The notes beneath the pieces were generated by a model. The model did not search any database, had not been told where the DNA came from, and saw nothing but the letters and a program-made list of their open reading frames with translations. This document shows positions 1 through 64,000 of a stretch of DNA of 64,000 nucleotides, one piece after another. Positions within the stretch are counted from its first letter, which is position 1; each line of letters begins with the position of its first letter. A program made the translations under genes and the position numbers. The stretch lies in the NCBI RefSeq assembly GCF_055900595.2, contig NZ_CM148325.1; one strand, written 5' to 3'.

Positions 1-197
1 AGTGGACTAAATTATCGCCATTACTGCGCTTTAAATGACCTTTATGTTCAATATTTTTTCAATCTAGCAGCGGGTTTTCATTTTTGCAAACCAAATTTAA
101 CATTTGACAAACATTTAGTTTGCATACAGATTCGAATGGTGGTCATTATATTTTACGCTTTGATAACGAGCGGAAAACAAACCAAAGGCGAAGAATC

Positions 198-1616
198 ATG
201 GAAACCAATATCGTTGAAGTAGAGAACTTTGTTCAGCAGTCAGAAGAGAGGCGGGGTAGCGCCTTTACGCAGGAAGTGAAACGCTACCTGGAGCGCTACC
301 CGAATACGCAATATGTTGATGTTTTACTTACCGATTTGAATGGTTGTTTTCGTGGAAAACGTATTCCTGTTTCAAGTCTGAAGAAGCTGGAGAAAGGGTG
401 TTATTTCCCGGCCTCGGTGTTTGCAATGGATATTCTGGGCAACGTCGTAGAAGAAGCGGGCCTGGGTCAGGAAATGGGCGAGCCGGATCGTACCTGTGTT
501 CCTGTTCTCGGTTCCTTAACCCCTTCTGCTGCAGATCCTGAGTTTATCGGTCAGATGCTCCTGACCATGGTCGATGAAGATGGCGCTCCCTTTGACGTTG
601 AGCCGCGGAACGTTCTCAACCGCCTGTGGCAGCAGCTACGCCAGCGCGGCTTGTTCCCGGTCGTAGCGGTAGAGCTGGAGTTCTATTTACTGGATCGCCA
701 GCGCGACGCTGAAGGGTATCTGCAACCGCCCTGCGCGCCCGGCACCGATGACCGCAATACACAAAGTCAGGTTTACTCCGTTGATAACCTCAACCACTTC
801 GCCGACGTGCTCAATGATATTGATGAGCTGGCGCAGTTACAGCTGATTCCGGCAGATGGCGCGGTCGCCGAGGCCTCGCCAGGTCAGTTTGAAATCAATC
901 TTTACCATACCGATAACGTGCTGGAAGCTTGCGATGATGCGCTGGCACTAAAACGCCTGGTGCGTCTGATGGCAGAAAAGCATAAGATGCACGCCACTTT
1001 TATGGCGAAGCCGTATGAAGAGCACGCGGGCAGCGGGATGCATATCCATATCAGTATGCAAAATAATCGTGGCGAGAACGTGCTTTCTGACGCGGAAGGC
1101 GAAGATTCGCCGCTGCTGAAAAAGATGCTTGCCGGGATGATTGACCTGATGCCGTCATCAATGGCGTTGCTGGCACCAAACGTGAACTCGTATCGCCGCT
1201 TCCAGCCGGGGATGTATGTACCGACGCAGGCGTCGTGGGGCCATAACAACCGCACCGTCGCCCTGCGTATTCCCTGCGGCGATCGCCATAATCACCGCGT
1301 GGAATATCGCGTGGCGGGTGCCGATGCCAACCCGTATTTGGTGATGGCAGCGATTTTTGCCGGTATTTTGCACGGTCTTGATAACGAACTGCCATTACAG
1401 GAAGAAGTCGAAGGCAACGGGCTGGAACAGGAAGGCTTACCCTTCCCGATTCGCCAGAGCGATGCCCTGGGTGAGTTTATCGAGAATGATCACCTGCGCC
1501 GCTATTTAGGCGAACGCTTCTGCCATGTGTATCACGCCTGTAAAAATGATGAGCTGTTGCAGTTTGAGCGCCTCATCACAGAAACAGAAATTGAGTGGAT
1601 GTTGAAAAACGCGTAA
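198..1616 (+). CDS. puuA: gamma-glutamylputrescine synthetase (glutamine synthetase family)
   Basis: ORF 120..1616 trimmed to the internal ATG at 198 (METNIVEV...), giving 472 aa; glutamine-synthetase-like translation; synteny with puuP downstream. Confidence 0.9.
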   Translation: METNIVEVENFVQQSEERRGSAFTQEVKRYLERYPNTQYVDVLLTDLNGCFRGKRIPVSSLKKLEKGCYFPASVFAMDILGNVVEEAGLGQEMGEPDRTCVPVLGSLTPSAADPEFIGQMLLTMVDEDGAPFDVEPRNVLNRLWQQLRQRGLFPVVAVELEFYLLDRQRDAEGYLQPPCAPGTDDRNTQSQVYSVDNLNHFADVLNDIDELAQLQLIPADGAVAEASPGQFEINLYHTDNVLEACDDALALKRLVRLMAEKHKMHATFMAKPYEEHAGSGMHIHISMQNNRGENVLSDAEGEDSPLLKKMLAGMIDLMPSSMALLAPNVNSYRRFQPGMYVPTQASWGHNNRTVALRIPCGDRHNHRVEYRVAGADANPYLVMAAIFAGILHGLDNELPLQEEVEGNGLEQEGLPFPIRQSDALGEFIENDHLRRYLGERFCHVYHACKNDELLQFERLITETEIEWMLKNA

Positions 1617-1918
1617 TACCCCTTGCGGGGTTGTTTCAGCGGCCTGAGCGGAGCCAGGCCTGACATTTGCTGGTAATCCAGACATTTCCCGGATGTCGCG
1701 TTATGGAGCGCAGGCGGCAACGGGCTTCCGTTAACGATTAAGACTGTGACGAGGAAATGAGATGATGCCGATGATTAAATCCCCGCATGGCGAGGGAGGC
1801 TGCGTATGCGCCCCTCCTGCGACTGACTGGACTCCGCCCCCTTTGCTTCCCTTGCTAAACAGGTTTGATTTCAGGTCGACACGACCGCAAACCTTATTAC
1901 GCAGGGGAGGCAGCAATT

Positions 1919-3304
1919 ATGGCTATTAATTCACCACTGAATATTGCTGCGCAACCCGGCAAAACCCGTCTGCGAAAATCACTGAAATTGTGGCAGGTGG
2001 TGATGATGGGTCTGGCCTATCTCACGCCGATGACTGTGTTCGATACCTTTGGCATTGTTTCCGGCATTAGCGACGGTCACGTTCCGGCGTCCTATTTGCT
2101 GGCGCTGGCGGGTGTGCTGTTTACCGCGATCAGCTACGGCAAACTGGTTCGCCAGTTTCCGGAGGCCGGTTCGGCCTATACCTACGCGCAAAAGTCGATT
2201 AACCCGCACGTCGGATTTATGGTCGGCTGGTCATCGCTGCTGGATTATCTCTTTTTGCCGATGATCAACGTTTTGTTGGCGAAAATCTATCTCTCCGCCC
2301 TCTTCCCGGAAGTGCCGCCGTGGGTGTGGGTGGTAACCTTCGTCGCCATTTTAACCGCCGCGAATCTGAAGAGCGTCAACCTGGTGGCTAACTTCAATAC
2401 CCTGTTTGTGCTGGTGCAGATTTCCATCATGTTGGTGTTTATCTTCCTGGTGGTTCAGGGGCTGCATAAAGGAGAAGGCGTTGGCACCGTCTGGTCGCTT
2501 CAGCCGTTTATCAGCGAGAACGCACATCTGATCCCGATTATTACCGGGGCGACGATTGTCTGTTTCTCGTTCCTCGGTTTCGATGCGGTGACCACGCTTT
2601 CGGAAGAGACGCCGGACGCCGCACGCGTGATCCCGAAAGCCATCTTCCTGACGGCGGTATACGGCGGCATTATCTTTATCGCGGCGTCGTTCTTTATGCA
2701 GCGGTTCTTCCCGGATATCAGCCGCTTTAAAGATCCGGACGCCGCACTGCCGGAAATCGCACTGTACGTTGGCGGCAAGTTGTTCCAGTCGATTTTCCTC
2801 TGCACGACGTTTGTGAACACGTTAGCGTCTGGCCTGGCGTCACATGCCAGCGTGTCGCGTCTGCTGTATGTGATGGGGCGCGACAATGTGTTTCCGGAAC
2901 GCGTGTTTGGCTATGTGCACCCGAAATGGCGGACTCCGGCACTGAATGTCATTATGGTCGGGATTGTCGCGTTGTCAGCGCTGTTCTTTGATTTAGTCAC
3001 CGCGACAGCATTGATTAACTTCGGTGCTCTGGTGGCGTTTACCTTCGTTAACCTGTCGGTGTTTAATCATTTCTGGCGGCGTAAAGGAATGAATAAAAGC
3101 TGGAAGGATCACTTCCACTATTTGCTGATGCCGCTGGTTGGCGCGCTGACGGTGGGTGTGCTGTGGGTTAACCTCGAGTCAACGTCACTGACACTCGGTC
3201 TGGTATGGGCTTCATTAGGCGGCGCATATTTGTGGTATCTGATCCGCCGCTATCGCAAAGTGCCGTTGTATGATGGTGACAGAACGCCGGTGAGCGAAAC
3301 GTAA
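1919..3304 (+). CDS. puuP: putrescine importer, APC-family amino acid permease
   Basis: ORF 1865..3304 trimmed to ATG at 1919 ([15 protein letters not shown]...), 461 aa, polytopic membrane protein; follows puuA. Confidence 0.88.
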
Positions 3305-3437
3305 TAGTCGGATGCGCGGCGCATTATCCTGCCTGAGGGTAATGCGCCGCGCCATTAACTATAAAAAGATGTATGACCCGGATCACGAGTGCTATCATCC
3401 GCCCTTATGCTTAGCGCATTAACCCCAGGGGCAAATA

Positions 3438-3683
3438 ATGAACCACGATATCCCGCTAAAATATTTTGATATTGCCGATGAGTACGCGACCGAATGCGCA
3501 GAGCCTGTCGCAGACGCTGAACGCACACCGCTGGCCCACTACTTCCAGTTACTGCTCACCCGTTTGATGAACAATGAAGAGATCAGCGAAGAAGCCCAAC
3601 ATGAAATGGCTGCTGAAGCGGGGATTAATCCCGTACGCATTGATGAGATCGCAGAGTTTTTGAATCAATGGGGTAATGAGTAA
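3438..3683 (+). CDS. ymjA: small conserved protein YmjA
   Basis: 81-aa ORF in the position of K-12 ymjA between puuP and sapA. Confidence 0.75.
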
Positions 3684-3715
3684 TTATTTCATTGCAGACG
3701 CTCGGTCAGTATCGT

Positions 3716-3746
3716 TGCCCGGATAAAGCGTTCACGCCGCATCCGG
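3716..3746. repeat. REP-like palindromic element
   Basis: gcccggataaagcgttcacgccgcatccggc is the reverse complement of the REP consensus GCCGGATGCGGCGTGAACGC... Confidence 0.5.
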
Positions 3747-3995
3747 CTAAAAATGACACGCACTGCAGCGTGCTTTAATGGGTTTCTCACGATCGTACCG
3801 CTCTGCTCCTCGCTAAGTTGTTCTGTGAGTTATAGTTATAGAGAAATCACGGGTACGAATGTTGAACAGATGGCGACGTCACCTGTTCAACGACCAACCA
3901 CACGGCCCTCATTACGACCCCTGAACACAAACGGTAATGGCAAATGTCATTAAATATTAGTAAGATAGCCTCTTTACATAAAATCTCTTAATATT

Positions 3996-5639
3996 ATGCG
4001 CCAGGTATTATCGTCTCTTTTGGTGATTGCTGGACTTGTGAGTGGTCAGGCAATCGCCGCGCCTGAATCCCCCCCGCATGCTGATATCCGCGACAGCGGT
4101 TTTGTCTATTGCGTCAGCGGGCAAGTCAACACCTTTAACCCATCCAAAGCGAGCAGTGGGTTAATTGTCGATACCCTTGCCGCCCAGTTTTATGATCGAC
4201 TCCTGGATGTCGATCCCTATACCTATCGCCTGATGCCGGAACTTGCCGAAAGCTGGGAAGTGCTCGACAACGGCGCGACCTATCGCTTCCACCTGCGTCG
4301 CGATGTTCCGTTTCAAAAAACCGACTGGTTTACTCCCACTCGTAAAATGAATGCCGACGATGTGGTGTTTACCTTCCAGCGAATTTTTGACCGTAACAAC
4401 CCGTGGCATAACGTCAACGGCAGCAACTTTCCCTACTTCGACAGCCTGCAATTTGCCGATAACGTTAAAAGCGTCCGCAAACTGGATAATCATACCGTTG
4501 AGTTCCGACTCGCCCAGCCAGATGCTTCTTTTTTGTGGCACCTGGCGACCCATTATGCATCGGTCATGTCGGCAGAATATGCCCAGAAGTTAGAGAAAGA
4601 AGATCGCCAGGAACAACTCGACCGTCAGCCGGTCGGCACTGGACCGTATCAGTTATCGGAATACCGCGCCGGGCAATTTATTCGCCTACAACGTCATGAT
4701 GACTTCTGGCGCGGCAAACCGTTAATGCCGCAGGTGGTGGTGGATTTAGGCTCCGGCGGCACCGGACGTCTTTCGAAACTTCTGACAGGTGAATGCGACG
4801 TTCTGGCCTGGCCTGCTGCCAGTCAGCTATCCATTTTGCGTGACGACCCACGCTTGCGTTTAACGCTGCGCCCGGGGATGAATGTCGCCTATCTGGCATT
4901 TAACACTGCTAAACCGCCGCTAAATAATCCCGCTGTCCGCCATGCGCTGGCACTGGCGATCAATAACCAGCGTCTGATGCAATCCATCTATTATGGTACG
5001 GCTGAAACGGCAGCCTCTATTTTACCGCGCGCCTCGTGGGCCTATGACAACGAGGCTAAAATTACTGAATACAATCCGGCGAAATCGCGCGAACAGTTGA
5101 AGGCGTTGGGGCTGGAAAACTTAACGCTGAAACTGTGGGTGCCAACACGTTCGCAGGCGTGGAACCCCAGTCCACTGAAAACCGCCGAACTGATTCAGGC
5201 GGATATGGCGCAGGTTGGCGTAAAAGTGGTGATTGTGCCGGTAGAAGGTCGTTTTCAGGAGGCGCGGTTGATGGATATGAGCCATGATCTGACGTTATCC
5301 GGTTGGGCGACAGACAGTAACGATCCGGACAGTTTCTTTCGTCCGCTACTGAGCTGCGCAGCAATACATTCCCAGACCAACCTCGCCCACTGGTGCGATC
5401 CGAAATTCGACAGCGTGTTGCGTAAGGCGCTCTCCTCGCAGCAGCTAGCGGCGCGTATTGAAGCCTATGACGAAGCGCAAAGTATTCTGGCGCAGGAATT
5501 GCCCATTTTGCCGCTGGCGTCGTCATTGCGCTTGCAAGCCTACCGTTACGATATCAAAGGGCTGGTTCTTAGCCCGTTTGGTAACGCCTCCTTTGCTGGT
5601 GTGTATCGCGAGAAACAGGATGAGGTGAAAAAACCATGA
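3996..5639 (+). CDS. sapA: peptide ABC transporter periplasmic binding protein
   Basis: 547-aa ORF with signal peptide and family-5 solute-binding protein translation; first gene of a five-gene operon. Confidence 0.92.
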
Positions 5640-6601
5640 TTATCTTCACCTTACGCCGCATTTTGTTATTGATTGTCACCTTGTTCCTGCTGACCTTCGT
5701 TGGCTTCAGCTTGAGCTATTTCACCCCACATGCGCCGTTACAAGGCGCGTCACTGTGGAATGCCTGGGTGTTCTGGTTTAATGGTCTGATCCACTGGGAT
5801 TTTGGTGTTTCCAGCATTAACGGTCAACCGATTGCCGAACAGTTAAAAGAGGTCTTCCCGGCGACGATGGAACTGTGCATCCTCGCCTTCGGTTTTGCGC
5901 TGATTGTTGGCATCCCCGTAGGGATGATTGCCGGGATTACGCGCCATAAGTGGCAGGATAACTTGATCAACGCCATCGCCTTACTGGGCTTTTCCATCCC
6001 GGTGTTCTGGCTGGCGCTTCTGTTGACGCTATTTTGTTCACTCACGCTAGGTTGGTTGCCCGTTTCAGGGCGTTTCGATCTGCTCTACGAAGTGAAACCG
6101 ATTACCGGTTTTGCGTTGATTGATGCCTGGCTTTCGGACTCACCGTGGCGGGATGAAATGGTCATGAGCGCAATCCGCCATATGATATTGCCCGTGATCA
6201 CCCTGTCGGTTGCGCCAACAACTGAAGTGATCCGACTGATGCGTATCAGCACAATCGAAGTGTATGACCAGAACTATGTTAAAGCGGCGGCGACCCGCGG
6301 TTTGTCGCGCTTTACTATTTTGCGTCGCCATGTTCTGCATAACGCGTTACCTCCGGTTATTCCTCGCCTGGGCTTACAGTTTTCTACCATGCTGACGCTG
6401 GCGATGATCACCGAAATGGTCTTTAGCTGGCCGGGTTTAGGGCGCTGGTTAATTAACGCCATCCGCCAGCAAGATTACGCGGCCATTTCCGCCGGAGTGA
6501 TGGTGTGTGGCTCACTGGTCATTATTGTTAACGTGATTTCTGATATTTTGGGTGCCATGGCTAACCCTCTGAAACATAAGGAATGGTATGCCTTACGATA
6601 G
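5636..6601 (+). CDS. sapB: peptide ABC transporter permease
   Basis: 321-aa polytopic permease; 4-bp overlap with sapA. Confidence 0.92.
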
Positions 6602-7478
6602 CGTATACAGCGAAAAGCGCCCGCCGGGCACGCTGCGTACCGCCTGGCGCAAATTTTATAGTGATGCCTCTGCGATGGTCGGTCTGTACGGCTGCGCGGG
6701 ACTGGCTGTACTGTGTATTTTTGGCGGCTGGTTTGCGCCTTACGGCATCGATCAGCAATTTCTCGGCTATCAATTATTGCCGCCTTCATGGTCACGCTAT
6801 GGCGAAGTTTCTTTCTTCCTGGGGACTGACGACCTCGGACGCGATGTTTTAAGTCGTTTACTGAGTGGAGCTGCACCAACCGTGGGGGGGGCATTTGTGG
6901 TGACGCTTGCAGCGACAATCTGTGGCCTGGTACTTGGCACCTTTGCCGGGTCGACGCACGGTCTACGCTCAGCGGTGCTTAACCATATTCTGGATACCTT
7001 ACTGGCGATCCCTTCCCTGCTGCTGGCAATTATCGTTGTAGCGTTTGCCGGACCGAGTTTGTCGCACGCCATGTTTGCCGTCTGGCTGGCGCTGCTGCCT
7101 CGTATGGTACGTTCGATTTACAGCATGGTGCATGACGAACTGGAAAAAGAGTACGTTATCGCCGCCCGTCTGGATGGCGCATCAACGCTGAATATTCTCT
7201 GGTTTGCTGTGATGCCAAACATCACCGCCGGGCTGGTCACCGAGATCACCCGCGCACTGTCGATGGCAATTCTCGATATCGCCGCGCTGGGCTTTCTCGA
7301 TCTCGGCGCACAACTCCCCTCGCCTGAATGGGGAGCGATGCTCGGTGATGCGCTGGAACTGATTTATGTCGCCCCGTGGACTGTCATGCTGCCAGGTGCG
7401 GCAATTATGATTAGCGTGCTGTTGGTTAACCTCCTTGGCGACGGTGTTCGTCGTGCAATTATTGCGGGGGTGGAATAA
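6588..7478 (+). CDS. sapC: peptide ABC transporter permease
   Basis: 296-aa permease overlapping the sapB end. Confidence 0.92.
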
Positions 7479-8470
7479 TGCCATTACTCGATATTCGTAA
7501 CCTGACCATTGAATTTAAAACCGGTGATGAGTGGGTTAAAGCCGTCGACCGCGTAAGTATGACCTTAACCGAAGGTGAAATCCGCGGTCTTGTTGGCGAA
7601 TCCGGTTCCGGCAAAAGTTTGATTGCAAAAGCAATTTGTGGGGTGAATAAAGATAACTGGCGTGTTACTGCTGACCGTATGCGTTTTGATGATATCGATT
7701 TGCTGCGTCTCTCCGCACGCGAACGGCGCAAGCTGGTTGGTCACAACGTGTCGATGATTTTCCAGGAACCGCAGTCGTGTCTTGACCCTTCAGAACGTGT
7801 GGGTCGCCAGTTGATGCAAAACATCCCAGCCTGGACGTATAAAGGCCGTTGGTGGCAGCGTTTTGGCTGGCGCAAACGCCGTGCCATTGAACTACTGCAC
7901 CGTGTGGGGATTAAAGATCACAAAGATGCGATGCGCAGTTTTCCCTATGAGTTGACCGAAGGTGAATGTCAGAAAGTGATGATAGCCATTGCACTGGCGA
8001 ATCAACCGCGTCTGCTGATTGCTGACGAACCGACAAACTCAATGGAGCCAACAACCCAGGCGCAAATCTTTCGCCTGCTGACGCGTCTCAACCAAAACAG
8101 CAATACCACTATTTTGCTTATCAGCCATGACTTACAAATGCTTAGCCGATGGGCGGATAAAATTAACGTGCTTTACTGCGGTCAAACGGTGGAAACCGCG
8201 CCGAGTAAGGAGTTGGTGACAATGCCACATCATCCCTATACCCAGGCGCTGATCCGCGCGATACCAGACTTCGGCAGCGCGATGCCGCATAAAAGTCGCC
8301 TCAATACGCTGCCCGGCGCTATCCCACTGCTGGAACAGTTACCGATTGGGTGTCGTCTGGGGCCGCGTTGCCCGTATGCACAACGAGAATGCATTGTGAC
8401 GCCACGTTTGACGGGGGCGAAAAATCATCTCTATGCCTGTCACTTCCCGCTGAACATGGAGAAAGAGTGA
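7478..8470 (+). CDS. sapD: peptide ABC transporter ATP-binding protein
   Basis: 330 aa; Walker [12 protein letters not shown] signature region. Confidence 0.92.
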
Positions 8471-8471
8471 G

Positions 8472-9278
8472 ATGATCGAAACGCTGCTTGAAGTGCGTAA
8501 TTTAAGTAAAACGTTCCGTTATCGGACCGGCTGGTTTCGTCGTCAGACCGTAGAAGCGGTAAAACCTTTGAGCTTTACGCTACGTGAAGGCCAGACACTG
8601 GCGATCATTGGCGAGAATGGTTCTGGTAAATCCACGCTGGCAAAAATGCTGGCGGGAATGATAGAACCTACCAGCGGCGAGTTATTGATTGACGATCATC
8701 CGCTGCATTTTGGCGATTATTCCTTCCGCAGTCAGCGTATTCGCATGATTTTTCAGGATCCTTCGACCTCGTTGAATCCCCGTCAACGTATCTCGCAAAT
8801 TCTGGATTTTCCACTGCGTCTGAACACCGATCTGGAACCTGAACAGCGTCGCAAACAGATTATTGAAACGATGCGGATGGTTGGGCTGCTACCGGATCAC
8901 GTCAGTTACTATCCGCATATGTTAGCACCCGGGCAAAAACAGCGTCTGGGTCTGGCGCGCGCGCTGATATTGCGCCCAAAAGTCATTATTGCCGATGAAG
9001 CCCTCGCCTCACTGGATATGTCGATGCGTTCGCAGTTGATTAATCTGATGCTGGAGTTACAGGAAAAACAGGGCATTTCGTATATTTATGTTACCCAGCA
9101 TATTGGGATGATGAAGCACATTAGCGACCAGGTACTGGTGATGCATCAGGGCGAGGTTGTCGAGCGAGGTAGTACTGCGGATGTGCTCGCCTCTCCGCTG
9201 CACGACCTCACTAAACGACTGATTGCCGGTCATTTTGGCGAGGCATTGACGGCGGATGCGTGGCGTAAGGACCGTTAG
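8472..9278 (+). CDS. sapF: peptide ABC transporter ATP-binding protein
   Basis: 268 aa; Walker A GENGSGKST. Confidence 0.92.
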   Translation: MIETLLEVRNLSKTFRYRTGWFRRQTVEAVKPLSFTLREGQTLAIIGENGSGKSTLAKMLAGMIEPTSGELLIDDHPLHFGDYSFRSQRIRMIFQDPSTSLNPRQRISQILDFPLRLNTDLEPEQRRKQIIETMRMVGLLPDHVSYYPHMLAPGQKQRLGLARALILRPKVIIADEALASLDMSMRSQLINLMLELQEKQGISYIYVTQHIGMMKHISDQVLVMHQGEVVERGSTADVLASPLHDLTKRLIAGHFGEALTADAWRKDR

Positions 9279-9285
9279 TGTTTTG

Positions 9286-9318
9286 CACCTCATCCTGACA
9301 GGGCCCCCCTCAGGATGA
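9286..9318. terminator. bidirectional hairpin between convergent sapF and MFS gene
   Basis: cacctcatcctga / tcaggatgaggtg 13-bp inverted repeat around a cagggcccccc loop. Confidence 0.6.
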
Positions 9319-9326
9319 GGTGTTCA

Positions 9327-10490
9327 TTACTTTTGATTGTCGATTCTGGTGAGAGCAACCAGCAATGCCAGCGTATAACACACCGTAATTGCCAGACTCA
9401 TTTTTAACAGTGTTTCTCCGCCAATTCCCGACAATGGCGCGGCTATACCGCCGAAGACAAACATGCTCATCCCCATCAACGCAGACGCCGTTCCAGATTC
9501 CTGCGTCCCTACTGCACTCATAGCCTCTGCCCCGCCAACAGTGCCGATGCCGCTACAAAATGCGATGGTGAAAAATAATGCCACCAGTGCCGGAATGGGC
9601 AATTGTACCCATGCGCATAAGACCGTGAGCAATGCACACAAAATTGCCGCTATCAGGCCACCTCGCAACAATGTCATCGCGTTAATCCGTCGCGCCAGGC
9701 GCGAGAAGATCCATGAAGCAATGATAAGTCCGATGCCGTTAAGGCCAAACACCAGGCTAAATTGCATTGGACTAAAGCCAAATTCCTTCTGCAACACGAA
9801 CGACGAAGAGCCGATATACGCAAACAAACCGGCCAGCATAAAACTTTGAATCAGGCAAAAGCGCATAAAAAGGCGGTTCTGCACCACGCTTCGTCCGGTT
9901 AATAGCAATGATGAGCCCCTTTTATTTTCTGGCAAGGTCTCATTAATAAATAACAGGCAGCCCAGCAACAGTACGGTGCTAATTTCAGCCATTACCCAGA
10001 ATAAAGTGCGCCAGTCAAAAGTGCTAACAATGTACCCGCCCAGCACTGGCGACAACACCGGTGCCAGGCCATTCACCGTCATTAACAGCGCAAAAAACTG
10101 GGTCAACGTTACTCCCTGATATTTGTCACGAGCAATAGAACGAGAGAGCACCGAACCACCCGCCCCCGCGATCCCTTGAATAAAACGCCAGACCACCAGC
10201 CAGTAAATATTGTTCGTTGTCGCGCACAAAATGGAAGAAACAATAAACAATAGCAACGACAAGATTAACGGACGTTTACGCCCTATTTTGTCGCTCAGAG
10301 GGCCAAATAACAGTTGTCCGACGCCAAGACCGATCAGTGATGCAGTCAGGGTTAATTGCGTTATGGTCGTGGTTGCCGCCAGTTGCTCAGACATCTCCGG
10401 CAAAGCCGGCAAATAAAGATCGGTACACATCGGGCCGATACCGGCTAAAAGACCAAGAATCAATGCCCATGAAAGAGAGACTCTAGCCAT
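9327..10490 (-). CDS. MFS transporter, Bcr/CflA-like drug efflux family
   Basis: 387-aa polytopic protein with MFS motifs (GPLSDKIGRKRP); last gene of the efflux operon, 8 bp after the OMF gene. Confidence 0.75.
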   Translation of the reverse strand: MARVSLSWALILGLLAGIGPMCTDLYLPALPEMSEQLAATTTITQLTLTASLIGLGVGQLLFGPLSDKIGRKRPLILSLLLFIVSSILCATTNNIYWLVVWRFIQGIAGAGGSVLSRSIARDKYQGVTLTQFFALLMTVNGLAPVLSPVLGGYIVSTFDWRTLFWVMAEISTVLLLGCLLFINETLPENKRGSSLLLTGRSVVQNRLFMRFCLIQSFMLAGLFAYIGSSSFVLQKEFGFSPMQFSLVFGLNGIGLIIASWIFSRLARRINAMTLLRGGLIAAILCALLTVLCAWVQLPIPALVALFFTIAFCSGIGTVGGAEAMSAVGTQESGTASALMGMSMFVFGGIAAPLSGIGGETLLKMSLAITVCYTLALLVALTRIDNQK

Positions 10491-10498
10491 ATTATTCC

Positions 10499-11872
10499 TT
10501 ACTTGAGTGATGACATGCCGCCGCCCAGCGACTGCCAGAGCGTGATTCGGTTTGTAAAATCAGTCAGTTGCAGTGCCAGCAGCTCCTGCTGTGCGCTCCA
10601 CAAGCTGCGCTGCGCCGTCAACACGGTCAGGTAATCACCAACACCCGCCTGATAGCGACGCAAGCCAACATCGACCGTTTGTTGCTCAGCTTTAACATAC
10701 TGGCGCTGTGCATCCAGTTGCTCTTCAAGCGTGGTCCGCCGCGCCAGTGCGTTAGCGACATCTTTAAATGCGCTCTGAACGGTTTTTTCATAGGTGGCAA
10801 TGAGCCCACGCTTTTGTGCTTCTGCGTAACGAAGCTGCGCCAGATTACTCCCGCCAGTGAACAGCGGTAATGTGACCGATGGCGCAAATGACCAGATCTG
10901 CATTCCGTGGCTGAACAACGACGACAATGCGTCACTGCCCACACCGGCACTGGCAGTCAGCGAAATCGTCGGGAAAAAGTTAGCCCGCGCCGCGCCAATA
11001 TCTGCATTGGCGCTCTTCAAATTATGTTCCGCTTCCTGGATATCCGGGCGACGCAGCAGAACATCAGATGATACTCCCGCAGGAACCAGACTTATCATTT
11101 GTTCCGGCAGGCTTTCCAGTGTTCCCGGTAGCAGATTTTCCGCAAGCGTTGTACCTGCCAGTAAGTTCAGCGCATTTTTATCCTGCATCACTTGTGTCTG
11201 ATAGCTGGCAACGCTGGCGCGCGCTTGCTGATAAACACTCATCGCCTCACTGACATCTGTCGCTGCCGCCGTGCCAACCTGTTGCTGGCGCTGGATAATT
11301 TTCAATGAGTTTTCTGCACTGGCCATCGTTTCTTTTGCCAGGGCCAGGTTGCTGTTATCAGCCGCCAGTGTCAGCCAGGCGGTGCTGATTTCAGCAATCA
11401 GCGTTAAACGAGTGTTCTGGGCTGTAAATTCACTGGCAAGCCAGGTTTCCCGCGCCGCCCGAGATAAACTCTGATTACGACCAAACAGATCTAACGTATA
11501 ACTGGACACCGTGCCGTCAGCCTCGGCAGTTGTTCCCGTACCATTCGCCAGCGAACGACTGCGAGTCGAACTTAAGGCCGCATTCACCGTCGGAAATAAC
11601 GACGCATTAGTTTGCCCATAGAGCGCCCGTGCTGAGTCAATATCAGCAATCGCTTTTTGCACATCGCGGTTACTGTTCAGTGCAATGGTTACTACCTGCT
11701 GCAATCGGGGATCGTGGATCACCTGCTGCCAGTCATGGCTGATTGCCTTCCCCTGGCCCTGTGCTCCCGGCAAGGTCGCCGGGATTGGGGATTCAGGCGT
11801 ACTGTAGTGAGGATCGAGCGAGACACATCCCGCACTCAACAACACCAGAAAAATAAGAGAACGACGCAACAT
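10499..11872 (-). CDS. RND efflux outer-membrane factor lipoprotein (NodT/OprM family)
   Basis: 457 aa; signal peptide with lipobox LSAGC; OprM/TolC-like alpha/beta repeat translation. Confidence 0.8.
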   Translation of the reverse strand: MLRRSLIFLVLLSAGCVSLDPHYSTPESPIPATLPGAQGQGKAISHDWQQVIHDPRLQQVVTIALNSNRDVQKAIADIDSARALYGQTNASLFPTVNAALSSTRSRSLANGTGTTAEADGTVSSYTLDLFGRNQSLSRAARETWLASEFTAQNTRLTLIAEISTAWLTLAADNSNLALAKETMASAENSLKIIQRQQQVGTAAATDVSEAMSVYQQARASVASYQTQVMQDKNALNLLAGTTLAENLLPGTLESLPEQMISLVPAGVSSDVLLRRPDIQEAEHNLKSANADIGAARANFFPTISLTASAGVGSDALSSLFSHGMQIWSFAPSVTLPLFTGGSNLAQLRYAEAQKRGLIATYEKTVQSAFKDVANALARRTTLEEQLDAQRQYVKAEQQTVDVGLRRYQAGVGDYLTVLTAQRSLWSAQQELLALQLTDFTNRITLWQSLGGGMSSLK

Positions 11873-11875
11873 AAC

Positions 11876-14800
11876 TTACTCCTGACGGCGCGGTTTACCG
11901 GCAAACAAACGTTTCACCAGTACAAAAAACAGAGGAACGAAGAAAATGGCCAGTAATGTAGCGGTCAGCGTGCCGCCAATAATGCCCGTACCAATGGCGA
12001 TGCGGCTGTTCGCCCCTGCGCCGGTTGCTATCGCCAGCGGCATTACCCCCGCAATAAACGCCAGCGAGGTCATGATGATTGGGCGTAAACGAGTCTGCGC
12101 CGCGCGTAATGCCGCACGACTCAAGGAATAGCCCTCTGCAACCGCCGCTTCAGCAAATTCCACAATCAGAATGGCGTTTTTCGACGACAAGCCGATAGTA
12201 GTTAATAGCGCTACCTGGAAGTAAACGTCGTTGTTTAAATCACGCATCCAGGCCGCCAGCGCCGCGCCAAGAAGCCCCAGAGGGATCACCAGAATGACCG
12301 AGAACGGGACTGACCAGCTTTCGTACAGTGCTGCAAGGCAGAGGAAAACCACCAGAATAGAAACTGCATACAGACTTAATGCCTGACCGCTGGCCAGTTT
12401 CTCCTGCAATGACAAACCACTCCAGGCCCATGTTGTTCCCGCAGGAAGACTGTTTGCCAGTTCCTCCATTTTTGTCATTGCATCGCCGGAACTAAAGCCA
12501 GTCGCGTTTTCGCCCTGAATTTCATAGGCTGCCGAGCCGTTGTAGCGCACCAGTCTTTCCGGTCCATACAGCCAGCGGGTGGTCGCAAAAGCAGAGAATG
12601 GTGTCATGGCGTTATCGCTACCGCGCACAAACCATTTACCTAAGTCTGACGGCGCGGAACGAAATTCGCTGTCGCCCTGAATGTAGACTTTTTTCACACG
12701 ACCACGGTCAATAAAGTCATTCACATAAGTACCGCCCCACGCACTGGACAGGGTGTCGGTGACATCATTCAAACTCAACCCTAATGACACCGCTTTATTG
12801 CTATCAATATCTACCTGCAATTGCGGCATTTGTGGCAAATCATTGGCGCGTACAGAATGTAACTCCGGACTTTGATTCGCTTTTTCTATCAACTGATTAC
12901 GCATTTGCAGCAGTGTTTCACGATCGGTTCCACCGTTAGCTAACAATTCAAACGTAAAACCATTGCTTTGGCCCAGCCCATCAACGGCTGGCGGCGTCAT
13001 CGCAAATACCGTGGCATCACGAATTGTGCCCAGCTCTTTGGTAGCCCGTAGGGCGATAGCCTGGGCGGTGTTTTCTGCCCCTTTACGTTGAGACCAGTTT
13101 TTCAACGAAACAAACGCCATCCCGGTGTTCTGTCCGCTGCCGCTAAAACTGAAACCATCAACGGTAAAGATGACATCGGTATTTGCTTTCTCGTTAATCA
13201 GGAACCAGTCAACAATCTGGCGATTCACTTCTGCTGTACGGGCAGCGGTCGCCCCGGCCGGCAGCGTGTACTGCACCATGATTTCGCCCTGGTCTTCAGT
13301 GGGTAAGAAACTGCCCGGCAGTTTCCACATCATCAGGGCCATTCCACCACCCAGCACGACATAAAGCCCCATCGTTCGGGCTGCACGGCGCAGGACATAA
13401 ATTACGCCTCGCTGATATTTATCTTCAGTACGGCGGTAAAAGCGGTTAAATGCGCCGAAAAAGCCTTTTTTATGTGGCGGAACATGCTGGAGGACGGAAC
13501 CGCACAGGGCGGGAGTCAAGGTCAATGCCACCACCACGGAAAGCAGCATTGCGGAGATGATGGTGATGGAGAACTGACGATAAATTACGCCCGTAGATCC
13601 CCCAAAGAAGGCCATCGGCAGGAATACGGCTGACAACACCAGCGCAATGGCAACCAGTGCGCCAGAAATCTCGCCCATTGATTTTTCCGTGGCTTCACGC
13701 GCGGGCAACCCTTCGTCACGCATAATGCGTTCGACGTTCTCCACCACCACAATGGCATCGTCCACCAGCAAGCCGATCGCCAGCACCATTGCAAACAACG
13801 TCAGGGTATTAATCGAATAGCCAAACAACGCAAGAACGCCGAATGTGCCCAGCAAAACGACGGGGACAGCTAACGCCGGAATCAGTGTGGCACGCAGGTT
13901 TTGCAGGAATAAATACATCACGCAAACCACCAATACGATGGCTTCAAACAGCGTCTGAATTACGTCCTCTACGGAGATTTTAATAAATTCAGTGCTGTCT
14001 TTCGGGTATGCGATGTCGTATCCCTGCGGCATGTTCCGCTGGAATTCGGCAATCTTATCCTTGACCAGCGTCGCCGTATTCAGCGCATTCGCACCGGGCG
14101 AAAGCATTACAGCAACCCCGGCAGACGGGTGACCGTTAAGTTTGCCGATAGCGGTATAATCTTCACTGCCCATCTCAACGCGAGCCACATCTTTTATACG
14201 AACAACTGCGCCGTCTGACTGGCTTTTCACGATAATATTTTTGAACTGATCCACCGTCTGCAAGCGAGACTGCGCACGTACCGTTGCGGTCAGTTGCTGA
14301 GTATCCGGTGAAGGCAATGCCCCTATTTTCCCGGCAGTAACCTGCACGTTTTGCGCTTCAATAGCACTTTGCACGTCTGAAGGCATCAGCGAGTAAGACG
14401 CCAGTTTGGCCGGGTCGAGCCAGATGCGCATAGCGTATTCCGCGCCAAAGACTTGCAGACTCCCCACACCTTCAACACGCGCCAGGGGGTCCTGAACGTT
14501 ACTGACCAGCCAGTCGGCGATATCCGAACTGGAGGCTTTGTCAGTGGTGTCATACACGGCAGCAATCAGCAAAAAGTTGCTTTGTGATTTCTCCACCGTA
14601 ACACCTGTTTGCTGCACTTCGCTGGGTAGGCGCGACTCCGCCTGCTGAATTTTATTCTGCACCTGAACCTGTGCAGTATCTGGATCGGTACCTTGTTCAA
14701 AGGTCACATTAATACTGACCGAACCATCAGAGCTACTGGTTGAGCTGAAATAGAGTAAATTATCAAGCCCAGTGAGTTGTTGCTCGATAACCTGAGTCAC

Positions 14801-14983
14801 GCTGTTCTCCAGCGTTTCGGCAGAAGCACCAGTATAAGTGGCTGAAATTTTAATGGTCGGCGGTGCAACGTCAGGATATTGCGCGACGGGTAATGTGCGA
14901 ATAGCCAGAATCCCCGCCAACATAATCAAAATGGCGATAACCCAGGCAAAGACCGGGCGGCGAACAAAAAAGCGCGAAAACAT
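11876..14983 (-). CDS. RND multidrug efflux permease (AcrB/MexB-like)
   Basis: 1035 aa; N-terminus MFSRFFVRRPVFAWVIAILIMLAG and long stretches closely resemble AcrB as I recall it. Confidence 0.88.
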   Translation of the reverse strand: MFSRFFVRRPVFAWVIAILIMLAGILAIRTLPVAQYPDVAPPTIKISATYTGASAETLENSVTQVIEQQLTGLDNLLYFSSTSSSDGSVSINVTFEQGTDPDTAQVQVQNKIQQAESRLPSEVQQTGVTVEKSQSNFLLIAAVYDTTDKASSSDIADWLVSNVQDPLARVEGVGSLQVFGAEYAMRIWLDPAKLASYSLMPSDVQSAIEAQNVQVTAGKIGALPSPDTQQLTATVRAQSRLQTVDQFKNIIVKSQSDGAVVRIKDVARVEMGSEDYTAIGKLNGHPSAGVAVMLSPGANALNTATLVKDKIAEFQRNMPQGYDIAYPKDSTEFIKISVEDVIQTLFEAIVLVVCVMYLFLQNLRATLIPALAVPVVLLGTFGVLALFGYSINTLTLFAMVLAIGLLVDDAIVVVENVERIMRDEGLPAREATEKSMGEISGALVAIALVLSAVFLPMAFFGGSTGVIYRQFSITIISAMLLSVVVALTLTPALCGSVLQHVPPHKKGFFGAFNRFYRRTEDKYQRGVIYVLRRAARTMGLYVVLGGGMALMMWKLPGSFLPTEDQGEIMVQYTLPAGATAARTAEVNRQIVDWFLINEKANTDVIFTVDGFSFSGSGQNTGMAFVSLKNWSQRKGAENTAQAIALRATKELGTIRDATVFAMTPPAVDGLGQSNGFTFELLANGGTDRETLLQMRNQLIEKANQSPELHSVRANDLPQMPQLQVDIDSNKAVSLGLSLNDVTDTLSSAWGGTYVNDFIDRGRVKKVYIQGDSEFRSAPSDLGKWFVRGSDNAMTPFSAFATTRWLYGPERLVRYNGSAAYEIQGENATGFSSGDAMTKMEELANSLPAGTTWAWSGLSLQEKLASGQALSLYAVSILVVFLCLAALYESWSVPFSVILVIPLGLLGAALAAWMRDLNNDVYFQVALLTTIGLSSKNAILIVEFAEAAVAEGYSLSRAALRAAQTRLRPIIMTSLAFIAGVMPLAIATGAGANSRIAIGTGIIGGTLTATLLAIFFVPLFFVLVKRLFAGKPRRQE

Positions 14984-16104
14984 CAGGCATTGCCTCCATT
15001 AGCCTGAACTTCAACAGCCTTGACGGTCTGCCCTGAAGTGACTTTGGCAGAACCTTCAACAATCAGTCGGTCGCCGTTGTGCAGGCCGTTCAGCACCAGC
15101 CATTTATCACCATACGTTTCTCCCGTTTCGAGCGTTCGCTGCTCTACTTTATTGTCTTTATTCACCACCAGCGCAGTTGCATTGCCTTTAGCATCGCGCG
15201 TGACGCCCTGTTGAGGCGCGAGAATAGCGTTTTCCATCACGCCTTCATCGACACGAGCGCGAACAAACATTCCCGGTAATAACTGCTGTTGTGGATTGGG
15301 GAAAATTGCCCGTAATGTCACCGAACCGGTAGACTCATCCACCGCGACTTCGGTGAGTTCCAGACGCCCTTTTTCGCTGTAGGTTGTGCCATCTTCCAGA
15401 ATAAGTGAGACGCTCATGGTGTCACTGTTGGTCGCCAGTGACTGTTTACGCAGACGTAATAAATCGACACTGGAGCGAGTGAGGTCGACATACATTGTAT
15501 CCAGACCACGAATAGTCGTTAACGCTGTATCTTGCGACGCGGTCACCAGTGCGCCAGGGGTTACCGACGAAATGCCAATACGCCCCGAAATCGGCGCAGT
15601 GACCGTGGTCCAGTCAAGATTAATGCGCGCAGTTTCCAGTGCGGCTTTTTTCGCCTCTACACTGGCTTTATCTTGTGCACAGGTAGACTGAGCATCATCA
15701 GCATCCTGTTGTGAAACACCGTTCTCTTTCACCAGTCGGGCATAACGCTGCGCTTTCTGGCAATCGGCTTTTACCAGTGCCTGTGCTTGTTGTAATGCTG
15801 CCCGAGCTTCATTCCATGCAGCCTGATAACTGGCCGCATCAATCTGGTAGAGCGGCTGTCCAGCCTTGACCAGATCACCTTCCTTAAATAAGCGTTTCTG
15901 GATAATTCCCCCAACCTGCGGACGTACTTCGGCACTGAGCGCAGCACTGGTGCGTCCGGTTAATTCACTGACTACCGAGACCGGTTGAGATTTGACTGTA
16001 ACAACGCCGACTTCTGTTTCTGACGGGGATGAATTGTTACTTTGCGTATTATCACAACCAGATAAGAGCAGCATTGCCACTACAGATGTTGCTATATACT
16101 TCAT
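14983..16104 (-). CDS. RND efflux membrane fusion (periplasmic adaptor) lipoprotein
   Basis: ORF 14983..16137 trimmed to ATG at 16104 (MKYIATSVVAMLLLSGC lipobox) with GGAG RBS 8 nt upstream; AcrA-like translation. Confidence 0.8.
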   Translation of the reverse strand: MKYIATSVVAMLLLSGCDNTQSNNSSPSETEVGVVTVKSQPVSVVSELTGRTSAALSAEVRPQVGGIIQKRLFKEGDLVKAGQPLYQIDAASYQAAWNEARAALQQAQALVKADCQKAQRYARLVKENGVSQQDADDAQSTCAQDKASVEAKKAALETARINLDWTTVTAPISGRIGISSVTPGALVTASQDTALTTIRGLDTMYVDLTRSSVDLLRLRKQSLATNSDTMSVSLILEDGTTYSEKGRLELTEVAVDESTGSVTLRAIFPNPQQQLLPGMFVRARVDEGVMENAILAPQQGVTRDAKGNATALVVNKDNKVEQRTLETGETYGDKWLVLNGLHNGDRLIVEGSAKVTSGQTVKAVEVQANGGNA

Positions 16105-16131
16105 TATTTTCTCCAGGGTGAGAAATACCCT

Positions 16132-16151
16132 CCTCATTAAAATTAATGAGG
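16132..16151. promoter_or_regulatory. candidate operator palindrome upstream of the efflux operon
   Basis: cctcattaa-aa-ttaatgagg, perfect 9-bp inverted-repeat arms, about 30 bp upstream of the MFP start codon. Confidence 0.45.
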
Positions 16152-16252
16152 ATATGTCAGGGATATTCAGTTATAACGAACCCGCATCGCAAAATGAATT
16201 TCGCAATGAAATAAGGGGGATTAATATCCCCCGCTATTGGTTAATTCTGTTC

Positions 16253-16819
16253 TTATTTATTTATCAACATACTAACAATATCCTGATATATTTCCTGCAG
16301 ATGTTGTGGATCGCTTTTTTGCGGTGTTAAACGACGATAAACTGTACCTTCCATCATGGTAGCAAACACTTCAACGCAGCAACGAATGTGCTCGTCGCTA
16401 AGATGGGGATGCATTCTTTTCATATGTGCACAACCGTTAGCGAACATTCTGGCGTCAGCTTCTTCAAGCATTGCCATAACCCGCGGGTTGCGTGTGGCTT
16501 CTGCAGCCACTTCCAGCATCAGCGCGTCGTCGTCCTCATTTAAGGATTTACGCAAGGCAAGGACTTCCGGGAAGTGATCGGTACGCGCGTCAATGTCCAT
16601 TTGGGCAATACGAAAGTCGATGATACGGCGAACCATCTCTTCAATAATGGCGTCTTTGTTGGCGAAGTAACGATATATCTGACCCACGCTAAGCTGAGCT
16701 TCACTGGCAATTTGCGACATACTGGCGGCATGAAATCCGCAGCGACGAAAACACCGACGGGCGGCGTTAATGATTTCATCCTGACGCTGTTTGTGGCGTA
16801 TCTCCAGCTTGCTGGTCAT
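16253..16819 (-). CDS. TetR/AcrR-family transcriptional regulator
   Basis: ORF 16253..16840 trimmed to ATG at 16819 with AGGAGA RBS; N-terminal HTH typical of the TetR family. Confidence 0.8.
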   Translation of the reverse strand: MTSKLEIRHKQRQDEIINAARRCFRRCGFHAASMSQIASEAQLSVGQIYRYFANKDAIIEEMVRRIIDFRIAQMDIDARTDHFPEVLALRKSLNEDDDALMLEVAAEATRNPRVMAMLEEADARMFANGCAHMKRMHPHLSDEHIRCCVEVFATMMEGTVYRRLTPQKSDPQHLQEIYQDIVSMLINK

Positions 16820-16854
16820 TTCTGTCTCCTGGCCTATCACTTAGTGAGAATGAT

Positions 16855-16872
16855 CATTCTCATTTTTGCTAA
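16855..16872. promoter_or_regulatory. perfect 18-bp palindrome upstream of the tetR-family gene
   Basis: tgagaatgatcattctca is its own reverse complement; lies 36 bp upstream of the tetR start. Confidence 0.45.
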
Positions 16873-17295
16873 TTATACGTTTCTCCAAAGTAATGGAAAG
16901 TATTTTTATTTATTCATGATGCATATTCTGATAATGAAGAGATTGTGGAGATTCTGTGAAGATAGTTGACAATATTAAGTTGGAGTCAATTCATCAGAAA
17001 GACAGCGACTTATTGTCGCCAGTTCTGTTTTCATCATCAAACTTATCGGAGCTAATACGAATAGTTTCAAAGTCAGATTCTATAAGATATTTCCCCAACC
17101 TCCCCCTTGCAGGCGTCAGGAGTAGATAACGCAAAATGCTCTGTACCGCAGCTTCTCTCCGCTACAGAAAGCGCAACTATAGCCACCCACAGCCAGGTTG
17201 ATTATAATAACCGTTTATCTGTTCGTACTGTTTACTAAAACGACGAATCGCCTGATTTTCAGGCACAACAAGCATCAACAATAAGGATTAAAGCT

Positions 17296-18084
17296 ATGGG
17301 TTTTCTTTCCGGTAAGCGCATTCTGGTAACCGGTGTTGCCAGCAAACTGTCCATCGCCTACGGTATCGCTCAGGCGATGCACCGCGAAGGAGCTGAACTG
17401 GCATTCACCTACCAGAACGACAAACTGAAAGGCCGCGTAGAAGAATTTGCCGCTCAATTGGGTTCTGACATCGTTCTGCAGTGCGATGTTGCAGAAGATG
17501 CCAGCATCGACACCATGTTCGCTGAACTGGGTAAAGTTTGGCCGAAATTTGACGGCTTTGTACATTCCATTGGTTTTGCACCGGGCGATCAGCTGGATGG
17601 TGACTATGTTAACGCCGTTACTCGTGAAGGCTTCAAAATTGCCCACGACATCAGCTCCTACAGCTTCGTTGCAATGGCAAAAGCTTGCCGCTCCATGCTG
17701 AATCCGGGTTCTGCCCTGCTGACCCTTTCCTACCTTGGCGCTGAGCGCGCTATCCCGAACTACAACGTTATGGGTCTGGCAAAAGCGTCTCTGGAAGCGA
17801 ACGTGCGCTATATGGCGAACGCGATGGGTCCGGAAGGTGTGCGTGTTAACGCCATCTCTGCTGGTCCGATCCGTACTCTGGCGGCTTCCGGTATCAAAGA
17901 CTTCCGCAAAATGCTGGCTCATTGCGAAGCCGTTACCCCGATTCGCCGTACCGTTACTATTGAAGATGTGGGTAACTCTGCGGCATTCCTGTGCTCCGAT
18001 CTCTCTGCCGGTATCTCCGGTGAAGTGGTCCACGTTGACGGCGGTTTCAGCATCGCTGCAATGAACGAACTCGAACTGAAATAA
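17296..18084 (+). CDS. fabI: enoyl-ACP reductase (NADH)
   Basis: 262-aa translation [40 protein letters not shown]... is FabI. Confidence 0.95.
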
Positions 18085-18227
18085 TCGTTCTGTTGGTCAA
18101 GATGGGCGGCGTTCTGCCGCCCGTTATCTCTGTTATACCTTTCTGATATTTGTTATCGCCGATCCGTCTTTCTCCCCTTTCCGCCTTGCGTCAGGATAAC
18201 GATTTCCTTTACGACCAAGGAGCGCCC

Positions 18228-19355
18228 ATGGAACAACGCCACATCACCGGCAAAAGCCACTGGTATCATGAAACGCAATCCAGTACTGCGGAGAATGACG
18301 TTCTGCCTCTGGTCCCGGAAGCCGCAAAGGTTCGCGATCCCTTTCTGCTCGACGTGATCCTTGATGAAGAAACGCTGGCCCCCTTCCTTTCATGGATGGT
18401 CCCGGCGCGCATTCTTGCAGCGGAGTTGTTCCCTGACCAGCTTACTGTGACCCGTTCACAGACCTTCACCGCTTATGAACGCTTGTCGACGGCTCTGACG
18501 GTTGCTCAGGTTTGCGGCGTCCAGCGGTTATGTAACTACTATTCGGCGCGACTTACGCCGCTCCCCGGGCCTGATTCCTCCAGGGAAAGTAATCATCGGT
18601 TGGCACAAATCACGCAATATGCCCGCCAACTGGCCAGCTCGCCTTCTATTATCGACAACCGATCGCGCCAACATCTGAATGACGTCGGTCTTACTGCCTG
18701 GGACTGTGTGATAATCAACCAAATAATTGGTTTTATTGGCTTTCAGGCGCGGACAATTGCGACATTTCAGGCTTATCTCGGGCATTCGGTACGCTGGTTA
18801 CCCGGTCTGGAGATACAAAACTACGCCGACGCGTCACTGTTTGCTGATGAATCAATACGCTGGCGAAGCAGCTATGAGGTGGAAAAACTACCTGAAGAGC
18901 ACACAAAAAGTTCTAATGCAGAACTTTGCCAACTGACCGAAACACTCTCTCTCCACCCTATTTCACTTTCCCTTCTCGAAAAGTTGTTAAACAGCACACG
19001 GGTCAATACACAGCCGGATAATAAGCTTGCGGCGTTGTTATGCGCGCGTATTAATGGCAGTCCTGCTTGTTTTGCTGCCTGTATGAATTCATCAAATGAA
19101 TATAAAAAAATCAGCCCCCTTCTGCGCAAGGGCGAAAATGAAATTAACCAATGGGCTGACCGTCATTCTGTTGAGCGCGCTACCGTTCAGGCGATACAAT
19201 GGCTGACCCGAGCACCCGATCGCTTTAGCGCAGCCCAATTCAGTCCATTACTCGAACACGAAAAATCATCAACGCAGATTATTAATCTGCTGGTATGGAG
19301 CGGGATGTGTGGCTGGATAAATCGCTTAAAAATCGCATTGGGTGAGACATATTAA
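18228..19355 (+). CDS. yciW: conserved protein YciW (CMD-domain, putative peroxidase-related)
   Basis: ORF 18150..19355 trimmed to ATG at 18228 with AAGGAG RBS, giving 375 aa; synteny between fabI and rnb. Confidence 0.8.
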
Positions 19356-19422
19356 CCTTGCTGCGTCAGACAGATTCGCGTAAAACTGTCAGCCGCTCTA
19401 ATGGCCACCAAAATAGACAATT

Positions 19423-21357
19423 ATGTTTCAGGACAACCCGCTGCTAGCGCAGCTTAAACAGCAACTGCATTCCCAGACGCCACGCGCTGAAGGGGTGGTA
19501 AAAGCCACAGAAAAAGGCTTTGGCTTCCTGGAAGTCGACGCGCAAAAAAGTTATTTCATTCCGCCGCCGCAGATGAAAAAAGTCATGCATGGCGACCGAA
19601 TTATCGCGGTGATCCACAGTGAAAAAGAACGTGAATCCGCAGAGCCAGAAGAACTGGTTGAACCGTTTCTGACTCGTTTCGTGGGTAAAGTTCAGGGCAA
19701 AAATGACCGTCTGGCCATCGTTCCTGATCATCCACTGTTAAAAGACGCCATTCCTTGCCGCGCAGCCCGTGGTCTGAACCACGAGTTTAAAGAAGGCGAC
19801 TGGGCGGTTGCCGAAATGCGCCGTCATCCGCTGAAAGGCGATCGTTCTTTCTATGCTGAACTGACACAATACATCACTTTTGGTGACGACCACTTTGTAC
19901 CGTGGTGGGTTACCCTGGCGCGCCATAACCTGGAAAAAGAAGCACCAGACGGCGTCGCTACAGAAATGCTTGATGAAGGTCTGGTTCGTGAAGATCTGAC
20001 TGCACTGGATTTTGTCACCATCGACAGTGCCAGCACGGAAGATATGGATGATGCCCTTTTCGCTAAGGCGTTGCCGGATGACAAACTGCAGCTGATTGTG
20101 GCGATTGCCGATCCAACCGCGTGGATCGCAGAAGGCAGCAAGCTGGACAAAGCCGCGAAAATTCGCGCATTCACCAACTATCTGCCTGGCTTCAACATCC
20201 CTATGCTGCCTCGCGAGCTTTCTGACGATCTCTGCTCACTGCGCGCCAATGAAGTCCGCCCGGTACTGGCATGCCGCATGACGCTCTCCGCTGATGGCAC
20301 CATTGAAGATAATATCGAATTCTTTGCCGCCACCATCGAATCCAAAGCGAAGCTGGTGTATGACCAGGTCTCTGACTGGCTGGAAAATACCGGTGACTGG
20401 CAGCCTGAAAGTGAAGCAATTGCCGAACAAGTCCGTTTGTTAGCGCAAATTTGCCAACGCCGTGGCGAGTGGCGTAATAACCACGCACTGGTATTTAAAG
20501 ATCGCCCGGATTACCGCTTTATTCTCGGTGAAAAAGGTGAAGTGCTGGATATCGTCGCCGAGCCTCGTCGCATTGCCAATCGTATCGTCGAAGAAGCGAT
20601 GATTGCCGCTAACATTTGTGCGGCCCGCGTACTGCGCGATAAGCTCGGTTTTGGCATCTATAACGTGCATATGGGCTTTGATCCGGCGAATGCCGACGCG
20701 CTGGCGGCGTTGCTGAAAACCCACGGTCTGCATGTCGATGCCGAAGAAGTGCTCACGCTGGACGGTTTCTGCAAACTGCGTCGTGAACTGGATGCGCAAC
20801 CAACTGGTTTCCTCGACAGCCGCATTCGTCGCTTCCAGTCATTTGCTGAAATTAGCACTGAACCCGGTCCTCACTTTGGCCTCGGTCTGGAAGCATACGC
20901 CACCTGGACTTCGCCAATCCGTAAATATGGCGACATGATCAACCACCGTCTGCTGAAAGCGGTTATCAAAGGCGAAACTGCGACGCGTCCGCAGGATGAA
21001 ATCACTGTCCAAATGGCCGAGCGTCGCCGTCTCAACCGAATGGCAGAACGTGATGTTGGCGACTGGTTATACGCACGCTTCCTGAAAGACAAAGCCGGGA
21101 CCGACACCCGTTTCGCGGCGGAAATTGTCGATATCAGCCGTGGCGGCATGCGTGTGCGTTTGGTTGATAACGGCGCTATCGCCTTTATTCCAGCACCTTT
21201 CTTACACGCTGTGCGCGATGAACTGGTTTGCAGCCAGGAAAACGGCACTGTACAAATTAAAGGTGAAACGGCTTACAAAGTGACCGACGTTATTGACGTC
21301 ACCATTGCCGAAGTCCGCATGGAAACCCGCAGCATTATTGCACGCCCGGTCGCGTAA
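19423..21357 (+). CDS. rnb: exoribonuclease II
   Basis: 644 aa; RNB-family translation with N-terminal cold-shock and C-terminal S1 regions. Confidence 0.93.
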
Positions 21358-21591
21358 TCTCCTTTCACGGCCCATTCCTCATGAATGGGCCGTTTATTTC
21401 CCCGCTCCACCTTCGCCATATCCCGGCAGATTTTTAACTGACTTTCGTTTGAAAACTGGCGTTTTTCCAAAACTGGATTACAAATAAATAGATAAAAAAA
21501 ACAATGCGTTTAGCCGCCGTTAATTTCATGTAAGTCATGTTGTTCCTTTTATTTAACCGCGGACTCCGCTGTTAACCGGAGGATATGCATC

Positions 21592-23577
21592 ATGAAAACC
21601 GTTAGGGAGTCCACAACGTTGTACAACTTTCTCGGATCGCACAATCCATACTGGCGGTTGACGGAAAGCAGCGATGTTTTGCGCTTTTCTACCACCGAAA
21701 CCACAGAACCTGAACGTACGTTGCAGTTATCTGCCGAACAGGCTGCTCGCATCAGGGAAATGACGGTCATCACTTCCAGCCTGATGATGAGTCTGACCGT
21801 CGATGAAAGCGATCTTTCTGTGCATCTGGTAGGACGAAAAATCAATAAACGGGAATGGGCTGGCAACGCGTCGGCATGGCATGACACACCGGCGGTTGCT
21901 CGTGATTTATCACACGGGCTTTCCTTTGCTGAGCAGGTAGTTTCTGAAGCACATTCCGCAATAGTGATTCTCGACAGTCGGGGGAATATCCAACGCTTCA
22001 ATCGGTTATGTGAAGATTACACAGGGTTGAAAGAACACGACGTCATTGGGCAAAGCGTGTTTAAACTGTTTATGAGCCGTCGTGAAGCTGCGGCATCCAG
22101 GCGCAATAACCGTGTATTTTTTCGAAGCGGCAATGCATATGAAGTCGAACTGTGGATACCAACACGTAAAGGCCAGCGGCTGTTTCTGTTTCGCAATAAA
22201 TTTGTCCACAGCGGCAGTGGCAAGAACGAGATTTTTTTAATCTGTTCCGGCACCGACATTACCGAAGAGCGCCGCGCTCAGGAGCGACTGCGTATTCTGG
22301 CAAATACCGACAGTATCACCGGACTGCCGAATCGTAACGCAATGCAAGAGTTAATCGATCACGCCATTAATCAGGCAGATAACAATAAAGTTGGGGTTGT
22401 GTATCTTGATTTGGATAATTTTAAAAAGGTCAACGACGCTTATGGGCATTTGTTTGGTGACCAGCTATTACGCGAAGTGTCATTGGCCATTTTAAGCTGT
22501 CTCGAACATGATCAGGTGTTGGCGCGTCCAGGTGGCGATGAGTTTCTGGTACTGGCATCCAATACCTCACAAAGCGCGCTGGAAGCAATGGCATCACGAA
22601 TTTTGACCCGCTTACGACTCCCCTTCCGCATTGGTTTAATTGAAGTTTATACCAGCTGTTCAGTGGGTATTTCACTCTCTCCCGAACATGGTTCGGACAG
22701 CGCGGCTATTATTCGTCACGCCGACACAGCAATGTACACAGCGAAGGAAGGCGGACGAGGACAATTTTGCGTTTTTACCCCAGAAATGAATCAGCGGGTA
22801 TTTGAATATCTCTGGCTGGATACCAACTTGCGTAAAGCACTGGAAAACGATCAGTTGGTTATTCACTATCAACCGAAAATCACCTGGCGTGGCGAAGTAC
22901 GCAGTCTGGAAGCTTTAGTACGTTGGCAGTCACCTGAACGTGGGTTGATTCCACCGTTGGACTTTATTTCCTACGCCGAAGAGTCAGGGCTAATTGTGCC
23001 TTTAGGCCGTTGGGTGATTCTCGATGTCGTACGCCAGGTGGCGAAGTGGCGGGATAAAGGCATTAACCTGCGAGTGGCGGTAAACATTTCTGCACGTCAG
23101 CTCGCCGATCAAACCATTTTCACCGCCCTGAAACAGGTTCTCCAGGAACTCAATTTTGAATACTGCCCTATTGATGTTGAACTGACGGAGAGCTGCCTGA
23201 TTGAGAATGATGAACTGGCACTGTCTGTTATTCAACAATTTAGCCAACTAGGTGCGCAAGTGCATCTGGACGATTTTGGTACCGGCTACTCTTCACTTTC
23301 GCAACTGGCGCGCTTTCCGATCGATGCGATTAAACTTGACCAGGTTTTTGTTCGAGATATTCACAAACAACCTGTATCGCAGTCGCTGGTCCGGGCGATC
23401 GTCGCTGTGGCCCAGGCATTGAATCTTCAGGTGATTGCTGAAGGAGTGGAGAGTAAAAAGGAAGATGCTTTTTTAACCAAGAACGGGATCAATGAGCGGC
23501 AAGGATTTTTGTTTGCCAAACCAATGCCCGCCGTCGCCTTCGAACGCTGGTATAAACGCTATCTGAAGCGCTCATAA
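21592..23577 (+). CDS. pdeR: c-di-GMP phosphodiesterase with PAS, GGDEF and EAL domains
   Basis: 661 aa; GGDEF-like and EAL motifs; position after rnb matches K-12 yciR/pdeR. Confidence 0.88.
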   Translation: MKTVRESTTLYNFLGSHNPYWRLTESSDVLRFSTTETTEPERTLQLSAEQAARIREMTVITSSLMMSLTVDESDLSVHLVGRKINKREWAGNASAWHDTPAVARDLSHGLSFAEQVVSEAHSAIVILDSRGNIQRFNRLCEDYTGLKEHDVIGQSVFKLFMSRREAAASRRNNRVFFRSGNAYEVELWIPTRKGQRLFLFRNKFVHSGSGKNEIFLICSGTDITEERRAQERLRILANTDSITGLPNRNAMQELIDHAINQADNNKVGVVYLDLDNFKKVNDAYGHLFGDQLLREVSLAILSCLEHDQVLARPGGDEFLVLASNTSQSALEAMASRILTRLRLPFRIGLIEVYTSCSVGISLSPEHGSDSAAIIRHADTAMYTAKEGGRGQFCVFTPEMNQRVFEYLWLDTNLRKALENDQLVIHYQPKITWRGEVRSLEALVRWQSPERGLIPPLDFISYAEESGLIVPLGRWVILDVVRQVAKWRDKGINLRVAVNISARQLADQTIFTALKQVLQELNFEYCPIDVELTESCLIENDELALSVIQQFSQLGAQVHLDDFGTGYSSLSQLARFPIDAIKLDQVFVRDIHKQPVSQSLVRAIVAVAQALNLQVIAEGVESKKEDAFLTKNGINERQGFLFAKPMPAVAFERWYKRYLKRS

Positions 23578-23724
23578 GTAGATGAATATATATACTTAGC
23601 GATGTATTCCGTCATTATATATCGTATTCCCGGATGATAATTAGCCGTTGCCGTTAAACACTTCTCTTTTAGCGGCAATTTTTGCATTATTCATTTTCTC
23701 CCTTTTGCTATAAGGATGTCCTTG

Positions 23725-23898
23725 ATGTCTGAATTTGATGCCCAGCGCGTTGCCGAACGTATTGATATTGTGTTAGATATCCTTGTGGCAGGCGATTACC
23801 ACTCTGCGATCCATAATCTCGAGATACTTAAAGCAGAACTCTTGCGCCAGGTTGCTGAATCTACGCCAGACATCCCGAAGGCACCGTGGGAGATTTAA
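23725..23898 (+). CDS. yciZ: small protein YciZ
   Basis: ORF 23716..23898 trimmed to [16 protein letters not shown]..., 57 aa; conserved position. Confidence 0.65.
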
Positions 23899-23987
23899 CA
23901 ATCGTGCCTTCAGGTTTTCCTATTTGAGGATGCCCGGCGCGTCAGTATTTTTTTATTAAGTATTATAACGTTATAAGAATTACAGCG

Positions 23988-24737
23988 ATGAATTCCCGAC
24001 AACAAACTATTCTACAGATGGTCATTGACCAGGGTCAGGTTAGCGTAACCGATCTGGCAAAAGCCACTGGAGTTTCTGAAGTTACCATTCGCCAGGATCT
24101 CAACACCCTCGAAAAACTGAGTTACCTCCGCCGTGCACATGGTTTTGCAGTTTCGCTTGATAGTGATGACGTCGAAACCCGTATGATGAACAACTATACG
24201 CTGAAGCGTGAACTCGCCGAGTTTGCCGCGTCACTGGTTCAACCGGGCGAAACCATCTTTATCGAAAATGGCAGCAGCAATGCCCTGCTCGCCCGGACTC
24301 TGGGCGAGCAGAAGAAAAATGTCACGATCATCACGGTCAGCAGCTACATCGCGCATTTGCTGAAAGACGCGCCTTGTGAAGTCATTTTGCTCGGTGGCGT
24401 GTACCAGAAAAAAAGCGAAAGTATGGTTGGTCCTTTGACACGCCAGTGCATCCAACAGGTGCATTTCAGCAAAGCATTTATTGGTATTGATGGCTGGCAA
24501 CCTGAAACTGGGTTTACCGGTCGCGATATGATGCGTACCGATGTGGTCAATGCCGTGCTGGAAAAAGAGTGCGAAGCGATAGTCCTGACTGACAGCTCGA
24601 AATTTGGTGCTGTACATTCATACTCCATCGGCCCCGTTGAGCGATTCAATCGCGTGATTACCGATTCGAAAATACGCGCCAGCGATCTGATGCATCTTGA
24701 GCACAGTAAACTCACCGTTCACGTCGTTGACATTTAA
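23988..24737 (+). CDS. yciT: DeoR-family transcriptional regulator
   Basis: 249 aa; N-terminal DeoR HTH and sugar-binding C-terminal domain. Confidence 0.85.
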
Positions 24738-25005
24738 CCATTTCCCTTCTCTACGGATGATTTGCTGTTTTGCAAATCATCCGCTCTAAGATGATTCCTG
24801 GTTGATAATTAAGACTATTTACCTGTTATTAACACTCTCAAGATATAAAATTATTATCAGCGATATAACAGGAAGTCATTATCACCTGCGTGATATAACC
24901 CTGCGCGCGAGCAGATTTCACGGAATAATTTCACCAGGCTTATTCTTAGCTATTATAGTTATAGAGAGCTTACTTCCGTGAATCATAAATTCAGGAGAGA
25001 GTATT

Positions 25006-25224
25006 ATGTTTGTAACGAGCAAAAAAATGACCGCGGCTGTTCTGGCAATTACCCTGGCAATGTCTCTGAGTGCCTGTTCTAACTGGTCTAAACGAGACCG
25101 TAACACCGCAATTGGCGCGGGCGCAGGTGCATTAGGCGGTGCAGTACTGACCGATGGCAGTACGCTGGGTACATTAGGTGGTGCAGCCGTCGGTGGTGTT
25201 ATTGGTCACCAGGTCGGTAAATAA
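25006..25224 (+). CDS. osmB: osmotically inducible lipoprotein B
   Basis: 72 aa; lipobox LSAC and glycine-rich C-terminus. Confidence 0.92.
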   Translation: MFVTSKKMTAAVLAITLAMSLSACSNWSKRDRNTAIGAGAGALGGAVLTDGSTLGTLGGAAVGGVIGHQVGK

Positions 25225-25349
25225 TCGTAAATAAATGTCGATTATCGACTCGCAATTATAATACGCTTGATTCTGTTCAGTACGAAATAACTGAATAATA
25301 CACACAGTAAAATATTCTAAAGCCACGGATATATCCGTGGCTTTTTATG

Positions 25350-25676
25350 TTAACCGCCGGCGAGTTTTACCTTCATCCCTTTCGCTTCAAGCAGTGATTT
25401 TAATAAATCGCGCTTATCACCCTGGATTTCAATAATTCCATCTTTAACTGCCCCGCCGCAGCCGCATTTTTTCTTCAGTTCCGCTGCCAGTTTTGTCAGT
25501 TCGGCATCATCGAGATCGACACCGGTAATCAAGCAAACGCCCTTACCTTTACGTCCACTGGTCTGACGCTGAATACGCACCACACCGTCGCCTTTAGGGC
25601 GTACAGGGGCCGCTTTTGGCTCATCAATACGTCCGGTTTCCGTTGAGTAGACCAGACGGCTGTTGGAATCACTCAT
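25350..25676 (-). CDS. yciH: SUI1-family translation initiation factor-like protein
   Basis: 108-109 aa; SUI1 fold translation; overlaps the pyrF stop. Confidence 0.88.
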   Translation of the reverse strand: MSDSNSRLVYSTETGRIDEPKAAPVRPKGDGVVRIQRQTSGRKGKGVCLITGVDLDDAELTKLAAELKKKCGCGGAVKDGIIEIQGDKRDLLKSLLEAKGMKVKLAGG

Positions 25677-26413
25677 CATGCACTCCGCTGTAAAGAGGCA
25701 TTGATCGCTTTCAGCGTTTGCGCTGGATCTACCGATTGCGTTACCGGGCGACCAATCACCATATAATCAACACCAGCCGCCAACGCCTGTTCTGGCGTCA
25801 TAATGCGGCGCTGGTCACCAGCTTCACTGCCCTGCGGACGAATGCCCGGCGTAACCAGTTTGAACTCCTGACCGAATACCTGTTTAAAGCGCACAGCTTC
25901 CTGAGCAGAACACACCACACCATCAAGGCCACATTTTTGCGTCAGTGCCGCCAGACGTTCTGCATAATCTGCAGGTGACAGCGTCACGCCAAGATCGGCC
26001 AGGTCGCTGGCTTCCATGCTGGTCAACACCGTCACAGCAATCAAAAGCGGTGCATCTTTGCCAAACGGGACGAGTGCCTCACGCGCTGCGGTCATCATAC
26101 GCACCCCACCGGAGGCGTGAACATTCACCATCCACACGCCTAAGTCAGCTGCAGCAGCGACAGCGTGCGCTGCAGTGTTGGGAATATCGTGAAATTTCAG
26201 GTCGAGGAAGATATCAAAACCACGCTGTTGAAGTTCGCGTACAAATTGAGGTCCAAACAGCGTAAACATCTCTTTGCCGACTTTCAGACGACAATCGCGT
26301 GGGTCGATCTTGTCGACAAAGGCCAGCGCGGCATCACGATTATGATAATCAAGGGCAACAACCACAGGAGAATTCGTAACAGCGCGGGAAGAAGATGAAG
26401 CAGTTAACGTCAT
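25676..26413 (-). CDS. pyrF: orotidine-5-prime-phosphate decarboxylase
   Basis: ORF trimmed to [23 protein letters not shown]..., 245 aa. Confidence 0.93.
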
Positions 26414-26604
26414 GACCAGACCTTCTTGATGATGGGCACCGGAAGTGGCGCGAAACAGGTAAACGGCGAGCATTCTACCCGTGGAAATAAAAAATTAACA
26501 GTTGCGATTTCCCCCCTGGCAGGCTTTTCTGCGCCCGAGTTACCGAAGCACAATGGAACATCAATAATTAGTATGTTGTAACTAAAGTCGGATTTTTTTA
26601 AAAA

Positions 26605-27774
26605 TTACAGGCCATCAAGACCGCGAATCGGTTTAATGGTTGACCAGGCCCGACAAGATGGACAATGCCAGTAGAGGGTGTATGCGGTAAAACCACATTT
26701 CTGGCAGCGATAACGAGGCTTACTACGCACCTTCTCGCCAACCATGTCACGCAGCACCATCAGACTCTCTTTGGCACGCCCTTCTTCCGCTTCATTTAAG
26801 TGGTAATCCATTAGCTTATGGAACACACGCATGGTCGGATGACGCTGAAGCTGACGGGTAATATAGACCTGTGCGGCCTCACTACCGTCGCGCGCTTCGA
26901 TGATGTCCGCAAGCATTAGTTCAGCATCGGCACCGGTGTTCTCTTCCACCGCGCGCTGCAGGAACTCTGCCCATTCGGCAGTTTTACCCAACTGCTGGTA
27001 GCAGGTTTGCAGCATTTCCAGCGTTTCGCTGACCAGTTCTCTGTCCTGGGATATCACGCGTTGCAAACTTTCGACGGCTTTGGCGTATTCTCCTTTCGCC
27101 ATAAATACGCGTCCCATCATGATGGATACGCGGGCGCTGTTTTTATCTGCCGCCGCACCTTTTTTTAACAAGGCCATGGCACGATCGAGATCGTCGCTGG
27201 CCATATGCTGTAGGGCTAACTCGCAGTAGAAATGAGCAATTTCGACGCGCTGCTTATCTTTACCCAGCTTCACCAGGCGTTCGGCAACATCAATTGCTTT
27301 CTGCCACTCGCTGGTAGCCTGGTAGATTTGTAGCAACTGTTGCAGCGCGCCAATGCGGAAGTCAGTTTCATCGGTCAGTTGATTGAACATGTCTTCCGCG
27401 CGGTCGTATAACCCGGCGGCCATGTAATCACGCCCCAGTTGTTGAATCGCCAACAGACGCTGTTCATAGGTCAGCGAGGCGCTTTCCATTAGGGTCTGAT
27501 GGATGCGAATAGCGCGATCAACTTCGCCACGCGAACGAAACAGGTTTCCGAGCGTAAGGTGGGCTTCAACGGTACCCGTATCCTCTTTAAGCATATCGAG
27601 AAACAGGTCTACCGCTTTATCCTGTTGATTACTAAGCAGAAAGTTAACCCCCGCTACGTAATCACGCGACAAGCGGTTGGCTTCATCTTGCTTGTTTTGT
27701 TGCGCACTTCTGCGGCCCATATACCAGCCATAGGCAGCGGCTACAGGCAAAAGCAGAAACAACAACTCCAGCAT
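26605..27774 (-). CDS. lapB: LPS assembly protein LapB (TPR repeats plus rubredoxin-like C-terminus)
   Basis: 389 aa; N-terminal TM helix, TPR repeats, C-terminal CxxC...CxxC. Confidence 0.9.
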   Translation of the reverse strand: MLELLFLLLPVAAAYGWYMGRRSAQQNKQDEANRLSRDYVAGVNFLLSNQQDKAVDLFLDMLKEDTGTVEAHLTLGNLFRSRGEVDRAIRIHQTLMESASLTYEQRLLAIQQLGRDYMAAGLYDRAEDMFNQLTDETDFRIGALQQLLQIYQATSEWQKAIDVAERLVKLGKDKQRVEIAHFYCELALQHMASDDLDRAMALLKKGAAADKNSARVSIMMGRVFMAKGEYAKAVESLQRVISQDRELVSETLEMLQTCYQQLGKTAEWAEFLQRAVEENTGADAELMLADIIEARDGSEAAQVYITRQLQRHPTMRVFHKLMDYHLNEAEEGRAKESLMVLRDMVGEKVRSKPRYRCQKCGFTAYTLYWHCPSCRAWSTIKPIRGLDGL

Positions 27775-27780
27775 AGAAAG

Positions 27781-28089
27781 TTATTCCTTCGCCGCTGACG
27801 AATGCGGCGCTACAGCCACGTCAGTCGCGGGTGAAAGCTGGTTTTCCAGTCGCTTTATTTTACGTTCAGCGCGCGCCAGGGAAACACGAACTCGCAGCCA
27901 GAACAGGCCGCAAATCAGCCAACCGATAGCAAACCCCGCAGCAAACAATACCGCCAGCAATGTGGAAATACGGTACTCCCCTTGCGCTAACAGATAATTA
28001 AACGTCACCTGTTGATCGTTCTGCGCACCCAACGTGACCGAAATCACGAAGATCGCTAACACCAGTAAGAAAATGAGTAAATATTTCAC
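27781..28089 (-). CDS. lapA: LPS assembly protein LapA
   Basis: 102-aa two-TM protein immediately upstream of lapB. Confidence 0.88.
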   Translation of the reverse strand: MKYLLIFLLVLAIFVISVTLGAQNDQQVTFNYLLAQGEYRISTLLAVLFAAGFAIGWLICGLFWLRVRVSLARAERKIKRLENQLSPATDVAVAPHSSAAKE

Positions 28090-28237
28090 ATTACTTCCCG
28101 TTATGTGGTTAGAGCGAATAAATTATGGTCAACTTACCGCAATAGCCCTTTAAAGTACCATTTTCGCGCCGTCTGCGAAATGGCAACCACGCGCATTGTT
28201 GATGATTTAAGGGCTAAATTCGGAAAATCAACCAGCG

Positions 28238-29002
28238 TTAACTTTCTTGTTCTCGTTGCGCAATTTCGCGATTTTCTTCCGCAGGTGGTGTTAATGGCCC
28301 ACAAATTCGTTGTGCAAGCCACGTTGCCACCGCCACCAGCGCCCACGAAATCAACGTAGCTACCACCAGATCGCGCGGCCAATGCATCCCGAGTAGCAGG
28401 CGGCTTCCCATGACTCCTGTTGCCCAGACCAGCAAGATAGCAATGGTTAACGTTCGCCGACGCGGCCACAGCAACCCAACGGCCAACAGCGCCCAACTGG
28501 CAGCAAACATCGTGTGACCGGAAGGAAAGGCAAACCCCGTCTCTTTCTGCCAGTGTGAACGCAAATATTGTGGGATATTATTCTCTTCAGCCAACTGTTC
28601 TTTCACTAAATTTCCGCGTTCTGCTCGCTTTAAAGTGTAGAACTCATCAACCGGAATATGATGTGTTTTTTCCAGCCAGATTACAAAAGGTCGTGGTTCC
28701 TGGACTTTGTCTTTGATCCAGGATTTAACGCCTTGTCCCACAAGGATTGCCGCCGCCAGAATGGCAAATAACATAATGGCAGCCTTAATGCGAAAACGCA
28801 GACACCAGAGAAACCAGCCGAATAAAATCAAATGTGTAATGACGCCCCAGGGCTGAGTGACAGTTTCAGTAACCCAAAAAGCCGCTTTTAGTAGCCAACT
28901 TTGTTCTCCAGGTTGCCAACGCCAGCCAGAAATCCATACGGCTACCGGCATAACAAGCAATAGTGCAGCTCCCACTGCGGTACGTCTGGCAATCGAACGC
29001 AT
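28238..29002 (-). CDS. pgpB: phosphatidylglycerophosphatase B (PAP2 family)
   Basis: 254-aa membrane PAP2 translation; synteny. Confidence 0.9.
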   Translation of the reverse strand: MRSIARRTAVGAALLLVMPVAVWISGWRWQPGEQSWLLKAAFWVTETVTQPWGVITHLILFGWFLWCLRFRIKAAIMLFAILAAAILVGQGVKSWIKDKVQEPRPFVIWLEKTHHIPVDEFYTLKRAERGNLVKEQLAEENNIPQYLRSHWQKETGFAFPSGHTMFAASWALLAVGLLWPRRRTLTIAILLVWATGVMGSRLLLGMHWPRDLVVATLISWALVAVATWLAQRICGPLTPPAEENREIAQREQES

Positions 29003-29171
29003 GGCATCTCCTTTTTGATAAGTCCCACAATCATAACTGAAAATGCCAGTTCCGGGAAAAATTGACAGATTTGTGCCATTCCGTGAACGATCGACGCGTC
29101 GTGATTAGGTGAACCCCTTCTCGTTATGGCAAAATAAGCCAATACAGAACCAGCATTATCTGGAGAATTTC

Positions 29172-29762
29172 ATGCAGCTTAAACGTGTGGCAGAAGCCAA
29201 ACTGCCAACCCCATGGGGCGATTTCCTGATGGTGGGATTTGAAGAACTGGCAACCGGACACGATCATGTCGCGCTAGTCTATGGCGATATTTCCGGGCAT
29301 ACCCCGGTACTTGCGCGCGTCCATTCCGAATGTCTGACCGGTGACGCCCTGTTCAGCTTGCGCTGCGATTGTGGCTTCCAGCTCGAAGCGGCACTGACGC
29401 AAATTGCCGAAGAAGGCCGTGGTATTTTGCTGTATCACCGTCAGGAAGGTCGTAACATTGGTCTGCTGAATAAAATCCGCGCTTATGCACTGCAGGATCA
29501 AGGTTACGATACTGTAGAGGCTAACCACCAGTTAGGCTTCGCCGCTGATGAGCGCGACTTCACTCTTTGCGCTGATATGTTCAAACTCCTTGGCGTCAAT
29601 GAAGTCCGCTTGTTAACCAACAACCCGAAAAAAGTCGAAATTCTGAGCGAAGCAGGGATTAATATTGTTGAACGCGTACCGTTGATTGTAGGTCGTAACC
29701 CCAATAACGAACATTATCTCGATACCAAAGCCGAGAAAATGGGTCATTTGCTGAACAAATAA
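29172..29762 (+). CDS. ribA: GTP cyclohydrolase II
   Basis: ORF trimmed to [25 protein letters not shown]..., 196 aa. Confidence 0.93.
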
Positions 29763-29783
29763 CCCTCTTGCATTGTGTAATTC

Positions 29784-29820
29784 ATTTGCTTGCCGGAAGC
29801 AAAATAACCGGCAAGCAAAT
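29784..29820. terminator. bidirectional hairpin between convergent ribA and acnA
   Basis: atttgcttgccgg / ccggcaagcaaat 13-bp inverted repeat. Confidence 0.65.
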
Positions 29821-29825
29821 ACTCG

Positions 29826-32501
29826 TTACTTCAACATATTACGAATGACATAATGCAAAATGCCGTCGTTCTGGTAGTAGGTCAACTCCGTCGCGGTGTC
29901 GATACGACAACGGCAGGGTACGACTTCCTGGCTACCATCCGCGCGCGTAAACGTCACCGGAACCGTCGCACCGGGTTGTAGACTTTGCAGATCGACAATA
30001 TCAATCTTCTCTTCCCCGATTAGCCCTAACGTTTTACGCGTCACGCCTTGCGGAAATTCCAGCGGCAGGATGCCCATGCCAATTAAATTCGAGCGGTGAA
30101 TTCGTTCAAACGATTCGGCAATCACAACACGAATGCCAAGCAGACGCGGACCTTTTGCCGCCCAGTCACGGCTGGAGCCTGAACCATACTCTTTCCCGGC
30201 AATCACCGCCAGCGGCGTTTGTTCCTGCTTATAGCGCATCGCGGCATCATAAATAGAGATGACCTCGCTGTCAGGTAAATGCCGCGTCATCCCCCCTTCA
30301 ACGCCAGGCACCATTTCATTACGGATGCAAATATTGGCGAAGGTGCCGCGCATCATCACTTCATGGTTACCACGCCGCGAACCGTAGGAGTTAAAGTCTT
30401 TGCGCTCAACACCCCGACCTTGTAGATATCGCCCCGCCGGGCTATCGGGCTTAATACTGCCCGCCGGAGAAATGTGGTCAGTGGTAACCGAATCCCCCAG
30501 CATTGCGAGGATCCGCGCACCGTGAATATCTTCCACAGGTGCTGGTGTTGCCTGCATTTCATCAAAGAAAGGCGATAAGCGAATATAGGTTGAATCTTCC
30601 TGCCAACCGTAGGTATCGGATCGTGTGACGTTAATTTCCTTCCACTCTGCTGTGCCTTCAAAAACTTCTGCGTACTCTTTGCGGAACATTTCTGTGGAGA
30701 CTTGTTCTACCGCACGGGCAATTTCTTGTGCCGATGGCCAGATATCTTTCAGATATACCGGATCGCCTTTACGATCGTGACCAATAGGCTCAGAAGCGAG
30801 GTTAATATTCATATTTCCCGCCAGCGCATAGGCAACCACCAGCGGCGGCGAGGCCAGCCAGTTAGTTTTAACCAGCGGATGGATACGGCCTTCAAAGTTA
30901 CGGTTGCCGGACAGCACCGCACCGACGGTTAAATCGCCTTTTTTGATTGCCGTTTCGATAGGATCGGGCAATGGACCAGAGTTACCAATACAGGTGGTAC
31001 AACCGTATCCCACAAGGTTAAATCCCAGTTCATCCAGATACGGTGTCAGTTTCGCTTTTGCCAGATAATCAGAAACGACTTTCGAGCCTGGTGCCAGCGA
31101 CGCTTTGACCCACGGTTGCCGCTTGAGGCCCAGAGTTACAGCTTTTTTCGCCAGCAAACCTGCGGCCATCAGCACACTTGGGTTAGAGGTGTTGGTGCAC
31201 GACGTTATCGCAGCAATGACCACCGCGCCATCAGGTAACTGATACTGATGTCCGTTCATAACATAATCGACCGGCTGGCGATCTTTATGCGTGGCATTTA
31301 CTTCCAGTTCGTTACTGGCGGCAAATGCTTTTGGTACATCGGGCAGTGCAACGCGATCCTGTGGGCGTTTTGGCCCTGCCAGGCTCGCTTCAACGTCATT
31401 CATATCCAGTTCTAACGTACTGGTAAAAATCGGTTCATCGCCCGGGTTACGCCACATGCCCTGCGCTTTGGCATATTTTTCGACCAACTCGACCTGATCT
31501 TCGCTGCGCCCGCTTAAACGCATGTAATCGAGGGTGACAGCATCGATTGGGAAGAAACCACAGGTGGCACCATATTCTGGCGACATATTGGCAATGGTGG
31601 CGCGATCCGCCAGCGGTAGTGAATCCAGCCCATCACCATAAAATTCGACGAATTTCCCCACCACGCCATGTTTGCGCAGCATTTGGGTAACGGTGAGAAC
31701 CAGGTCTGTGGCGGTAATACCTTCACGTAATTTTCCGGTGAGTTTAAAGCCCACTACGTCCGGGATAAGCATGGAAACCGGCTGGCCTAACATTGCGGCT
31801 TCGGCTTCGATCCCACCAACGCCCCACCCCAGCACGCCAAGGCCGTTGATCATGGTGGTGTGCGAGTCAGTACCAACGAGTGTATCCGGATAAGCAATCC
31901 ATTCACCGTCCTGCAATTCGCTCCACACTGCTTTGCCGAGATATTCGAGGTTAACCTGATGGCAAATGCCTGTGCCTGGCGGCACGACGCTAAAACGACT
32001 GAACGCCTGCTTTCCCCATTTCAGGAACACATAACGTTCGTGGTTGCGCTCCATTTCCAGGCGCACGTTTTCTTCAAATGCCTCATCATCACCAAAACGA
32101 TCGACGGTCACCGAGTGGTCAATGACCAGGTCGACCGCTGAGAGCGGGTTAACCTTTGCAGTATCGCCGCCGAGGCGTTTAACCGCTTCGCGCATTGCCG
32201 CCAGATCAACAACGGCAGGTACGCCGGTAAAGTCCTGCATCAGCACCCTTGCCGGGCGGTAGGCAATTTCACGGTCAGCATGGGCATTTTTCAGCCATCC
32301 CACCAGCGCGTAGATATCCTCTTCGGTAACCGAGTTACCATCCTGCCAGCGCAGCAGGTTTTCGAGCAAAACTTTGAGTGACTTAGGCAGACGGGTGATA
32401 TCGCCCAGTGATTTGGCAGCAAGCGGCAGGCTGTAGTAGTGGTAAGTTTTATCTTTGGCCTGCAACGTGTCCTTACTGGCTTCTCGTAGGGTTGACGACA
32501 T
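29826..32501 (-). CDS. acnA: aconitate hydratase A
   Basis: 891-aa aconitase-family translation; synteny. Confidence 0.95.
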
Positions 32502-32873
32502 AGCTCCTCCTTAATGACAGGGTTGCGAAGCCCTGATTCTCTTCAGGGTGAATATTAAAGATAACACAAACATTGCGTAACGATTTGATAACAACCCAAA
32601 TTGATAAAAGAGGAGAAACCTTGTGGCAAAGCAAATGAAAACCCCGCCGCAGCGGGGTCAGGGATCAGTGAGTAATGATCCAGAGGAGTTCGGCCCAGAA
32701 GAGCATCGACAGAGAAAATGCGCCCATCCAGGACCAATATTTCATATTTGTGTTGATCATAGGCTACACCCTTAACGGTTATTACTTTGTGTTGAGATAA
32801 CTCAACCTGTTATTGCTGCGGTGTATTAAAAGCCCTTTAATTCATTAAAAATGGGTAATAAGAATGATGATAA

Positions 32874-33041
32874 TTATTGTTTCGGCTGATCATCTACAGC
32901 AAACAGTTCTATAAAGGCTTGCTGCTGCGTTGTTAGTTGCCAGTCGTCTGGAATAACGACGGAACATTCCCGTTTCGTTACTGGTTCATTGTCACTATGC
33001 TGACATAATGGTGACGACTCCAGTTGCTCCTGACCGACCAT
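32874..33041 (-). CDS. yciX: small protein YciX
   Basis: ORF 32874..33062 trimmed to MVGQEQLESSPL..., 55 aa; position upstream of acnA. Confidence 0.6.
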   Translation of the reverse strand: MVGQEQLESSPLCQHSDNEPVTKRECSVVIPDDWQLTTQQQAFIELFAVDDQPKQ

Positions 33042-33043
33042 AG

Positions 33044-33184
33044 TTATCCCCACACTTTCCAAATCAGCAGTGCGACAACCACCCAGAAAAGTGCAGAACC
33101 AAGAAATACCGCTAGCCAGGCTTTGCGTTTTAATTCAGGGTCCCGGCGGGGTTCCTGATTTCCAGAAGGCATTGCTAACCTCAT
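33044..33184 (-). CDS. ymiA: small membrane protein YmiA
   Basis: 46-aa ORF MRLAMPSGNQEPRRDPELKRKAWLAVFLGSALFWVVVALLIWKVWG read by hand from the reverse strand; single TM helix; adjacent to yciX. Confidence 0.55.
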   Translation of the reverse strand: MRLAMPSGNQEPRRDPELKRKAWLAVFLGSALFWVVVALLIWKVWG

Positions 33185-33502
33185 ATAATCGCCATCACTT
33201 ATCAGCAAGACGTTGAACGATTGGTGTAATTAATCATGCGATGAGACAAATCCTAAAGAAACTTTAGTCAAAAATCCAGCGAATTTACGAATCGTCTCCA
33301 GTGAATAATTCAATCTTTTGACCTGAAATAGATATTTGAAAACTGGAGTTTGCGAGGCGGGTAATTAGACACTACTTTACAGGTAATTTACCCTATAAAT
33401 ATGAGGGATAAAAATATTGTGCACGGTATACAAATAAGCAACAAAAGAGAATATATTCCGGCACCTTCGCTACATAAAAGGTGCCGAAAATAACGCAAGA
33501 AA

Positions 33503-34501
<999 letters not shown>

Positions 34502-34631
34502 TCAGAACATCGTTTTTTCGTCACACCTGGCGGGTGACTAATACGATTTAATAATAAAAAAGGTGCTAACTATAACCACTATATCATTTATAGCCTTAGT
34601 GTATAGGTGTGAAGAAAAAATAATATGCAAT

Positions 34632-34655
34632 AAAAAAGGGCCGCTTTCGCGACCC
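34632..34655 (-). terminator. rho-independent terminator after topA
   Basis: minus-strand hairpin gggtcgcgaaagcggccc followed by a T-run. Confidence 0.6.
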
Positions 34656-34686
34656 TTTGTTTATAATAACCTGACAGAATTAAAGG

Positions 34687-37284
34687 TTATTTTTTCCCTT
34701 CAACCCATTTGCCATCAACATAAAATGCTGACCAGCCAGTCGCCTTTCCGTCTTTTTCCGAAGAGACATATTGCTGTTTGGTTTTACGGCTAAAGCGAAC
34801 CATGGTCTTATTACCTTCCGGATCCTGCTGTGGCGCATCGGCCAGATAACGCAGTTTTTCCGGCAGACGGTCGCGGAAGCGATAAAGCTCTTCCACCAGT
34901 GGCGCACGTGTTTCACGCGATTTCGGGAAGGTATTGGCCGCCAGGAACACACCGGCAGCACCGTCACGCAGCACGAAATAAGCATCTGATTTTTCGCACG
35001 GCAGCTCCGGTAATGGCACCGGATCTTCCTTCGGTGGTGCCACTTCGCCGTTACGTAAAATCTTACGTGTGTTTTTACACTCTTCGTTAGTGCAGGCCAT
35101 GTATTTACCGAAACGCCCCATTTTCAGGTGCATTTCAGATCCACATTTTTCACACTCAACGATCGGGCCGTCATAACCCTTAATGCGGAATTCGCCCTCT
35201 TCGATCTCGTAACCGTCGCAGGTTGGGTTATTACCACAGACATGCAACTTACGTTTCGGATCGATGAGATAGCTGTCCATCGCCGTGCCGCATTTCGGGC
35301 AACGACGTTTTGCGCGCAGCGCGTTGGTTTCAGCGTCTTCACCTTCCAGCACGTTCAGCACTTCGTTTTCCGGCACCAGGTTGATGGTGGTTTTGCAACG
35401 CTCTTTCGGTGGCAGAGCGTAGCCGGAACAGCCAAGGAATACCCCGGTGCTCGCTGTGCGAATACCCATTTTGCGACCACAGGTCGGGCAGTCGATGCTG
35501 GTCAGAACCATCTGGTTCGGGCGCATACCCCCCTCTTCGGGATCTTTTTCAGCTTTATCTAACTGCTGGGTGAAATCCGAGAAGAAGTGATCCAGTACAG
35601 CTTTCCACTCTGCTTCGTGATTTGCCACCTGGTCGAGGCTGTTTTCCATCTGTGCGGTGAAGTCGTAGTTCATTAACTCACGGAAATTCTCTTCCAGGCG
35701 ATCGGTGACGATTTCGCCCATTTTTTCCGCATAGAAACGACGATTTTCTACTCGCACATAGCCACGATCCTGAATGGTCGAAATGATCGACGCGTAGGTA
35801 GACGGACGACCGATACCGCGTTTTTCCAGCTCTTTAACCAGCGATGCTTCACTGAAACGGGCTGGCGGCTTGGTAAAGTGCTGGGCTGGTGTCAGTTCAA
35901 CGAGCGTCAGAGCATCGCCTTTATCGACTGCCGGTAAGATACGATCTTCATCGCCTTTACGCAGCGCAGGCATCACTTTCGTCCAGCCATCAAAGCGCAA
36001 AATACGACCGCGTGCTTTCAGGCGGAAATCGCCCGCACCAACGGTCAGCGTCGTGGAGTCATATTTCGCTGGGGTCATCTGGCAGGCAACGAACTGACGC
36101 CAGATTAACTGGTACAGTTTCTGCGCATCTGCTTCCATATCCTTCAGCGATTCCGCCATCACATTGACGTCAGAAGGACGAATCGCTTCGTGCGCTTCCT
36201 GTGAGTTTTCTTTGCTGGCGTACTGATTCGGACTTTCCGGCAGATATTTCTTACCAAAATTATCGCTGATATAACCGCGAACCATATTTACTGCGTCCTG
36301 ACTCAGGTTGGTGGAGTCGGTACGCATGTAAGTGATATAGCCTGCTTCATACAAACGCTGCGCCATCATCATGGTTTTTTTCACGCCAAAACCAAGACGG
36401 GTGCTGGCAGCTTGTTGCAGCGTAGAGGTAATAAAAGGAGCGCCAGGTTTACTGGTTGTCGGTTTGTCTTCACGTTCCAGCACGCTGTAGCGCGCTTTTT
36501 CCAGCAGACTTACCGCAGCCTGAGTTTGTTCTTTGTTGACCGGGCGGAACGGTTTGTCGTTCTGATGAGTCACCTGCAACGCCAACGCATCACCAGATGG
36601 CGTGGTCGTGCTGGCATCGACTTCCCAGAACTCTTCCGGTACGAACGCTTTAATTTCACGCTCACGCTCGACCACCAGGCGGACCGCCACCGACTGCACA
36701 CGACCTGCAGACAGACCACGAGCGATCTTTTTCCACAGCAGCGGCGAAACCATATATCCCACCACGCGGTCCATAAAACGACGCGCCTGCTGGGCATTAA
36801 CACGATCAATATTCAGCTCACCCGGTTTGTTAAATGCCTGGCGGATCGCGTTTTTAGTAATTTCGTTAAACACCACTCGGCTATAGCGCGCATCATCACC
36901 ACCAATCACTTCCCGCAGGTGCCATGCAATGGCTTCCCCTTCGCGGTCAAGGTCGGTTGCGAGATAGATGTGGTCGGCTTTTTCAGCCAGTTGTTTCAGT
37001 TCAGAGACGACCTTCTCTTTACCAGGCAACACTTCATAGTGCGCCTCCCAATTGTGCCACGGGTCAACCCCCATACGGTTGACGAGAGCGCCACGTTCAT
37101 CCTTTTTAGGCTTTTTAGCCGTCTTGGTGGAGGTAGAGTCGGCACTCTTTTTGGCAGCTGAGCCACTGGTCGGCAAATCGCGGATGTGACCGACGCTGGA
37201 TTTCACCACGTAGTCACTACCCAGATACTTGTTGATCGTTTTGGCTTTTGCCGGGGACTCAACGATGACAAGAGCTTTACCCAT
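34687..37284 (-). CDS. topA: DNA topoisomerase I
   Basis: ORF trimmed to [22 protein letters not shown]..., 865 aa; TOPRIM and C-terminal zinc-ribbon repeats. Confidence 0.95.
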
Positions 37285-37663
37285 ATTCACCTTACCTAAT
37301 TTGATTCTTCCAGGAATGCGTCGCACGTTGATAAACCTTCCACTGGCAACGAGTTACCGATATGGACTCGTTCTCTGCGGATATCAACCCCTTGTCGTGA
37401 CTCTGTTCACGAAAATTCAGGTGACTGAGTTAACAGGTCTTGGCCTACAGGCGCTATAGCACGACGGAATTTTGGTCGAATGTCAAGCAAATCTATTGCC
37501 AGATTGACGAAAGCGTCACACTGTACCTGATAAAATCCGATACGCAACTTTATTAGCATGCAAAATCCAAAGTTGCCAGTAAGGCGCTCTTGCCACCAGC
37601 GTGGTATATTTGTCTGCAAGCCATGCCTGGCGTAGACTAATGTCCTTGTTTAAGGAGTAAATA

Positions 37664-37915
37664 ATGAACAAAGAGACACAACCCATCGACCGCGAAACGC
37701 TGTTGAAAGAGGCCAATAAAATCATTCGTGAGCATGAGGATACGCTCGCAGGGATTGAAGCCACCGGCGTCTCGCAGCGTAATGGCGTGCTGGTCTTTAC
37801 CGGCGACTACTTTTTAGATGAACAAGGATTGCCAACAGCCAAAAGCACCGCGGTGTTTAATATGTTCAAACACCTGGCCCATGTGCTTTCAGAAAAATAT
37901 CACCTGGTTGATTAA
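37664..37915 (+). CDS. yciN: small conserved protein YciN
   Basis: 83-aa ORF in the conserved position between topA and sohB. Confidence 0.8.
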
Positions 37916-37950
37916 AGCAAAACGCGAGGTCTTACCCTCGCGTTTGTCTT

Positions 37951-39000
37951 TTACATCAATGGCTTTTGCCCCCGCTGCCACCAGCGTAGCAACAATCGAT
38001 CGGCGCTCTCTGCCGCGCTGCCGGTGAATCGGTCAATGAGTCTTTTACGCTGCATATAGCGTACATTGACCACTTCACGGCCTTCCATCAGGCTAAGAAT
38101 AACTTCATCACTGGTGTTGATTTCATCAACCAGGCCTTTCTCTACCGCCTGTTGTCCGTACCAGTGTTCACCCGTTGCCACCTGTTCAATATCCAGAGAC
38201 GGACGCATACGCTTCACAAAATCTTTAAATAACTGATGCGTTTCGTTCAGCTCTTCGCGGAATTTCTCCCGCCCTTCTTCGGTGTTTTCACCCAGCAAGG
38301 TCAGCGTGCGCTTATACTGCCCGGCGGTGTGCAGTTCGATATCAATATCTTTGCTTTTCAGGAAGCGGTTAAAGTTGGGCATTTGCGCCACCACCCCAAT
38401 GGAACCCACAATAGCAAACGGTGCGGAAACAATTTTGTCCGCCACACAGGCCATCATGTAACCGCCGCTGGCAGCAACTTTGTCTACCGTAACAGTTAAA
38501 GGAATGTTTTTATCACGCAGACGCTGCAGCTGCGAAGCCGCCAGCCCGTAACCATGCACCATGCCACCAGGGCTTTCCAGACGTAGCACAACCTGATCCT
38601 GCGGTTTAAATGCTGCGAGTACCGCCGTTATCTCTTCACGTAGCGAGTTCACTTCATGGGCGTCCATGCTGCCTTTAAAATCCAGCACCCAGACGCGAGG
38701 TTTACTGTCAGTTGCCACCTCGCCCAGTTTGGCTTTCGCTTTTGCGGCTTTCGCTTCTTGCTTGTGCTTTTTCTTCTGCGCTTTATGCCACTGTTTTTGC
38801 TGATGAGTGTCCATCAGCGCCGCGGCCAGTTCTTCTTTCATCTCCTTATACTGTTCGCTGAGATTGTTGACCCGTAATTCGCCACGCTGGCGTTTATTAC
38901 GTTGAGCAACATTGACAATAATGGCGGCAATCGCCGCAATCGCTAGCACAACGGTAACGATTTTCGCCAAAAACAAACCATATTCAGACAACAATTCCAC
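37951..39000 (-). CDS. sohB: inner-membrane peptidase SohB (S49 family)
   Basis: 349 aa; ClpP/SppA-like S49 translation. Confidence 0.9.
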   Translation of the reverse strand: MELLSEYGLFLAKIVTVVLAIAAIAAIIVNVAQRNKRQRGELRVNNLSEQYKEMKEELAAALMDTHQQKQWHKAQKKKHKQEAKAAKAKAKLGEVATDSKPRVWVLDFKGSMDAHEVNSLREEITAVLAAFKPQDQVVLRLESPGGMVHGYGLAASQLQRLRDKNIPLTVTVDKVAASGGYMMACVADKIVSAPFAIVGSIGVVAQMPNFNRFLKSKDIDIELHTAGQYKRTLTLLGENTEEGREKFREELNETHQLFKDFVKRMRPSLDIEQVATGEHWYGQQAVEKGLVDEINTSDEVILSLMEGREVVNVRYMQRKRLIDRFTGSAAESADRLLLRWWQRGQKPLM

Positions 39001-39219
39001 GAGTCCCCACCTTGGTTAAACAACGCTTTGGCTCACAGTTTACAACAGGCATGTTAAGCCGTCTCGCAGAGATGTTATTGCAGCGAAAGTATGACAAAGT
39101 ATCCATTTTGCGGTGTTATCGCCCCAGGCTGATTGAAATGCCCTTCTGTTTCAGGCATAAAGCCCCAAAGTCTTAAAGTACACTGGCAGCGCGACAGACA
39201 ACGTCGTTGAGGAGTAGCC

Positions 39220-39978
39220 ATGCATTACCAGCCAAAACAAGATTTACTCAATGATCGCATTATCCTGGTGACGGGAGCCAGCAATGGTATTGGTCGTGAA
39301 GCCGCGATGACGTATGCACGCTATGGTGCGACAGTGATTCTGTTGGGCCGTAATGAAGAAAAATTACGTCAGGTAGCCAGCCACATAAACGAAGAAACTG
39401 GGCGTCAGCCACAGTGGTTTATTCTCGATTTGCTGACCTGCACGTCCGAAGATTGCCAACAACTGGCACAGCGCATTGCCGTTAATTATCCGCGTCTGGA
39501 TGGTGTTTTGCATAATGCCGGATTGCTCGGCGATGTTTGCCCAATGAGCGAACAAAATCCGCAGGTCTGGCAGGACGTCATGCAGGTCAACGTTAATGCC
39601 ACCTTTATGCTCACCCAGGCACTGCTTCCTTTATTACTCAAATCGGACGCCGGTTCACTGGTCTTTACTTCATCAAGCGTTGGACGTCAGGGGCGTGCAA
39701 ACTGGGGCGCTTATGCAGCGTCGAAATTTGCCACCGAAGGGATGATGCAGGTACTGGCCGATGAATATCAGCAGCGCCTGCGCGTCAACTGCATTAACCC
39801 AGGTGGTACGCGCACCGCAATGCGCGCAAGCGCCTTCCCGACCGAAGATCCACAGAAACTTAAAACACCCGCTGATATCATGCCGCTCTACCTCTGGCTG
39901 ATGGGCGATGACAGCCGCCGTAAAACCGGCATGACCTTTGACGCCCAACCGGGCCGTAAACCAGGAATATCCCAATGA
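39220..39978 (+). CDS. yciK: short-chain dehydrogenase/reductase
   Basis: 252 aa; Rossmann motif TGASNGIG. Confidence 0.88.
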   Translation: MHYQPKQDLLNDRIILVTGASNGIGREAAMTYARYGATVILLGRNEEKLRQVASHINEETGRQPQWFILDLLTCTSEDCQQLAQRIAVNYPRLDGVLHNAGLLGDVCPMSEQNPQVWQDVMQVNVNATFMLTQALLPLLLKSDAGSLVFTSSSVGRQGRANWGAYAASKFATEGMMQVLADEYQQRLRVNCINPGGTRTAMRASAFPTEDPQKLKTPADIMPLYLWLMGDDSRRKTGMTFDAQPGRKPGISQ

Positions 39979-40565
39979 GTGATGAACGCTACCAACAGCG
40001 TCAGCAGCGTGTAAAAGATAAAGTGGATGCCCGTGTGGCCCAGGCCCAGGATGAACGCGGTATTATCATCGTCTTTACCGGCAATGGAAAAGGCAAAACC
40101 ACCGCAGCATTTGGTACGGCAACACGCGCAGTTGGTCACGGAAAAAAAGTGGGCGTCGTGCAGTTTATTAAAGGCACCTGGCCTAATGGCGAACGAAATC
40201 TGCTGGAACCACACGGCGTTGAATTTCAGGTGATGGCAACGGGCTTTACCTGGGATACGCAAAACCGCGAATCTGATACCGCGGCCTGCCGTGAAGTCTG
40301 GCAACATGCCAAACGAATGCTGGCCGATCCTTCACTGGATATGGTTTTGCTCGATGAGCTGACTTATATGGTGGCGTATGACTATTTGCCACTGGAAGAA
40401 GTGGTGCAGGCGTTAAATGAACGTCCACATCAACAGACGGTGATTATCACGGGTCGTGGTTGTCATCGGGATATTCTTGAACTGGCGGATACGGTAAGTG
40501 AATTACGCCCCGTCAAACATGCGTTTGATGCCGGTGTTAAGGCGCAAATCGGGATTGATTATTAA
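39975..40565 (+). CDS. btuR: cob(I)yrinic acid a,c-diamide adenosyltransferase
   Basis: 196 aa; P-loop GNGKGKTTAAFG; 4-bp overlap with yciK. Confidence 0.9.
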   Translation: MSDERYQQRQQRVKDKVDARVAQAQDERGIIIVFTGNGKGKTTAAFGTATRAVGHGKKVGVVQFIKGTWPNGERNLLEPHGVEFQVMATGFTWDTQNRESDTAACREVWQHAKRMLADPSLDMVLLDELTYMVAYDYLPLEEVVQALNERPHQQTVIITGRGCHRDILELADTVSELRPVKHAFDAGVKAQIGIDY

Positions 40566-40570
40566 GGGAA

Positions 40571-40601
40571 AGCACCTCAAAAGTTCGCCTCTTGAGGTGC
40601 T
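40571..40601. terminator. bidirectional hairpin between btuR and the three-gene islet
   Basis: agcacctcaa / ttgaggtgct 10-bp inverted repeat followed by aatttta. Confidence 0.6.
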
Positions 40602-40621
40602 AATTTTAGATACTGAATGGC

Positions 40622-40930
40622 TTAATTAGCCACGGCAAAATTAAGAAGAGCTTGAATTTTATTCAAGTGTGCGGGATATTCCATGTCATTATCCGCATTG
40701 ACGTCTTCAATAAACAGTATTAATTCAGTGATCAAATCATTAGCATCTTCATAACTAATACCAGTCAGTTCTGGTGACGTTTGCGAGCCATAATTAATTG
40801 TCAGATTATTCATTACCGACAAAACCAGAATAAAATATTTGTGACATATATCGCAAGTTGTTCGGTTTCCTAAGGCATAGTACAGCATATTGAGCAATGC
40901 CAGTATTCGTCGATTTTGCACATCGTTCAT
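40622..40930 (-). CDS. hypothetical small protein (102 aa), third gene of a low-GC islet operon
   Basis: Intact ORF 9 bp downstream of the preceding gene; no recognisable family; AT-rich codon usage unlike the flanks. Confidence 0.5.
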   Translation of the reverse strand: MNDVQNRRILALLNMLYYALGNRTTCDICHKYFILVLSVMNNLTINYGSQTSPELTGISYEDANDLITELILFIEDVNADNDMEYPAHLNKIQALLNFAVAN

Positions 40931-40939
40931 AATGACCTC

Positions 40940-41296
40940 CTATAACATAACTCCGCTGGCAATAAGAAGTTTTGCCAGCTCCTCTGACGCCTGTAGACCA
41001 CTAATAAATTGAGAACGCAGGATCTCATTCCTACGCTCTAAATCCGCTTTAGAAAGAGATTTATTAGAGTATAAATCTTGTAGATGATTTCCTTTATCCA
41101 TGAAGGCATTAATAGCTTGTATTGCTGGAGCCGCCGGATCAGATGAACGCAATCTGCTTTCATTAAGATTAATTACTGCACTCAAAAATTCCTGTCTACT
41201 CTTTAATGTTTTAAATTCTATGTTTTTAGTATTTGCTCGGGCCTTATTATAGTAATAAAAATTATTGCTGATGTTCGCAAAATTATTCCAATCCAT
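40940..41296 (-). CDS. hypothetical small protein (118 aa), second gene of the islet operon
   Basis: Intact ORF 17 bp downstream of the lipoprotein gene; hydrophilic; no recognisable family. Confidence 0.5.
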   Translation of the reverse strand: MDWNNFANISNNFYYYNKARANTKNIEFKTLKSRQEFLSAVINLNESRLRSSDPAAPAIQAINAFMDKGNHLQDLYSNKSLSKADLERRNEILRSQFISGLQASEELAKLLIASGVML

Positions 41297-41313
41297 TTGC
41301 TGCTGTTTCGTTG

Positions 41314-41961
41314 CTATATCATCGAGTAAATCTTGTAAATTTCTTTGAAGTCGTGGCCAGTACTACCTACCGTTTTACCAACATTTTCTGATTTAATCTT
41401 CTCTTTATATAATCCATTGAAATATTGAACTAAATCTTTAACAGCTACAGCTGACTTAGTCAGTTCTTCACCTTCTGAAAGGCCAAGTAGTTTTTGGGCG
41501 TTGTTTGCATGATCGAGCGCCTGATTAAGTAATATAATTTGTTTACTATCGTCAACATCCATATCCACCGTCAACAACTCCACATAGGAGCTCATACTGT
41601 TAACGACCTCAAGTGAAGCCAGTAGCTTTTGTTTTTCTGTGGTTGCCAATTGAACTTTAGTAACGTCTTTATACGATGTTTTGTCCCCTTTCTCTGATTG
41701 CATACATAAGGACTCTTTATTAGTATTATTTTCCATAATCGTTTCATAATCAGGTCGCAATGCACAATCCGGATTAGCCGCATAAAAATTAACAAGGAAG
41801 TTTTCACGAGAAGCATAGTATTGTTTAAAGAAACTTGCATTCGCCGCAACCGCCTTGTTACCCGCAGTAATAACAGTTTCAGCTTGTTCATTTTTCAATG
41901 TTTCAGTTGCACAACCTGAAAGCATTAACAGCGATAGAAATAATCCACTATATCTAATCAT
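41314..41961 (-). CDS. hypothetical lipoprotein (215 aa), first gene of the islet operon
   Basis: Signal peptide with lipobox LSGC (MIRYSGLFLSLLMLSGCATE); AGGTGG RBS upstream of the ATG; low GC. Confidence 0.55.
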   Translation of the reverse strand: MIRYSGLFLSLLMLSGCATETLKNEQAETVITAGNKAVAANASFFKQYYASRENFLVNFYAANPDCALRPDYETIMENNTNKESLCMQSEKGDKTSYKDVTKVQLATTEKQKLLASLEVVNSMSSYVELLTVDMDVDDSKQIILLNQALDHANNAQKLLGLSEGEELTKSAVAVKDLVQYFNGLYKEKIKSENVGKTVGSTGHDFKEIYKIYSMI

Positions 41962-42089
41962 AACCCACCTCTTGACGTTGAGTTTATCTCAGATAATTAA
42001 ATAGTAATGTGGCTATTCCCTGGCATTATTCATAAGCAAGTATGAAATTAAATTAAAATACTGCGACTATTTATCATGCTTCAAATGAA

Positions 42090-42109
42090 GAAAAGGCCCC
42101 GCAGGGCCT
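42090..42109 (-). terminator. rho-independent terminator after rluB
   Basis: minus-strand hairpin aggccctgcggggcct followed by a T-rich tract. Confidence 0.55.
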
Positions 42110-42130
42110 TTATTTAATACTTAACTTAAA

Positions 42131-43006
42131 TTAACCGTTATTATTACGTCCACCAGAACGACGACCGCCGCTGACCTGGCTGTGACGTTTCACCGCACGA
42201 CGAATTTGATTCGCCTTCATACGACGACGGTCTTTTTCTACAGCAACTTTAGAGCTGGTTTCTGGCGGTAGTTCCACCAGCTCACGCAGATAGTTAGTCT
42301 GGGCAAGATCCAGCTCAGTCCAGCCACCGCGTGGCAGACCTTTCGGCAGTGGGATATCACCGTAACGCACGCGGATCAGACGGCTCACCTGCACACCAAC
42401 AGCTTCCCAAAGACGACGAACTTCACGGTTACGGCCTTCGGTCAGAGTAACGTTGTACCACTGGTTGATCCCTTCGCCGCCGCTGAACTTAATGGTTTTA
42501 AAGGCTGCCGGACCATCTTCCAGCTGCACGCCACGACTCAAATCACGCAGTTTCGCGTCGTCAACCTGACCAAATACACGCACGGCATATTCACGTTCAA
42601 CTTCACGGCTTGGGTGCATTAAACGGTTTGCCAGCTCACCGTCGGTGGTGAACAGCAGCAGACCACAGGTGTTAACGTCCAGACGACCTACGGCAATCCA
42701 GCGTGCGCCACGCAGCTTTGGCAGACGGTCAAATACCGTTGGACGCCCTTCCGGATCGTTACGGGTACACAACTCACCTTCCGGTTTGTAATAGGCCAGA
42801 ACGCGACAAATTTGTTCAGCGGACTCACGTACCGAAATCAGGTGACCATCGATACGGATTTTCAATCCAGGGGTAATTTCAACACGATCGCCGAGTTTAG
42901 CAATTTTGCCATCAACACTCACACGACCGGCTTCAATAATAGATTCGATTTCACGGCGAGAACCGTGGCCGGCACGCGCCAGCACTTTCTGTAGCTTTTC
43001 GCTCAT
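42131..43006 (-). CDS. rluB: 23S rRNA pseudouridine synthase
   Basis: 291 aa; S4 domain plus RsuA-family catalytic domain and basic C-terminal tail. Confidence 0.92.
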
Positions 43007-43218
43007 AGAGCTTCCTTTTGGTGTCGCCTTCCCAGGCGTCTGATATGCTTTTGTGCAACAATGAGTCAGAACTTACATCTGACTCACTGATAGTAAAGTC
43101 TGTTTGAACTCTCCTGGCCTTAAGTAAACGACTCGACGTTTTAACTGGCCTGGCTTTGAGGCGCAACATACTACACTATCTTTATGGTTAAAGCTTGTTT
43201 CGATTAACATAAGCTTTA

Positions 43219-45113
43219 TTACCAGCCACCACCGCCTCCGCCACCCGCACCGCCGCCAGCACCACCACCGGAATAGCTTCGCCCCAACAAACTGGTATTG
43301 GCCCCCAGACTCAGGTGCATCTGTAATGAAAACAAAACGCCACTACGGGCAATTTCCGGGGCGTGAACAGCCGCTGTGAGTGACGGCGTGATACGTGCTG
43401 CCCATTCTTTTCCAAGGTTTGCCGAGACTGCCCAACCTAGCAACGCGTAATCCAGTTTCCGTGTTTCCCCTTTCCGCCGACGCCCACTGTGTGTTGCTGC
43501 CTCTTTACGCGCAAGATAGTTAACGATAGCTTCACCGTGGGCATAACGTTGCTGCCCAGTTTGGGTAAACTTTGGCAGAAAAATATACCCCATGCCAGTG
43601 AGATAACCGGTCAGGAAAACAGCGCTAAAATAACCCGCAGGCATATACCAGTAAAAGAATACATCTCCGACATTGATGTAGAGAGAGTAAAAAGCCACAC
43701 CTGAACAAATCAGTGGTAAAAACAAAGTGATGATTACACGATTAACGCAAGGCTTGTCATCATCGCGTGCAAACAAAAGATCAAGGGAACAAAATAAAAA
43801 AGGAAGAAGCCAGCAGATCATAATAAACATATCGCCTACCAGACTCATTCCTGCCCAGCCTACGGGACTCAGGTTACCGTAGAGAATGACCGCCAATATT
43901 GCCATTCCGCCCCATTGCAAAAACGCATCAGGTCGGTAAAACGAAGACTTTTTACGCGGCAGATAAAATTTCTGCATCCGTAAAAATGCCCTGCGTAAGA
44001 CTCTGTTACGCCCCCCGTAAGAACGACCTTGTCGCCTTTACGAAATAACGTTTCCAGTAATATCTGCTCTGCGGGCAGTAATACCGCATTATTCCTGGTC
44101 GCACCTTCATTAACACGGATCAGGGTTTGCTGATTTTTGTCATACTGATCTTCCAGATGAATTTTTCCTTTCACAATCAGATTTACGATATCGGCACAAA
44201 AACCTTTATCGTCGTAAACCAGCTTCGCATCGAGACGTAACATTCCGGGCGTGTAATCTGGCGGAATGACATCGGTTTCAATCACATCTACCGGCGTAAA
44301 TTGCGGCCTGCGCTTCCAGAGATATAACCATCCACACGCCAGGAACAGACACGGAAACCAAATTAACAACGATGACGTAGAGGGTAAAAGAAGATGGCTG
44401 AAAATATTCGTCGTTTGTGGTGCCGGGGCATTACCAAGTAAAGCGTGAGGCCAGCGGTAGAGGACCGTGAAATCTTCACGATAAAACGGATCGCGGGATT
44501 CAATTCTTCCGTCCTCAAGGATGCGGCCATTTCGATATGTGTCGCCCTCTTCTCCGGTAAAGAGATCGATTTCGCTAAATGGATTACCCGCAATTTTAGA
44601 GAACTGGAGAGAAAATCGGGTCTTATAAATTTCAAACGGCCAGTTGTTACCGGTCACGTTCCAGATTAGCAGATCAGAATCCCCCTCACGCAGGAAAGCA
44701 TTTTTAACCTGATAATGAATTTGATAATGATAGTCGCCCTGAGGCAAGAAACGTTGTTTATCGCCCACGACAATGCTCATTAACCCGATATGCCAGTCAA
44801 GATGCCAGGGTTCAGGAACGCCGTCACGGGTGACGCCAACAATACGATAGTTCAGCACTGCTGCGTCCCCATCAGGCTGCATCCAGAGTCGTGGTAAATC
44901 ACGATAAAATCCGTGCTTAATCTGCTGATTTCGCGCCTGAAAATGAATGTTCTCTTTGATGTCGAGCACCCCATCCAGTTGCAGGGTGGCTTCAACATCA
45001 AAGAGCGAGATCCCTTCTTCATAAAAAGGGATCTCCGTGTTTTTCGCATAACTCAACGAAGAGAAAAAAAGCCCAACTATCAACAGCAAAATGCAGCGAA
45101 ACTTCCCTGCCAT
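43219..45113 (-). pseudogene. yciQ: yciQ-like membrane protein gene, frameshifted (or sequencing error)
   Basis: Two overlapping minus-strand ORFs (414 aa, 43869..45113, and 252 aa, 43219..43977) span 1895 nt, one base short of the 1896 nt needed for the 631-aa K-12 product I recall; a C6 homopolymer at 44011-44016 lies just upstream of the shift interval (43869..43977). Confidence 0.6.
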
Positions 45114-45140
45114 AGTCTTCCATCCGTGGAACGCAATTTG

Positions 45141-45761
45141 TTATAAGAAAGGCTTTACATCACCTACGCCTTCACGTATCACGACTGGCGTATCATCGGT
45201 AAGATCGATAACTGTTGTCGGTTTCTGTCCGAGATAGCCACCGTGAATAATCAAATCCACCTGTTTTTCCAGACGGTCTTTAATCTCTTCCGGATCAGAT
45301 TCGGTAAATTCGCTGCCCGGCAGCATCAGTGATGTGGAAAGCATCGGTTCGCCCAATGCTTCAAGCAACGCCTGCGCAATCGGGTTAGAAGGCACACGCA
45401 TACCGATGGTTTTGCGTTTTTCCTGTAGCAGACGGCGCGGCACTTCTTTCGTCCCTTTCAGAATGAAGGTGTAGTTACCCGGCGTGTTGTTTTTCATCAA
45501 ACGAAACGCAACGTTATCGACAAATGAATAGGTCGAGAGTTCAGAAAGATCGCGACACATCAGGGTAAAGTTGTGACCGTCCGGCAGCTGGCGAATACGA
45601 CAAATACGCTCCATGGCGTTTTTATCTTCAATTTTACAGCCGAGCGCATAGCCGGAATCAGTTGGATAAACAATCACCCCGCCTTTACGCACGATCTCCA
45701 CCGCCTGGTTGATCAGACGTTGCTGCGGGTTATCAGGATGAATATAAAAAAACTGGCTCAT
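45141..45761 (-). CDS. yciO: Sua5/YciO/YrdC-family dsRNA-binding protein
   Basis: ORF trimmed to MSQFFYIHPDNPQQRL..., 206 aa. Confidence 0.88.
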   Translation of the reverse strand: MSQFFYIHPDNPQQRLINQAVEIVRKGGVIVYPTDSGYALGCKIEDKNAMERICRIRQLPDGHNFTLMCRDLSELSTYSFVDNVAFRLMKNNTPGNYTFILKGTKEVPRRLLQEKRKTIGMRVPSNPIAQALLEALGEPMLSTSLMLPGSEFTESDPEEIKDRLEKQVDLIIHGGYLGQKPTTVIDLTDDTPVVIREGVGDVKPFL

Positions 45762-46639
45762 AATTCCCTCTCTGTGGTGTTCTGCGGCTGTTCCCATAGC
45801 TGCCAGACGCCTTCAACGCCTGCGGGCAGCCAGAGTTTACGACCCAGTTCGATCCACGGACATGGCTGATGAAAATCAGATCCTTGTGATGCCCATAAAT
45901 GATGCTGACGCGCAAGTGTCGCCAGCTGGGTGCGTTCATTGGGCGATTGCTGGCACTGCGCGACTTCCATCGCGTCGCCGTGGTGTTCGGCAAAATGCGC
46001 AACCAATCTTTTCAGCCATTTAGCACTAAGATTGTACCGCCCAGGATGAGCTAGCACCGCCTTACCGCCAGAATGATGAATGACATCAATAGCTTGTTCT
46101 ATTGTACACCACTGTGGCGGAACGTATCCGGTTTTCCCGCGCGCCAGATATTTTTTAAAGATATCCGCCATTGAACTGGCTTTGCCACATTCAACCAAGA
46201 AACGAGCAAAATGACCGCGCGTCACCGCACCGCCCTGCGCCAGTCGTTGCGCGCCTTCCAGCGCCCCAGGTATTTGCGCTTTTTCCAGTCTTTCAGCAAT
46301 TAACTTCGCCCGCTGATTGCGCCGTTCTGTCTGCTGCGCGAGGAACTCACACATTAGCGGATGAGTAATATCAATATTCAGCCCGACAATATGAATTTCA
46401 TGATTTTCCCAGACGGTGGATATTTCCACGCCAGGAATAAGATTCAGTGCCAGTCCTGAACGTGAAATTTCTTCTCTTGCTGGCGCGATTGCCGCTGTGG
46501 TGTCATGGTCGGTGATCGCCAGGGTGCCGACGCGCATCTCGACTGCACGGTGCACCAATGCTTCTGGCGTCAGGCAGCCATCGGAAGCTGTGGTATGGCT
46601 GTGCAGGTCATAAATCACTGCGTAATTCGTGTCGCTCAA
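45758..46639 (-). CDS. trpH: PHP-domain 5-prime-3-prime exoribonuclease/phosphoesterase
   Basis: PHP motif YDLHSHTTASDG; a start at TTG 46639 gives 293 aa; the upstream ORF extension would overrun the trp promoter. Confidence 0.8.
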   Translation of the reverse strand: MSDTNYAVIYDLHSHTTASDGCLTPEALVHRAVEMRVGTLAITDHDTTAAIAPAREEISRSGLALNLIPGVEISTVWENHEIHIVGLNIDITHPLMCEFLAQQTERRNQRAKLIAERLEKAQIPGALEGAQRLAQGGAVTRGHFARFLVECGKASSMADIFKKYLARGKTGYVPPQWCTIEQAIDVIHHSGGKAVLAHPGRYNLSAKWLKRLVAHFAEHHGDAMEVAQCQQSPNERTQLATLARQHHLWASQGSDFHQPCPWIELGRKLWLPAGVEGVWQLWEQPQNTTEREL

Positions 46640-46713
46640 GGCGCACTCCCGTTTTGGATAATGTTTTTGCGCCGACATCATAACGGTTCTGGCAAATATT
46701 CTGAAATGAGCTG

Positions 46714-46748
46714 TTGACAATTAATCATCGAACTAGTTAACTAGTACG
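46714..46748 (+). promoter_or_regulatory. trp promoter with TrpR operator
   Basis: TTGACA (46714-46719), TTAACT -10 (46737-46742), operator palindrome cgaactagttaactagtacg matching the textbook trp promoter/operator. Confidence 0.9.
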
Positions 46749-46775
46749 CAAGTTCACGTAAAAAGGGTATCGACA

Positions 46776-46820
46776 ATGAAAGCGATTTTCGTACTGAAAG
46801 GTTGGTGGCGCACTTCCTGA
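46776..46820 (+). CDS. trpL: trp operon leader peptide
   Basis: atgaaagcgattttcgtactgaaaggttggtggcgcacttcctga encodes [14 protein letters not shown] with tandem Trp codons. Confidence 0.92.
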
Positions 46821-46862
46821 AACGGGCAGTGTATTCACCATGCGTAAAGCAACCAGATACCC

Positions 46863-46890
46863 AGCCCGCCTAATGAGCGGGCTTTTTTTT
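46863..46890 (+). terminator. trp attenuator
   Basis: agcccgcctaatgagcgggc hairpin followed by T8. Confidence 0.9.
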
Positions 46891-46911
46891 GAACAAAATT
46901 AGAGAATAACA

Positions 46912-48474
46912 ATGCAAACACAAAAACCGACTCTCGAACTGTTAACCTGCGAAGGTGCTTATCGCGATAATCCGACCGCGCTTTTTCATCAGTTGTGTGG
47001 GGATCGTCCGGCAACGCTGCTGCTGGAATCCGCAGATATCGACAGCAAGGATGATTTAAAAAGCCTGCTGCTGGTGGACAGTGCGCTGCGCATTACAGCA
47101 TTAGGTGACACTGTCACTATTCAGGCACTTTCCGGCAATGGCGAAGCTCTGCTGGCATTACTGGATAACGCCCTGCCTGCGGGTGTGGAAAATGAACAAT
47201 CACCAAACTGCCGCGTGCTGCGCTTCCCTCCTGTCAGTCCATTGCTGGATGAAGACGCCCGCTTATGCTCCCTTTCGGTTTTTGACGCTTTCCGCTTATT
47301 GCAGAATCTGTTGAATGTACCGAAGGAAGAACGGGAAGCGATGTTCTTTGGCGGCCTGTTCTCTTATGACCTTGTGGCGGGGTTTGAAGATTTACCGCAA
47401 CTGGCAGCGGAAAATAACTGCCCTGATTTCTGTTTTTATCTCGCTGAAACGCTGATGGTTATCGATCATCAGAAAAAAAGTACCCGTATTCAGGCCAGCC
47501 TGTTTGGTCAAAATGAAGAAGAAAAACAACGTCTCACTGCTCGCCTGAACGAACTTCGCCAGCAACTGACCGAAACCGCGCCACCGCTGCCGGTAGTTTC
47601 CGTGCCGCATATGCATTGTGAATGTAATCAGAGCGATGAAGAGTTCGGTGGCGTAGTGCGTTCGTTGCAAAAAGCGATTCGCGCCGGAGAAATTTTCCAG
47701 GTCGTGCCATCTCGCCGTTTCTCGCTGCCCTGCCCGTCACCGCTGGCGGCCTATTACGTGCTGAAAAAGAGTAATCCCAGCCCATACATGTTTTTTATGC
47801 AGGATAATGATTTCACCCTGTTTGGTGCGTCGCCGGAAAGTTCGCTCAAGTATGACGCCACCAGCCGCCAGATTGAGATCTACCCGATTGCCGGAACACG
47901 TCCACGAGGACGTCGCGCCGATGGTTCACTGGACAAAGACCTCGACAGCCGCATTGAACTGGAGATGCGTACCGACCATAAAGAGCTTTCTGAACATCTG
48001 ATGCTGGTGGATCTCGCCCGAAATGACCTTGCGCGCATTTGCACTCCTGGCAGCCGCTACGTTGCCGATCTGACCAAAGTTGACCGTTACTCTTACGTGA
48101 TGCATCTCGTCTCCCGCGTGGTCGGTGAGCTGCGCCACGATCTTGACGCCCTGCACGCTTACCGCGCCTGTATGAACATGGGTACGTTAAGCGGTGCCCC
48201 GAAAGTGCGCGCCATGCAGTTAATTGCCGAAGCGGAAGGTCGTCGACGCGGCAGCTACGGCGGTGCGGTAGGTTATTTCACCGCACATGGCGATCTGGAC
48301 ACCTGCATTGTCATCCGTTCGGCGCTGGTGGAAAACGGTATCGCCACCGTGCAAGCCGGTGCTGGCGTAGTCCTTGATTCTGTTCCGCAGTCGGAAGCCG
48401 ACGAAACCCGTAATAAAGCCCGCGCTGTACTGCGCGCTATCGCCACCGCGCATCATGCACAGGAGACTTTCTGA
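46912..48474 (+). CDS. trpE: anthranilate synthase component I
   Basis: 520-aa chorismate-binding enzyme translation; first structural gene after the attenuator. Confidence 0.95.
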
Positions 48475-50069
48475 TGGCTGACATTCTGCTGCTCGATAAT
48501 ATCGACTCTTTTACTTATAACCTGGCAGATCAGTTGCGCAGCAATGGACATAACGTGGTGATTTACCGCAACCATATCCCAGCGCAAACATTAATTGAAC
48601 GTCTGGCGACCATGAGCAATCCGGTGCTGATGCTTTCTCCTGGCCCCGGAGTGCCGAGCGAAGCCGGTTGTATGCCGGAACTCCTCACCCGCTTGCGCGG
48701 CAAGCTGCCAATTATCGGCATTTGCCTCGGTCATCAGGCGATTGTCGAAGCTTACGGGGGCTATGTCGGTCAGGCGGGCGAAATTCTTCACGGTAAAGCG
48801 TCGAGCATTGAACATGATGGTCAGGCGATGTTTGCCGGATTAACAAACCCGCTGCCAGTGGCGCGTTATCACTCGCTGGTTGGCAGTAATATTCCGGCCG
48901 GTTTAACCATCAACGCCCATTTTAATGGCATGGTGATGGCGGTGCGTCATGATGCGGATCGCGTTTGTGGATTCCAGTTCCATCCGGAATCCATTCTCAC
49001 CACCCAGGGCGCTCGCCTGCTGGAACAAACGCTGGCCTGGGCACAACAGAAGCTGGAGCCGACCAACACACTGCAACCAATTCTGGAAAAACTGTATCAG
49101 GCGCAGACGCTTAGCCAACAAGAAAGCCACCAGCTGTTTTCAGCGGTGGTGCGTGGCGAGCTGAAACCGGAACAACTGGCGGCTGCATTGGTCAGCATGA
49201 AAATTCGCGGCGAGCACCCGAACGAAATCGCCGGGGCAGCAACTGCCCTTCTGGAAAATGCTGCGCCGTTCCCACGCCCTGATTATCTGTTTGCCGATAT
49301 CGTCGGCACCGGCGGTGACGGCAGCAACAGTATCAATATTTCTACCGCCAGTGCGTTTGTCGCCGCTGCCTGTGGGCTGAAAGTGGCGAAACACGGTAAC
49401 CGCAGCGTCTCCAGTAAATCCGGCTCGTCGGATCTGCTGGCGGCATTCGGTATTAATCTTGATATGAACGCCGATAAATCGCGCCAGGCGCTGGATGAGT
49501 TAGGCGTCTGTTTCCTCTTTGCGCCGAAATATCACACCGGATTTCGCCATGCGATGCCGGTTCGCCAGCAACTGAAAACCCGCACCCTGTTCAACGTGCT
49601 GGGGCCACTGATTAACCCGGCGCATCCGCCGCTGGCGCTAATTGGTGTCTACAGCCCGGAACTGGTGCTGCCAATTGCCGAAACCTTGCGCGTGCTGGGG
49701 TATCAACGCGCAGCGGTGGTGCACAGCGGGGGGATGGATGAAGTTTCATTACACGCGCCGACAATCGTTGCCGAACTGCATGACGGCGAAATTAAGAGCT
49801 ATCAGTTGACCGCTGAAGATTTTGGCCTGACACCCTACCATCAGGAGCAACTGGCAGGCGGAACACCGGAAGAAAACCGTGACATTTTAACACGCTTGTT
49901 ACAAGGTAAAGGCGACGCAGCCCATGAAGCAGCTGTCGCGGCGAATGTCGCCATGTTAATGCGCCTGCATGGCCAGGAAGATCTGCAAACCAATGCGCAA
50001 ACCGTTCTTGAGGTACTGCGCAGTGGTTCCGCTTACGACAGAGTCACCGCACTGGCGGCACGAGGGTAA
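48474..50069 (+). CDS. trpD: anthranilate synthase component II / anthranilate phosphoribosyltransferase
   Basis: 531 aa; glutamine amidotransferase N-terminal domain fused to phosphoribosyltransferase; TGATG overlap with trpE. Confidence 0.95.
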
Positions 50070-51431
50070 ATGATGCAAACCGTTTTAGCGAAAATCGTCG
50101 CAGACAAGGCGATTTGGGTAGAAGCCCGCAAACAGCAGCAACCGCTGGCCAGTTTTCAGAATAAGGTTCAGCCGAGCACGCGACATTTTTATGATGCGCT
50201 ACAGGGTGCACGCACGGCGTTTATTCTGGAGTGCAAGAAAGCGTCGCCGTCAAAAGGCGTGATACGTGATGATTTCGATCCGGCACGCATTGCCGCCATT
50301 TATAAGCATTACGCTTCGGCAATTTCTGTACTGACTGATGAGAAATATTTCCAGGGGAGCTTTGATTTCCTCCCCATCGTCAGCCAAATCGCCCCGCAAC
50401 CGATTTTATGTAAAGACTTTATTATCGACCCTTACCAGATCTATCTGGCGCGCTATTACCAGGCCGATGCCTGTTTATTAATGCTGTCGGTGCTGGACGA
50501 CGATCAGTATCGCCAGCTCGCTGCTGTAGCCCACAGTCTGGAGATGGGCGTGCTGACCGAAGTCAGTAATGAAGAGGAGCTGGAGCGCGCCATTGCATTG
50601 GGAGCAAAAGTCGTTGGCATTAACAACCGCGATCTGCGTGATTTGTCGATTGATCTTAACCGTACCCGCGAGCTTGCGCCGAAACTGGGGCACAACGTGA
50701 CGGTAATCAGCGAATCCGGCATCAATACTTACGCCCAGGTGCGTGAGTTAAGCCACTTCGCTAACGGCTTTCTGATTGGTTCGGCGCTAATGGCCCATGA
50801 TGATTTGAACGCCGCCGTGCGCCGGGTGTTGCTGGGTGAGAATAAAGTGTGTGGTCTGACGCGTGGGCAAGATGCTAAAGCAACTCATGACGCGGGCGCG
50901 ATTTACGGTGGATTGATATTTGTTACAACGTCACCCCGTTGCGTCAGCGTTGAACAGGCGCAGGAAGTGATGGCTGCGGCACCGTTGCAATACGTTGGCG
51001 TGTTCCGCAATCACGATATTGCCGATGTGGTGGACAAAGCTAAGGTGTTATCGCTGGCGGCAGTGCAACTGCATGGTAATGAAGATCAGCTGTATATCGA
51101 CACTCTGCGTGAGGCTCTGCCAGCAAACGTCGCCATCTGGAAGGCTTTAAGTGTCGGTGAAACTCTTCCCGCGCGCGATTTTCAGCACATCGATAAATAT
51201 GTATTCGACAACGGTCAGGGCGGGAGCGGACAACGTTTCGACTGGTCACTGTTAAACGGTCAATCGCTTGGCAACGTTCTGCTGGCGGGTGGCTTAGGCG
51301 CAGATAACTGCGTGGAAGCGGCACAAACCGGCTGCGCCGGGCTTGATTTTAATTCTGCTGTAGAGTCGCAACCGGGCATCAAAGACGCACGTCTTTTGGC
51401 CTCGGTTTTCCAGACGCTGCGCGCATATTAA
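50070..51431 (+). CDS. trpC: indole-3-glycerol phosphate synthase / phosphoribosylanthranilate isomerase
   Basis: 453-aa bifunctional translation. Confidence 0.95.
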
Positions 51432-51442
51432 GGAAAGGAACA

Positions 51443-52636
51443 ATGACAACATTACTTAACCCGTATTTTGGTGAGTTTGGCGGCATGTACGTGCCACAAA
51501 TCCTGATGCCTGCTCTGCGCCAGCTGGAAGAAGCTTTTGTCAGCGCGCAAAAAGATCCTGAATTTCAGGCCCAGTTCAACGACCTGCTGAAAAACTATGC
51601 CGGGCGCCCAACCGCGCTGACCAAATGTCAGAACATTACAGCCGGCACTAACACTACGCTGTATCTGAAGCGTGAAGATTTACTGCACGGTGGCGCGCAT
51701 AAAACTAACCAGGTGCTCGGTCAAGCTTTACTGGCGAAGCGGATGGGTAAAACTGAAATCATTGCCGAAACCGGTGCAGGTCAGCATGGCGTGGCTTCTG
51801 CGCTTGCCAGCGCCCTGCTCGGCCTGAAATGCCGTATTTATATGGGTGCCAAAGACGTTGAACGCCAGTCGCCTAACGTTTTTCGTATGCGCTTGATGGG
51901 TGCGGAAGTGATCCCGGTGCATAGCGGTTCCGCGACGCTGAAAGATGCCTGTAACGAGGCGCTACGCGACTGGTCCGGCAGTTATGAAACCGCGCACTAT
52001 ATGCTGGGCACTGCAGCTGGCCCGCATCCTTACCCGACCATTGTGCGTGAGTTTCAGCGGATGATTGGCGAAGAAACGAAAGCGCAGATTCTGGAAAGAG
52101 AAGGTCGTCTGCCGGATGCCGTTATTGCTTGTGTTGGCGGCGGTTCGAATGCCATCGGCATGTTTGCTGATTTCATCAACGAAACCGACGTCGGGCTGAT
52201 CGGCGTGGAGCCTGGTGGTCACGGTATCGAAACTGGCGAGCACGGCGCACCGTTAAAACATGGTCGCGTGGGCATCTATTTCGGTATGAAAGCGCCAATG
52301 ATGCAAACCGAAGACGGGCAGATTGAAGAATCTTACTCGATTTCTGCCGGACTGGATTTCCCGTCAGTCGGCCCGCAACACGCTTATCTCAACAGCATTG
52401 GACGCGCTGATTATGTGTCAATCACCGATGATGAAGCTCTGGAAGCCTTCAAAACGCTGTGCCTGCACGAAGGGATTATCCCGGCGCTGGAATCCTCCCA
52501 CGCGCTGGCCCACGCACTGAAAATGATGCGCGAAAACCCGGAAAAAGAGCAGCTACTGGTGGTTAACCTTTCCGGTCGCGGCGATAAAGACATCTTCACC
52601 GTTCACGATATTTTGAAAGCACGAGGGGAAATCTGA
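51443..52636 (+). CDS. trpB: tryptophan synthase beta chain
   Basis: 397 aa; PLP-enzyme translation. Confidence 0.95.
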
Positions 52637-53442
52637 TGGAACGCTATGAATCTCTGTTTGCCCAACTGAAGGAGCGCAAAGAAGGCGCATTCGTTCCTTT
52701 CGTCACCCTCGGTGATCCGGGCATTGAGCAGTCGCTGAAAATTATCGATACGCTAATTGAAGCCGGTGCTGACGCGCTGGAGTTAGGTATCCCCTTCTCC
52801 GACCCACTGGCAGATGGTCCGACGATTCAAAACGCCACACTGCGTGCTTTTGCGGCGGGAGTAACCCCGGCGCAGTGCTTTGAGATGCTGGCACTCATTC
52901 GCCAGAAGTACCCGACCATTCCGATCGGCCTTTTGATGTATGCCAACCTGGTGTTTAACAAAGGCATTGATGAGTTTTATGCCCAGTGCGAAAAAGTCGG
53001 CGTCGATTCGGTGCTGGTTGCCGATGTGCCCGTGGAAGAGTCTGCGCCCTTCCGCCAGGCCGCGTTGCGCCATAATGTCGCACCTATCTTTATTTGCCCG
53101 CCGAATGCCGACGAGGATTTGCTGCGCCAGATTGCCTCTTATGGCCGTGGTTACACCTATTTATTGTCGCGTGCGGGCGTGACCGGAGCTGAAAACCGCG
53201 CCGCGTTACCTCTCAATCATCTGGTTGCGAAGCTGAAAGAGTACAACGCTGCGCCTCCATTGCAAGGATTTGGTATTTCCGCCCCGGATCAGGTAAAAGC
53301 AGCGATTGATGCAGGAGCTGCGGGCGCGATTTCTGGTTCGGCAATTGTTAAAATCATCGAGCAACATATTAATGAGCCAGAGAAAATGCTGGCGGTACTG
53401 AAAGCTTTTGTACAACCGATGAAAACAGCGACGCGCAGTTAA
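52636..53442 (+). CDS. trpA: tryptophan synthase alpha chain
   Basis: 268 aa; overlaps the trpB stop. Confidence 0.95.
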
Positions 53443-53449
53443 TCCCACA

Positions 53450-53476
53450 GCCGCCAGTTCCGCTGGCGGCATTTTA
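53450..53476 (+). terminator. trp operon terminator
   Basis: gccgccag ttcc gctggcggc hairpin followed by atttt, just after the trpA stop. Confidence 0.8.
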
Positions 53477-53822
53477 ACTATCTTTAATGAAGCAGGAAAA
53501 ATCCTAAATTCATTTATTATTTATCTTTTTACCGTTTCGCTTACCCCTGACGTACGTCAACTTACGTCATTTTTCCGCCCAAAAGTAATATAATCAAACA
53601 AATTAATCCCGCAACAAAACACTACTAAAATCAATAATTTTCTCTAACCCACTTATTTCTTGGGTATTTATGAATATATCGAAAGTTTTTTTCAAAATAT
53701 ATTTTTCACATTCCTTCTCACTTTGCTCAATTTGACTAATCCTCATTACCGACTAATTTTAATGAGTGTCGACACACAACACTCATATTTATGAAACAAT
53801 ACAACGCAACGGGAGAAATAAC

Positions 53823-54002
53823 ATGGCCGAACATCGTGGTGGTTCAGGAAATTTCGCCGAAGATCGTGAGAAGGCATCAGACGCAGGCCGTAAAGGCGGT
53901 CAACACAGCGGCGGTAATTTTAAAAATGATCCGCAACGCGCATCCGAAGCGGGTAAAAAAGGCGGTCAGCACAGCGGTGGAAATAAATCAGGAAAATCCT
54001 GA
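53823..54002 (+). CDS. yciG: KGG-repeat general stress protein
   Basis: ORF trimmed to MAEHRGGSGNFAEDREKASDAGRKGGQHSGGNFKNDPQRASEAGKKGGQHSGG..., 59 aa. Confidence 0.8.
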   Translation: MAEHRGGSGNFAEDREKASDAGRKGGQHSGGNFKNDPQRASEAGKKGGQHSGGNKSGKS

Positions 54003-54093
54003 TCCGCCGTTAATTATTAATATCAGCTGACGTTGATAAAGATAATTGCATCTGCGGGCCGTATGGCTCGCAGTGATTTCACTGGAGAAAAAT

Positions 54094-54594
54094 ATGAATA
54101 TGAAGTCCATTGAAGATGTATTTATTCACCTGCTTTCAGACACCTACAGTGCAGAAAAACAATTAACACGGGCACTAGCAAAACTCGCCAGAGCAACATC
54201 AAACGAAAAATTAAGTCAGGCTTTTCATGCACACCTCGAGGAAACTCATGGACAGATTGAACGTATTGATCAAGTTGTGGAGTCCGAATCGAACCTGAAA
54301 ATTAAGCGCATGAAATGTGTGGCAATGGAAGGTCTCATTGAAGAAGCTAATGAGGTCATCGAAAGCACCGAGAAAAACGAAGTGCGTGATGCCGCACTGA
54401 TTGCCGCTGCACAGAAAGTCGAGCACTATGAGATCGCCAGTTACGGGACCTTAGCGACGCTGGCTGAACAATTAGGTTATCGTAAAGCAGCGAAGCTTCT
54501 GAAAGAAACCCTGGAAGAAGAAAAGGCCACCGACATCAAATTGACTGATCTGGCCCTTAATAACGTAAATAAGAAAGCCGAAAATAAAGCCTGA
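54094..54594 (+). CDS. yciF: DUF892/ferritin-like stress protein
   Basis: ORF trimmed to MNMKSIEDVFIHLLSDTY..., 166 aa. Confidence 0.85.
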   Translation: MNMKSIEDVFIHLLSDTYSAEKQLTRALAKLARATSNEKLSQAFHAHLEETHGQIERIDQVVESESNLKIKRMKCVAMEGLIEEANEVIESTEKNEVRDAALIAAAQKVEHYEIASYGTLATLAEQLGYRKAAKLLKETLEEEKATDIKLTDLALNNVNKKAENKA

Positions 54595-54639
54595 AATATG
54601 AACTTTAACTTTTAGTCATTTTATAAAGAGGACATTTTC

Positions 54640-55146
54640 ATGAATCGTATTGAACATTATCATGACTGGTTACGTGACGCCCACGCAATGGAAAAGCAAG
54701 CCGAATCTATGCTTGAATCCATGGCCAGCCGCATAGATAATTATCCTGAGCTACGCGCTCGTATTGAACAACATCTTAGTGAAACCAAAAACCAGATTGT
54801 ACAACTGGAAACTATTCTTGATCGTAATGACATTTCACGCTCAGTCATTAAAGATTCTATGAGTAAAATGGCTGCACTTGGGCAGTCAATCGGTGGTATA
54901 TTCCCTTCTGATGAAATAGTCAAAGGCTCTATTAGCGGATATGTCTTCGAGCAATTTGAAATCGCCTGTTATACCTCACTCTTAGCAGCAGCAAAAAATG
55001 CCGGTGATACAGCCTCAATTCCGATTATCGAAGCGATTTTAAATGAGGAAAAGCAAATGGCCGACTGGCTGATTCAGCATATTCCGCAAACAACGGAGAA
55101 ATTTTTAATTCGCTCTGAAACTGATGGCGTAGAAGCGAAGAAATAA
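54640..55146 (+). CDS. yciE: DUF892/ferritin-like stress protein
   Basis: 168-aa YciF paralogue immediately downstream. Confidence 0.85.
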   Translation: MNRIEHYHDWLRDAHAMEKQAESMLESMASRIDNYPELRARIEQHLSETKNQIVQLETILDRNDISRSVIKDSMSKMAALGQSIGGIFPSDEIVKGSISGYVFEQFEIACYTSLLAAAKNAGDTASIPIIEAILNEEKQMADWLIQHIPQTTEKFLIRSETDGVEAKK

Positions 55147-55170
55147 TACCCTTTATACCATGTCCTTATT

Positions 55171-55196
55171 GACCCCGTAATTACGGGGTCATTTTT
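55171..55196. terminator. bidirectional terminator between yciE and the ompW remnant
   Basis: gaccccgtaa / ttacggggtc perfect hairpin followed by atttttg. Confidence 0.75.
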
Positions 55197-55204
55197 GTGC
55201 GGAA

Positions 55205-55321
55205 TTAAAAACGATATCCTGCTGAGAACATAAACACCCACGGATCAAGACGTACGCTATCGTGTTGCTGCGCACCACCCAGCTTATAATTTGCGGTGGT
55301 GTCAATATCCATGTACCAGAC
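55205..55321 (-). pseudogene. ompW: 3-prime fragment of ompW (last ~38 codons)
   Basis: Reverse-strand translation ...VWYMDIDTTANYKLGGAQQHDSVRLDPWVFMFSAGYRF-stop matches the OmpW C-terminus as I recall it; no upstream ompW sequence beyond about 55321. Confidence 0.8.
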
Positions 55322-55660
55322 TGGCAGGTTTTAAAAAATCAAATAAGATATTGTATCTGAAAGAAAAAACAGGATTTTGAGATGCTTTTTTATACCGTTT
55401 TTCAGCGTTTTTAACTGCCTGATTTTATTGAAATCTTTTTTAGTTTTGCAGAAAGGATTTTTTGATCGATTGCTTTAATTTTATACATTCCTGATAACGG
55501 AAATTTTTTACCCGTTGACAGTTTTTATCCTCCGGGGCTATATTTCCAACGCGTCAGCAAAATCTGGCGTCGGGATTGGAACCCCGGATGTTTACGGAGC
55601 GATATGAGACGCGCCCGCGTCTTTTTTCATATCGTTTGCACAGTCACATTCGCGATTTAT

Positions 55661-55737
55661 GGCGGGCTGTGTGGGGGAGCCGAAAGGCTCGCCGGTTTCC
55701 GTACCCGGTAGTTCCAACCCCGCACAGTTCGCCACCA
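55661..55737 (+). other. structured element 1 (tRNA/tmRNA-3-prime-like, ends CCACCA)
   Basis: 77 nt; 13-bp outer stem GGCGGGCTGTGTG / CGCACAGTTCGCC (with G-U pairs) enclosing a GAGCC-GAAA-GGCTC hairpin; shares a 26-nt core with element 2. Confidence 0.4.
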
Positions 55738-55791
55738 TGATGATTGGAACCTGAAGGTGGCGATAATTTTCAAATGTACGGAGTTATCGTT

Positions 55792-56352
55792 ATGCCCACT
55801 CAAATTTCTGTCGACACTCTTCCTGCAATCACCCACAACCAGGTCCCCGTTATTACAACTGAACTTCTGGCGCAGTTATACGGAACAAAAATCAAAAACA
55901 TTTCTGATAACTTTCTGAACAACACGACGCGATTCGTGGTAGGAAAGCATTACTTTAAAATTGAAAAAAACGAATTACGCGAGTTTAAGAACAGACCCGA
56001 AACAATCGGGTTAGTTGGTAAAAATGCCCGCTCCCTTATCCTCTGGACAGAACGTGGCGCAGCCCGCCATGCCAAAATGCTCGAAACCGATCAGGCATGG
56101 GAAGTGTTCGAAAAACTGGAAGACTGTTATTTCAGCCAAAAACAACCACCAGCAACACAAAACTCACCCACCCCAAATGATGGATGCGCATTACTGATCC
56201 ACTTTGATAAACACGGTCAGGTAGAGTTCACAGAAAAAGTCCCCGCCGATGCGATGGTATGCACTCTGGAACGGTTTAAATTTTATCTGGAGCAACACGG
56301 CTGGCTCGTTGCCCGTAAAGAACAACTGGTGGAAAGGCTGATGCAGCTTTAG
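55792..56352 (+). CDS. phage antirepressor-like protein with N-terminal ORF6N/KilA-N-type domain
   Basis: Start taken at the ATG with GGAG RBS; translation ...VPVITTELLAQLYGTKIKNISDNFLNNTTRFVVGKHYFKIEKNELREF... resembles ORF6N-family phage proteins. Confidence 0.6.
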   Translation: MPTQISVDTLPAITHNQVPVITTELLAQLYGTKIKNISDNFLNNTTRFVVGKHYFKIEKNELREFKNRPETIGLVGKNARSLILWTERGAARHAKMLETDQAWEVFEKLEDCYFSQKQPPATQNSPTPNDGCALLIHFDKHGQVEFTEKVPADAMVCTLERFKFYLEQHGWLVARKEQLVERLMQL

Positions 56353-56402
56353 CAGATATAACAAGTGTTTTTTCTCGTATGCACGCGCACATATGAATTA
56401 TT

Positions 56403-56459
56403 GTGGGGCGCATGGGGGAGCCGAAAGGCTCGCCGGTTCAACTCCCGCCAGCTCCACCA
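56403..56459 (+). other. structured element 2 with ssrA (tmRNA) 3-prime-end-like sequence
   Basis: Core tgggggagccgaaaggctcgccggtt shared with element 1; last 25 nt GGTTCAACTCCCGCCAGCTCCACCA match my recollection of the tmRNA 3-prime terminus; followed by a T5 run. Confidence 0.45.
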
Positions 56460-56584
56460 TTTTTGACAGGACTGCAACCGGACATCGACAATAAAAACAG
56501 ATAATTACGGACACTGACCAGACAACAAACAGACCTGAACAAGACAAAAATATACACGTGAAATGCACGTGCACTTTATAAAAA

Positions 56585-56612
56585 CCCCAGATTTCACAGT
56601 CTGGGGTTTTTC
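56585..56612 (+). terminator. rho-independent terminator
   Basis: ccccagatttcacagtctgggg hairpin followed by ttttt. Confidence 0.6.
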
Positions 56613-56665
56613 TGTTTGTAAATAATGGTAACAAAAACACATCACCTTTTGGCGTTCCGTTCCTC

Positions 56666-56715
56666 TTGACACTGTTTATCCATACAGTTAAAAATAACAC
56701 TGTATACAAACACAG
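56666..56715 (+). promoter_or_regulatory. promoter with LexA (SOS) box upstream of the dinI-like gene
   Basis: TTGACA at 56666-56671, AT-rich -10 near 56689-56695, CTGT-N8-ACAG box ctgtatacaaacacag at 56700-56715, about 15 bp before the start codon. Confidence 0.65.
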
Positions 56716-56730
56716 TGTAGAGGGATTTTT

Positions 56731-56979
56731 ATGCGTATTGAAATCTGTATCGCTAAAGAAAAATTCAGTAAAATGCCAAAAGGCTCTGTACCTGCTCTAC
56801 AACAGGAAATGTCTAGCCGTATCAGAAAACGATATGACGATGTGGAGGTTATAGTAAAATCCGCCAGTAATGACGGACTGACCATTTTAAGAGCCGTAGA
56901 TAAAGAAAACGCTCAGAAGTTCATACAGGAAACGCTGCAGGAAGTCTGGGAAACTGCTGATGACTGGTTTTTTCACTAA
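56731..56979 (+). CDS. DinI-family DNA-damage-inducible protein (prophage-borne)
   Basis: 82 aa; [16 protein letters not shown]...[14 protein letters not shown] resembles DinI (MRIEV...WESADDWF); GAGGG RBS. Confidence 0.75.
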
Positions 56980-57362
56980 TCAGGACGTCAAATAAATAAC
57001 AACTGTAATTATTCTCTCCAAATTAACAATCTCTGTATACATACTCAGGCGTGTTCACGCATACAACACGCCTTTCTGATATTTAATTGTTTACAGAAAT
57101 ATTGCCGAATAAAAATATAAACCATAGTCTTAAAAAAATAATAATTCCACTATAGCTATCCCAGAACAACCAGTACAAATAATAAAAGACATATCACAGC
57201 AACACTCCACACTGACAGCGCAAAAATAAATGCCGCCTTTGTTATCTTCATATACAAGCAACCTGTCCTGATAATCACCAACTCATGTTTTATTCTTAAC
57301 CATTCGTCACAAATACAACAAAAAATAACAGCAGCAGCACCGATATCACAATATAAGATACA

Positions 57363-57818
57363 TTATTCAACACCTGAATCCCCCGCCGCTTCTCTCCCCT
57401 TTATAAAACGCCCCTTCCGGAATCCAGACCGCTGCAGTGCACGACGAAGATGACCGTATACCGTCTTGTCATTCTGCCCCGTCTCTTCTGTAATCTCCGC
57501 AATACTTAAACCTCTGTAATACCGGTTCAGTACCGCTCTGCGCTCTTCCAGCGTCAACACACCTCCGGCCGCTCTCAGATTCATCATCGACTTATTCAGA
57601 ATACAGCAGGCCTCTCCGGTAAAAAGAATACGAACAATATCTGTATACTCATCATCACAGAATACAAAATAATATCTGAATGACCTGCCTGACTGCACCC
57701 TTCTTCTGTCTGATATGGCATCTTCTATATATCTGATTCGACTGCTTACGGTTCCAAATATCTCTCGCAGGGCTTTTTCAAAATAAATATCTCTCGTCGC
57801 CAGGATTATATCCAGCAT
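57363..57818 (-). CDS. putative HTH regulator with sigma-70 region-4/LuxR-like C-terminus
   Basis: 151 aa; C-terminal LTLEERRAVLNRYYRGLSIAEITEETGQNDKTVYGHLRRALQR fits the region-4 HTH pattern; N-terminal part unassigned. Confidence 0.4.
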   Translation of the reverse strand: MLDIILATRDIYFEKALREIFGTVSSRIRYIEDAISDRRRVQSGRSFRYYFVFCDDEYTDIVRILFTGEACCILNKSMMNLRAAGGVLTLEERRAVLNRYYRGLSIAEITEETGQNDKTVYGHLRRALQRSGFRKGRFIKGREAAGDSGVE

Positions 57819-57836
57819 CTCTGTACCTCATTATAT

Positions 57837-57856
57837 CCCGGGGGACTCCCCCCGGG
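57837..57856 (-). terminator. GC-rich hairpin between the adhesin gene and the downstream regulator gene
   Basis: cccgggggactccccccggg inverted repeat; no clear U-run, so it may be an attenuator or processing structure rather than a terminator. Confidence 0.35.
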
Positions 57857-57879
57857 ACAGATATCTAAATCCTGACCTG

Positions 57880-59520
57880 TCAGAACTCAAAATTCACACC
57901 AGCATTCCACGATGCGGATGACCCACCTGCAGCAACTGCAACTTTTCCTGCCACATTCTCTGTGAAACGGTAGCCCACGCCCACCGCAATGGCCTGCTCA
58001 TCACGGTAACCACCAACGGCTGCTGTCGCGTTAAATTTTCCAACACTGTATGGCTGGAAAAGACCGGCCAGTGCCGCGCTCTGGGCTGCACTCTCCCTTA
58101 ACTCCTTCCGGTTCTCTTTAATCTGCTCCTGCATATTATTCATTCTCTCTGTCGCCATCTTCTGCCAGGCTTCCGTCAAATCCAGACGATGACTGTTATT
58201 CCTTATCGCTGCTGTATTTGAGGCTATTGCTGCATCCGTCTGCGCCACCGCTGCCGATGTGACTGCAATAATATCCCTGCTGAGTTCATCACGTACTGCT
58301 GTAACCTGACTGTCAGTATGAGCACGGGCATCTCTGTATACACCGCCTATCTCACCACGCAGACTGTCTCCCTCTGCCTTCAGTTCATCACGTACTGCTG
58401 TGACCTGACTGTCAGTATGAGCACGGGCATCTCTGTATACACCACCTATCTCACCACGCAGACTGTCTCCCTCTGCCTTCAGTTCATCACGTACTGCTGT
58501 GACCTGACTGTCAGTATGAGCACGGGCATCTCTGTATACACCGCCTATCTCACCACGCAGACTGTCTCCCTCTGCCTTCAGTTCATCACGTACTGCTGTG
58601 ACCTGACTGTCAGTATGAGCACGGGCATCTCTGTATACACCACCTATCTCACCACGCAGACTGTCTCCCTCTGCCTTCAGTTCATCACGTACTGCTGTGA
58701 CCTGACTGTCAGTATGAGCACGGGCATCTCTGTATACACCGCCTATCTCACCACGCAGACTGTCTCCCTCTGCCTTCAGTTCATCACGTACTGCTGTGAC
58801 CTGACTGTCAGTATGAGCACGGGCATCTCTGTATACACCACCTATCTCACCACGCAGACTGTCTCCCTGTGATTTCACTTCAACCCCAAGGTTGCGGGTA
58901 CGATTATCCAGCTCCACGACGAATTCTTTAACAGGGACTGTCTGAGCATTTCCGTCAGCCCTTCCGTCAGCAGTGATTCGGCCTGATGAATCCAGAACAA
59001 AATTCTGGCCTTCAACTACATTTTTATACAATGATGACAATCCCGATGTTGTATTACTAATTTTAATAAAATCCTCAGCGGTACCACCAGCATTAACAGC
59101 GGCGATATAATCATCCTTGTTTTCTGGCTTGATTATTTTTTGTAGTGATTCTTTTGTATCAACAATGGACTTTATATCTTCTGCTTTTATATTTCTGATG
59201 TTTTCGGCTTTTAATGCATCTGAGTAGATGGGGTAAGTTAGCAAATCCTGAGCAACAATATGCCTAGCATTCTCAGGAGCTGCTAATATAGCACGCGTAA
59301 TAGAATCATTCGGGACAATACGCCCTGTATTAGCTCCAGTAATAGTATTAATAAGATTAACATCATTACCTTTTGATATTACTGCCGCACCATTATCATA
59401 CAGAGTAACCTCATATCCATCTACATTAAAACTCTCTTCTGCCATAACCCCCACAGAGTAACATAACAGCGCACCGGTAACCGCCATTGCCAATACATTC
59501 TTTGCCATTATAAATTTCAT
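57880..59520 (-). CDS. YadA-like trimeric autotransporter adhesin (Eib-like), prophage-encoded
   Basis: 546 aa; signal peptide; C-terminus [62 protein letters not shown] matches the YadA membrane anchor; coiled-coil stalk with six 33-aa repeats. Confidence 0.8.
58285..58875. repeat. six tandem copies of a 99-bp unit inside the adhesin gene
   Basis: Near-identical 99-bp units encoding [33 protein letters not shown]; successive copies alternate a synonymous ccgcc/ccacc difference, so the array is effectively 3 x 198 bp. Confidence 0.9.
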
Positions 59521-59955
59521 ATGGTATATCCTGTTAAGAAGATTAAACTGTAACCCCCCCTGAATAAGCAGGCGAGATTCTTTTCCAGGATACCTTTCAG
59601 AGTCACCACTGCATTGATTTTAACAATCAATACAGTTAACATGGAATTATAGGATAAATGCACCCCGATAAAACAATATGAGCGTTCTTGTCCCCATATG
59701 TCAGCAGAGCATTCAGATATAGCTGTCAGAATAACCGTTTCCTACATCAGTCATTCATCACAGACTCAATTGTGAATCAGTTCACCTTTTTTGCAATTCC
59801 TTTATTGATCGAAAGCAGTTAATCACAGAAATTAATTACCGGAGTGAAAGCATTTGCTATGTAAACATTCCCAGAAGACATCTTCATGTTGAATATTATT
59901 CCCTTATTGACTACACCCCTCTGACAGAATTTTCAGAGGGGTTTTTTTATCAGTT

Positions 59956-60531
59956 TCACCATCCAACCCTGTACGCCAGAATGGTTTCACTGTCACTCAG
60001 TTCTGCTATTGCCTTTTTCATCTCCCTTTGCCTTATATGTATTTCAAGGCCTTTCCTGAACATCGCTTTACCAGCAGCATCACTCAGGGATATCAGTTCA
60101 TCTGCCGTCATCGGTACATCATTATTCTCTGCGTCCGTCCAGAAAAATCCTTCCGGCAACACACCGCCTCTGGCCGCTGATGCCGACATTCCAAGACGTG
60201 TCATGGCTTCCTTTCCATAATCCCATTTCCGTCCTCTGTGCTCAAAAACATACCCTGACGCCTCCATCGCATCACGCCAGGCATTTATCTCCGCGTTTTT
60301 CATCCTGCGTGCTTCTTCCACAGCCATATCATCATTTGCCCGGTACTCACCTACCGGCCCTGCATCACCTCTTATGCAGGCTTCAAATATTTCACGACCG
60401 TAAGACTCAGGATCATCCGCACTTGCTGTAAATACACATTCTGTTTCCGCGTCTGAAAACTTCACTATACAGTTTATGGTCGTATGACCCCTGTCAGCCC
60501 ACACTGGTGACGTGATTTTATCGACCTTCAT
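59956..60531 (-). CDS. putative phage tail-fibre assembly chaperone
   Basis: 191-aa ORF immediately downstream of the tail-fibre gene (15-bp gap); pattern resembles DUF4376-type chaperones; assignment is mainly by position. Confidence 0.45.
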   Translation of the reverse strand: MKVDKITSPVWADRGHTTINCIVKFSDAETECVFTASADDPESYGREIFEACIRGDAGPVGEYRANDDMAVEEARRMKNAEINAWRDAMEASGYVFEHRGRKWDYGKEAMTRLGMSASAARGGVLPEGFFWTDAENNDVPMTADELISLSDAAGKAMFRKGLEIHIRQREMKKAIAELSDSETILAYRVGW

Positions 60532-60545
60532 TCATTTCTCCCCTG

Positions 60546-62396
60546 TCACCGTATTCTCTGAAACAGGCCCCAAATCGTCCCAATGATATTATTGACTGTC
60601 ATGTTAGTTGTGCATAACATCCATGTACCAAGCATATGATTGCCAAATAAAAAGCGGATATCTGTAAGTTTATCCGATGACGACGACACAATAACGGCCT
60701 GTCTGATACGATACCCGGGTATTTCACGGGTATTTGTTACCTCATGATTTCGTTCTATGATCCCCAGAACATAAGACCCCACGGAATAAACACTTCCGAC
60801 GCTCGCTGGCTGCCCCGGCTGTCCCTGCGGACCTGCCGGGCCGCGTGCACCTGTATCGCCCTTTAGTCCCTGAGGACCTGCCGGGCCGCGTTCACCTGTA
60901 TCCCCCTTTAGTCCCTGTGGACCTGCCGGACCGCGTTCACCTGTATCGCCCTTTGGTCCCTGTGGGCCACGCTCCCCCTGGGCTCCCAGCTCTTTCCATT
61001 CAGACCAGGGGCCATTACCGGTAAAATTACCAGTAACAGTTCTTACGAACTTTCGTGGTGGGTTCCAGGTTGTATATTCATGCTGGCAATATCCCCATGC
61101 ACCAACTCTTACCTGAAGATAACCCGCTCTCTGAATCGGATAATTATTTTCTCGTGTAGCCCCACTGTCTGATGGCTGATAATAATCACCCTGATCGGTC
61201 ACTCGTCCCAGTCGGTTCAGATCACCATTCAGCAGTTGTCCACGGGCTGACTCTCCTCTTGGTCCCTGAGGGCCTTCCGGACCACGTGCACCTGTTTCGC
61301 CCTTTGCTCCCTGTGGACCTGCCGGGCCGCGTTCACCTGTTTCACCTTTTGGTCCCTGTGGACCTGCCGGGCCGCGTTCACCTGTATCCCCCTTTAGTCC
61401 CTGTGGACCTGCCGGACCGCGTTCACCTGTTTCACCTTTTGGTCCCTGTGGTCCTGCCGGGCCGCGTTCACCTGTTTCACCCTTTGCTCCCTGTGGACCT
61501 TCCGGGCCACGTTCACCTGTATCGCCCTTTAGTCCCTGTGGACCTGCCGGACCGCGTTCACCTGTTTCACCTTTTGGTCCCTGTGGACCTCCCGGATCTC
61601 CTTTATCCCCCTTAGGGCCTTTTTCTCCTCGCTCACCCTTTTCTCCCTTCAGACCCTGAGGGCCTTCCGGACCACGTGCACCTGTTTCGCCCTTTGCTCC
61701 CTGTGGACCTGCCGGGCCGCGTTCACCTGTTTCACCTTTTGGTCCCTGTGGACCTGCCGGGCCGCGTGCACCTGTTTCACCCTTTGGTCCCTGAGGACCT
61801 GCCGGGCCGCGTTCACCTGTATCGCCCTTTAGTCCCTGTGGACCTGCCGGACCGCGTTCACCTGTTTCACCTTTTGGTCCCTGTGGTCCTGCCGGGCCAC
61901 GTGCTCCTGTTTCACCTTTTGGCCCCTGTGGCCCGGTAATGCCTCTTTCACCACGTGCGCCGGTATCCCCTTTCTCTCCTCGTGGTCCCCGGGCAGATGC
62001 AGCTCGTTTCCGGGCTTCCTCCGCCTCAGATGCCGCGGACTCTGCTCTGTGCAGTATGGACTGCACCACAGCCTCCAGCTCTGACAACGCCTTCGGATAA
62101 TAAGGAGCATCTTCCATCTCCATCAGAAATTTATTCAGTGTTCCCGGTGAAGAATCCTCCCTGACCACGATATCTCCCACATACGAAGGACGGTAACCTT
62201 CTGTATTGAGTGTCACCCTGTATATTCCTGGCTCCACATCCATACTGTAACTCCCCGTCTCTTCCGGCATGCCATAAGCCACTGTCGTGGCGATGACTGT
62301 CTCGCTGGTTCTCTTCGCTTTCAGCTCAATAATGCATCCCGGTACCGGTTTTCCGGTTCCGTCCCTCAGCACGCCTGAAATTTTTACAGCCGCCAT
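60546..62396 (-). CDS. phage side tail fibre with collagen-like G-X-Y repeats
   Basis: 616 aa; N-terminus [18 protein letters not shown]...IELKAKR resembles the lambda Stf N-terminal domain; two long G-X-Y blocks separated by an ~90-aa non-collagenous insert; globular C-terminal domain. Confidence 0.8.
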
Positions 62397-62468
62397 ACTC
62401 GCTCCATAAAAAATAATCCCGCAAAATTGCGGGCGTCGTCATTCATTTACAATCGGGTGTTTTTATGA

Positions 62469-62714
62469 TTACTTCACGCACGAAACTTTCGTAAACATAT
62501 CTTCACTCACCCACTGACCATAAAATCTCGGAGCTGATACTTTATACACAGTGCCGCTTTTCGTTTCTATTTTCCCTGTAAGATCTACCGTATAAGCTCG
62601 CTGTAAAACCCCGGGACTCAGCACACCGGTGCACCGGACTCTCTCCGTAACGGAACGGTACCCCGCGCAACCTGATACAAGAAACAGCAAAAAAGTGCAG
62701 ACGATTATTTTCAT
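62469..62714 (-). CDS. small phage lipoprotein (possibly Cor-like superinfection-exclusion protein)
   Basis: 81 aa; signal peptide with lipobox LVSGC; lies between the tail genes and the tail fibre as cor genes do in some lambdoid phages. Confidence 0.4.
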   Translation of the reverse strand: MKIIVCTFLLFLVSGCAGYRSVTERVRCTGVLSPGVLQRAYTVDLTGKIETKSGTVYKVSAPRFYGQWVSEDMFTKVSCVK

Positions 62715-62735
62715 TACATGCCCTCAACATAACTA

Positions 62736-63398
62736 TCAGTACGCATCATAAATTTCTGCATTTATGTAATAACAGAGGTTATTAACAACACCTGAATTAT
62801 CATTGGGCGCCGCTACGTTATCTTCAGCAAAAGTTGACTGACGCCATAACTGTGAGTTTCTGGCATTAAAACTGGCGGTATACCAGTAATAACTCTCCCC
62901 TTCCTGAACTGTCGTCCACTGGGTACACCCCGGCATTACGGCCACATCATGTCCCACACTGATCGGTACATCCTTTTCCCATATTCGCGTCATTTTTACT
63001 TCCAGTGGCAGCATTTCCGTGTTCCAGACCACCCTGCCATGACTGTCGCACAACTGTATTCCCCATTGCGGCCATACATTCACCATGTTGGCAAAAACAT
63101 AAACAACATATGTGCTGTCCTGTTCCATGCCCGGCTCCTGCCCTGTACCAGCGCTGAAAATGTCATACTGCCAGGTACCGTTAAGCTGAACCATTTCACC
63201 ATGGAAGGACTGATTACCGCTTATCTGTTTAATAAAAATCACGCAACGATAATTCGTCGGCACCCCGGTGTCGATAAACTGCATCACCGCATCACGCGCA
63301 CTCAGTGTGAAATGAAAACGGCGCACAAGGTTCAGTGGCGGCGCAACAGGTGATATCCATTCTCTCCCCCGCTCATCAGTTAATTTAAGTGCAAACAT
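62736..63398 (-). CDS. hypothetical phage protein (220 aa)
   Basis: Intact ORF whose start codon overlaps the stop of the upstream gene; no family recognised. Confidence 0.45.
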   Translation of the reverse strand: MFALKLTDERGREWISPVAPPLNLVRRFHFTLSARDAVMQFIDTGVPTNYRCVIFIKQISGNQSFHGEMVQLNGTWQYDIFSAGTGQEPGMEQDSTYVVYVFANMVNVWPQWGIQLCDSHGRVVWNTEMLPLEVKMTRIWEKDVPISVGHDVAVMPGCTQWTTVQEGESYYWYTASFNARNSQLWRQSTFAEDNVAAPNDNSGVVNNLCYYINAEIYDAY

Positions 63399-63658
63399 CA
63401 GATCCCCCTTATCATGACCAGCACGGGTCTTAGCCAGCTTGTGTTGGCATAGTGCACTGTCCAGCCGGATACACTGGCACTGGTATGACTTCCCTGACCG
63501 TTAATCAGAATGGCCGGTGAACAGACTTCCAGACGCCAGCCCTGCAAAGGAGTATAAGAACGCTGCCCCGTCCCTTCAGTGATCACATCCAGCACCCCTG
63601 TTGGGTTTATTTCATGTGTCACAAGGCGCCCTTTGCGCCATACCCGGACTCCGAACAT
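63398..63658 (-). CDS. hypothetical phage protein (86 aa)
   Basis: Start ATG overlaps the upstream stop as TAATG at 63656-63660, and its own stop overlaps the next start. Confidence 0.4.
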   Translation of the reverse strand: MFGVRVWRKGRLVTHEINPTGVLDVITEGTGQRSYTPLQGWRLEVCSPAILINGQGSHTSASVSGWTVHYANTSWLRPVLVMIRGI

Positions 63659-64000
63659 TACAGTCTCCCCAGTCGTACTCTTAACACATTGTTATCGTCA
63701 TATACGTCGATTCGCTCGCCATTGAAAAACAGGCGGCCTGCGCCGGGCCTTCCTGAGTTAATTTCAAGGCTGCCGTTTCTTGATAAACGCCACCCCGGAC
63801 TACCGGAATGAAAATTATCTGACCGGATATCTCCCGTCACTCTGGCAAAATCCACGGTCAGTTTTTTCATGAAAACATCATTCATGAACAGCTGATCACC
63901 CTGAGCCACAAACAAAGGTGTTGTATTGCCATTTTCCGGGTTAATCATCACAATACGATCTGCCTGCATCAGGATCTGACTCTGAATTCCGTCAGACGTA
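63658..64000 (-). CDS. hypothetical phage protein, 5-prime partial (runs past the window edge)
   Basis: Reading frame stays open from 63658 to the window edge; the ATG at 63969 is internal. Confidence 0.4.

Follow-up and report, generated by a model that had tools for sequence, protein, structure and literature searches.

The five-gene locus between sapF and fabI is almost certainly the chromosomal eefRABCD operon of Escherichia coli, a reading to which we give a probability of about 0.93. The operon was described by Pugh et al. (Microb Genom 2026; preprint 2024; PMC12817139) and by Shen et al. (Virulence 2025; PMC12482432); it is therefore already published, and finding it here adds nothing new. 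Our analysis adds evidence that the operon is ancestral within the genus, that the alternative ycjD allele arose once, and that "plasmid" copies are probably chromosomal; further additions are conservation of the operator throughout Enterobacterales, the structure of the eefR–eefA leader, and a conserved pairing of EefR with EefD.

The window is a stretch of 64,000 nucleotides from contig NZ_CM148325.1, and its features are listed in Table 1. As the sequence-only reading had claimed, the ORFs between sapF and fabI form a set of five intact, co-directional genes, all on the minus strand. The 8-bp gap that it described between the OMF and MFS genes (eefC and eefD) is present; eefB and eefC are separated by 3 bp, and eefA shares a single nucleotide with eefB (TGATG). 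Homology of the K-12 type is lost at window position 9285 and resumes at 17173, so that the allele-specific segment is 9286–17172 (7,887 bp). The span first proposed, 9286–17250, therefore had the correct start and an end placed about 80 bp too far. At the same site K-12 has 658 bp containing ycjD and unrelated to the eef segment, which agrees with the earlier statement that only ycjD lies there in K-12.

Table 1. Features of the eef locus (window coordinates)
Feature	Coordinates	Strand	Details
sapF	8472-9278	+	flanking gene
sapF-eefD hairpin	9286-9322		between convergent sapF and eefD; CACCTCATCCTGA, 11-nt loop, TCAGGATGAGGTG; read from sequence
eefD (MFS)	9327-10490	-	387 aa, intact ORF
eefC (OMF)	10499-11872	-	457 aa, intact ORF
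eefB (RND)	11876-14983	-	1035 aa, intact ORF
eefA (adaptor)	14983-16104	-	373 aa from PGAP start; longest ORF runs to 16137
eefR-eefA spacer	16105-16252	-	148 nt, three hairpins
Spacer hairpin H3	16131-16152		
Spacer hairpin H2	16185-16208		
Spacer hairpin H1	16215-16232		
eefR (TetR)	16253-16819	-	188 aa; longest ORF from GTG at 16840
EefR operator	16845-16862		perfect 18-bp palindrome TGAGAATGATCATTCTCA, between -10 element and eefR start codon
Promoter-like site for eefR	16872-16899	-	TTTCCA, 16-nt spacer, TATAAT; 10/12 positions, best promoter match of the region
fabI	17296-18084	+	flanking gene

The range 8400–18100 of the window is 100% identical to the dog isolate NZ_CP098223.1, and the length of EefR was taken from the PGAP annotation of a genome identical over this range. 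An upstream in-frame ATG at 16137 was considered as the start of eefA and rejected: it is not conserved outside Escherichia, and the PGAP start at 16104 was therefore kept.

The published E. coli operon (ATCC 25922, SMS-3-5 and ATCC 35218) has the same five genes in the same order, on the same strand and at the same sapF–fabI site, which is the locus of PMC12817139. Protein lengths are equal (EefR 188 aa, EefB 1035 aa), and every residue named by Pugh et al. and Shen et al. is present in the window at exactly its position; the differences are allelic only. Nucleotide identity is 98–100% to the full-length copies listed in a spread sample of the 2,037 complete E. coli genomes that carry the operon, including ST131 and the O157:H7-lineage strain ATCC 43889. 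The comparison with EefABC that had been suggested was the right one to make. The published functional data come from the ATCC 35218 and ATCC 25922 alleles; repression, co-transcription and efflux by the allele in the window would be carried over from these near-identical alleles.

Pump, channel and transporter proteins

Each protein falls above the curated cut-off of the NCBIfam family expected from the gene identities first assigned. EefA is a periplasmic adaptor lipoprotein (TIGR01730, 276 against a cut-off of 95) with the lipobox LLSGC and the motif R120/L124/S131/D136. Its best equivalog models are MexA and AcrA, both below cut-off, and its closest solved structures are AcrA and MexA. EefB scores above both HAE-1 RND cut-offs (TIGR00915, 1553.7 against 940; NF000282, 1501.3 against 1250) and has the features of an HAE-1 member, including the 12-TM RND layout. 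It is not an equivalog of AcrB (1379 against 2150) or AcrD (1411 against 1854) in NCBIfam. Among solved structures AcrB and MexB are equally close. Pugh et al. give roughly 57% identity of EefB to each (PMC12817139). The proton-relay residues D408, D409, K935 and T972 are present, as is R965.

EefC belongs to the NodT/OprM family (TIGR01845, 373.8 against 210) and is not a TolC equivalog (56 against 495); its closest solved structure is OprM. It is an outer-membrane channel lipoprotein with the lipobox LSAGC, and C16, D206, G412, L415, T416, L418 and T419 are all present, matching Pugh et al. (PMC12817139). Its gate is without the aspartate ring of TolC, and the gate residues are unusual. Truncation, or loss of conserved functional residues, had been named as a finding that would speak against the identification; in both the RND and the OMF protein these residues are kept at the named positions, and neither protein is shortened. 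EefD is a member of the Bcr/CflA subfamily (TIGR00710, 279 against 200.9), in the Bcr/CflA-EmrD-MdfA group of MFS drug exporters (DHA1), and falls below every equivalog cut-off: Bcr (225.6 against 303), TcaB, EmrD and MdfA. The solved structures nearest to it are EmrD and MdfA, and identity to Bcr is about 30% (Shen et al., PMC12482432). It forms a separate orthologous group, always adjoining eefR or eefC.

The Eef proteins share the tripartite HAE-1 RND architecture and the proton-relay residues of MexAB-OprM and AcrAB-TolC. The operon differs from both in its co-transcribed MFS gene and, like the Mex systems but unlike AcrAB, it encodes its own OprM-type lipoprotein channel. K-12 itself encodes lipoproteins of the OprM family (CusC and MdtP), so the earlier remark that Escherichia borrows TolC is true only for AcrB-type pumps. 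EefA, EefB and EefC would be expected to form an AcrAB-TolC-like tripartite pump with its own OprM-type channel; EefD would move substrates from cytoplasm to periplasm and EefABC would carry them onward out of the cell.

EefABC of Klebsiella (Enterobacter) aerogenes is the original eef pump, and its silencing has been ascribed to H-NS. Gene order is orthologous (eefR-eefA-eefB-eefC), with identities to the window of 75% for EefA, 84% for EefB and 59% for EefR, and 24 bp ahead of eefR there is an operator with one mismatch. The chromosomal neighbourhood is a different one, on a contig that ends in eefC.

Promoter, operator and leader

Shen et al. showed by RT-PCR across every gene junction that the five genes form one transcript, by gel shifts that EefR binds a palindrome just downstream of its own promoter, and that EefR keeps all five genes nearly silent; their GFP reporter carried the 316 bp upstream of eefR (PMC12482432). 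Deletion of eefR gave 27- to 83-fold derepression, and loss or inactivation of EefR leads to production of EefA, EefB and EefC together with the MFS pump EefD; mutation of V45 or R50, both present in the window, derepresses the operon (PMC12482432). The closest solved structure to EefR is UidR, matching mainly over the N-terminal two-thirds.

The candidate eefR promoter agrees with the position predicted by Shen et al. (PMC12482432). Its -10 element CGTATAAT and a CTTTCCA element are kept in Escherichia species, Pseudocitrobacter and E. cloacae. The operator is an exact TGAGAA-N6-TTCTCA, a motif for which 0.09 chance matches, allowing up to one mismatch, would be expected over the whole window. 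It equals the sequence bound by EefR in gel shifts at 17 of 18 positions (PMC12482432); the published operator has C at position 7, in the central spacer, where the window has T and so a perfect palindrome. The motif is exact in nine further lineages examined, 21–25 bp upstream of eefR, and occurs as a variant with 1–2 mismatches in the other six. The operator is conserved across Enterobacterales. A second match with one mismatch, at 16119–16136 in the eefR–eefA spacer, is probably not functional, because single operator substitutions abolish EefR binding in gel shifts (PMC12482432). A 148-bp fragment downstream of eefR did not compete for EefR in the same study (PMC12482432), and is probably this spacer.

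The spacer is highly structured, with a minimum free energy of -45.7 kcal/mol against -31.3 kcal/mol for shuffled sequences (z = -3.7). H1 was flagged in a terminator scan, being terminator-like and followed by a U-rich run, and compensatory changes preserve both H1 and H3 in Pseudocitrobacter, Kluyvera, E. cloacae and Cronobacter. With a terminator-like hairpin between eefR and eefA, simple co-transcription may be an incomplete account. An Rfam scan of 9200–17400 at E <= 1 returned a single sub-threshold chance match. At the other end of the operon, the hairpin between sapF and eefD is probably a two-way terminator. K-12 has an identical stem sequence after sapF with a different loop, so the allele-specific DNA may in fact begin at about 9322 on its left side.

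Ancestry and distribution of the locus

The word "island", used for this segment earlier, does not fit the evidence. GC content is 0.51 against 0.50 for the window, GC3 equals that of the flanking genes, and the segment has no mobility genes; its edges show neither an integrase or IS element nor a tRNA or direct repeat. E. albertii, E. whittamii and two further divergent Escherichia genomes all share the fabI-eefRABCD-sapF synteny. In the comparison with E. albertii, identity at third codon positions is 0.72–0.81 for four eef genes (eefB not being comparable), similar to the 0.66–0.81 of sapD, sapF and fabI. From the shared synteny and the flank-like silent divergence we infer that the operon is ancestral to the genus at this site. 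Amino-acid identity of the Eef proteins to E. albertii is 0.94–0.97, and the contrast with the lower silent-site identity indicates purifying selection on the eef genes.

Recent horizontal arrival of a genomic island, for example from a Pseudomonas-like or plasmid source and supplying some pathogenic E. coli with foreign efflux, is therefore very improbable, and is already largely refuted for the Escherichia lineage. That K-12 and phylogroups A, B1 and C lack the operon would fit such an arrival, lateral acquisition was suggested by Pugh et al. (PMC12817139), and the neighbourhood of the cassette differs between genera. The greater closeness of EefC to OprM than to TolC points the same way, but EefB is 84–88% identical to its enterobacterial orthologues and, in solved structures, no closer to MexB than to AcrB. 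Plasmid copies were also reported by Shen et al. (PMC12482432). However, two E. coli PLSDB records that we examined have 16 kb of normal chromosomal neighbours on both sides, including fabI and rnb, no replicon type and a non-mobilizable call, and a third "plasmid" record is 4.9 Mb in size. These probably represent chromosomal context under a plasmid label. An IncFIB record from E. cloacae carries a 75%-identical eefRABC without eefD and is not the E. coli operon.

Even less credible, and already contradicted, is a decaying, functionless remnant in the course of being lost. Loss or replacement of eef affects 62% of complete E. coli genomes, phylogroups A, B1 and C among them, an IS element disrupts the operon in Shigella dysenteriae (PMC12817139), and the operon is silent in laboratory conditions (PMC12482432). 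Against this, all five ORFs are intact with catalytic and lipobox residues kept, purifying selection is evident as described above, and the pump works once expressed (PMC12817139, PMC12482432).

The locus is better described, as part of the eefRABCD reading, by two alternative alleles. Of 5,426 complete E. coli genomes, eef is present in 2,037 (about 38%) and ycjD in 3,377, together accounting for 5,414, so that the operon is not rare, as its earlier description as unusual for Escherichia might suggest. The ycjD alleles of three lineages have identical junctions, which argues for one origin. In the K-12 sapF–fabI segment, blastn with a word size of 7 detected no eef remnants beyond the sapF hairpin stem, the best other match being 18 bp (E = 2.1); the "conserved operon fragments" described there by Pugh et al. 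(PMC12817139) were thus not reproduced. The ycjD segment therefore appears to be a replacement rather than a deletion scar. An unrelated segment of single origin would accordingly have replaced eef in phylogroups A, B1 and C and a few other lineages. In a comparison of flank divergence for recombinational import of ycjD, made without a genome phylogeny, the only signal was a higher mismatch density in the last 400 bp of sapF.

K-12 thus under-represents the efflux repertoire of E. coli: strains of phylogroups B2, D, E, F and G, including ST131 and O157:H7, have a seventh RND pump. One mutation in eefR can turn this pump on, conferring multidrug resistance where AcrB is compromised, a point relevant to efflux-inhibitor strategies.

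Natural role and the EefR–EefD pairing

EefR and EefD stay together in genomes that lack eefABC: orthologues of eefD directly follow eefR in Erwinia, Pantoea and Pluralibacter. In Erwinia and Pantoea the EefR-operator-EefD unit stands alone with overlapping genes. Pluralibacter has retained EefR and EefD and deleted eefABC; because this arrangement is clearly derived, the general claim that EefR and EefD are an ancestral pair is weakened. The stand-alone units, the retention in Pluralibacter and the conserved operator nevertheless suggest, tentatively, an old EefR-operator-EefD core with the RND cassette placed inside it behind the conserved three-hairpin leader, EefD and EefABC acting in series on one natural ligand. 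We consider this rather doubtful. If it were true, the leader could adjust how much regulator is made relative to the pump, or provide a second layer of control by attenuation, and the ligand, which might be an alkaloid of plant or dietary origin or another host-derived compound, would also release EefR. Shen et al. saw no MIC synergy of EefD and EefABC that would support a serial model (PMC12482432).

The two published studies differ on drug efflux. Cloned eefABC raised MICs 8- to 32-fold in an acrB-null host, and, in the absence of AcrB, derepression raised resistance to sanguinarine, macrolides, lincosamides, chloramphenicol, tetracycline, fusidic acid and cationic dyes (PMC12482432). Pugh et al. 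demonstrated ethidium efflux, found antibiotic MICs unchanged when eefABC was deleted or expressed, with effects only on ethidium and rhodamine, and called it "not a drug transporter" (PMC12817139).

The MG1655 strain lacks T7 polymerase. Pugh et al. expressed the genes from pET21a/24a in MG1655 without IPTG (PMC12817139), and eefABC expression in this set-up was therefore probably very low. Their reading is that the operon serves specifically to export a metabolite of host or endogenous origin (for example bile components, an alkaloid from plants or diet, or a signalling or toxic intermediate), drug efflux being a side activity of artificial overexpression. We regard this as a serious possibility, although one at less than even odds. 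It is favoured by the unchanged antibiotic MICs on deletion of the pump in wild-type ATCC 25922 (PMC12817139), by strong conservation under purifying selection, by tight repression through a dedicated regulator that has one target in the genome (PMC12482432), by the persistence of the EefR-operator-EefD unit even in plant-associated Erwinia and Pantoea, and by the unusual EefC gate. The broad multidrug resistance on derepression (PMC12482432) argues against it, and the negative MIC results are weakened by masking by AcrB as well as by weak expression. We note that the dedicated-exporter reading departs from the best explanation, the published eefRABCD operon, only in the natural substrate.

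Gene content and identity of the operon

Inspection of the open reading frames in the window showed five unbroken genes, all on the minus strand, spanning 9327–16819 between sapF and fabI, as listed in the table. eefA and eefB overlap by 1 nt, the gaps eefB–eefC and eefC–eefD are 3 and 8 bp, and eefR is separated from eefA by 148 bp. Families were assigned by scoring each product against NCBIfam models at their curated cut-offs. EefB lies above the cut-off for HAE-1 RND permeases (TIGR00915, 1554 vs 940), EefA above that for RND adaptors (TIGR01730, 276 vs 95), EefC above that for NodT/OprM outer-membrane lipoproteins (TIGR01845, 374 vs 210) and EefD above that for Bcr/CflA MFS exporters (TIGR00710, 279 vs 201). 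No eef product reached the NCBIfam equivalog cut-offs for AcrB, AcrD, AcrA, MexA, TolC, Bcr or EmrD. Among solved structures, EefB is nearest to AcrB and MexB, at equal distance; EefC is nearest to OprM, EefA to AcrA and MexA, EefD to EmrD and MdfA, and EefR to UidR. The sequence-only reading had described five intact co-directional genes here, for a TetR regulator, an adaptor, an RND pump, an OprM-like lipoprotein and an MFS transporter, the last beginning 8 bp after the outer-membrane factor (OMF) gene, and it proved right in every detail that could be checked.

Coordinates of the eef operon, its flanks and spacer, and of the K-12 segment (window coordinates except in the last line)
Feature	Position	Strand	Remarks
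sapF	8472–9278	plus	one flank of the operon
eefD	9327–10490	minus	387 aa, intact; MFS pump
eefC	10499–11872	minus	457 aa, intact; OprM-like lipoprotein channel
eefB	11876–14983	minus	1035 aa, intact; RND permease
eefA	14983–16104	minus	373 aa, intact; adaptor; PGAP start from a genome identical over the region
eefR–eefA spacer	16105–16252	minus	148 nt, three hairpins, −45.7 kcal/mol, z = −3.7
H3	16131–16152	minus	third hairpin of spacer fold
H2	16185–16208	minus	second hairpin of spacer fold
H1	16215–16232	minus	first hairpin of spacer fold
eefR	16253–16819	minus	188 aa, intact; TetR regulator
fabI	17296–18084	plus	other flank of the operon
ycjD segment	L002 (K-12-type locus) 2387–3044		same junctions as in two further ycjD loci (L011, L012)

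The gene set is not new: it is the previously described eefRABCD operon, reported by Pugh et al. (Microb Genom 2026, PMC12817139; preprint 2024), and the locus was also studied by Shen et al. (Virulence 2025, PMC12482432). According to Pugh et al., eefRABCD is constantly placed between fabI and sapF and occurs in phylogroups B2, D, E, F and G, while A, B1 and C carry ycjD instead (PMC12817139). The whole region is 98–100% identical to the full-length E. coli copies listed, including ST131 and the O157:H7-lineage ATCC 43889. All residues named in the two papers are kept at the stated positions, namely D408, D409, K935 and T972 in EefB; C16, D206, G412, L415, T416, L418 and T419 in EefC; R120, L124, S131 and D136 in EefA; and V45 and R50 in EefR. 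None of the conserved functional residues checked in the RND and OMF proteins is missing.

Two alleles at the sapF–fabI site

Counting as positive any genome that holds at least 80% of the operon region, we found the eef operon in 2,037 of 5,426 complete E. coli genomes. Another 3,377 contain the ycjD segment. The two states together account for 5,414 of the 5,426, and the locus has in essence two alleles. A K-12-type genome aligns to the window through 9285 and again from 17173 onward. Between these breakpoints it has 658 unrelated bp that carry the DUF559 gene ycjD together with a GC-rich repeat present in several (about four) copies per genome; this agrees with the sequence-only reading, which gave ycjD as the only gene between sapF and fabI in K-12. 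The sole element within the variable part that is common to K-12 is a hairpin stem after sapF, and no remnants of eef genes were found in the K-12 sapF–fabI segment. Part of the ycjD 3′ end occurs a second time inside the ycjD segment.

The operon had been framed as an island, and Pugh et al. suggested lateral acquisition from Pseudomonas-like sources (PMC12817139); neither is supported here. The composition of the operon overlaps that of its neighbours (GC 0.51 vs 0.50 for the window; GC3 0.47–0.56 for the eef genes and 0.51–0.56 for the flanking genes), and no integrase, IS element, tRNA or flanking direct repeat was found at the locus. A single EefD scan of species-representative genomes found the same fabI–eefRABCD–sapF order in E. 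albertii and E. whittamii, and also in two further divergent genomes of the genus Escherichia. Third-codon-position identity to E. albertii is 0.72–0.81 for four eef genes (eefB being left out because of an indel) and 0.66–0.81 for sapD, sapF and fabI, while amino-acid identity remains 0.94–0.97. This looks like vertical descent under purifying selection, and we therefore favour the view that the operon was in place at sapF–fabI before the Escherichia species split, which makes the arrangement in K-12 a derived or alternative state. This is consistent with the ‘loss’ view of Pugh et al. (PMC12817139). The eef operon belongs to the ancestral chromosome of Escherichia, where it is polymorphic, and is not an acquired island.

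How the ycjD state arose is a separate question, for which ‘up to three independent losses’ is one answer. The ycjD segments of three lineages (K-12, another lineage, and a genome with a ycjD longer by 12 nt, a form assigned by Pugh et al. to ST69 and ST182; PMC12817139) agree in both junctions, left and right, and in their internal repeats. Independent deletions would not be expected to leave the same unrelated 658-bp insert, and the shared junctions point to a single origin. The more economical account is therefore that the ycjD allele originated once, and either spread afterwards by homologous recombination in the flanks or persisted as an ancient polymorphism.

EefR control and the eefR–eefA spacer

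Experiments on near-identical alleles showed that the 188-aa EefR protein is an autorepressor that acts at its own promoter and binds TGAGAACGATCATTCTCA, a palindrome upstream of eefR, that all five genes are co-transcribed, and that deletion of eefR derepresses the operon, raising eefA–D transcripts 27- to 83-fold (Shen et al., PMC12482432). In the window, TGAGAATGATCATTCTCA at 16845–16862, immediately after the best promoter-like site, agrees with this palindrome.

Strong secondary structure is predicted for the spacer. Its G+C-rich first hairpin, H1, stands directly past the eefR stop codon with a U-rich run behind it; from its sequence H1 looks like an intrinsic terminator. Compensatory changes preserve H1 and H3 in Pseudocitrobacter, Kluyvera, E. 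cloacae and Cronobacter, and H2 shows a two-sided change by eye in E. albertii, in a comparison of eight sequences that represent four or five lineages. These features are suggestive of a putative attenuator, which may lower expression of the pump relative to the regulator. The spacer has no Rfam match, and neither paper mentions a terminator or hairpin in it (PMC12817139, PMC12482432). At 16119–16136, overlapping H3, the sequence differs from the EefR operator pattern at one position; this match is unlikely to have occurred by chance, and is probably non-functional given the published competition and mutation data. In Escherichia sp. MOD1-EC7003 (L006, ~4125–4250) there is an insertion of ~125 bp just past the eefR stop codon.

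EefR orthologues occur across Enterobacterales (59–72% identical), in gene contexts that vary by genus. eefRABCD is complete in Phytobacter, one Salmonella strain, Kosakonia, Kluyvera and Pseudocitrobacter; eefD is missing from the eefRABC loci of Cronobacter and E. cloacae, and in K. aerogenes eefRAB is followed by the start of eefC at the contig end. In Erwinia (L016, 9001–10772) and Pantoea (L021, 9001–10772), eefR overlaps an EefD orthologue with 48–49% identity to the E. coli protein, and the RND genes are absent. In Pluralibacter (L020, 9001–11026) the gene directly after eefR encodes an EefD orthologue (68% identical), and eefABC is missing; the spacer holds 155 bp homologous to the Cronobacter eefR–eefA leader (76% identity, E = 3e-24), a remnant showing that this lineage lost eefABC by deletion but retained the regulator and the MFS gene. 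All lineages fetched, K. aerogenes among them, have the operator or a version of it with one or two mismatches 21–40 bp upstream of eefR. Control by EefR is thus ancient, which contradicts the proposal that it is an E. coli-specific adaptation (Shen et al., PMC12482432).

Efflux function, plasmid records and other variable genes

In acrB-null cells, near-identical alleles of EefABC export multiple drugs and dyes, as does EefD more weakly, and cloned eefABC raised MICs 8- to 32-fold (PMC12482432). EefA, EefB and EefC would assemble into a tripartite, AcrAB-TolC-like pump with EefC as the channel, and EefD would act in series with it. MG1655 carries no T7 RNA polymerase. Pugh et al. (PMC12817139) and Shen et al. 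(PMC12482432) disagree on antibiotics as eef substrates; the former expressed eefABC from pET21a/24a in MG1655 without IPTG. Because this host lacks the polymerase, we place less weight on the negative MIC results.

Shen et al. warned of plasmid-borne spread of eef (PMC12482432). PLSDB contains three E. coli ‘plasmid’ records with the operon, one of them 4.9 Mb in size; the other two (385 kb and 252 kb) lack a replicon type and are classed as non-mobilizable. In those two, NZ_CP141085.1 and CP054253.1 (L003 and L004), the operon sits amid its ordinary chromosomal neighbours, a stretch that begins at pspA and passes through sapABCDF and fabI–rnb as far as osmB. The PLSDB records are probably mislabelled pieces of chromosome, which weakens the published warning.

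A second variable segment of the window lies at ~40570–42130, between cobO and rluB. It contains two hypothetical genes, of which one is interrupted by a frameshift (minus-strand ORFs 40622–40930, 40940–41296 and 41314–41961), and is present in 860 of 5,426 complete E. coli genomes and absent from K-12. At 43219–45113 (minus), yciQ (DUF2207) appears as two overlapping ORFs, 43219–43977 and 43869–45113, and in NZ_CP098223.1, a near-identical genome, PGAP annotates it as a pseudogene with a frameshift.

Follow-up and report, generated by a model that had tools for sequence, protein, structure and literature searches.

The 64,000-nucleotide stretch of DNA analysed here (the window) belongs to an E. 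coli chromosome, and matches E. coli chromosomes with up to 99.9% identity. Between sapF and fabI, it carries an island of five genes, all encoded on the minus strand, in the order TetR regulator, adaptor, RND pump, outer membrane channel and MFS exporter. This island has been named eefRABCD (Shen et al., Virulence 2025, PMC12482432; Pugh et al., Microb Genom 2026, PMC12817139), and the second of these reports describes the distribution of eef (PMC12817139). The eef genes form an accessory island adjoining fabI: about 2034 of 5426 complete E. coli genomes contain it, and the remaining complete genomes match the window from position 17173 onward only, a position that corresponds to the fabI-side edge of the island. 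The EefABC pump is carried mainly by infection-associated E. coli lineages. The eefRABCD island of E. coli ATCC 35218, the strain used in the published experiments (PMC12482432), is the identical locus: its genes, between sapF and fabI, follow the same order, and its operator is the same apart from one position discussed below. The primers published for ATCC 35218 match the window sequence exactly, and the two loci have a single promoter and co-transcription in common.

The first gene, eefR (16253-16819, minus strand), encodes a TetR/AcrR-family repressor of 188 amino acids, with its ATG at 16819, the start retained by PGAP, and its stop codon at 16253-16255. Besides the translation, this assignment is supported by the match of EefR residues ~9-90 to the NCBIfam TetR-family models, which places a TetR-type helix-turn-helix at the N-terminus, by Pfam PF00440, precomputed on EefR homologues of 60-99% identity, and by PGAP, which names the product of the identical locus TetR/AcrR family regulator. 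The second gene, eefA (14983-16104, minus strand), encodes a periplasmic adaptor lipoprotein of 373 amino acids according to its translation, NCBIfam and the PGAP annotation of the identical locus. Its ATG at 16104 is kept in all orthologues; a longer eefA reading frame, starting from an ATG at 16137 within the second palindrome described below (hairpin H3), is not conserved among orthologues. The eefA Shine-Dalgarno sequence GGAG (16111-16114, minus strand), read from the sequence, is embedded in the stretch UUCACCCUGGAGAAA, which is conserved across genera. Profile matches and PGAP further identify eefB (11876-14983, minus strand) as the RND pump, eefC (10499-11872, minus strand) as the outer membrane channel, and eefD (9327-10490, minus strand) as an MFS exporter of the Bcr/CflA type.

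Two perfect palindromes lie in the intergenic regions of this locus, one upstream of eefR and the other between eefR and eefA, and an earlier note had proposed that they serve as operators, the first for the regulator gene and the second for the pump operon. The 64-kb window contains six perfect inverted repeats whose arms reach 9 nucleotides or more and whose spacer does not exceed 4, versus 1.3 ± 1.1 in 100 dinucleotide shuffles; for such a repeat to fall in either intergenic region, the probability is about 0.01. Chance therefore does not account for them.

The eefR promoter and its operator

The first palindrome, TGAGAATGATCATTCTCA (16845-16862, minus strand), is a perfect 9+9 palindrome that ends 25 bp upstream of the eefR ATG. 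The presence of an 18-bp palindrome upstream of the regulator gene, as described in the earlier note, is thus confirmed, but its position (given as 16855-16872) and its distance to the gene (given as 36 bp) needed correction. Its palindromic nature, its conservation, and the published EMSA and mutants (PMC12482432) identify this element as the EefR operator, with the consensus TGAGAAyGAtCrtTCTCA.

Scanning one genome per species yielded 48 loci with an EefR relative. An operator site, defined by at most two mismatches and a location at most 110 nt upstream of eefR, was found in 44 of these 48 loci, which represent about 15 genera. The outer hexamers carry no mismatch in most of the 44 sites, and the flanks are not conserved. 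Within the operator, positions 2-6, 11, 14, 15 and 17 are invariant in the 44 loci, whereas positions 7 and 12 are free to vary, with C/A as their most frequent combination (23/44). Because C/A cannot pair, the operator keeps its sequence and not its pairing, and conservation of this kind is what would be expected for a protein-binding site. Only 10 of the 44 orthologous sites are perfect palindromes, and the commonest form, TGAGAACGATCATTCTCA, is also that of the experimentally studied strain. At operator position 7, the window carries a T, in contrast to the C of ATCC 35218, and it is this T that makes the palindrome perfect. The perfection of the window 18-mer is incidental, the mark of a harmless variant.

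This site has been characterized in ATCC 35218. As reported in PMC12482432, purified EefR shifts a 129-bp probe containing TGAGAACGATCATTCTCA, the specific cold probe competes for this binding, and deletion of the palindrome, or even a single base change in one half-site, abolishes the shift. In addition, an eefR promoter-gfp fusion is repressed by EefR, and qRT-PCR experiments reported in the same article (PMC12482432) showed that eefA to eefD are up 27- to 83-fold in an eefR mutant. The authors also indicate that the motif, TGAGAA-N6-TTCTCA, is unlike the other TetR-family sites characterised (PMC12482432). Resistance arose via eefR mutations, and the pump is described as remaining cryptic for as long as EefR is present. 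We found no inducer of EefR reported in the available portions of the eef literature.

Upstream of the operator lies a predicted eefR promoter (16872-16899, minus strand), composed of a -35 box TTTCCA (16899-16894), a 16-nt spacer and a -10 box TATAAT (16877-16872), which match the consensus at 10 of 12 positions. The promoter hexamers and their spacing recur at the Enterobacter and Kluyvera loci. The -10 box and the operator are separated by 9 nt in Escherichia and by 10 nt in Kluyvera, and they overlap by 1 nt in Enterobacter, suggesting that bound EefR would cover the -10 box or the start site. Taken together, the near-invariance of the operator in 44 loci, its adjacency to the -10 box, and the published EMSA, deletion, point mutants and GFP fusion bear out the proposal that a TetR repressor acting at the 18-bp palindrome controls its own gene. 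The operator and EefR autoregulation are already known (PMC12482432), so this core observation adds nothing new.

Three hairpins in the eefR-eefA spacer

The spacer between eefR and eefA measures 148 nt in the window. In the 27 loci in which eefA directly follows eefR, its length is comprised between 129 and 155 nt in 25 cases. The two exceptions are a spacer of 272 nt (locus L004) and one of 42 nt (locus L032, Klebsiella sp. BIGb0407); since the latter carries none of the hairpins described below, these must be dispensable in that lineage. When 26 orthologous spacers were folded singly, three hairpins, H1, H2 and H3, were recovered at matching positions each time, and all spacers were stabler than their own shuffles, with a mean z of -3.3 and a z of -3.8 for the window.

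H1 (16205-16232, minus strand), detected by a terminator scan, comprises the stem-loop GGGGGAU-AUUA-AUCCCCC (16232-16215) followed by the U-rich tail UUAUUUCAUU (16214-16205). It is located 20 nt after the eefR stop, and is formed by 7 pairs, 5 of which are G-C, closed by a loop of 4 nucleotides, with a free energy, including its extension, of -13.9 kcal/mol (z = -2.9). A GC-rich stem of at least 5 bp, a short loop, an immediate U-rich tract and a position past a stop codon give it the form of an intrinsic terminator, and the scan flagged it as terminator-like in all three genera (E. coli, Enterobacter and Kluyvera). The orthologues carry an equivalent hairpin with a U-rich tail, this tail being poor in Phytobacter, and the U-tract of E. 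coli (UUAUUUCAUU) is interrupted. In an alignment fitted to the structure by a covariance model, 6 of 6 H1 pairs display compensatory changes. A GGGGGAT-TAAT-ATCCCCC hairpin just after the tetR stop had been noticed before, with coordinates off by one (the correct ones being 16215-16232), and had been suggested to be terminator-like; the scan in three genera and the compensatory changes in the stem agree with this suggestion, termination itself being predicted. It is plausible that H1 terminates eefR transcription. Termination would be incomplete, as all eefR-A-B-C-D junctions are reported to be co-transcribed, with a positive RT-PCR across eefR-eefA, indicating at least some read-through past H1 (PMC12482432). 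By eye, no segment at the 3' end of eefR was found to be complementary to H1 for an antiterminator pairing.

H2, CAUUGCGAAA-UUCA-UUUUGCGAUG (16185-16208, minus strand; -8.3 kcal/mol, z = -3.2), sits about 70-85 nt before the eefA ATG. H3, UCCUCAUUA-AUUU-UAAUGAGGA (16131-16152, minus strand; -10 kcal/mol, z = -5.0), corresponds to the second palindrome. Both H2 and H3 are devoid of a U-tract. A leader peptide that would start from an ATG conserved in the H2 3' arm was considered and rejected: neither the length nor the stop of the putative peptide is conserved, and some Kluyvera have ACG in place of the ATG. A candidate fourth hairpin, between H3 and the Shine-Dalgarno sequence, could form in two versions, AGGGU..ACCCU or UUUCUC..GAGAAA, the second of which would cover the Shine-Dalgarno sequence. 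With a z of -0.35, it is no stabler than shuffles, and its register varies between genera; its 3' side is invariant, and covariation can therefore not be used to test it.

How the three stems evolve was assessed on alignments. RNAalifold recovered H2 from a plain MAFFT alignment of the whole spacer, in which 6 of its 9 pairs are compensatory, and gave H2 only, as the two arms were misaligned for both H1 and H3. For this reason, we derived a covariance model from the alignment of the Enterobacter group, annotated with the three stems, and used it to re-align 29 spacers; a first covariance-model alignment, in which three spurious low-scoring matches were present, was set aside. In the 29-sequence alignment, 93% of the cells contain standard pairs, against 44-58% when the partners are slid by 1-3 columns, 23 of the 25 pairs have changed on both sides, and double-change cells number 118, versus 15-21 with slid partners. 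None of 500 shuffles reached the observed pairing values. For H2, compensatory changes affect 9 of 10 pairs, with 95.7% of cells paired; for H3, 8 of 9 pairs have changed on both sides, with 96.1% of cells paired. These pair counts come from an alignment fitted to the structure by the covariance model, which favours pairing. This bias is attenuated, though not eliminated, by the folds of single sequences and by the control with slid partners, both of which speak for a genuine signal. With compensatory changes above the controls, what is conserved in H1-H3 is the structure rather than the sequence.

A search of Rfam with positions 15900-17400 at a permissive threshold returned a best match of <20 bits (E >1), far below gathering scores. 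The available text of the two eef papers (PMC12482432, PMC12817139) makes no mention of a terminator, hairpin or stem-loop in the eefR-eefA spacer.

The second palindrome

At the DNA level, the second palindrome, cctcattaa-aa-ttaatgagg, is found at 16132-16151, as previously indicated, and extends to a perfect 10-2-10 repeat (16131-16152) located 26 bp upstream of the eefA ATG, and not about 30 bp. A hairpin at the H3 position is present in all 26 orthologous spacers folded singly, its 3' end being 16-32 nt, typically 21-28 nt, before the eefA ATG. The sequence of the stem differs between genera, and its pairing is kept: the two arms are CCUCAUUAA/UUAAUGAGG in Escherichia, CCCUGUUAA/UUAACAGGG in Enterobacter, UCUCGUUAA/UUAACGGGA in Lelliottia, CCUCGC/GCGAGG in Kluyvera, CCCCGU/ACGGGG in Dryocola, and GCCUGUU/AACGGGC in Phytobacter. 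The innermost pair or the loop is broken in some E. coli strains (L050, L051).

The earlier note regarded this palindrome as the operator of a separately repressed pump promoter, which implies that EefR binds it, or recognizes it by a second binding mode, at an eefABC promoter of its own, H1 fully terminating the upstream transcript. The repeat is perfect, improbable by chance, and close to eefA, H1 is terminator-like, and Shen et al. speculate on native promoter elements upstream of eefA (PMC12482432). A pattern scan further revealed a near-operator, TGAGGA-GGGTAT-TTCTCA (16119-16136, minus strand), which has a single mismatch to the operator and overlaps the 3' arm of H3, for an expectation of 0.09 one-mismatch matches per window. 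However, the palindrome itself does not fit the operator motif TGAGAA-N6-TTCTCA, and its sequence varies although EefR and the true operator are conserved. In the published EMSA (PMC12482432), a competitor referred to as "nonspecific" did not displace EefR. The primers used for this competitor map exactly to 16105-16125 and 16231-16250 of the window, and the resulting 146-bp fragment (16105-16250) is therefore the whole eefR-eefA spacer, including the H3 palindrome and the H1 hairpin. The competition, performed with cold probe at 1x and 2x only, excludes that EefR has a comparable affinity for the spacer, and is still compatible with weak binding.

The near-operator does not modify this picture. 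Its mismatch, A5-to-G, is identical to the change in the MT-1 probe that lost EefR binding (PMC12482432), it is located inside the non-competing fragment, and its TTCTCA half, present in 7 of 7 E. coli compared (the window and six other chromosomes), is absent from one divergent E. coli, from E. whittamii and E. albertii, and from all other genera. Because it carries the MT-1 change, lies in a fragment that does not compete, and has its second half-site in E. coli proper only, it is probably non-functional. Regarding the promoter that such an operator would control, a consensus scan detected no promoter-like site on the eef strand of the E. coli, Enterobacter or Kluyvera spacer. The pump genes share a transcript with eefR, and their rise on loss of EefR is that of genes whose repressor is bound only at the eefR promoter.

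We conclude that the second palindrome is not an operator but the last of the three RNA hairpins conserved in the spacer. Its sequence is not kept when its pairing is, no promoter is predicted beside it, and the fragment that contains it does not compete for EefR (PMC12482432). The separately repressed pump promoter finds no support in the RT-PCR data or in the scan of the spacer in three genera. Finally, the puzzle of one TetR protein facing two different motifs vanishes, since only one of the two palindromes is a protein-binding site.

Control of the operon and related systems

Taken together, these data make it very probable that the eefRABCD control region consists of one promoter and one EefR operator, plus a spacer with three RNA hairpins, of which H1 acts as a partial attenuator. 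A sigma-70 promoter upstream of eefR drives all five genes, and EefR, by binding to 16845-16862 over the start region, represses eefR and, via co-transcription, eefA to eefD. The RT-PCR results of PMC12482432 and the dependence of eefA to eefD on EefR are both explained by read-through from the eefR promoter. Once transcribed, the 148-nt spacer folds into H1-H3, and it would contain no second promoter-operator region. H1 would be an intrinsic terminator working as a partial attenuator, in which case more eefR message than pump message would be made, and pump expression would depend on read-through. In the read-through RNA, H2 and H3 are located just upstream of the eefA ribosome-binding site, where they most likely act on RNA, either by shielding the eefABCD message, once processed, against 5' decay, or by making the eefA start region accessible to ribosomes. 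Both roles would fit with the observation that cloned eefAB, eefABC and eefABCD depend on sequences upstream of eefA for their resistance phenotype (PMC12482432).

The conserved three-hairpin spacer is the sole new element of this work, a modest, testable addition. It provides a testable reason for the pump staying cryptic relative to the repressor, as well as for the need of constructs to include the native sequence upstream of eefA, a point disputed between the two groups working on EefABC. In the simplest case, eefA would just need the leader in cis, for its translation or for the stability of its message. We consider this a tenable proposal, although one that we would not yet favour; if true, it would explain the disagreement between Shen et al. 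and Pugh et al. on the resistance conferred by cloned eefABC.

Other readings of the spacer fare less well. A weak constitutive promoter might be located downstream of H1, H2 and H3 then being the 5' leader of a separate eefABCD transcript made besides read-through. The report of K. aerogenes eefABC without eefR (PMC12817139) implies that eefA can have its own promoter, H1 is terminator-like, and the clones need the eefA upstream sequence; among the EefA homologue matches listed, which come from Escherichia and Shigella only, there is none of the eefABC loci reported without eefR in K. aerogenes and K. pneumoniae. With no sigma-70-like site in the spacer in E. coli, Enterobacter and Kluyvera, and with a pump of very low basal expression described as cryptic until EefR is lost, this internal promoter is unlikely. 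Slightly more speculative still, and improbable in our view, is the idea that the spacer is a signal-responsive attenuator or leader, in which read-through at H1 or exposure of the eefA ribosome-binding site would shift with a cellular signal, which could be translation slowed by the ribosome-targeting drugs that the pump exports. If true, this would add a second, RNA-level control on a pump thought to be switched only by EefR.

It is very unlikely that the second palindrome serves as the DNA target of another dimeric regulator, encoded outside the island and modulating the pump. A perfect AT-rich 10-2-10 palindrome near the eefA start, the H-NS silencing of Klebsiella aerogenes eefABC cited in PMC12817139, and the possible unidentified regulators mentioned by Shen et al. 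(PMC12482432) are in line with such a regulator, but from one genus to another both partners have changed at 8 of the 9 positions of the stem, which is the signature of a base-paired strand and not that of a conserved recognition sequence, and the innermost pair or the loop is broken in the E. coli strains mentioned above. The second EefR operator, the least credible of these explanations, is already largely refuted, and the idea can be set aside on comparative and published experimental evidence.

In its repressor, eefRABCD, with its single promoter and operator, resembles well-known efflux systems. TetR/tetA, AcrR/acrAB and QacR/qacA each rely on a repressor with an N-terminal helix-turn-helix, which binds a palindromic operator overlapping the promoter and is autoregulated, and EefR shares this scheme. 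Classical TetR-family efflux repressors are usually encoded divergently from the pump, with one shared intergenic region. By contrast, EefR is encoded by the first gene of the operon it represses. Such a regulator-first layout is found in the emrRAB and marRAB operons of E. coli, in which a promoter-proximal repressor acts at a single operator region and the effectors are co-transcribed; these repressors belong to the MarR family, whereas EefR is a member of the TetR family. To our knowledge, no conserved three-hairpin spacer between regulator and pump has been described in emrRAB or marRAB operons. For the spacer, the closest parallel is provided by the intercistronic attenuators and stem-loops by which operons adjust the relative expression of their genes, such as the differential mRNA stability of the papBA type. 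The eef spacer is similar to such intercistronic elements in that the first cistron is followed by a GC-rich hairpin with a U-rich tail, further stable hairpins immediately precede the next ribosome-binding site, and the stems are kept by compensatory changes.

Operator centre and near-copies of the operator

The centre of the EefR operator, the 18-bp palindrome TGAGAA-N6-TTCTCA, is a GATC, the Dam methylation site, in 38 of the 44 loci that carry the motif (L002-L048); in the window it lies at 16852-16855. Two further sites match the operator pattern with a single mismatch. One of them, TGAGGA-GGGTAT-TTCTCA (16119-16136), is located between the conserved hairpin H3 and the eefA Shine-Dalgarno sequence, and its mismatch is the same A-to-G change as in the mutated operator probe MT-1, which Shen et al. 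(PMC12482432) describe as non-binding. The TTCTCA half of this near-operator is restricted to E. coli proper. The second match, TGAGAACGCAGGATCTCA (41010-41027), falls within an open reading frame on the minus strand (40940-41296) and is probably due to chance.

The window has four other perfect inverted repeats. Those at 25319-25344 (13+13) and 55170-55191 (11+11) look like bidirectional terminators, and two others have a 9-1-9 (13307-13325) and a 9-4-9 (57836-57857) arrangement.

Start of eefA and the eefR-eefA spacer

Many database entries give EefA as a protein of 384 residues, corresponding to a start at the ATG 16135-16137, which falls inside the H3 3' arm and lacks conservation beyond the genus Escherichia. 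The PGAP annotation and the alignment support ATG 16104 as the eefA start, yielding an EefA of 373 residues.

In Escherichia sp. MOD1-EC7003 (L004), a 124-nt ERIC-like repeat (3081-3204) is inserted between the eefR stop codon and H1, with all three hairpins intact downstream. The spacer of Klebsiella sp. BIGb0407 (L032, 3062-3103) is just 42 nt long and lacks H1, H2 and H3, and the operator is retained upstream despite this hairpin-free spacer. In Kluyvera georgiana (L008, L009), the eefR-eefD spacer contains a perfect hairpin, GGGGTTA-ACGC-TAACCCC (~3165-3185), some 30 nt upstream of the eefD start, a position that echoes that of H3.

Island edge and regulator-MFS loci

Toward fabI, the eef island ends 123 bp ahead of the fabI start, at 17173. 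In genomes devoid of the island, the match to the window starts only at 17173; the fabI promoter region is therefore shared with them, whereas the eefR promoter is part of the island.

In Kluyvera georgiana, Kosakonia, Erwinia, Pantoea, Winslowiella, Lonsdalea and Brenneria, eefABC is absent and the eefR homologue is directly followed by an eefD-like MFS gene (L008, L009, L020, L022, L025-L030, L036, L039, L040, L042, L044, L047). Among these loci, no operator motif was found upstream of the eefR homologue in L028, L036, L042 and L044; most still carry it. The regulator-MFS pair seems to be the older arrangement, and eefABC seems to have been inserted between its two genes.

Follow-up and report, generated by a model that had tools for sequence, protein, structure and literature searches.

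The AT-rich DNA that separates btuR from rluB in the 64,000-nucleotide stretch analyzed here (the window) is almost certainly what remains of a conserved accessory cassette of two genes, in which the first gene, encoding a lipoprotein, is dead and the second encodes a partner of 102 amino acids (aa). When the window was compared with K-12 by blastn, the alignment broke at 40565 and 42130, delimiting an insert of 1,565 bp (40566..42130) that takes the place of a 39-bp spacer present in K-12-type genomes. As an earlier note on this DNA had stated, btuR and rluB are neighbors in K-12, and they are likewise 39 bp apart in O157:H7, ABU 83972, and other strains. With a GC content of 0.362, compared to 0.509 and 0.491 for the flanks and 0.497 for the whole window, the insert is as strongly AT rich as that note described, and the terminator-like hairpins reported to bracket it were found at 40572-40600 and 42092-42111. 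Sequence comparison with the empty site revealed no target site duplication, and the empty-site spacer bears a hairpin that differs from that of the insert. The features of the insert are as follows.

40572..40600, no strand assigned: hairpin GCACCTCAAAAG...CTCTTGAGGTGC, flanked by the stop codons of btuR and the 102-aa gene (read directly)
40622..40930, minus strand: intact gene for the 102-aa partner (open reading frame; protein identical to WP_001000715.1)
40931..40939, minus strand: 9-bp spacer with the GGAGG ribosome-binding site of the partner, sequence ...ttataGGAGGtcattATG (read directly)
40940..41961, minus strand: lipoprotein gene, 340 aa if intact, a frameshifted pseudogene here as judged by alignment to intact copies
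41361..41362, minus strand: 1-bp deletion, a missing G in codon 201 (alignment; also in E200086, locus L003)
41647..41775, minus strand: most variable lipoprotein segment, approximately residues 63 to 105, spanning the C66-C86 loop
41911..41961, minus strand: signal peptide and lipobox, MIRYSGLFLSLLMLSG followed by C (translation)
41962..42091, minus strand: leader and promoter region with ribosome-binding site GAGGTG (sequence comparison)
42092..42111, minus strand: rluB terminator hairpin, AAAGGCCCTGCGGGGCCTTT followed by a T-run (scan)

The frameshifted lipoprotein gene

Three minus-strand open reading frames (ORFs) can indeed be read in the insert (41314-41961, 40940-41296, and 40622-40930, with gaps of 17 and 9 bp), and the earlier note took them for a three-gene operon encoding a lipoprotein and two small proteins. 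That reading did not survive comparison with intact copies, such as the 1,023-bp coding sequence of E. coli 22AR0010 (340 aa; WP_000622024.1), as the first two ORFs are one gene split by the 1-bp deletion, the only indel in the alignment of the window with the intact copy at L001. The 215-aa ORF (41314-41961; N terminus MIRYSGLFLSLLMLSGC, lipobox LSGC) comprises lipoprotein residues 1 to 200 plus 15 out-of-frame residues up to the stop at 41314, while the 118-aa ORF (40940-41296) corresponds to residues 223 to 340 of the same lipoprotein. Restoring the G in silico yielded a 340-aa product with 14 substitutions relative to WP_000622024.1. Since the identical deletion is found in the independent assembly E200086, in which the lipoprotein gene is annotated as "frameshifted," it represents a lineage mutation rather than a sequencing error. 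An operon of one lipoprotein gene and two genes for small cytoplasmic partners, as suggested by the three closely spaced ORFs when the window is viewed alone, can practically be dismissed: the 215-aa and 118-aa ORFs are halves of one gene, the 118-aa ORF lacks a Shine-Dalgarno sequence, and a single small gene follows the lipoprotein gene in every intact copy and in all distant relatives but one (L019). The RefSeq annotation also lists two genes at the locus, not three.

On this alignment evidence, the lipoprotein gene is a pseudogene in the window genome, whose output would be limited to the partner and a lipoprotein truncated after 200 residues; what the earlier note had ranked as the strongest candidate in the window for an undescribed system is, in this copy, a decaying remnant. 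The lipoprotein gene has been knocked out repeatedly among carriers, by a frameshift, by at least four different IS1 insertions, and by a nonsense codon, which indicates that it is often dispensable or costly. The nearby gene yciQ is also frameshifted.

The 9-bp spacer with its GGAGG element suggests that translation of the partner is coupled to that of the lipoprotein gene. Downstream of the partner gene, the hairpin at 40572..40600, matched by a terminator-like scan at 40586-40599 and kept in alleles B and C (see below), probably serves as a shared bidirectional terminator. On the other side of the cassette, the rluB terminator hairpin (42092..42111) was also found in the Citrobacter locus, and the leader (41962..42091) is near-identical across alleles A, B, and C despite their differing coding regions. 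A promoter scan of this leader did not find a strong sigma-70 consensus, and an Rfam search of the insert returned nothing credible.

Distribution and divergence of the cassette

The lipoprotein gene and its single partner co-occur in 1,234 of 5,426 complete E. coli genomes, always at the btuR-rluB site, with a median of one copy and a maximum of two copies per genome. They are absent from K-12 and from approximately 77% of the complete genomes, so that the description of the insert as a compact, AT-rich accessory module holds. The cassette fills the same site in E. albertii, E. whittamii, and a Citrobacter as well. Within E. coli, there are at least three alleles, whose lipoproteins are approximately 65% identical and whose partners are 74 to 93% identical. 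Synonymous divergence (dS) between alleles amounts to 0.9 to 1.3, compared to 0.06 to 0.11 for rluB, a difference of approximately 10-fold; dS is also raised in btuR, the neighbor of the cassette. Within allele A, on the other hand, the dS of the cassette (0.107) equals that of rluB (0.110).

Between alleles, dN/dS is 0.18 to 0.24, at a dS of approximately 1, and within allele A it is 0.16; for the partner, it is 0.13 between alleles B and C. Judged by these ratios, both are real genes under selection. It is very improbable that the insert is simply AT-rich junk DNA with spurious ORFs and no protein function: such a reading could draw on the lack of family matches (see below), the low GC content, the missing strong promoter consensus, and the frequent inactivation of the lipoprotein gene, but it is hard to reconcile with dN/dS values of 0.13 to 0.24 over saturated dS, with full-length homologues that share the lipobox and cysteines across several bacterial orders, and with the confidently predicted fold of the partner.

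The pattern of divergence is consistent with an old balanced polymorphism comprising several alleles and the empty site. The proposal that the module was horizontally acquired has to be narrowed, as a recent arrival does not fit: because the allele A dS is equal to that of rluB and the site is filled in related species, the cassette is an old resident polymorphism of the genus.

Properties and relatives of the two proteins

In agreement with the earlier note, which recognized no family, single-sequence searches of Pfam, NCBIfam, PADLOC, PHROGs, and the PDB gave no significant match for either protein, and neither matched a PADLOC-DB 2.0.0 defense HMM at an E value of ≤1. A profile of 37 lipoprotein family members likewise had no significant match in the PDB, and when each of the 37 was searched against Pfam, a single match at an E value of ≤0.001 was obtained (HEPN_DZIP3, in one member; E value, 8.5e-4), which we take to be due to chance. 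A literature search by accession, flanking genes, and lipoprotein defense terms found no description of the cassette. The lipoprotein family is rare, with approximately 55 clusters among 1.8 billion representatives, and is scattered over Enterobacterales, Methylomonas, sphingomonads, and Chlorobi.

The intact lipoprotein is a 340-aa, all-alpha protein with a conserved amphipathic C-terminal helix. The lipobox noted on the 215-aa ORF is evident from its translation (LLMLSG followed by the cysteine) and is present in 37/37 aligned family members. Residue +2 sets the membrane destination of lipoproteins (the Lol sorting rule), and the alanine at this position predicts an outer membrane location. 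Only four positions (C17, C66, C86, and Y126) are invariant in the 37 sequences. While the first 60 and last 40 codons are conserved, variation is concentrated in the central part and peaks in the segment encoded by 41647..41775, where identity per 20 columns drops to 25 to 40%, pN reaches 0.28 to 0.37, and alleles differ by indels. This segment is predicted to be nonhelical and appears as coil in an AlphaFold2 model that, with a pLDDT of 45 for the whole model, is unusable for arguments on fold (it was built on an 11-sequence alignment). When this model was used in Foldseek searches, the matches were members of the family itself and a small number of weak hits (15 to 18% identity) to long periplasmic helical bundles with automatic names such as imelysin-like, PilJ/NarX-like, and TolC family.

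The 102-aa partner is acidic (net charge, -7) and has no signal peptide. Its AlphaFold2 model is a four-helix bundle (pLDDT, 85; pTM, 0.81), with the N terminus forming helix 1 (pLDDT, ~90), and resembles only generic four-helix bundles in the PDB and AFDB50. The residues C26-D-I-C29-H30 and H88 stand out, as CxxCH and H88 are invariant in nine aligned Escherichia and Citrobacter sequences, and the Escherichia-type partner might bind a metal via C26, C29, H30, and H88. Partners from other lineages begin with acidic amphipathic helices and have no CxxCH, confining the Cys/His motif to the Escherichia group. Homology between the partner subfamilies was not detected (hhalign E value, 0.08), and we do not regard a common origin across them as supported.

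Several other identities were considered and rejected. First, the partner contains the CxxCH of a c-type cytochrome but has no export signal, no family-wide motif, and no Pfam match. Second, the lipoprotein is not imelysin-like (Peptidase_M75), as 0/37 members match PF09375 and no HxxE-type motif is conserved; the only link is a Foldseek match (E value, 2e-3) from the pLDDT-45 model. Third, a unimolecular spanin would have a C-terminal transmembrane helix of approximately 20 hydrophobic residues, whereas the hydrophobic run in the lipoprotein spans approximately 9 to 12 residues (LLIASGVML) and lies inside the amphipathic helix. Finally, genes for proteins of approximately 410 aa occur close to the lipoprotein gene in three distant loci (L019, where the gene lies downstream, and two others, where it lies upstream), but these genes and a 348-aa gene upstream in Chlorobi turned out to be mutually nonhomologous, leaving no third conserved cassette gene.

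Downstream of the lipoprotein gene, the enterobacterial loci have a small partner gene; of seven more distant lineages that were examined, six have one as well, and L019 does not. The surroundings of these loci vary, and a near-identical cassette was found in three genera in three different contexts. In Buttiauxella, the relative is a low-GC insert between S-like and V-like genes (the orf30 slot) of a P2-like prophage; in Raoultella, it lies on an island with an integrase, AlpA, putAbiC, HicB, and an IS element; and in Klebsiella, it adjoins HamA and a helicase (Hachiman) as well as an integrase. Other relatives are found near resolvases and a gene with a pore-forming colicin domain (Rahnella), near a colicin DNase with its immunity gene and TacA (locus L021), near VapBC and Fic (Methylomonas), and near IS110 (a sphingomonad), while the Chlorobi and Pantoea copies sit amid ordinary genes for transport and metabolism. 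Mobile or conflict-rich contexts form the majority, a judgment made on approximately 11 loci without a background rate. The Escherichia locus has housekeeping neighbors only and no mobility genes, and the window copy is chromosomal. The plasmid collection yielded three E. coli records only, two of them evidently chromosomal (a 4.9-Mb record and a piece with trpL and rluB-btuR); a match at 42% identity, CP054249, was discarded because it represents the same chromosomal locus in a sequence full of errors. The Buttiauxella relative is the sole prophage-borne one, and searches of 50,697 phage genomes and of IMG/VR found no relatives, so that phage carriage is the exception.

Candidate functions of the intact cassette

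Since relatives reside on mobile elements and in conflict-gene neighborhoods, a conflict-type role for the cassette is a reasonable lead. Our best guess, held with low confidence, is that the intact cassette may be an envelope-level exclusion or immunity module. Under this reading, in which we infer where the lipoprotein resides, that it forms a disulfide, that it binds anything, and that it protects the cell, the lipoprotein would undergo export and lipidation and would then reach the outer membrane. There, the variable region enclosed by the disulfide would capture a macromolecule on its way in (for example, a phage tail or injection apparatus, a bacteriocin, or an effector that acts in the periplasm) and block it. 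The partner would work on the cytoplasmic side, keeping the prelipoprotein export competent or harmless or, alternatively, neutralizing a second part of the same invader, and frequency-dependent selection by invading agents would keep both the old alleles and the empty site. The lipobox in all family members, the two invariant cysteines, the Cys-bounded loop being the most variable part, the multiallele polymorphism, and the mobile or conflict-rich contexts of relatives speak for this reading. Against it stand the lack of similarity to PADLOC, PHROG, Pfam, and NCBIfam families, including known exclusion lipoproteins; the Escherichia copy being without surrounding mobility genes; the exceptional nature of phage carriage; the repeated inactivation of the lipoprotein gene; and the obligatory cytoplasmic partner, which is left unexplained, as known exclusion lipoproteins act alone.

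Those exclusion lipoproteins (T5 Llp, phi80/N15 Cor, lambda Bor, TP-J34 Ltp, and F-plasmid TraT; approximately 60 to 240 aa) resemble the cassette product in being accessory, lipobox-containing envelope lipoproteins on AT-rich acquired DNA; one cassette relative occupies a prophage moron slot, and presence/absence and allelic diversity fit an arms race. Unlike them, the cassette lipoprotein is a 340-aa, all-alpha protein, shares no sequence similarity with them (Pfam, PHROGs, and NCBIfam), nearly always comes with a cytoplasmic partner gene, and is not found in sequenced phages. Similarly, the Buttiauxella relative lies exactly where P2 carries its orf30 moron, between the S-like and V-like tail genes, but P2 Orf30 is encoded by a single 261-aa gene on the opposite strand, and tblastn against the phage collection, P2 included, gave no match. 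Periplasmic or lipoprotein immunity proteins (T6SS Tli/Tai-type, colicin M Cmi, and pesticin Pim) offer another parallel, the cassette lipoprotein being predicted to face the periplasm and being accessory and strain variable, with orphan genes on mobile DNA possible. To our knowledge, however, these proteins need no cytoplasmic partner, and the likeness is a descriptive one.

It is doubtful, but conceivable, that the intact cassette could be the founding case of a new class of mobile two-gene envelope conflict modules. Such a module would combine a helical outer membrane lipoprotein, with its specificity in a disulfide-bounded hypervariable loop, and a required, fast-evolving, acidic cytoplasmic partner; in Escherichia, it would be maintained as an ancient balanced polymorphism of several alleles and a null state. 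Its targets would be phages, bacteriocins, or contact-dependent attack, and its mechanism would have no relation to that of any catalogued system.

We are similarly skeptical, without dismissing it, of an accessory envelope function outside conflict (for example, adhesion in a particular niche, the handling of nutrients or metals, or protection from stress), in which the partner would serve as a chaperone or regulator. The cassette is a long-term chromosomal resident that is inherited with its flanks under purifying selection, and its Chlorobi and Pantoea copies keep ordinary company; moreover, the invariant CxxCH and H88 of the Escherichia and Citrobacter partners and the weak Foldseek neighbors, all long periplasmic helical bundles, would suit such a role. 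Imelysin-like lipoproteins and PilJ/NarX-type sensor domains are indeed similar in size (330 to 350 aa), all-alpha nature, and, as lipoproteins, type. However, no HxxE-type motif and no Pfam imelysin or cytochrome match occur in the family, the Foldseek matches depend on the pLDDT-45 model, and the Cys/His motif is absent outside the Escherichia group. Deep multiallele polymorphism combined with presence/absence would also be unusual for a housekeeping role, and the majority of contexts are mobile or conflict rich.

Unlikely, in our view, is a toxin-immunity or addiction pair, in which the helical lipoprotein, once exported, would serve as a toxin against neighbors, after transfer, or against the producing cell's own envelope, the small acidic protein would be the immunity protein or antitoxin, and the alleles would be compatibility types. 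The layout, with a large variable protein followed after 9 bp by a small acidic one, recalls lipoprotein polymorphic toxin-immunity pairs such as Myxococcus SitA/SitI and, more broadly, colicin, CDI, and Rhs modules, in which a small cytoplasmic protein directly follows. As in those systems, the two genes diverge together between alleles and are carried on mobile DNA. The partner subfamilies show no detectable homology to one another, much like fast-evolving immunity genes, and colicin or pyocin genes lie close by in two loci. Additionally, five cases (the window, E200086, WP4-S17, CP146670, and E. albertii) combine a hit in the large gene with an intact small gene; as the large gene is a 3.3-fold-larger mutational target, though, five hits are not significant. 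Unlike polymorphic toxins, the family showed no toxin domain in any of 37 members or by PDB sequence search, and it is homologous over its full length, with a variable center and a conserved C terminus in place of a swapped C-terminal toxin module. No delivery or transfer machinery is linked to the pair, there are no arrays of orphan partners (median of one copy in E. coli, maximum of two), and a soluble cytoplasmic immunity protein would be ill suited to a toxin exported to the envelope.

For the window genome, this is a modest finding: along with yciQ, which is frameshifted too, it is chiefly a record of gene decay in the lineage. If the intact cassette does protect the envelope or mediate competition, it would add a lipoprotein-based module without homology to catalogued systems and would explain a 1.5-kb locus that approximately one-quarter of E. 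coli strains, ST131-type strains included, carry as several alleles that greatly exceed the surrounding core genes in age. It would also provide a handle on a rare protein family.

The insert between btuR and rluB and its broken lipoprotein gene

In K-12, btuR and rluB are adjacent, as an earlier note had stated, with 39 bp between them, and the same spacing is found in O157:H7 SS52, ABU 83972 and strain 2017-02-1CC. In the window, the two gene ends (btuR, 40565; rluB, 42131) border an insert at 40566-42130 that is indeed AT rich (GC, 0.362, versus 0.509 and 0.491 in the flanks). The bracketing hairpins and the three minus-strand ORFs, with gaps of 17 and 9 bp, were located as described in that note:

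40572-40600, hairpin after btuR
40622-40930, minus strand, ORF of 102 aa
40940-41296, minus strand, ORF of 118 aa
41314-41961, minus strand, ORF of 215 aa
42092-42111, hairpin after rluB, with a T-run

Between occupied and empty sites the entire spacer differs, and their comparison revealed no target duplication.

Three ORFs are not three genes here, and the reading of the insert as a three-gene operon is refuted. RefSeq annotates only two genes in genomes sharing this DNA, a lipoprotein gene (1,023 bp, 340 aa; WP_000622024.1) and a partner gene (309 bp, 102 aa; WP_001000715.1), and a global alignment of the window with E. coli 22AR0010 showed 43 differences and a single indel, one G absent from the window between 41361 and 41362. 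Restoring this G yields a 340-aa product with 14 substitutions. As a result of the deletion, the 215-aa ORF comprises lipoprotein residues 1 to 200 plus 15 out-of-frame residues, and the 118-aa ORF, which is not preceded by a Shine-Dalgarno sequence, comprises residues 223 to 340. Since E. coli E200086 shares this very 1-bp deletion, in a gene that additionally carries an IS1 insertion and is annotated as frameshifted, the lesion is a true mutation of the lineage, and the lipoprotein gene in the window is an inactivated pseudogene remnant. Because dS between the window and 22AR0010, both of allele A, is nearly the same for the lipoprotein gene (0.107; dN/dS, 0.16) and rluB (0.110), the cassette in the window was inherited together with its flanks, and the frameshift is recent.

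Independent losses of the lipoprotein gene are common. IS1 occupies at least four distinct positions in E. coli copies, and in the type strain of Escherichia albertii, NBRC 107761 (L024, 2898-3916), an in-frame stop is found at codon 243, next to an intact partner gene. The partner gene was also lost, to IS5, in one strain with an inactivated lipoprotein gene.

A second pseudogene lies less than 2 kb from the broken lipoprotein gene: yciQ (DUF2207; 43219-45113), two genes from the cassette and 631 aa in K-12, now reads as two overlapping ORFs (414 and 252 aa). Its span of 1,895 nt, versus 1,896 nt in K-12, implies a 1-bp frameshift, and it is annotated as frameshifted in E200086, too. Two such pseudogenes in close proximity suggest a lineage in gene decay, possibly one that is Shigella or EIEC-like. 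Elsewhere in the window, 7.9 kb without a K-12 counterpart (9278-17172) carries genes for a TetR-type regulator, for an RND adaptor and permease, for an outer-membrane factor of the NodT type and for a Bcr/CflA MFS pump; K-12 has only ycjD between sapF and fabI. Synteny with K-12 stops near yciE/ompW, and the remaining 8.7 kb (55331-64000), which has no match in K-12 between 1.300 and 1.375 Mb, includes a gene (57880-59520) whose product bears a YadA-like trimeric autotransporter anchor and another (60546-62396) for a protein with collagen-like repeats.

Alleles and relatives of the cassette

Of 5,426 complete E. coli genomes, 1,234 carry the cassette; 775 copies match allele A with an identity of 95% or more, and 459 are about 71% identical. 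All copies inspected occupy the btuR-rluB junction. In a set of 100,044 species-representative genomes, close relatives were found only in E. albertii and E. whittamii, at the same site, which is also occupied in a Citrobacter strain. Three E. coli alleles, A (22AR0010), B (MEW) and C (MLI106K1), were compared.

Divergence between alleles A, B and C
Lipoprotein identity: about 65%
Partner identity: 74 to 93%
dS of the cassette: 0.9 to 1.3, or saturated
dS of rluB: 0.06 to 0.11
dN/dS of the cassette: 0.18 to 0.24

These values show that the cassette genes are real and constrained, which refutes a reading of the insert as junk DNA, and that the alleles long predate the core genome around them. 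The first 60 lipoprotein codons and the 169-bp upstream region, on the other hand, are about 98% identical between alleles, which places a recombination boundary near codons 60 to 70. Between strains with different alleles, dS of btuR (39975-40565) is raised to 0.17 to 0.42, versus 0.06 to 0.11 for rluB, consistent with hitch-hiking beside an old balanced polymorphism. In Escherichia, then, the cassette is an ancient, multiallelic presence/absence polymorphism.

A profile search with the lipoprotein against 1.84 billion cluster representatives returned only 55 matches, about 30 of them full length (324 to 357 aa). All relatives start with a lipobox and are named hypothetical by their sources; their hosts are Buttiauxella, Raoultella, Klebsiella, Rahnella, Pantoea, Methylomonas, sphingomonads and Chlorobiaceae. 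Searches of 50,697 phage genomes and of IMG/VR found no relatives.

Surroundings of cassette relatives
Buttiauxella: low-GC insert in a P2-like prophage, between S-like and V-like tail genes (a slot that holds the nonessential orf30 in P2)
Raoultella (L016, 5533-7305): island with integrase, AlpA, putAbiC, HicB and IS
Klebsiella variicola (L031, 6434-8206): adjoins HamA and helicase (Hachiman) and an integrase
Rahnella (L033, 7001-8338): amid resolvases, IS and a pore-forming colicin-domain gene
L021: in the vicinity of TacA and of a colicin DNase accompanied by its immunity gene
Methylomonas: near VapBC and Fic
Sphingomonad: adjoins IS110
Pantoea and Chlorobi: mainly ordinary genes, with an H-NS paralogue and TraX also close to the Pantoea copy

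The cassettes of Raoultella, K. variicola and Rahnella, each with a 96-aa partner, are nearly identical in three unrelated surroundings, which shows that the pair was transferred recently as one unit. The first two also share a 72-aa upstream ORF.

At all loci examined except L019, the lipoprotein gene is directly followed by a gene for an acidic protein of 96 to 107 aa without a signal peptide. BLAST placed the partners of Escherichia, Citrobacter and Buttiauxella in one group and the remainder in another, apart from the sphingomonad partner, which matched no other; profile-profile comparison did not join the two groups. What is conserved is the gene slot and the type of protein, with no demonstrable homology between the groups. 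L019 (6001-12000) has a distant lipoprotein homologue and no small partner. Encoded downstream in its place are an HExxH protein of 773 aa, a membrane protein of 138 aa, a trypsin-like protein of 410 aa and a protein with a Trypco2 domain; the locus is a different and perhaps larger conflict-type operon.

The two proteins and the possible role of the pair

With its lipobox (LLMLSG|C; residue +2 is Ala), the first product is equipped for export and lipidation. An all-helical structure is predicted for it, with a putative coil segment at about residues 63 to 105, although its structure model (pLDDT, 45) was too poor for fold comparison. In 37 family members, no residues other than the lipid cysteine, C66, C86 and Y126 are invariant; variability is greatest, and includes indels, in the segment around the C66-C86 loop. 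A conserved amphipathic helix makes up roughly the last 40 residues; its hydrophobic run (9 to 12 residues) is not long enough to cross a membrane.

The partner, acidic (net charge, -7) and lacking a signal peptide, is confidently predicted to fold as a four-helix bundle (pLDDT, 85; pTM, 0.81), for which Foldseek returned generic helical bundles only. Its C26, C29, H30 and H88 are invariant across Escherichia and Citrobacter sequences, and the CxxCH (codons 26 to 30; 40841-40855) could, with H88, be a metal site. These residues are not kept in the partners of distant relatives, in which only one Cys, near residues 19 to 21, recurs; with the motif absent there and no sign of export, a c-type cytochrome is unlikely. 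That neither protein belongs to a recognized family was borne out, as no significant match to either was obtained in Pfam, NCBIfam, PADLOC, PHROGs or the PDB (sequence search).

The two genes form a conserved unit that is maintained by selection and occasionally mobile. Tentatively, we favor a role of the intact cassette in envelope-level exclusion or immunity, on the basis of the predicted extracytoplasmic location of the lipoprotein, the hypervariable loop between two invariant cysteines, the balanced polymorphism and the mobile or conflict-rich contexts of most relatives. The model is weakest in accounting for the cytoplasmic partner. An envelope function unrelated to conflict is somewhat less likely. 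Less probable still is a toxin-immunity pair, which would account for the partner better than envelope exclusion does but for which we found no toxin domain, delivery route or orphan immunity genes, and which fits poorly with a toxin leaving the cytoplasm. Exclusion lipoproteins and lipoprotein toxin-immunity pairs resemble the cassette in outline only, most of their testable defining features being absent from it.

A literature search found no published description of the cassette. Of the proposal that the insert is a candidate undescribed system, the uncharacterized family stands, while the copy in the window turned out to be a pseudogene remnant; since this family bears an unusual evolutionary signature, it is the intact alleles in other strains that deserve testing.

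Follow-up and report, generated by a model that had tools for sequence, protein, structure and literature searches.

A close described counterpart of the locus reported here is yciQ of Escherichia coli K-12, whose product (b1268; WP_001326916.1) is a predicted inner-membrane protein of the DUF2207 family, encoded at the same yciO-yciQ-rluB locus as in the 64,000-nucleotide stretch of DNA that we analysed (hereafter, the window). In annotated E. coli genomes, yciO and rluB flank one yciQ gene, 1896 nt (631 aa) long, and this is the length of the intact gene in both K-12 MG1655 and MS 21-1. Intact open reading frames (ORFs) of 1896 nt are likewise present in cM8a and E. whittamii, and one of 1884 nt is present in Escherichia sp. 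MOD1-EC7003. No established function for YciQ was found in the literature on yciQ and DUF2207. One paper lists the protein as a "transcriptional regulator", a role unsupported by its membrane-protein domain architecture, and the single experimental study of DUF2207 that we found deals with biofilm and the tolerance of stress by Streptococcus mutans (PMC10457818).

In strain engineering, the yciQ locus serves as a neutral integration site (PMC11943725). Among 5426 complete E. coli genomes, approximately 1450 (~27%) have no match to yciQ, and yciO and rluB are present in 5422. Strain NT1N25 (NZ_CP075484.1), for example, has a gap of 100 nt between yciO and rluB with nothing annotated in it. With such clean absences, a gene that is usually counted as core is commonly polymorphic for presence/absence. 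Elsewhere the gene is present and damaged: SCU-171 carries an independent yciQ frameshift (G5 to G4 at gene nt 1809, corresponding to ~43305-43309 of the window) that the PGAP annotation labels "frameshifted", E. coli B (strain C3029) has an IS1 inserted in yciQ, and O157:H7 has a 527-aa form of YciQ, consistent with an internal deletion. A second class of known system, homopolymer contingency loci subject to slipped-strand phase variation, occurs in Neisseria, Haemophilus, and Campylobacter, and homopolymer phase variation is uncommon in the genus Escherichia.

Judged by nucleotide identity, the window is assigned to the Escherichia cryptic clade I lineage and not to E. coli sensu stricto. 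Its sequence is near-identical to that of cryptic clade I genomes, and its identity to E. coli yciQ alleles is only 94-98%, which overturns the assumption of a K-12-like E. coli made when the DNA was first interpreted from its letters alone (the sequence-only reading). The best identity among the 5426 complete E. coli genomes was 98.6% within yciQ and 98.0-98.3% for queries that included flanking DNA, and the trp region beside yciQ (e.g. 45200-60000) had ~90-96.6% identity to complete E. coli genomes. The trp region also includes a stretch with a YadA-like adhesin gene that is present in just a few genomes, and the low identity of the region together with this rare gene fits a cryptic clade I origin.

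At the yciQ locus, the window holds two overlapping minus-strand ORFs of 414 and 252 aa that together span 1895 nt (Table 1). The sequence-only reading had described both correctly, and its count of one base short of the 631-aa frame also stands (1895 nt vs 1896 nt in K-12 MG1655 and MS 21-1). The gene order yciO-yciQ-rluB is that annotated in K-12, MS 21-1, and Z0117EC0005, with a spacer of 27 nt between yciO and yciQ. Because one added G restores a stop-free 631-aa protein with Pfam matches, the ORF pair is a real feature and not a chance ORF pattern.

Table 1. Features of the yciQ locus in window coordinates, with the evidence for each.
Feature	Position	Strand	Evidence
First ORF, 414 aa	43869..45113	-	ORF listing; same product on 334 contigs
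Second ORF, 252 aa	43219..43977	-	ORF listing
yciQ, very probably a pseudogene (DUF2207 family), 1895 nt	43219..45113	-	alignment, Pfam, yciO-yciQ-rluB synteny
Frameshift site, coding-strand G6 (C6 on the plus strand)	44011..44016	-	alignments; four independent assemblies
Nearest upstream stop in the frame of the second ORF	44038..44040	-	
Putative recombination patch, gene nt 1634-1784	43330..43480	-	substitution clustering
yciO, intact, upstream neighbour	45141..45761	-	
rluB, intact, downstream neighbour	42131..43006	-	

Two other features of the surroundings were observed. Within the 5' coding part of yciQ, a terminator-like scan flagged a 13-pair inverted repeat (GAGATCCCTTTTT ATG AAGAAGGGATCTC, G-T pairs allowed) at 45007-45035 on the minus strand, and such terminator-like hits were no more numerous in the region than in shuffled sequences. 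Between rluB and cobO/btuR lies a low-GC island (40622-41961, minus strand; 34-38% GC vs ~50% in the flanks) with three small ORFs (215, 118, and 102 aa), none of which has a Pfam match; the 215-aa ORF begins with a hydrophobic segment ending in LSGC that, by eye, resembles a lipoprotein signal. In NT1N25, cobO directly follows rluB, in place of the island found in the window. The island counterpart gene is annotated by PGAP as a frameshifted hypothetical protein in Z0117EC0005 and is truncated beside an IS1 in MS 21-1.

Alignment of the window with yciQ of MS 21-1, cM8a, K-12, MOD1-EC7003, and E. whittamii, in which the gene is one uninterrupted frame, placed the indel inside the G6/C6 homopolymer itself, the sole frame-changing difference from the intact alleles. 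Intact E. coli alleles read GGGGAGACGC at this site (ACG GGG AGA CGC AAC, or T-G-R-R-N, of which ACG GGG AGA CGC are codons 366-369). The window instead reads ACGGGGGGCGTAAC, with a GGGGGG-CGT tract and one base missing within codons 367-369 relative to K-12. With a seventh G, it would read ACG GGG GGG CGT AAC (T-G-G-R-N) and encode a stop-free protein of 631 aa. The uninterrupted G run followed by CGT is common to the window lineage and a sister lineage described below. The sequence-only reading was right to suspect the homopolymer, but it confined the frame change to 43869..43977 and so left the C6 run just upstream of the interval. These bounds were too narrow: the frame of the second ORF stays open upstream as far as the stop listed in Table 1, and the admissible interval is 43869..44037, which includes the run.

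The first ORF comprises native YciQ residues 1-368 followed by 46 out-of-frame residues. It contains the signal/transmembrane (TM) segment, the periplasmic DUF2207 N domain (residues 35-175), a TM segment at ~240-267, and the start of DUF2207_C. The frameshift at residue 368 costs the final 263 residues, including most TM helices, and the second ORF corresponds to native residues 380-631, with the remaining TM helices and a Gly-rich tail. A hydropathy scan placed the N-terminal signal/TM segment and one TM segment (~240-267) ahead of the break and the most strongly hydrophobic segments (418-483) beyond it. Pfam family PF09972 (DUF2207 N-terminal) matched the first ORF at residues 35-175 with 78.5 bits (cut-off 24.4 bits). 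PF20990 (DUF2207_C) matched the one-base-repaired protein at residues 284-572, across the junction, with 36.7 bits against a cut-off of 33 bits, vs a sub-threshold 21.9 bits for the unrepaired first ORF, and the second ORF alone had no Pfam match. The repaired 631-aa protein is 97.2% identical to an intact YciQ, and no second disabling lesion was found in the window yciQ besides the one-base loss.

Since the break falls at residue 368, it cuts one domain (PF20990) in two and does not separate two modules. This argues against a gene that is split but functional, in which the 414-aa product and/or a separately translated C-terminal fragment would still give YciQ function, a reading that we regard as unlikely. 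Neither the native start nor the sequence before it nor the spacer to yciO has changed, so the N-terminal 414-aa product is probably made; with the signal sequence, a complete periplasmic N domain, and one TM segment, it may conceivably keep some residual activity. For the C-terminal half, gene callers do predict a downstream ORF, and the sequence-only reading had suggested that a membrane fragment might be made from the retained ATG. That suggestion found no support: ATG 43977 lies within the first ORF and lacks an upstream Shine-Dalgarno match (best duplex -3.1 kcal/mol, 11 nt away). The next in-frame ATG, at 43905, also lies inside the first ORF, and a third, at 43848, lies just past its stop. 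At the later in-frame ATGs picked by gene callers, G-rich stretches abut the start (spacing 0), and a scan of 42900-45900 detected no promoter-like site on this strand, hence none ahead of the second ORF. With neither Shine-Dalgarno nor promoter support, separate translation of the second ORF was rejected; by these predictions the ORF is probably not translated on its own.

A homopolymer sequencing error was the other option raised by the sequence-only reading, in which case the true genome would have G7 and an intact yciQ. The lesion does lie in a homopolymer, where long-read and pyrosequencing errors classically arise, but a run of six G's is easily short enough for Illumina to read accurately. 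G6 was present in all of four independent assemblies (4/4), some of them Illumina-based, that are separated from the window by 1-4 SNPs over 7245 nt: an NCBI draft, the complete chromosome AP025754.1, an ENA SPAdes contig at 36x, and a Logan assembly of SRR22784964. One of the four bears the locus tags of strain KS-P079. NCBI, ENA, and Logan together contribute 334 contigs (402 index blocks) with the exact 414-aa product, and the exact C-terminal sequence of the window, called by gene callers from later starts, was found with 209 aa on 304 contigs and with 228 aa on 19. Among these records, BDI50752.1 (locus tag EsCd1KSP079_01648, strain KS-P079), filed under Escherichia sp. KS167_9B, is the exact 414-aa product, and BDI50753.1 (EsCd1KSP079_01649) is the adjoining C-terminal remnant. 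KS-P079, of bovine origin, belongs to cryptic clade I and is an STEC/ETEC hybrid; MiSeq and MinION reads were combined in the hybrid assembly that finished its genome (PMC10100065). We also looked up, by exact sequence, the hypothetical products of G5-G10 tracts in both allele backgrounds. The window allele occurred as G5, G7, G8, G9, or G10 in none of ~15 billion public proteins, nor was its R368 precursor found among them; the truncated product is widespread, and the G7 product is absent from the entire collection. A sequencing artefact is effectively refuted and can be set aside for practical purposes, the chance of a true G7 genome being close to nil.

The locus is very probably a genuine, lineage-fixed, and evolutionarily young yciQ pseudogene in an Escherichia cryptic clade I lineage. 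The recent pseudogene proposed by the sequence-only reading is supported: related isolates share the shift, with the same G6 tract and 414-aa product lineage-wide in many independent assemblies, a second lesion is absent, and PGAP calls the sister gene "frameshifted". In the sequence of events that we favour, two A>G substitutions, or one A>G substitution and loss of the remaining A, would have fused the interrupted G run into a homopolymer, and replication slippage would then have left the tract one base short, at G6 instead of the in-frame G7. An in-frame precursor (G368 or R368) is present nowhere in the protein collection, and the substitutions and the deletion may have come in more than one order. 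As read from the normal start, the native frame holds to residue 368, changes midway through DUF2207_C, and gives way to 46 unrelated residues before a stop, leaving the 252-aa downstream ORF as a presumed remnant and not a second gene. Loss of yciQ is presumably tolerated because the gene is dispensable, having been repeatedly deleted or broken across E. coli. The finding is an ordinary one, and public annotation already shows the yciQ lesion.

Among complete genomes, the allele nearest to that of the window differs from it by 25 substitutions in 1.9 kb and is carried by 8. This sister allele has an uninterrupted run of nine G's and the same wrong frame and truncation point as the window, from which it differs in tract length (G9 vs G6) and by a 6-nt deletion in the Gly-rich tail. 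It is identical among the three genomes fetched (isolates from Korea, Japan, and Mali), and the label "frameshifted" is given by PGAP in 3/3 annotations read (Z0117EC0005, AST85, and E200086, of the 8 carriers). The Gly-rich C-terminal tail (GGGAGGGAGGGGGGGW, 43222-43270), encoded by GGT/GGC repeats, differs in length among alleles more generally, with 12 nt deleted in MOD1-EC7003. By exact lookup, the sister tract was G9 on 58 contigs, G8 on 2, and G10 on 2. The G10 product, read on 5 contigs, is an in-frame, full-length protein of 630 aa (HAW4998465.1). Two G10 loci (L013 and L014) and a G8 locus (L016) have 5-kb flanks identical to those of G9 genomes, and a third G10 locus (L015) is a metagenome scaffold with structural differences that is not comparable in register. 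The G8/G9/G10 polymorphism may be either real slippage variation or short-read assembly noise. The short G6 tract of the window is stable, unlike the longer sister tract. A species-level genome scan with the 414-aa ORF returned only two loci (MOD1-EC7003 and E. whittamii), both intact, which were used as outgroups and added no tract variants.

Tract polymorphism among sister isolates with identical 5-kb flanks is what would be expected of regulated recoding or phase variation, whether by slipped-strand ON/OFF switching, transcriptional slippage, or -1 frameshifting on G_GGG_GGC, any of which would yield full-length YciQ in a subset of cells or in small amounts. In addition, G6 and G9 are in the same frame, correctable by a -1 shift, and G_GGG_GGC formally matches the X_XXY_YYZ pattern. 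The shared wrong frame could hint at a functional requirement, as opposed to shared ancestry or coincidence. Nonetheless, we give this reading very little weight. As a switch, it is at odds with the lack of any length variant in the window lineage over hundreds of contigs and with a run of six G's that is too short for appreciable slippage, and assembly noise could account for the rare G8/G10 calls, which come from short-read assemblies. As recoding, it is very unlikely, and programmed frameshifting was rejected: in the local fold predicted (z = -2.3) the G run is itself paired, and no hairpin forms at the proper spacing of 5-9 nt downstream; the sequence downstream of the tract is identical in intact alleles and so did not evolve as a stimulator; the frameshift is not conserved, K-12, MS 21-1, MOD1-EC7003, and E. 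whittamii all being in frame; and the sister lineage includes in-frame and other-frame variants. Heptamers composed of G alone are not known to be efficient slippery sites in E. coli.

Substitutions between the window and the G9 sister allele are clustered, with 13 of the 25 in a 150-nt patch (43330-43480) where the window is closer to MS 21-1 and the sister to MOD1-EC7003, a pattern that points to recombination with intact yciQ alleles. Pairwise dN/dS between window and sister downstream of the shift gave an omega of 0.14, which we rejected as a sign of function; it is an artefact, given that 13 of the 16 downstream differences fall within this patch. When changes were polarised, the shared stem had 4 nonsynonymous and 13 synonymous changes, consistent with strong purifying selection. 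The sister branch had 6 nonsynonymous and 3 synonymous changes, including A23P in the signal region, and is compatible with neutrality and different from the stem (Fisher p = 0.046); the counts for all branches are small and are confounded by the recombination patch. This neutral appearance of the sister branch counts against a split but functional gene, as does the dispensability of the entire yciQ gene in nature. The window branch, at 3 nonsynonymous to 5 synonymous changes, has no nonsynonymous excess, and both within-lineage SNPs in the window yciQ are synonymous in the ancestral frame, two points that favour retained function in the split gene. A branch with no signal of relaxed selection fits a recent event and equally fits continued constraint, and the numbers were too small for the polarised counts to date the lesion on the window branch. 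Taken together, the absent second lesion and the branch counts point to a young lesion on this branch, as proposed for the pseudogene, but fall short of proof that all function is gone.

The significance of the pseudogene reaches little beyond annotation, and the sister G8/G9/G10 polymorphism is its only mildly interesting angle. Pairs of "hypothetical proteins" such as EsCd1KSP079_01648/01649 would be better merged as one yciQ pseudogene. The G6 lesion cleanly marks a large sublineage of cryptic clade I, with STEC/ETEC-hybrid strains among its members. It is also one more case of recurrent natural yciQ loss, supporting the view that the DUF2207 protein is dispensable in many niches.

Compared with the contingency loci of other genera, the clade I alleles are alike in that the length of a coding poly-G tract decides whether a full surface or membrane protein is made, the sister allele having both ON (G10) and OFF (G8, G9) states. 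One may speculate that fusion of G4-A-G-A into an uninterrupted G run gave a membrane protein of cryptic clade I a nascent slipped-strand switch de novo, with the sister allele flipping between OFF and ON and the G6 tract of the window contracted, nearly locked OFF, and revertible by a +1 slip. If true, the birth of a contingency locus would have been caught in the act, but we hold this to be improbable. What sets the G6 tract of the window apart from known contingency loci is its shortness, its constancy over hundreds of assemblies, and its recent formation out of interrupted sequence, with no evidence of selection for switching. Compared with K-12 YciQ, the repaired window product has the same length (631 aa), the same two domains (PF09972 and PF20990), and 94.1% protein identity; K-12 YciQ is intact, whereas the window copy encodes residues 1-368 plus an out-of-frame tail. 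The yciQ lesions of other E. coli (deletion, the SCU-171 frameshift, the IS1 insertion, and the 527-aa form) lie at different positions, and none has the G-run change of the window, but like it they are cases in which this dispensable gene was independently inactivated or lost.

Follow-up and report, generated by a model that had tools for sequence, protein, structure and literature searches.

A probable attR site of a lambda-like, PPompW-type prophage inside the 3′ end of ompW

Introduction

The ompW gene is among the most occupied prophage hotspots (Bobay et al., PMC3603311). Nakamura et al. (PLoS Pathog 2021, PMC8112680) described lambda-like prophages of STEC O145:H28 that are located in ompW and have 121-bp attL and attR sites. 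The attP site was defined by sequencing PCR products across the attP region of excised phage DNA. At the family level, site-specific integration and excision are both established, with an attP that contains an ompW-like 121-bp sequence (PMC8112680). The same study documents ompW-ydfJ prophage inversions and prophages that are nested inside PPompW. OI-57/CP-933O of O157:H7 EDL933 also sits in this gene, there called yciD (PMC9144400). Here, we describe a junction in the 3′ end of ompW that was found in a stretch of 64,000 nucleotides (64 kb); this whole stretch is referred to as the window. A preliminary description of the locus had proposed that a prophage is integrated at this position.

Results

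A 3′ remnant of ompW is located next to yciE

According to the ORF list, the chromosomal genes before the junction are trpB, trpA, yciG, yciF and yciE, all on the plus strand. The features of the junction are the following:

54640..55146, plus strand: yciE, the last chromosomal gene ahead of the junction (ORF list and yciE annotation in homologous loci)
55170..55191, plus strand: terminator-like hairpin with a 9-bp stem, a 4-nt loop and a T-tail, between yciE and the ompW stop codon
55203..55323, no strand: probable attR copy of a 121-bp imperfect duplication (alignment to LC567822.1 repeat_region 43883-44003)
55205..55321, minus strand: ompW 3′ remnant, 38 codons and stop, corresponding to OmpW residues 175-212; probably the displaced original bacterial 3′ end, a pseudogene fragment
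55302..55318, no strand: most likely strand-exchange segment, TC(A/G)ATATCCATGTACCA, placed by alignment with DG341-1
55324..55550, no strand: phage arm of attR, AT-rich (29% GC), with weak residual ompW similarity at 55324-55330

The minus strand of 55205-55321 translates to VWYMDIDTTANYKLGGAQQHDSVRLDPWVFMFSAGYRF followed by a stop codon, and these 38 amino acids are 100% identical to residues 175-212 of K-12 OmpW. A blastn search against the whole window matched nucleotides 514-639 of K-12 ompW to 55330-55205 with 92% identity (E=2e-48), and tblastn placed OmpW amino acids 172-213 at the same position (E=4e-23). This was the sole significant ompW match in the window; the next best blastn hit had an E value of 0.12 or worse, and the first 513 nucleotides of K-12 ompW are absent from the 64 kb. 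The strength of both searches and the identity of 38 out of 38 amino acids show that the ompW observation is real and far beyond chance. They also bear out the preliminary description, according to which only the last approximately 38 codons of ompW are present here on the minus strand. The homologous remnant in related genomes carries the RefSeq label [quoted passage not shown].

A bidirectional terminator had been proposed between yciE and ompW. The hairpin (TGACCCCGTAATTACGGGGTCA, then TTTTTGTG) was scored as a terminator on the plus strand only, which is the direction of yciE, and it is identical in the uninterrupted locus of Z0117EC0005. Since the terminator scan called no terminator-like site on the minus strand at yciE/ompW, the term bidirectional is only half supported, namely for the direction of yciE.

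The breakpoint coincides with the attR of PPompW prophages

The nearest E. coli backbone is that of Z0117EC0005, in which the ompW-yciE locus is uninterrupted. Positions 8940-55330 of the window are colinear with this genome and 99.39% identical over 46,395 nt. In comparison with its attB site the window is identical up to position 55323, contains two mismatches in 55324-55330 (ACTGGCAGGTT versus ACTGACATGTT) and is unrelated from 55331 onwards. Alignment to an uninterrupted ompW locus had been suggested as a check; it places the end of homology at 55323-55330, and the earlier estimate of 55321 is right to within a few bases. The DNA following the junction had been described as AT-rich phage DNA, and a GC content of 29% in 55300-55499 agrees with this. 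Alignment with repeat_region 43883-44003 of LC567822.1 shows that the position of the breakpoint is that of the annotated attR of the PPompW records; the coordinates 55203-55323 were mapped by counting alignment columns against this record. Thus, the window itself contains the remnant, the exact breakpoint and an arm with homology to known ompW prophages. The proposal of a site-specific integration into the 3′ end of ompW is well founded, as the breakpoint equals the attR junction of the published PPompW prophages (PMC8112680).

K-12 is a poor reference for this region, with only 94% identity across yciE-trpA. Positions 45000-55321 (trp-yciE) are 94% identical to K-12, 90-95% identical to most complete E. 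coli genomes and 98% identical to the best one, suggesting that the allele block adjoining the prophage hotspot is recombinant or deeply divergent. A backbone from a non-coli Escherichia, which the divergent yciE-trpA region might indicate, was rejected because 8940-55330 is 99.39% identical to and colinear with Z0117EC0005; the divergence is local to the trp region. The chromosomal part also contains an Rfam match to the enterobacterial sRNA STnc180 (32631-32833, minus strand, 202.7 bits), which is ordinary chromosomal content.

Related prophages carry a rebuilt ompW at their other end

The same junction together with the antirepressor (ant) module was found in 89 complete E. coli genomes, counting those in which at least 80% of window positions 54600-56400 is covered. 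Among the matches listed, which include prophages of DG341-1, GF4, E24377A and others, the junction-spanning identity is 97-98.7%. The prophage of DG341-1 is 47 kb long and its far end consists of an excisionase gene, an Arm-domain integrase gene and a full-length ompW, followed by yciC, yciB, yciA and tonB. GF4 has the same ends as DG341-1 with an internally deleted prophage of 28 kb. In both genomes the far-end ompW encodes the full-length protein of 212 amino acids, and its last roughly 120 nt are supplied by the phage. O157:H7 E32511 shows the same int-side arrangement, with int beside a full-length ompW. Thus, the full architecture of attL, int and rebuilt ompW is visible in close relatives: in attL the body of the host ompW continues into a diverged 3′ end from the phage, and attR keeps the host-type 3′ end. 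A homologue of the integrase of these related prophages was found nowhere in the window. Eleven GenBank records that are, or include, an "Enterobacteria phage PPompW_*" prophage match the int/attL region of these relatives with 92.8% identity, and Escherichia phage 204576 does so with 92.7%. In most of the PPompW records a 121-bp "duplication due to insertion" is annotated, and LC567822.1 has copies of it at both ends.

Occupation of the site is frequent. The attB region is in one piece in 3,440 and split in two places in about 1,300 of the 5,426 complete E. coli genomes. The int-side phage arm together with the phage-derived ompW 3′ end is present in 1,561 of them (roughly 29%), including the type strain ATCC 11775, ST131 strains and EDL933.

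Three-way alignments of attL, attR and attB revealed that the loop-coding part of ompW is host-type in attR and phage-type in attL, which places the crossover on the 5′ side (in the ompW sense) of the loop codons. In DG341-1, the 17-bp sequence TCGATATCCATGTACCA is the only block without differences in attL, attR and attB that is bounded by informative differences, with a phage/host SNP on one side and the phage arm on the other. Judged from this alignment, 55302-55318 is likely the segment in which the strands were exchanged.

The only exact copy of GTTTTGCAGA in the 64-kb window is located at 55443-55452, within the attR arm. Relatives carry three tandem exact copies of GTTTTGCAGA beside int, after the phage-borne ompW 3′ end of attL. 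By analogy to lambda, these positions are suggestive of an arm-type Int-binding site, for which GTTTTGCAGA would be a fitting candidate. For a second arm-type site the attR arm offers only weak candidates with two mismatches, and copies with one mismatch are not above chance over the whole window (nine found versus 6.1 expected). A tRNA or tmRNA attachment site at the junction was also considered and rejected: ARAGORN found nothing in 50000-64000, and the only tmRNA-like signal is a 25-nt ssrA 3′ fragment that lies 1.1 kb inside the prophage, outside the ompW junction.

Escherichia albertii NBRC 107761 (match 5689-5711) contains an attP-like copy of the ompW 3′ end with the phage-type loop AKYKSGVTTVKDS. 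Upstream of this copy are phage-arm-type codons (..LPVWYMD) and not ompW; downstream the reading is Phe-Ser-Leu-Gln-Asn-Leu, as past the stop codon of the O157 attL. The copy resembles "attB-in-PP_3" of PMC8112680. Nine loci of Citrobacter, Kluyvera, Raoultella and Klebsiella show a (V/F/I)LLQ(N/K/T)-type reading after the ompW stop codon; in E. coli attL sites this reading comes from the int-side TTTTGCAGA repeats, and the other genera were compared by the reading only. On one contig of Kluyvera georgiana the 3′ part of ompW is present twice, and the sequence ahead of one of the two copies is not ompW. It appears that phages integrate at the same ompW position well beyond E. coli.

The phage DNA right of the junction

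The DNA to the right of the junction contains the following features:

55515-55544: promoter-like site (promoter scan), upstream of isrK and C4
55551..55627, plus strand: isrK-like sRNA gene (Rfam RF01394, 72.7 bits), which also matches the a1/b1 targets of C4
55655..55739, plus strand: C4 antisense RNA gene, P1/P7 immI-type (Rfam RF01695, 78.9 bits)
55792..56352, plus strand: antirepressor gene (ORF6N/Ant), an ORF annotated as "ORF6N domain-containing protein" in homologous loci, with 85% nucleotide identity to ant genes of Stx phages
56353..64000, minus strand: remaining right arm of the prophage with an ssrA-3′-like remnant, dinI-like gene (plus strand), sigma-like HTH gene, YadA/Eib-like adhesin gene, DUF4376 gene, collagen-repeat tail fibre gene and further tail genes; it runs off the end of the window

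The genes for the tail fibre, the DUF4376 protein and the gpJ region are encoded on the minus strand at 59956-64000 in the same order as in DG341-1. The tail genes adjoin the junction and read towards attR, and the same layout is found at the corresponding end of the DG341-1 prophage. The phage part of the window is the end of a lambda-like prophage at which the tail-fibre and cargo genes lie. Positions 55515-56352 form a P1 immI-like module (promoter-like site, isrK-like sRNA, C4 and ant) that is located right at the prophage end, whereas the homologous ant gene of Stx phages is found in the middle of the phage genome.

Two genes of the right arm contain tandem repeats. The first (57880-59520, minus strand) encodes a YadA-like trimeric autotransporter of 546 amino acids with six near-identical tandem repeats of 99 nt (33 amino acids). 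Its relatives are annotated as immunoglobulin-binding protein, the DNA nearby matches phage P-EibC of ECOR-9, and the sigma-factor-like HTH gene (57363-57818) adjoins it. The second (60546-62396, minus strand) encodes a tail fibre of 616 amino acids, the middle of which consists almost entirely of collagen-like G-X-Y repeats; these are encoded by 17 overlapping copies with a 45-nt period, and the copy number varies among related prophages.

An att-like remnant of another type lies 1.1 kb inside the ompW attR. The sequence GGTTCAACTCCCGCCAGCTCCACCA at 56435-56459 matches the 3′ end of ssrA/tmRNA over 25 nt. Fused to it, at 56395-56438, is a second version of the 5′ half of the C4 gene, which is 84% identical to 55654-55697. 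From 56431 onwards the ssrA′-dinI DNA has matches at the ssrA-dinI junction of CP-1639, a prophage integrated in ssrA, and in the ends of PhiR12 phages. This internal remnant may be left over from an exchange of modules, or it may constitute a potential attB inside the prophage.

The phage-supplied 3′ end changes a loop of OmpW in relatives

The phage-chimeric loop is a feature of attL and was read in the relatives, since attL of the prophage studied here lies beyond the window. The rebuilt OmpW of DG341-1 and GF4 differs from the host type at eight positions, which are all located in residues 185-196 (eight of 12 recoded), so that the host-type loop ANYKLGGAQQHDS is replaced by the phage-supplied ASYKFNGTPVKDA. 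A third version, AKYKSGVTTVKDS, is supplied in PPompW_132418 and O157:H7. An AlphaFold2 model of OmpW, built on 52 enterobacterial OmpW sequences (mean pLDDT 81.5), has strands beta7 at 169-188 and beta8 at 191-211. The changed residues are thus predicted to be at the tip of the last (beta7-beta8) hairpin, and from the topology of an eight-stranded barrel with periplasmic termini this tip would be extracellular.

We also compared the C-termini of OmpW from 63 loci of GTDB species representatives, which were found with an invariant 23-mer of the ompW 3′ end. The segment of residues 185-196 is the naturally variable one among them. The phage-borne loops ASYKFNGTPVKDA and AKYKSGVTTVKDS are equal to no chromosomal OmpW C-terminus in the about 50 Enterobacteriaceae species sampled. 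OmpW has been reported as the receptor of colicin S4 (PMC2649078) and as a phage receptor in Serratia (PMC10132071), in line with the earlier statement that it is a known receptor for phages and colicins. The loop-related phrases that were looked for in the colicin S4 paper do not occur in it.

Discussion

The feature in the window is very probably the attR, that is the right-hand end, of a lambda-like PPompW-type prophage that entered the chromosome via tyrosine-integrase site-specific recombination inside the 3′ end of ompW. This type of junction is already known, common and well described. More than a quarter of the complete E. coli genomes have the ompW site occupied, so that the finding, although real, is an ordinary one. 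The junction itself is not new; the prophage is a new mosaic, because no complete E. coli genome covers at least 80% of its 8.7 kb of phage DNA in the window.

The closest described system is PPompW, represented by PPompW_132418 (LC567822.1), which shares the target gene, the breakpoint and the 121-bp imperfect duplication of the ompW 3′ end, present at both ends of PPompW. Both have a lambda-like layout in which the tail genes lie beside attR; intE/xisE are located at attL in PPompW and would be so here as well. The attR arm of PPompW_132418 is recognisably homologous to the arm in the window, yet diverged. The cargo at the attR end also differs: the PPompW prophages encode the T3SS effectors espO, nleG and espM there, whereas the window contains isrK-C4-ant, dinI, an Eib/YadA-like adhesin gene and a collagen-repeat tail fibre gene. 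In addition, the OmpW loop supplied by the phage is ASYKFNGTPVKDA in the closest relatives of the window and AKYKSGVTTVKDS in PPompW and O157. OI-57/CP-933O occupies the same integration locus (PMC9144400), and O157:H7 genomes have int beside a rebuilt full-length ompW. Its gene content is different (adfO/paa, ckf and others), and at the O157 locus prophages often form a large cluster that is composite or rearranged.

We propose that attP of the phage holds a version of the final ompW segment (roughly 120 nt) that has diverged from that of the host, and that recombination probably occurred within a short stretch of identity around OmpW codons 175-181. The body of the chromosomal ompW would thereby be joined to the phage-supplied 3′ end at attL beside int/xis, which would yield a full-length OmpW of 212 amino acids. 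The original bacterial 3′ end of 38 codons would be displaced to the other end of the prophage, where it would now lie at 55205-55321 between the yciE terminator and the phage arm. An arrangement of this kind is known for e14 in icd, where attP contains the 3′ end of the gene in a diverged form, so that integration duplicates this end and the length of the ORF is unchanged. Both systems supply a replacement 3′ end to a protein-coding gene (PMC3603311), and the integrase of PPompW is labelled intE in GenBank records. The e14 element differs from the ompW prophage in its target gene and core.

The attL site, int and the 5′ part of ompW are located outside the window; from the relatives we infer that the source genome carries the same attL with a rebuilt ompW beyond position 64000. 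The junction might instead be a genuine attR of a prophage that has since been rearranged by inversion, by recombination with another lambdoid prophage or by tandem or nested integration; int, attL and the 5′ half of ompW would then be located elsewhere and precise excision would be lost. Some rearrangement within or between prophages has happened, as the mosaic phage DNA and the internal ssrA-type att remnant at 56435-56459 show. GF4 matches at 99.9% over the first 5 kb only, and for the tail-fibre region the matches are to prophages located elsewhere in the chromosome. Inversions of ompW/ydfJ prophages and nesting in PPompW have been published (PMC8112680), and O157:H7 outbreak strains show prophage-bounded ompW..rspR and trpA..rspA segments. 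The other half of ompW therefore need not be one simple prophage length away. However, both genomes with the same attR arm that were examined (DG341-1 and GF4) have the simple layout from attR to int and attL, and we regard a rearrangement with these consequences as improbable.

It is even less probable, and in our judgement very unlikely, that ompW is truly inactivated because attP gave no usable 3′ end or because attL was deleted, which would leave a strain without OmpW. In favour of this, the window shows nothing of ompW but the 3′ remnant, and one sentence in a review can be read as a disruption of ompW by integration. However, every attL examined (DG341-1, GF4, O157:H7 E32511 and PPompW_132418) restores an open frame of 212 codons that is annotated as intact OmpW, and 1,561 of 5,426 genomes have the int-side arm with the phage-supplied ompW 3′ end. 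The idea that the similarity to ompW is due to chance, to a paralogue or to another gene of the OmpW family, without any junction, is refuted almost beyond doubt by the E value of 2e-48, the 38 of 38 identical amino acids and the exact synteny with yciE and the terminator, which also settle the earlier concern that the C-terminal match might be to a different protein.

For annotation, the junction is useful as it marks one prophage end at a well-known integration hotspot. The 117-nt piece of ompW is to be read as a displaced pseudogene fragment, and it does not indicate that OmpW is lacking in the strain. A functional ompW encoding 38 phage-encoded C-terminal residues is expected at the other end of the prophage. 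Based on the model of the hairpin tip, integration may not be neutral for OmpW: we raise, as a doubtful and quite speculative idea, that the att site itself brings about a lysogenic conversion that alters a surface epitope or receptor. If true, a surface epitope or receptor (for colicin S4 and OmpW-dependent phages) would be altered in those complete E. coli genomes, roughly 29%, whose ompW 3′ end is phage-derived.

Follow-up and report, generated by a model that had tools for sequence, protein, structure and literature searches.

The window, that is, the whole stretch of 64,000 nucleotides analyzed here, includes the junction between ompW and a lambdoid prophage. To the left of the unit considered in this study are trpLEDCBA, yciG, yciF, and yciE and the 3' fragment of ompW, and to its right are the genes for an ORF6N protein, a DinI-like protein, a sigma-like HTH protein, and a YadA-like protein; the lambdoid tail-fibre, lom, and J genes lie further right, all pointing left. 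The unit is situated approximately 185 bp inside the junction, at the tail-fibre end of the prophage, and is oriented so that it would be transcribed into the prophage. This agrees with the earlier note on this DNA, which had placed a candidate small RNA gene at the prophage/ompW junction. The features of the locus are listed in Table 1.

Two other matches of the window to Rfam models, both at the gathering level, are expected host features, namely STnc180 (32631-32833, minus strand, 202.7 bits) and the trp operon leader (46797-46890, plus strand, 92.9 bits). Among the prophage genes, the YadA-like gene (57880-59520, minus strand) contains six near-identical tandem repeats of about 26 amino acids each, and the tail-fibre gene (60546-62396, minus strand) contains long collagen-like G-x-y repeats.

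Table 1. Predicted and annotated features of the putative isrK-C4-ant locus and its surroundings (positions are those of the window)
Feature	Position	Strand	Basis or remark
ompW 3' fragment	55205-55312/55331	-	"OmpW family, missing N-terminus" in an essentially identical (99.3%) genome
-35 hexamer TTGACA of the putative isrK promoter	55515-55520	+	Consensus scan; conservation
-10 hexamer TATATT inside the conserved block CGGGGCTATATT	55539-55544	+	Consensus scan; alignments
Predicted 77-nt primary transcript, an IsrK-family small RNA with its 3' end at the terminator	55551-55627	+	Rfam RF01394
Hairpin 1, GCGUCAG / loop CAAAAU / CUGGCGU	55551-55570	+	Rfam structure, predicted fold
Hairpin 2, with a1 in the loop	55571-55586	+	Rfam structure, predicted fold
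Box a1, UUGGAAC, in the loop of hairpin 2	55576-55582	+	Exact reverse complement of C4 55711-55717
Box b1, UACGGAG, in a single-stranded linker	55593-55599	+	Complementary to the C4 loop 55697-55703
Outer helix CGAUAUG / CAUAUCG	55600-55606 / 55628-55634	+	Read from sequence
Intrinsic terminator, 7-bp stem GAGACGC / loop GCCC / GCGTCTT, running into T6	55606-55623, T6 at 55622-55627	+
C4 antisense RNA	55655-55739	+	Rfam RF01695, 78.9 bits (gathering score 45)
31-codon upstream ORF, overlapping C4, counterpart of Gifsy-1 orf45	55659-55754	+
C4 box b', UUUCCGUAC, hairpin loop	55696-55704	+	Unpaired in the predicted fold
C4 box a', GUUCCAA, unpaired stretch	55711-55717	+	Predicted fold
Box a2, UUGGAAC, second copy of a1	55744-55750	+	ant leader
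Box b2, GUACGGAG, including the Shine-Dalgarno GGAG of ant	55776-55783	+	8 bp with C4 55697-55704
Antirepressor gene ant, ORF6N domain, 186 aa	55792-56352	+	PGAP annotation of a 99.3% identical locus
Promoter + terminator combination of the isrK unit	55515-55627	+	Scan of 64 kb
Second promoter + terminator combination	56463-56611	+	Scan of 64 kb
dinI-like gene	56731-56979		PHROG 189

The putative isrK promoter has an 18-bp spacer, which is not optimal, and its hexamers match 11 of 12 consensus positions in the consensus scan. The -35 sequence TTGAC recurs at this position in each of the 25 related loci described below and is invariant in five close relatives, and the -10 hexamer aligns with that of the P1c4 (former P51b) promoter of phage P1. 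No other promoter-like site on either strand of the window matches at 11 or more of the 12 positions; composition-matched shuffles lead one to expect about 1.1 sites of this quality, so that the promoter taken alone is not beyond chance. The combination of a promoter-like site (at least 10 of 12 matches) with a strong terminator 40-130 nt downstream occurs twice in the window and in none of 30 shuffles. The other combination, TTGACA and GACAAT with an 18-bp spacer followed by a 14-bp bidirectional hairpin (56580-56611), would correspond to a transcript of about 115 nt, for which no Rfam match above noise was found. Thus a promoter-like element and a strong terminator are present as described earlier, and the sequence enclosed by them is 77 nt long.

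For formation of the terminator, the predicted probability is 0.89 with the RNA free and 0.97 with the a1 and b1 boxes blocked. An outer helix that flanks the terminator could form only in transcripts that read through it, and any function of this helix is conjectural; analogous terminator-flanking helices, GGACAC/GUGUCC and GCACAU/AUGUGC, occur in relatives. The ORF list contains no frame lying wholly within 55551-55628, as the earlier note had stated for frames of meaningful length. A 30-aa ORF with a TTG start (55515-55607) begins inside the -35 hexamer, and ORFs with starts at 55576 and 55604 extend through the terminator. The SOS link raised in that note is not borne out at the promoter, where no LexA-like box was seen when positions 55480 to 55550 were read by eye; such a box is located 1.1 kb away, before the dinI-like gene.

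The transcript of about 78 nt that had been proposed to start near 55551 corresponds to a full-length match to the isrK model, covering model positions 1-77 of 77 with 72.7 bits (gathering score 50, E = 2.8e-14). The model c4-a1b1 ("a1, b1 targets of C4", RF03163) matches positions 55538-55590 with 44.6 bits, just below its threshold of 46.7, because the isrK model describes the subfamily of 55551-55627 better. In Salmonella, the Gifsy-1 IsrK was mapped experimentally as a 77-nt RNA (Padalon-Brauch 2008, PMC2330248). Its first nucleotide, deduced by placing the published G28, G31, and C18 on G, G, and C, aligns with position 55551 of the window. The family is listed as Hfq-binding in Rfam. By this homology, 55551-55627 represents the known 77-nt IsrK in an E. 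coli prophage, as a copy that lacks annotation and whose expression is predicted.

The predicted fold agrees with the Rfam isrK structure, two 5' hairpins followed by a rho-independent terminator. Among 16 relatives, compensatory changes are observed at six of the seven pairs of hairpin 1, and the terminator stem is kept. Structure prediction, which had been proposed as a check, thus gave the two hairpins and the terminator, but not a folding energy better than that of shuffled sequences (z = -0.61 for the single-sequence fold). Consequently, the support for a structured RNA is drawn from homology and covariation, not from thermodynamics.

Downstream of the terminator, the window contains a strong match to the C4 antisense RNA, whose mature form would span approximately 55661-55736 by alignment to c4 of phage P1. 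The IsrK boxes a1 and b1 are complementary to the C4 boxes a' and b'. The a-box pairs with C4 in seven of seven positions, and the pairing of b1 comprises 7 bp with one G-U; b1 aligns to the annotated b1 of P1. The second copies of the boxes, a2 and b2, are situated in the ant leader, where the GGAG within b2 ends up 8 nt before the ATG of ant at 55792. The product of ant belongs to PHROG 2379 "anti-repressor" (E = 2.6e-93) and is 69% identical to AnrP (STM2616) of Gifsy-1. The 31-codon upstream ORF stops just past a2, 38 nt before the start codon of ant, and the ORF list contains no frame between C4 and ant, hence no icd-like ORF there.

The predicted duplex energies at the level of boxes are -8.8 kcal/mol for a1:a', -10.1 for b1:b', -8.8 for a2:a', and -13.6 for b2:b'. 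With their own C4, the boxes of the window sum to -18.9 kcal/mol (a1+b1) and -22.4 kcal/mol (a2+b2), compared with -6.5 to -16.9 kcal/mol with other C4s. Whole-molecule duplex prediction and RNAcofold dimer energies gave near-zero or non-specific values and were dropped in favor of the box-level energies, because loop-loop contacts cannot be represented in them.

Judging from these features, the unit is not a stand-alone small RNA gene but the first part of a module similar to immI of P1, comprising IsrK, C4, the a2 and b2 boxes, and the antirepressor. The earlier note had missed the known family and the fact that the unit is probably not autonomous, read-through of the terminator being predicted to give C4 and the antirepressor mRNA; it also had missed that the IsrK boxes appear to be copies of the C4 target sites and that the ORF at 55659-55754 overlaps the predicted C4.

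Of 5426 complete E. coli genomes, about 337 contain a close relative of the module, and about 78 have the arrangement at the ompW junction, many of the closest ones being from poultry. The segment 55505-55800 is 100% identical in E. coli LH50-c (NZ_CP100500) and in NZ_OY754357. Neither isrK nor C4 is annotated in the inspected RefSeq/PGAP E. coli matches (H1 and H58-H82), in which the annotation consists of the ORF6N/Ant gene alone or of nothing. The isrK copies in E. coli O157 and in APSE phages were listed previously by others.

For comparison across related loci, viral contigs were scanned with a pattern, and about 80% of the 120 resulting matches were due to chance. We retained 22 loci (21 unique sequences), requiring hairpin 1 with at least six of seven pairs and a downstream C4; together with the window, P1, and Gifsy-1 they form the set of 25 loci, several of which are near-duplicates, so that all counts refer to sequences and not to independent events. 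The positions of GCAAAATC, CGGG, and TT were specified in the pattern used for scanning and are therefore conserved by construction. The hairpin-1 loop GCAAAAUC owes its invariance within the set to this pattern, and no conserved partner for this loop was found in any related locus.

A TTGAC -35 sequence, a (G)GCTAnnnT -10 sequence, both hairpins, and, 72-88 nt from the start, a hairpin with a T-run are shared by nearly all of the 25 loci. Three loci depart from this: the terminator hairpin of L044 is weakly predicted, and in L063 and L093 the script initially halted at a T-run located earlier. Counted over its five free positions, the a-box exists in 13 versions among the 25 loci. Each locus contains both an exact C4 complement and an exact second downstream copy of its own a-box (25 of 25), compared with none of the 554 cross-locus combinations, that is, pairings with a different a-box. 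For the b-boxes, the mean complementarity is 7.6 nt (b1) and 9.6 nt (b2) within a locus and 5.8 and 6.9 nt, respectively, across loci, the signal being less clean because all b-boxes contain the Shine-Dalgarno core.

In five close, near-identical enterobacterial copies, the a- and b-boxes have been swapped independently, and each swap is present in all three places. The a- and b-boxes are UUGGAAC and UACGGAG in the window, UUAGCAC and UACGGAG in pPE4, UUAGCAC and CGAAAC in YYZ-2008, UUGGCGU and GAAAAAGG in phi296, and UUGGCGU and UCACCG in Gifsy-1. The box pair of the window, which occurs in none of the relatives compared, differs from those of Gifsy-1, P1, and the compared Stx-phage copies, and thus the IsrK of the window is expected to act only on its own module. 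The module of the pPE4 phage (L124; PP818812, "Actinobacillus phage vB_Apl-pPE4", positions 640-990) is 94% identical to that of the window, the main difference being the three-place a-box swap; the recorded host of this phage is Actinobacillus pleuropneumoniae, a label that looks odd.

Another group of loci has leaders of the Pseudomonas type. In L008, L013, L033, L042, L048, L055, L063, L069, L104, L114, and L116, a hairpin GGCGG-ACAC-CCGCC that overlaps b1 competes with the terminator. For about 14 Pseudomonas-type relatives, blocking of a1 and b1 raises the predicted terminator probability, obtained by an explicit terminator search that included these loci, from at most 0.4 to 0.7-0.98. 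This modeling points to attenuation by C4 among the Pseudomonas-type loci, which it does not do for the window.

The closest experimentally studied counterpart is the Gifsy-1 module, which has 82% nucleotide identity to that of the window. The two share the 77-nt IsrK with two hairpins and a terminator, the promoter block CGGGGCTATATT, and the order of isrK, C4/orf45, and the ORF6N antirepressor gene. The differences between their boxes make cross-reaction unlikely. Further, orf45 of Gifsy-1 overlaps the start codon of anrP, whereas the upstream ORF of the window ends well before ant; this gap means that the coupling by overlapping codons cannot operate in the same way here. The Gifsy-1 module follows the Q-like antiterminator gene antQ in the nin region and has isrJ as its downstream neighbor, whereas that of the window adjoins the attachment site beyond the tail-fibre genes and is followed by a relic C4/ssrA joint and the dinI-like gene.

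This relic (56365-56459) looks like the remnant of a second isrK/C4 unit, in which a T-run is accompanied by the 5' half of a C4 resembling that of Gifsy-1, 25 nt being identical to the real C4. It is fused at GCCGG/TTCAACTCCCGCCAGCTCCACCA to a copy of the ssrA 3' end (22.5 bits with the tmRNA model), and the sequence from 56431 onward matches the ends of ssrA-integrating phages. The whole looks like a recombination joint of a C4 gene and an ssrA-type attachment arm. A tRNA or tmRNA gene at the tmRNA-like match 56417-56459 was rejected: ARAGORN finds none, and the match belongs to the relic joint. Further downstream, the segment 56666-56979 contains a LexA-box-like sequence CTGTATACAAACACAG (56700-56715) between a TTGACA/AAAAAT promoter and the dinI-like gene. 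Thus a gene that is probably SOS-controlled adjoins what would be an SOS-independent antirepressor switch.

The immI regions of P1 and P7 have the same succession of elements as the window: the promoter P1c4, hairpin 1, hairpin 2 with a1, b1, a hairpin with a T-run, c4, a2, and b2 over a ribosome-binding site, with the boxes matched three ways. The a1 and b1 sites upstream of the c4 antisense RNA in immI of both phages were reportedly described by Citron and Schuster in 1990. P1 differs in having icd between c4 and ant, whereas in the window, which has no icd, b2 covers the ribosome-binding site of ant itself; the antirepressors are of the Ant1/2 family in P1 and of the ORF6N family in the window. 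No counterpart of the C1 operator of P1 was seen in the module of the window. In P1, c4 blocks the downstream ribosome-binding site of icd-ant via a2 and b2 (P1 record annotation; PMC12197685).

Two other systems can be likened to the module by description. In phage P4, the processed CI antisense RNA is encoded between the upstream and downstream target copies seqA and seqC under one promoter, and SeqA was called a structural homolog of IsrK by the authors of the IsrK study (PMC4825925). P4 CI causes premature transcription termination, whereas the terminator of the window is predicted to form without C4. AgvB and AsxR, anti-sRNAs of E. coli O157 prophages, are target mimics (Tree 2014, as summarised in PMC12197685). 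If IsrK is a decoy, they have in common with it that a short phage RNA with a copy of an mRNA target site titrates a regulatory RNA; they act on host sRNAs, whereas the target of IsrK would be the antisense RNA encoded in the same operon, and there is no sequence relationship.

The type member of the family, the Gifsy-1 IsrK, is well characterized by experiment. The isrK promoter drives anrP transcription by read-through, and the resulting long RNA is translationally silent; when supplied in trans, IsrK raises anrP translation 139-fold in a manner dependent on box pairing (Hershko-Shalev 2016, PMC4825925). The compensatory pairs G28A/C162U and G31A/C159U were analyzed in that work (PMC4825925), and in our alignment G28:C162 and G31:C159 fall in a1 and the a' box of C4. 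In cis, G28A and G31A raise basal anrP expression (PMC4825925). The Gifsy-1 orf45 is translated, with its nucleotide sequence conserved and its peptide sequence not (PMC4825925). The published model combines a switch of the long mRNA between two folds with translational coupling via orf45 and does not use C4 as a repressor (PMC4825925). Finally, the Gifsy-1 IsrK accumulates as a stable RNA (PMC2330248).

Taken together, these data indicate that 55551-55627 probably encodes an IsrK-family RNA that is the terminated 5' leader of an immI-type switch controlling the antirepressor. Its most likely function, by analogy with the studied relatives, is that the terminated leader pairs with C4 and relieves the block on antirepressor translation. 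According to the consensus and the alignment with the Gifsy-1 start, a sigma-70 promoter (55515-55544) would start transcription at about 55551. Most transcripts would end at the intrinsic terminator and yield the 77-nt IsrK, as shown in Gifsy-1. Since the terminator is predicted regardless of box occupancy, IsrK would be made constitutively whenever the promoter fires. From the read-through transcripts a C4 of about 76 nt would be cut out, the remainder serving as the ant mRNA, as seen for P1 c4 and Salmonella STnc1160. The boxes b' and a' of C4 would pair with b2 and a2, and as b2 is the ribosome-binding site of ant, Ant would not be made; such a block was shown for P1 c4 on icd-ant and is suggested in the window by complementarity and covariation. 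Pairing of a1 and b1 of IsrK with a' and b' of C4, both in trans, as the free 77-nt RNA, and in cis, inside the long transcript, would take C4 off the ant leader and turn Ant translation on. Ant would then inactivate a prophage repressor, as its family membership suggests.

The same elements could instead form a leader that acts in cis only, with the terminator restricting how much transcription reaches C4 and ant; the short RNA would then be an inert by-product. A hairpin with a T-run is indeed conserved between b1 and C4 from P1 to the Pseudomonas-type phages, the b1 hairpin pattern of the latter resembles the C4-dependent attenuation described for P4 CI/seqA, and the G28A and G31A substitutions have their effect on basal anrP expression in cis (PMC4825925). 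However, the terminator is predicted whether the boxes are free or not in the window, Gifsy-1, and P1 (0.89, 0.99, and 0.88, respectively), and an inert by-product is difficult to reconcile with the pairing-dependent activation by the short Gifsy-1 RNA in trans (PMC4825925) or with the stability (PMC2330248) and Hfq binding (Rfam) of IsrK. We therefore consider a purely cis-acting leader unlikely.

Much less probable still is a chance adjacency of promoter-like and terminator-like sequences giving no transcript. The frequency of promoter-like sites, close to that in shuffled sequences, and the fold z-score of -0.61 would agree with it, whereas the full-length Rfam match (E about 1e-13), the conservation of the hexamers and the terminator in relatives with diverged surroundings, the absence of the promoter and terminator combination from all 30 shuffles, and the experimentally mapped homolog (PMC2330248) speak for a genuine gene. 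The least credible reading is that the product is a small protein rather than an RNA regulator, the candidate being a 35-codon ORF (55604-55711). Its ATG follows b1, a copy of a ribosome-binding site, with the Shine-Dalgarno-like GGAG 4 nt upstream, and orf45 in the same region of Gifsy-1 is translated (PMC4825925). But many relatives, among them Gifsy-1, L105, and the Pseudomonas types, lack an ATG after b1, the ORF starts inside the terminator stem and runs through it, the orf45 peptide is not conserved while the nucleotides are (PMC4825925), and the counterpart of orf45 in the window is cut to 31 codons.

For the preferred reading, an immI-type switch with IsrK as its terminated leader, two framings stand, namely a trans-acting decoy of C4 and a fold switch of the long mRNA with coupling via the upstream ORF. 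Constitutive expression of STnc1160 strengthened the toxicity of IsrK (PMC4825925), which does not fit a simple decoy model and argues against it. As a tentative proposal, which we hold to be possible rather than probable, IsrK may be a dedicated target mimic of C4, so that one promoter makes both the repressor RNA, by read-through, and the decoy, by termination; in that case antirepressor synthesis would be under an RNA-only toggle, set by how efficient the terminator is, and new immunity specificities would arise via a three-place box change, the box pair of the window being one private "address". If this is true, the published Gifsy-1 model of an sRNA acting on its own mRNA would be recast in terms of P1 c4.

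The system is not of a new kind; what is new is an unannotated member of a known family with its own box specificity. It adds an unannotated regulatory RNA gene and a partner C4 to the ompW-integrated lambdoid prophage, where the module plausibly controls SOS-independent prophage induction via the antirepressor, as in Gifsy-1. For studies of phage immunity, the strict three-way matching of boxes over 13 specificities and their modular swapping among near-identical copies should be useful. The finding also ties the literature on Salmonella IsrK to that on P1 c4, which were kept separate in a recent review (PMC12197685).
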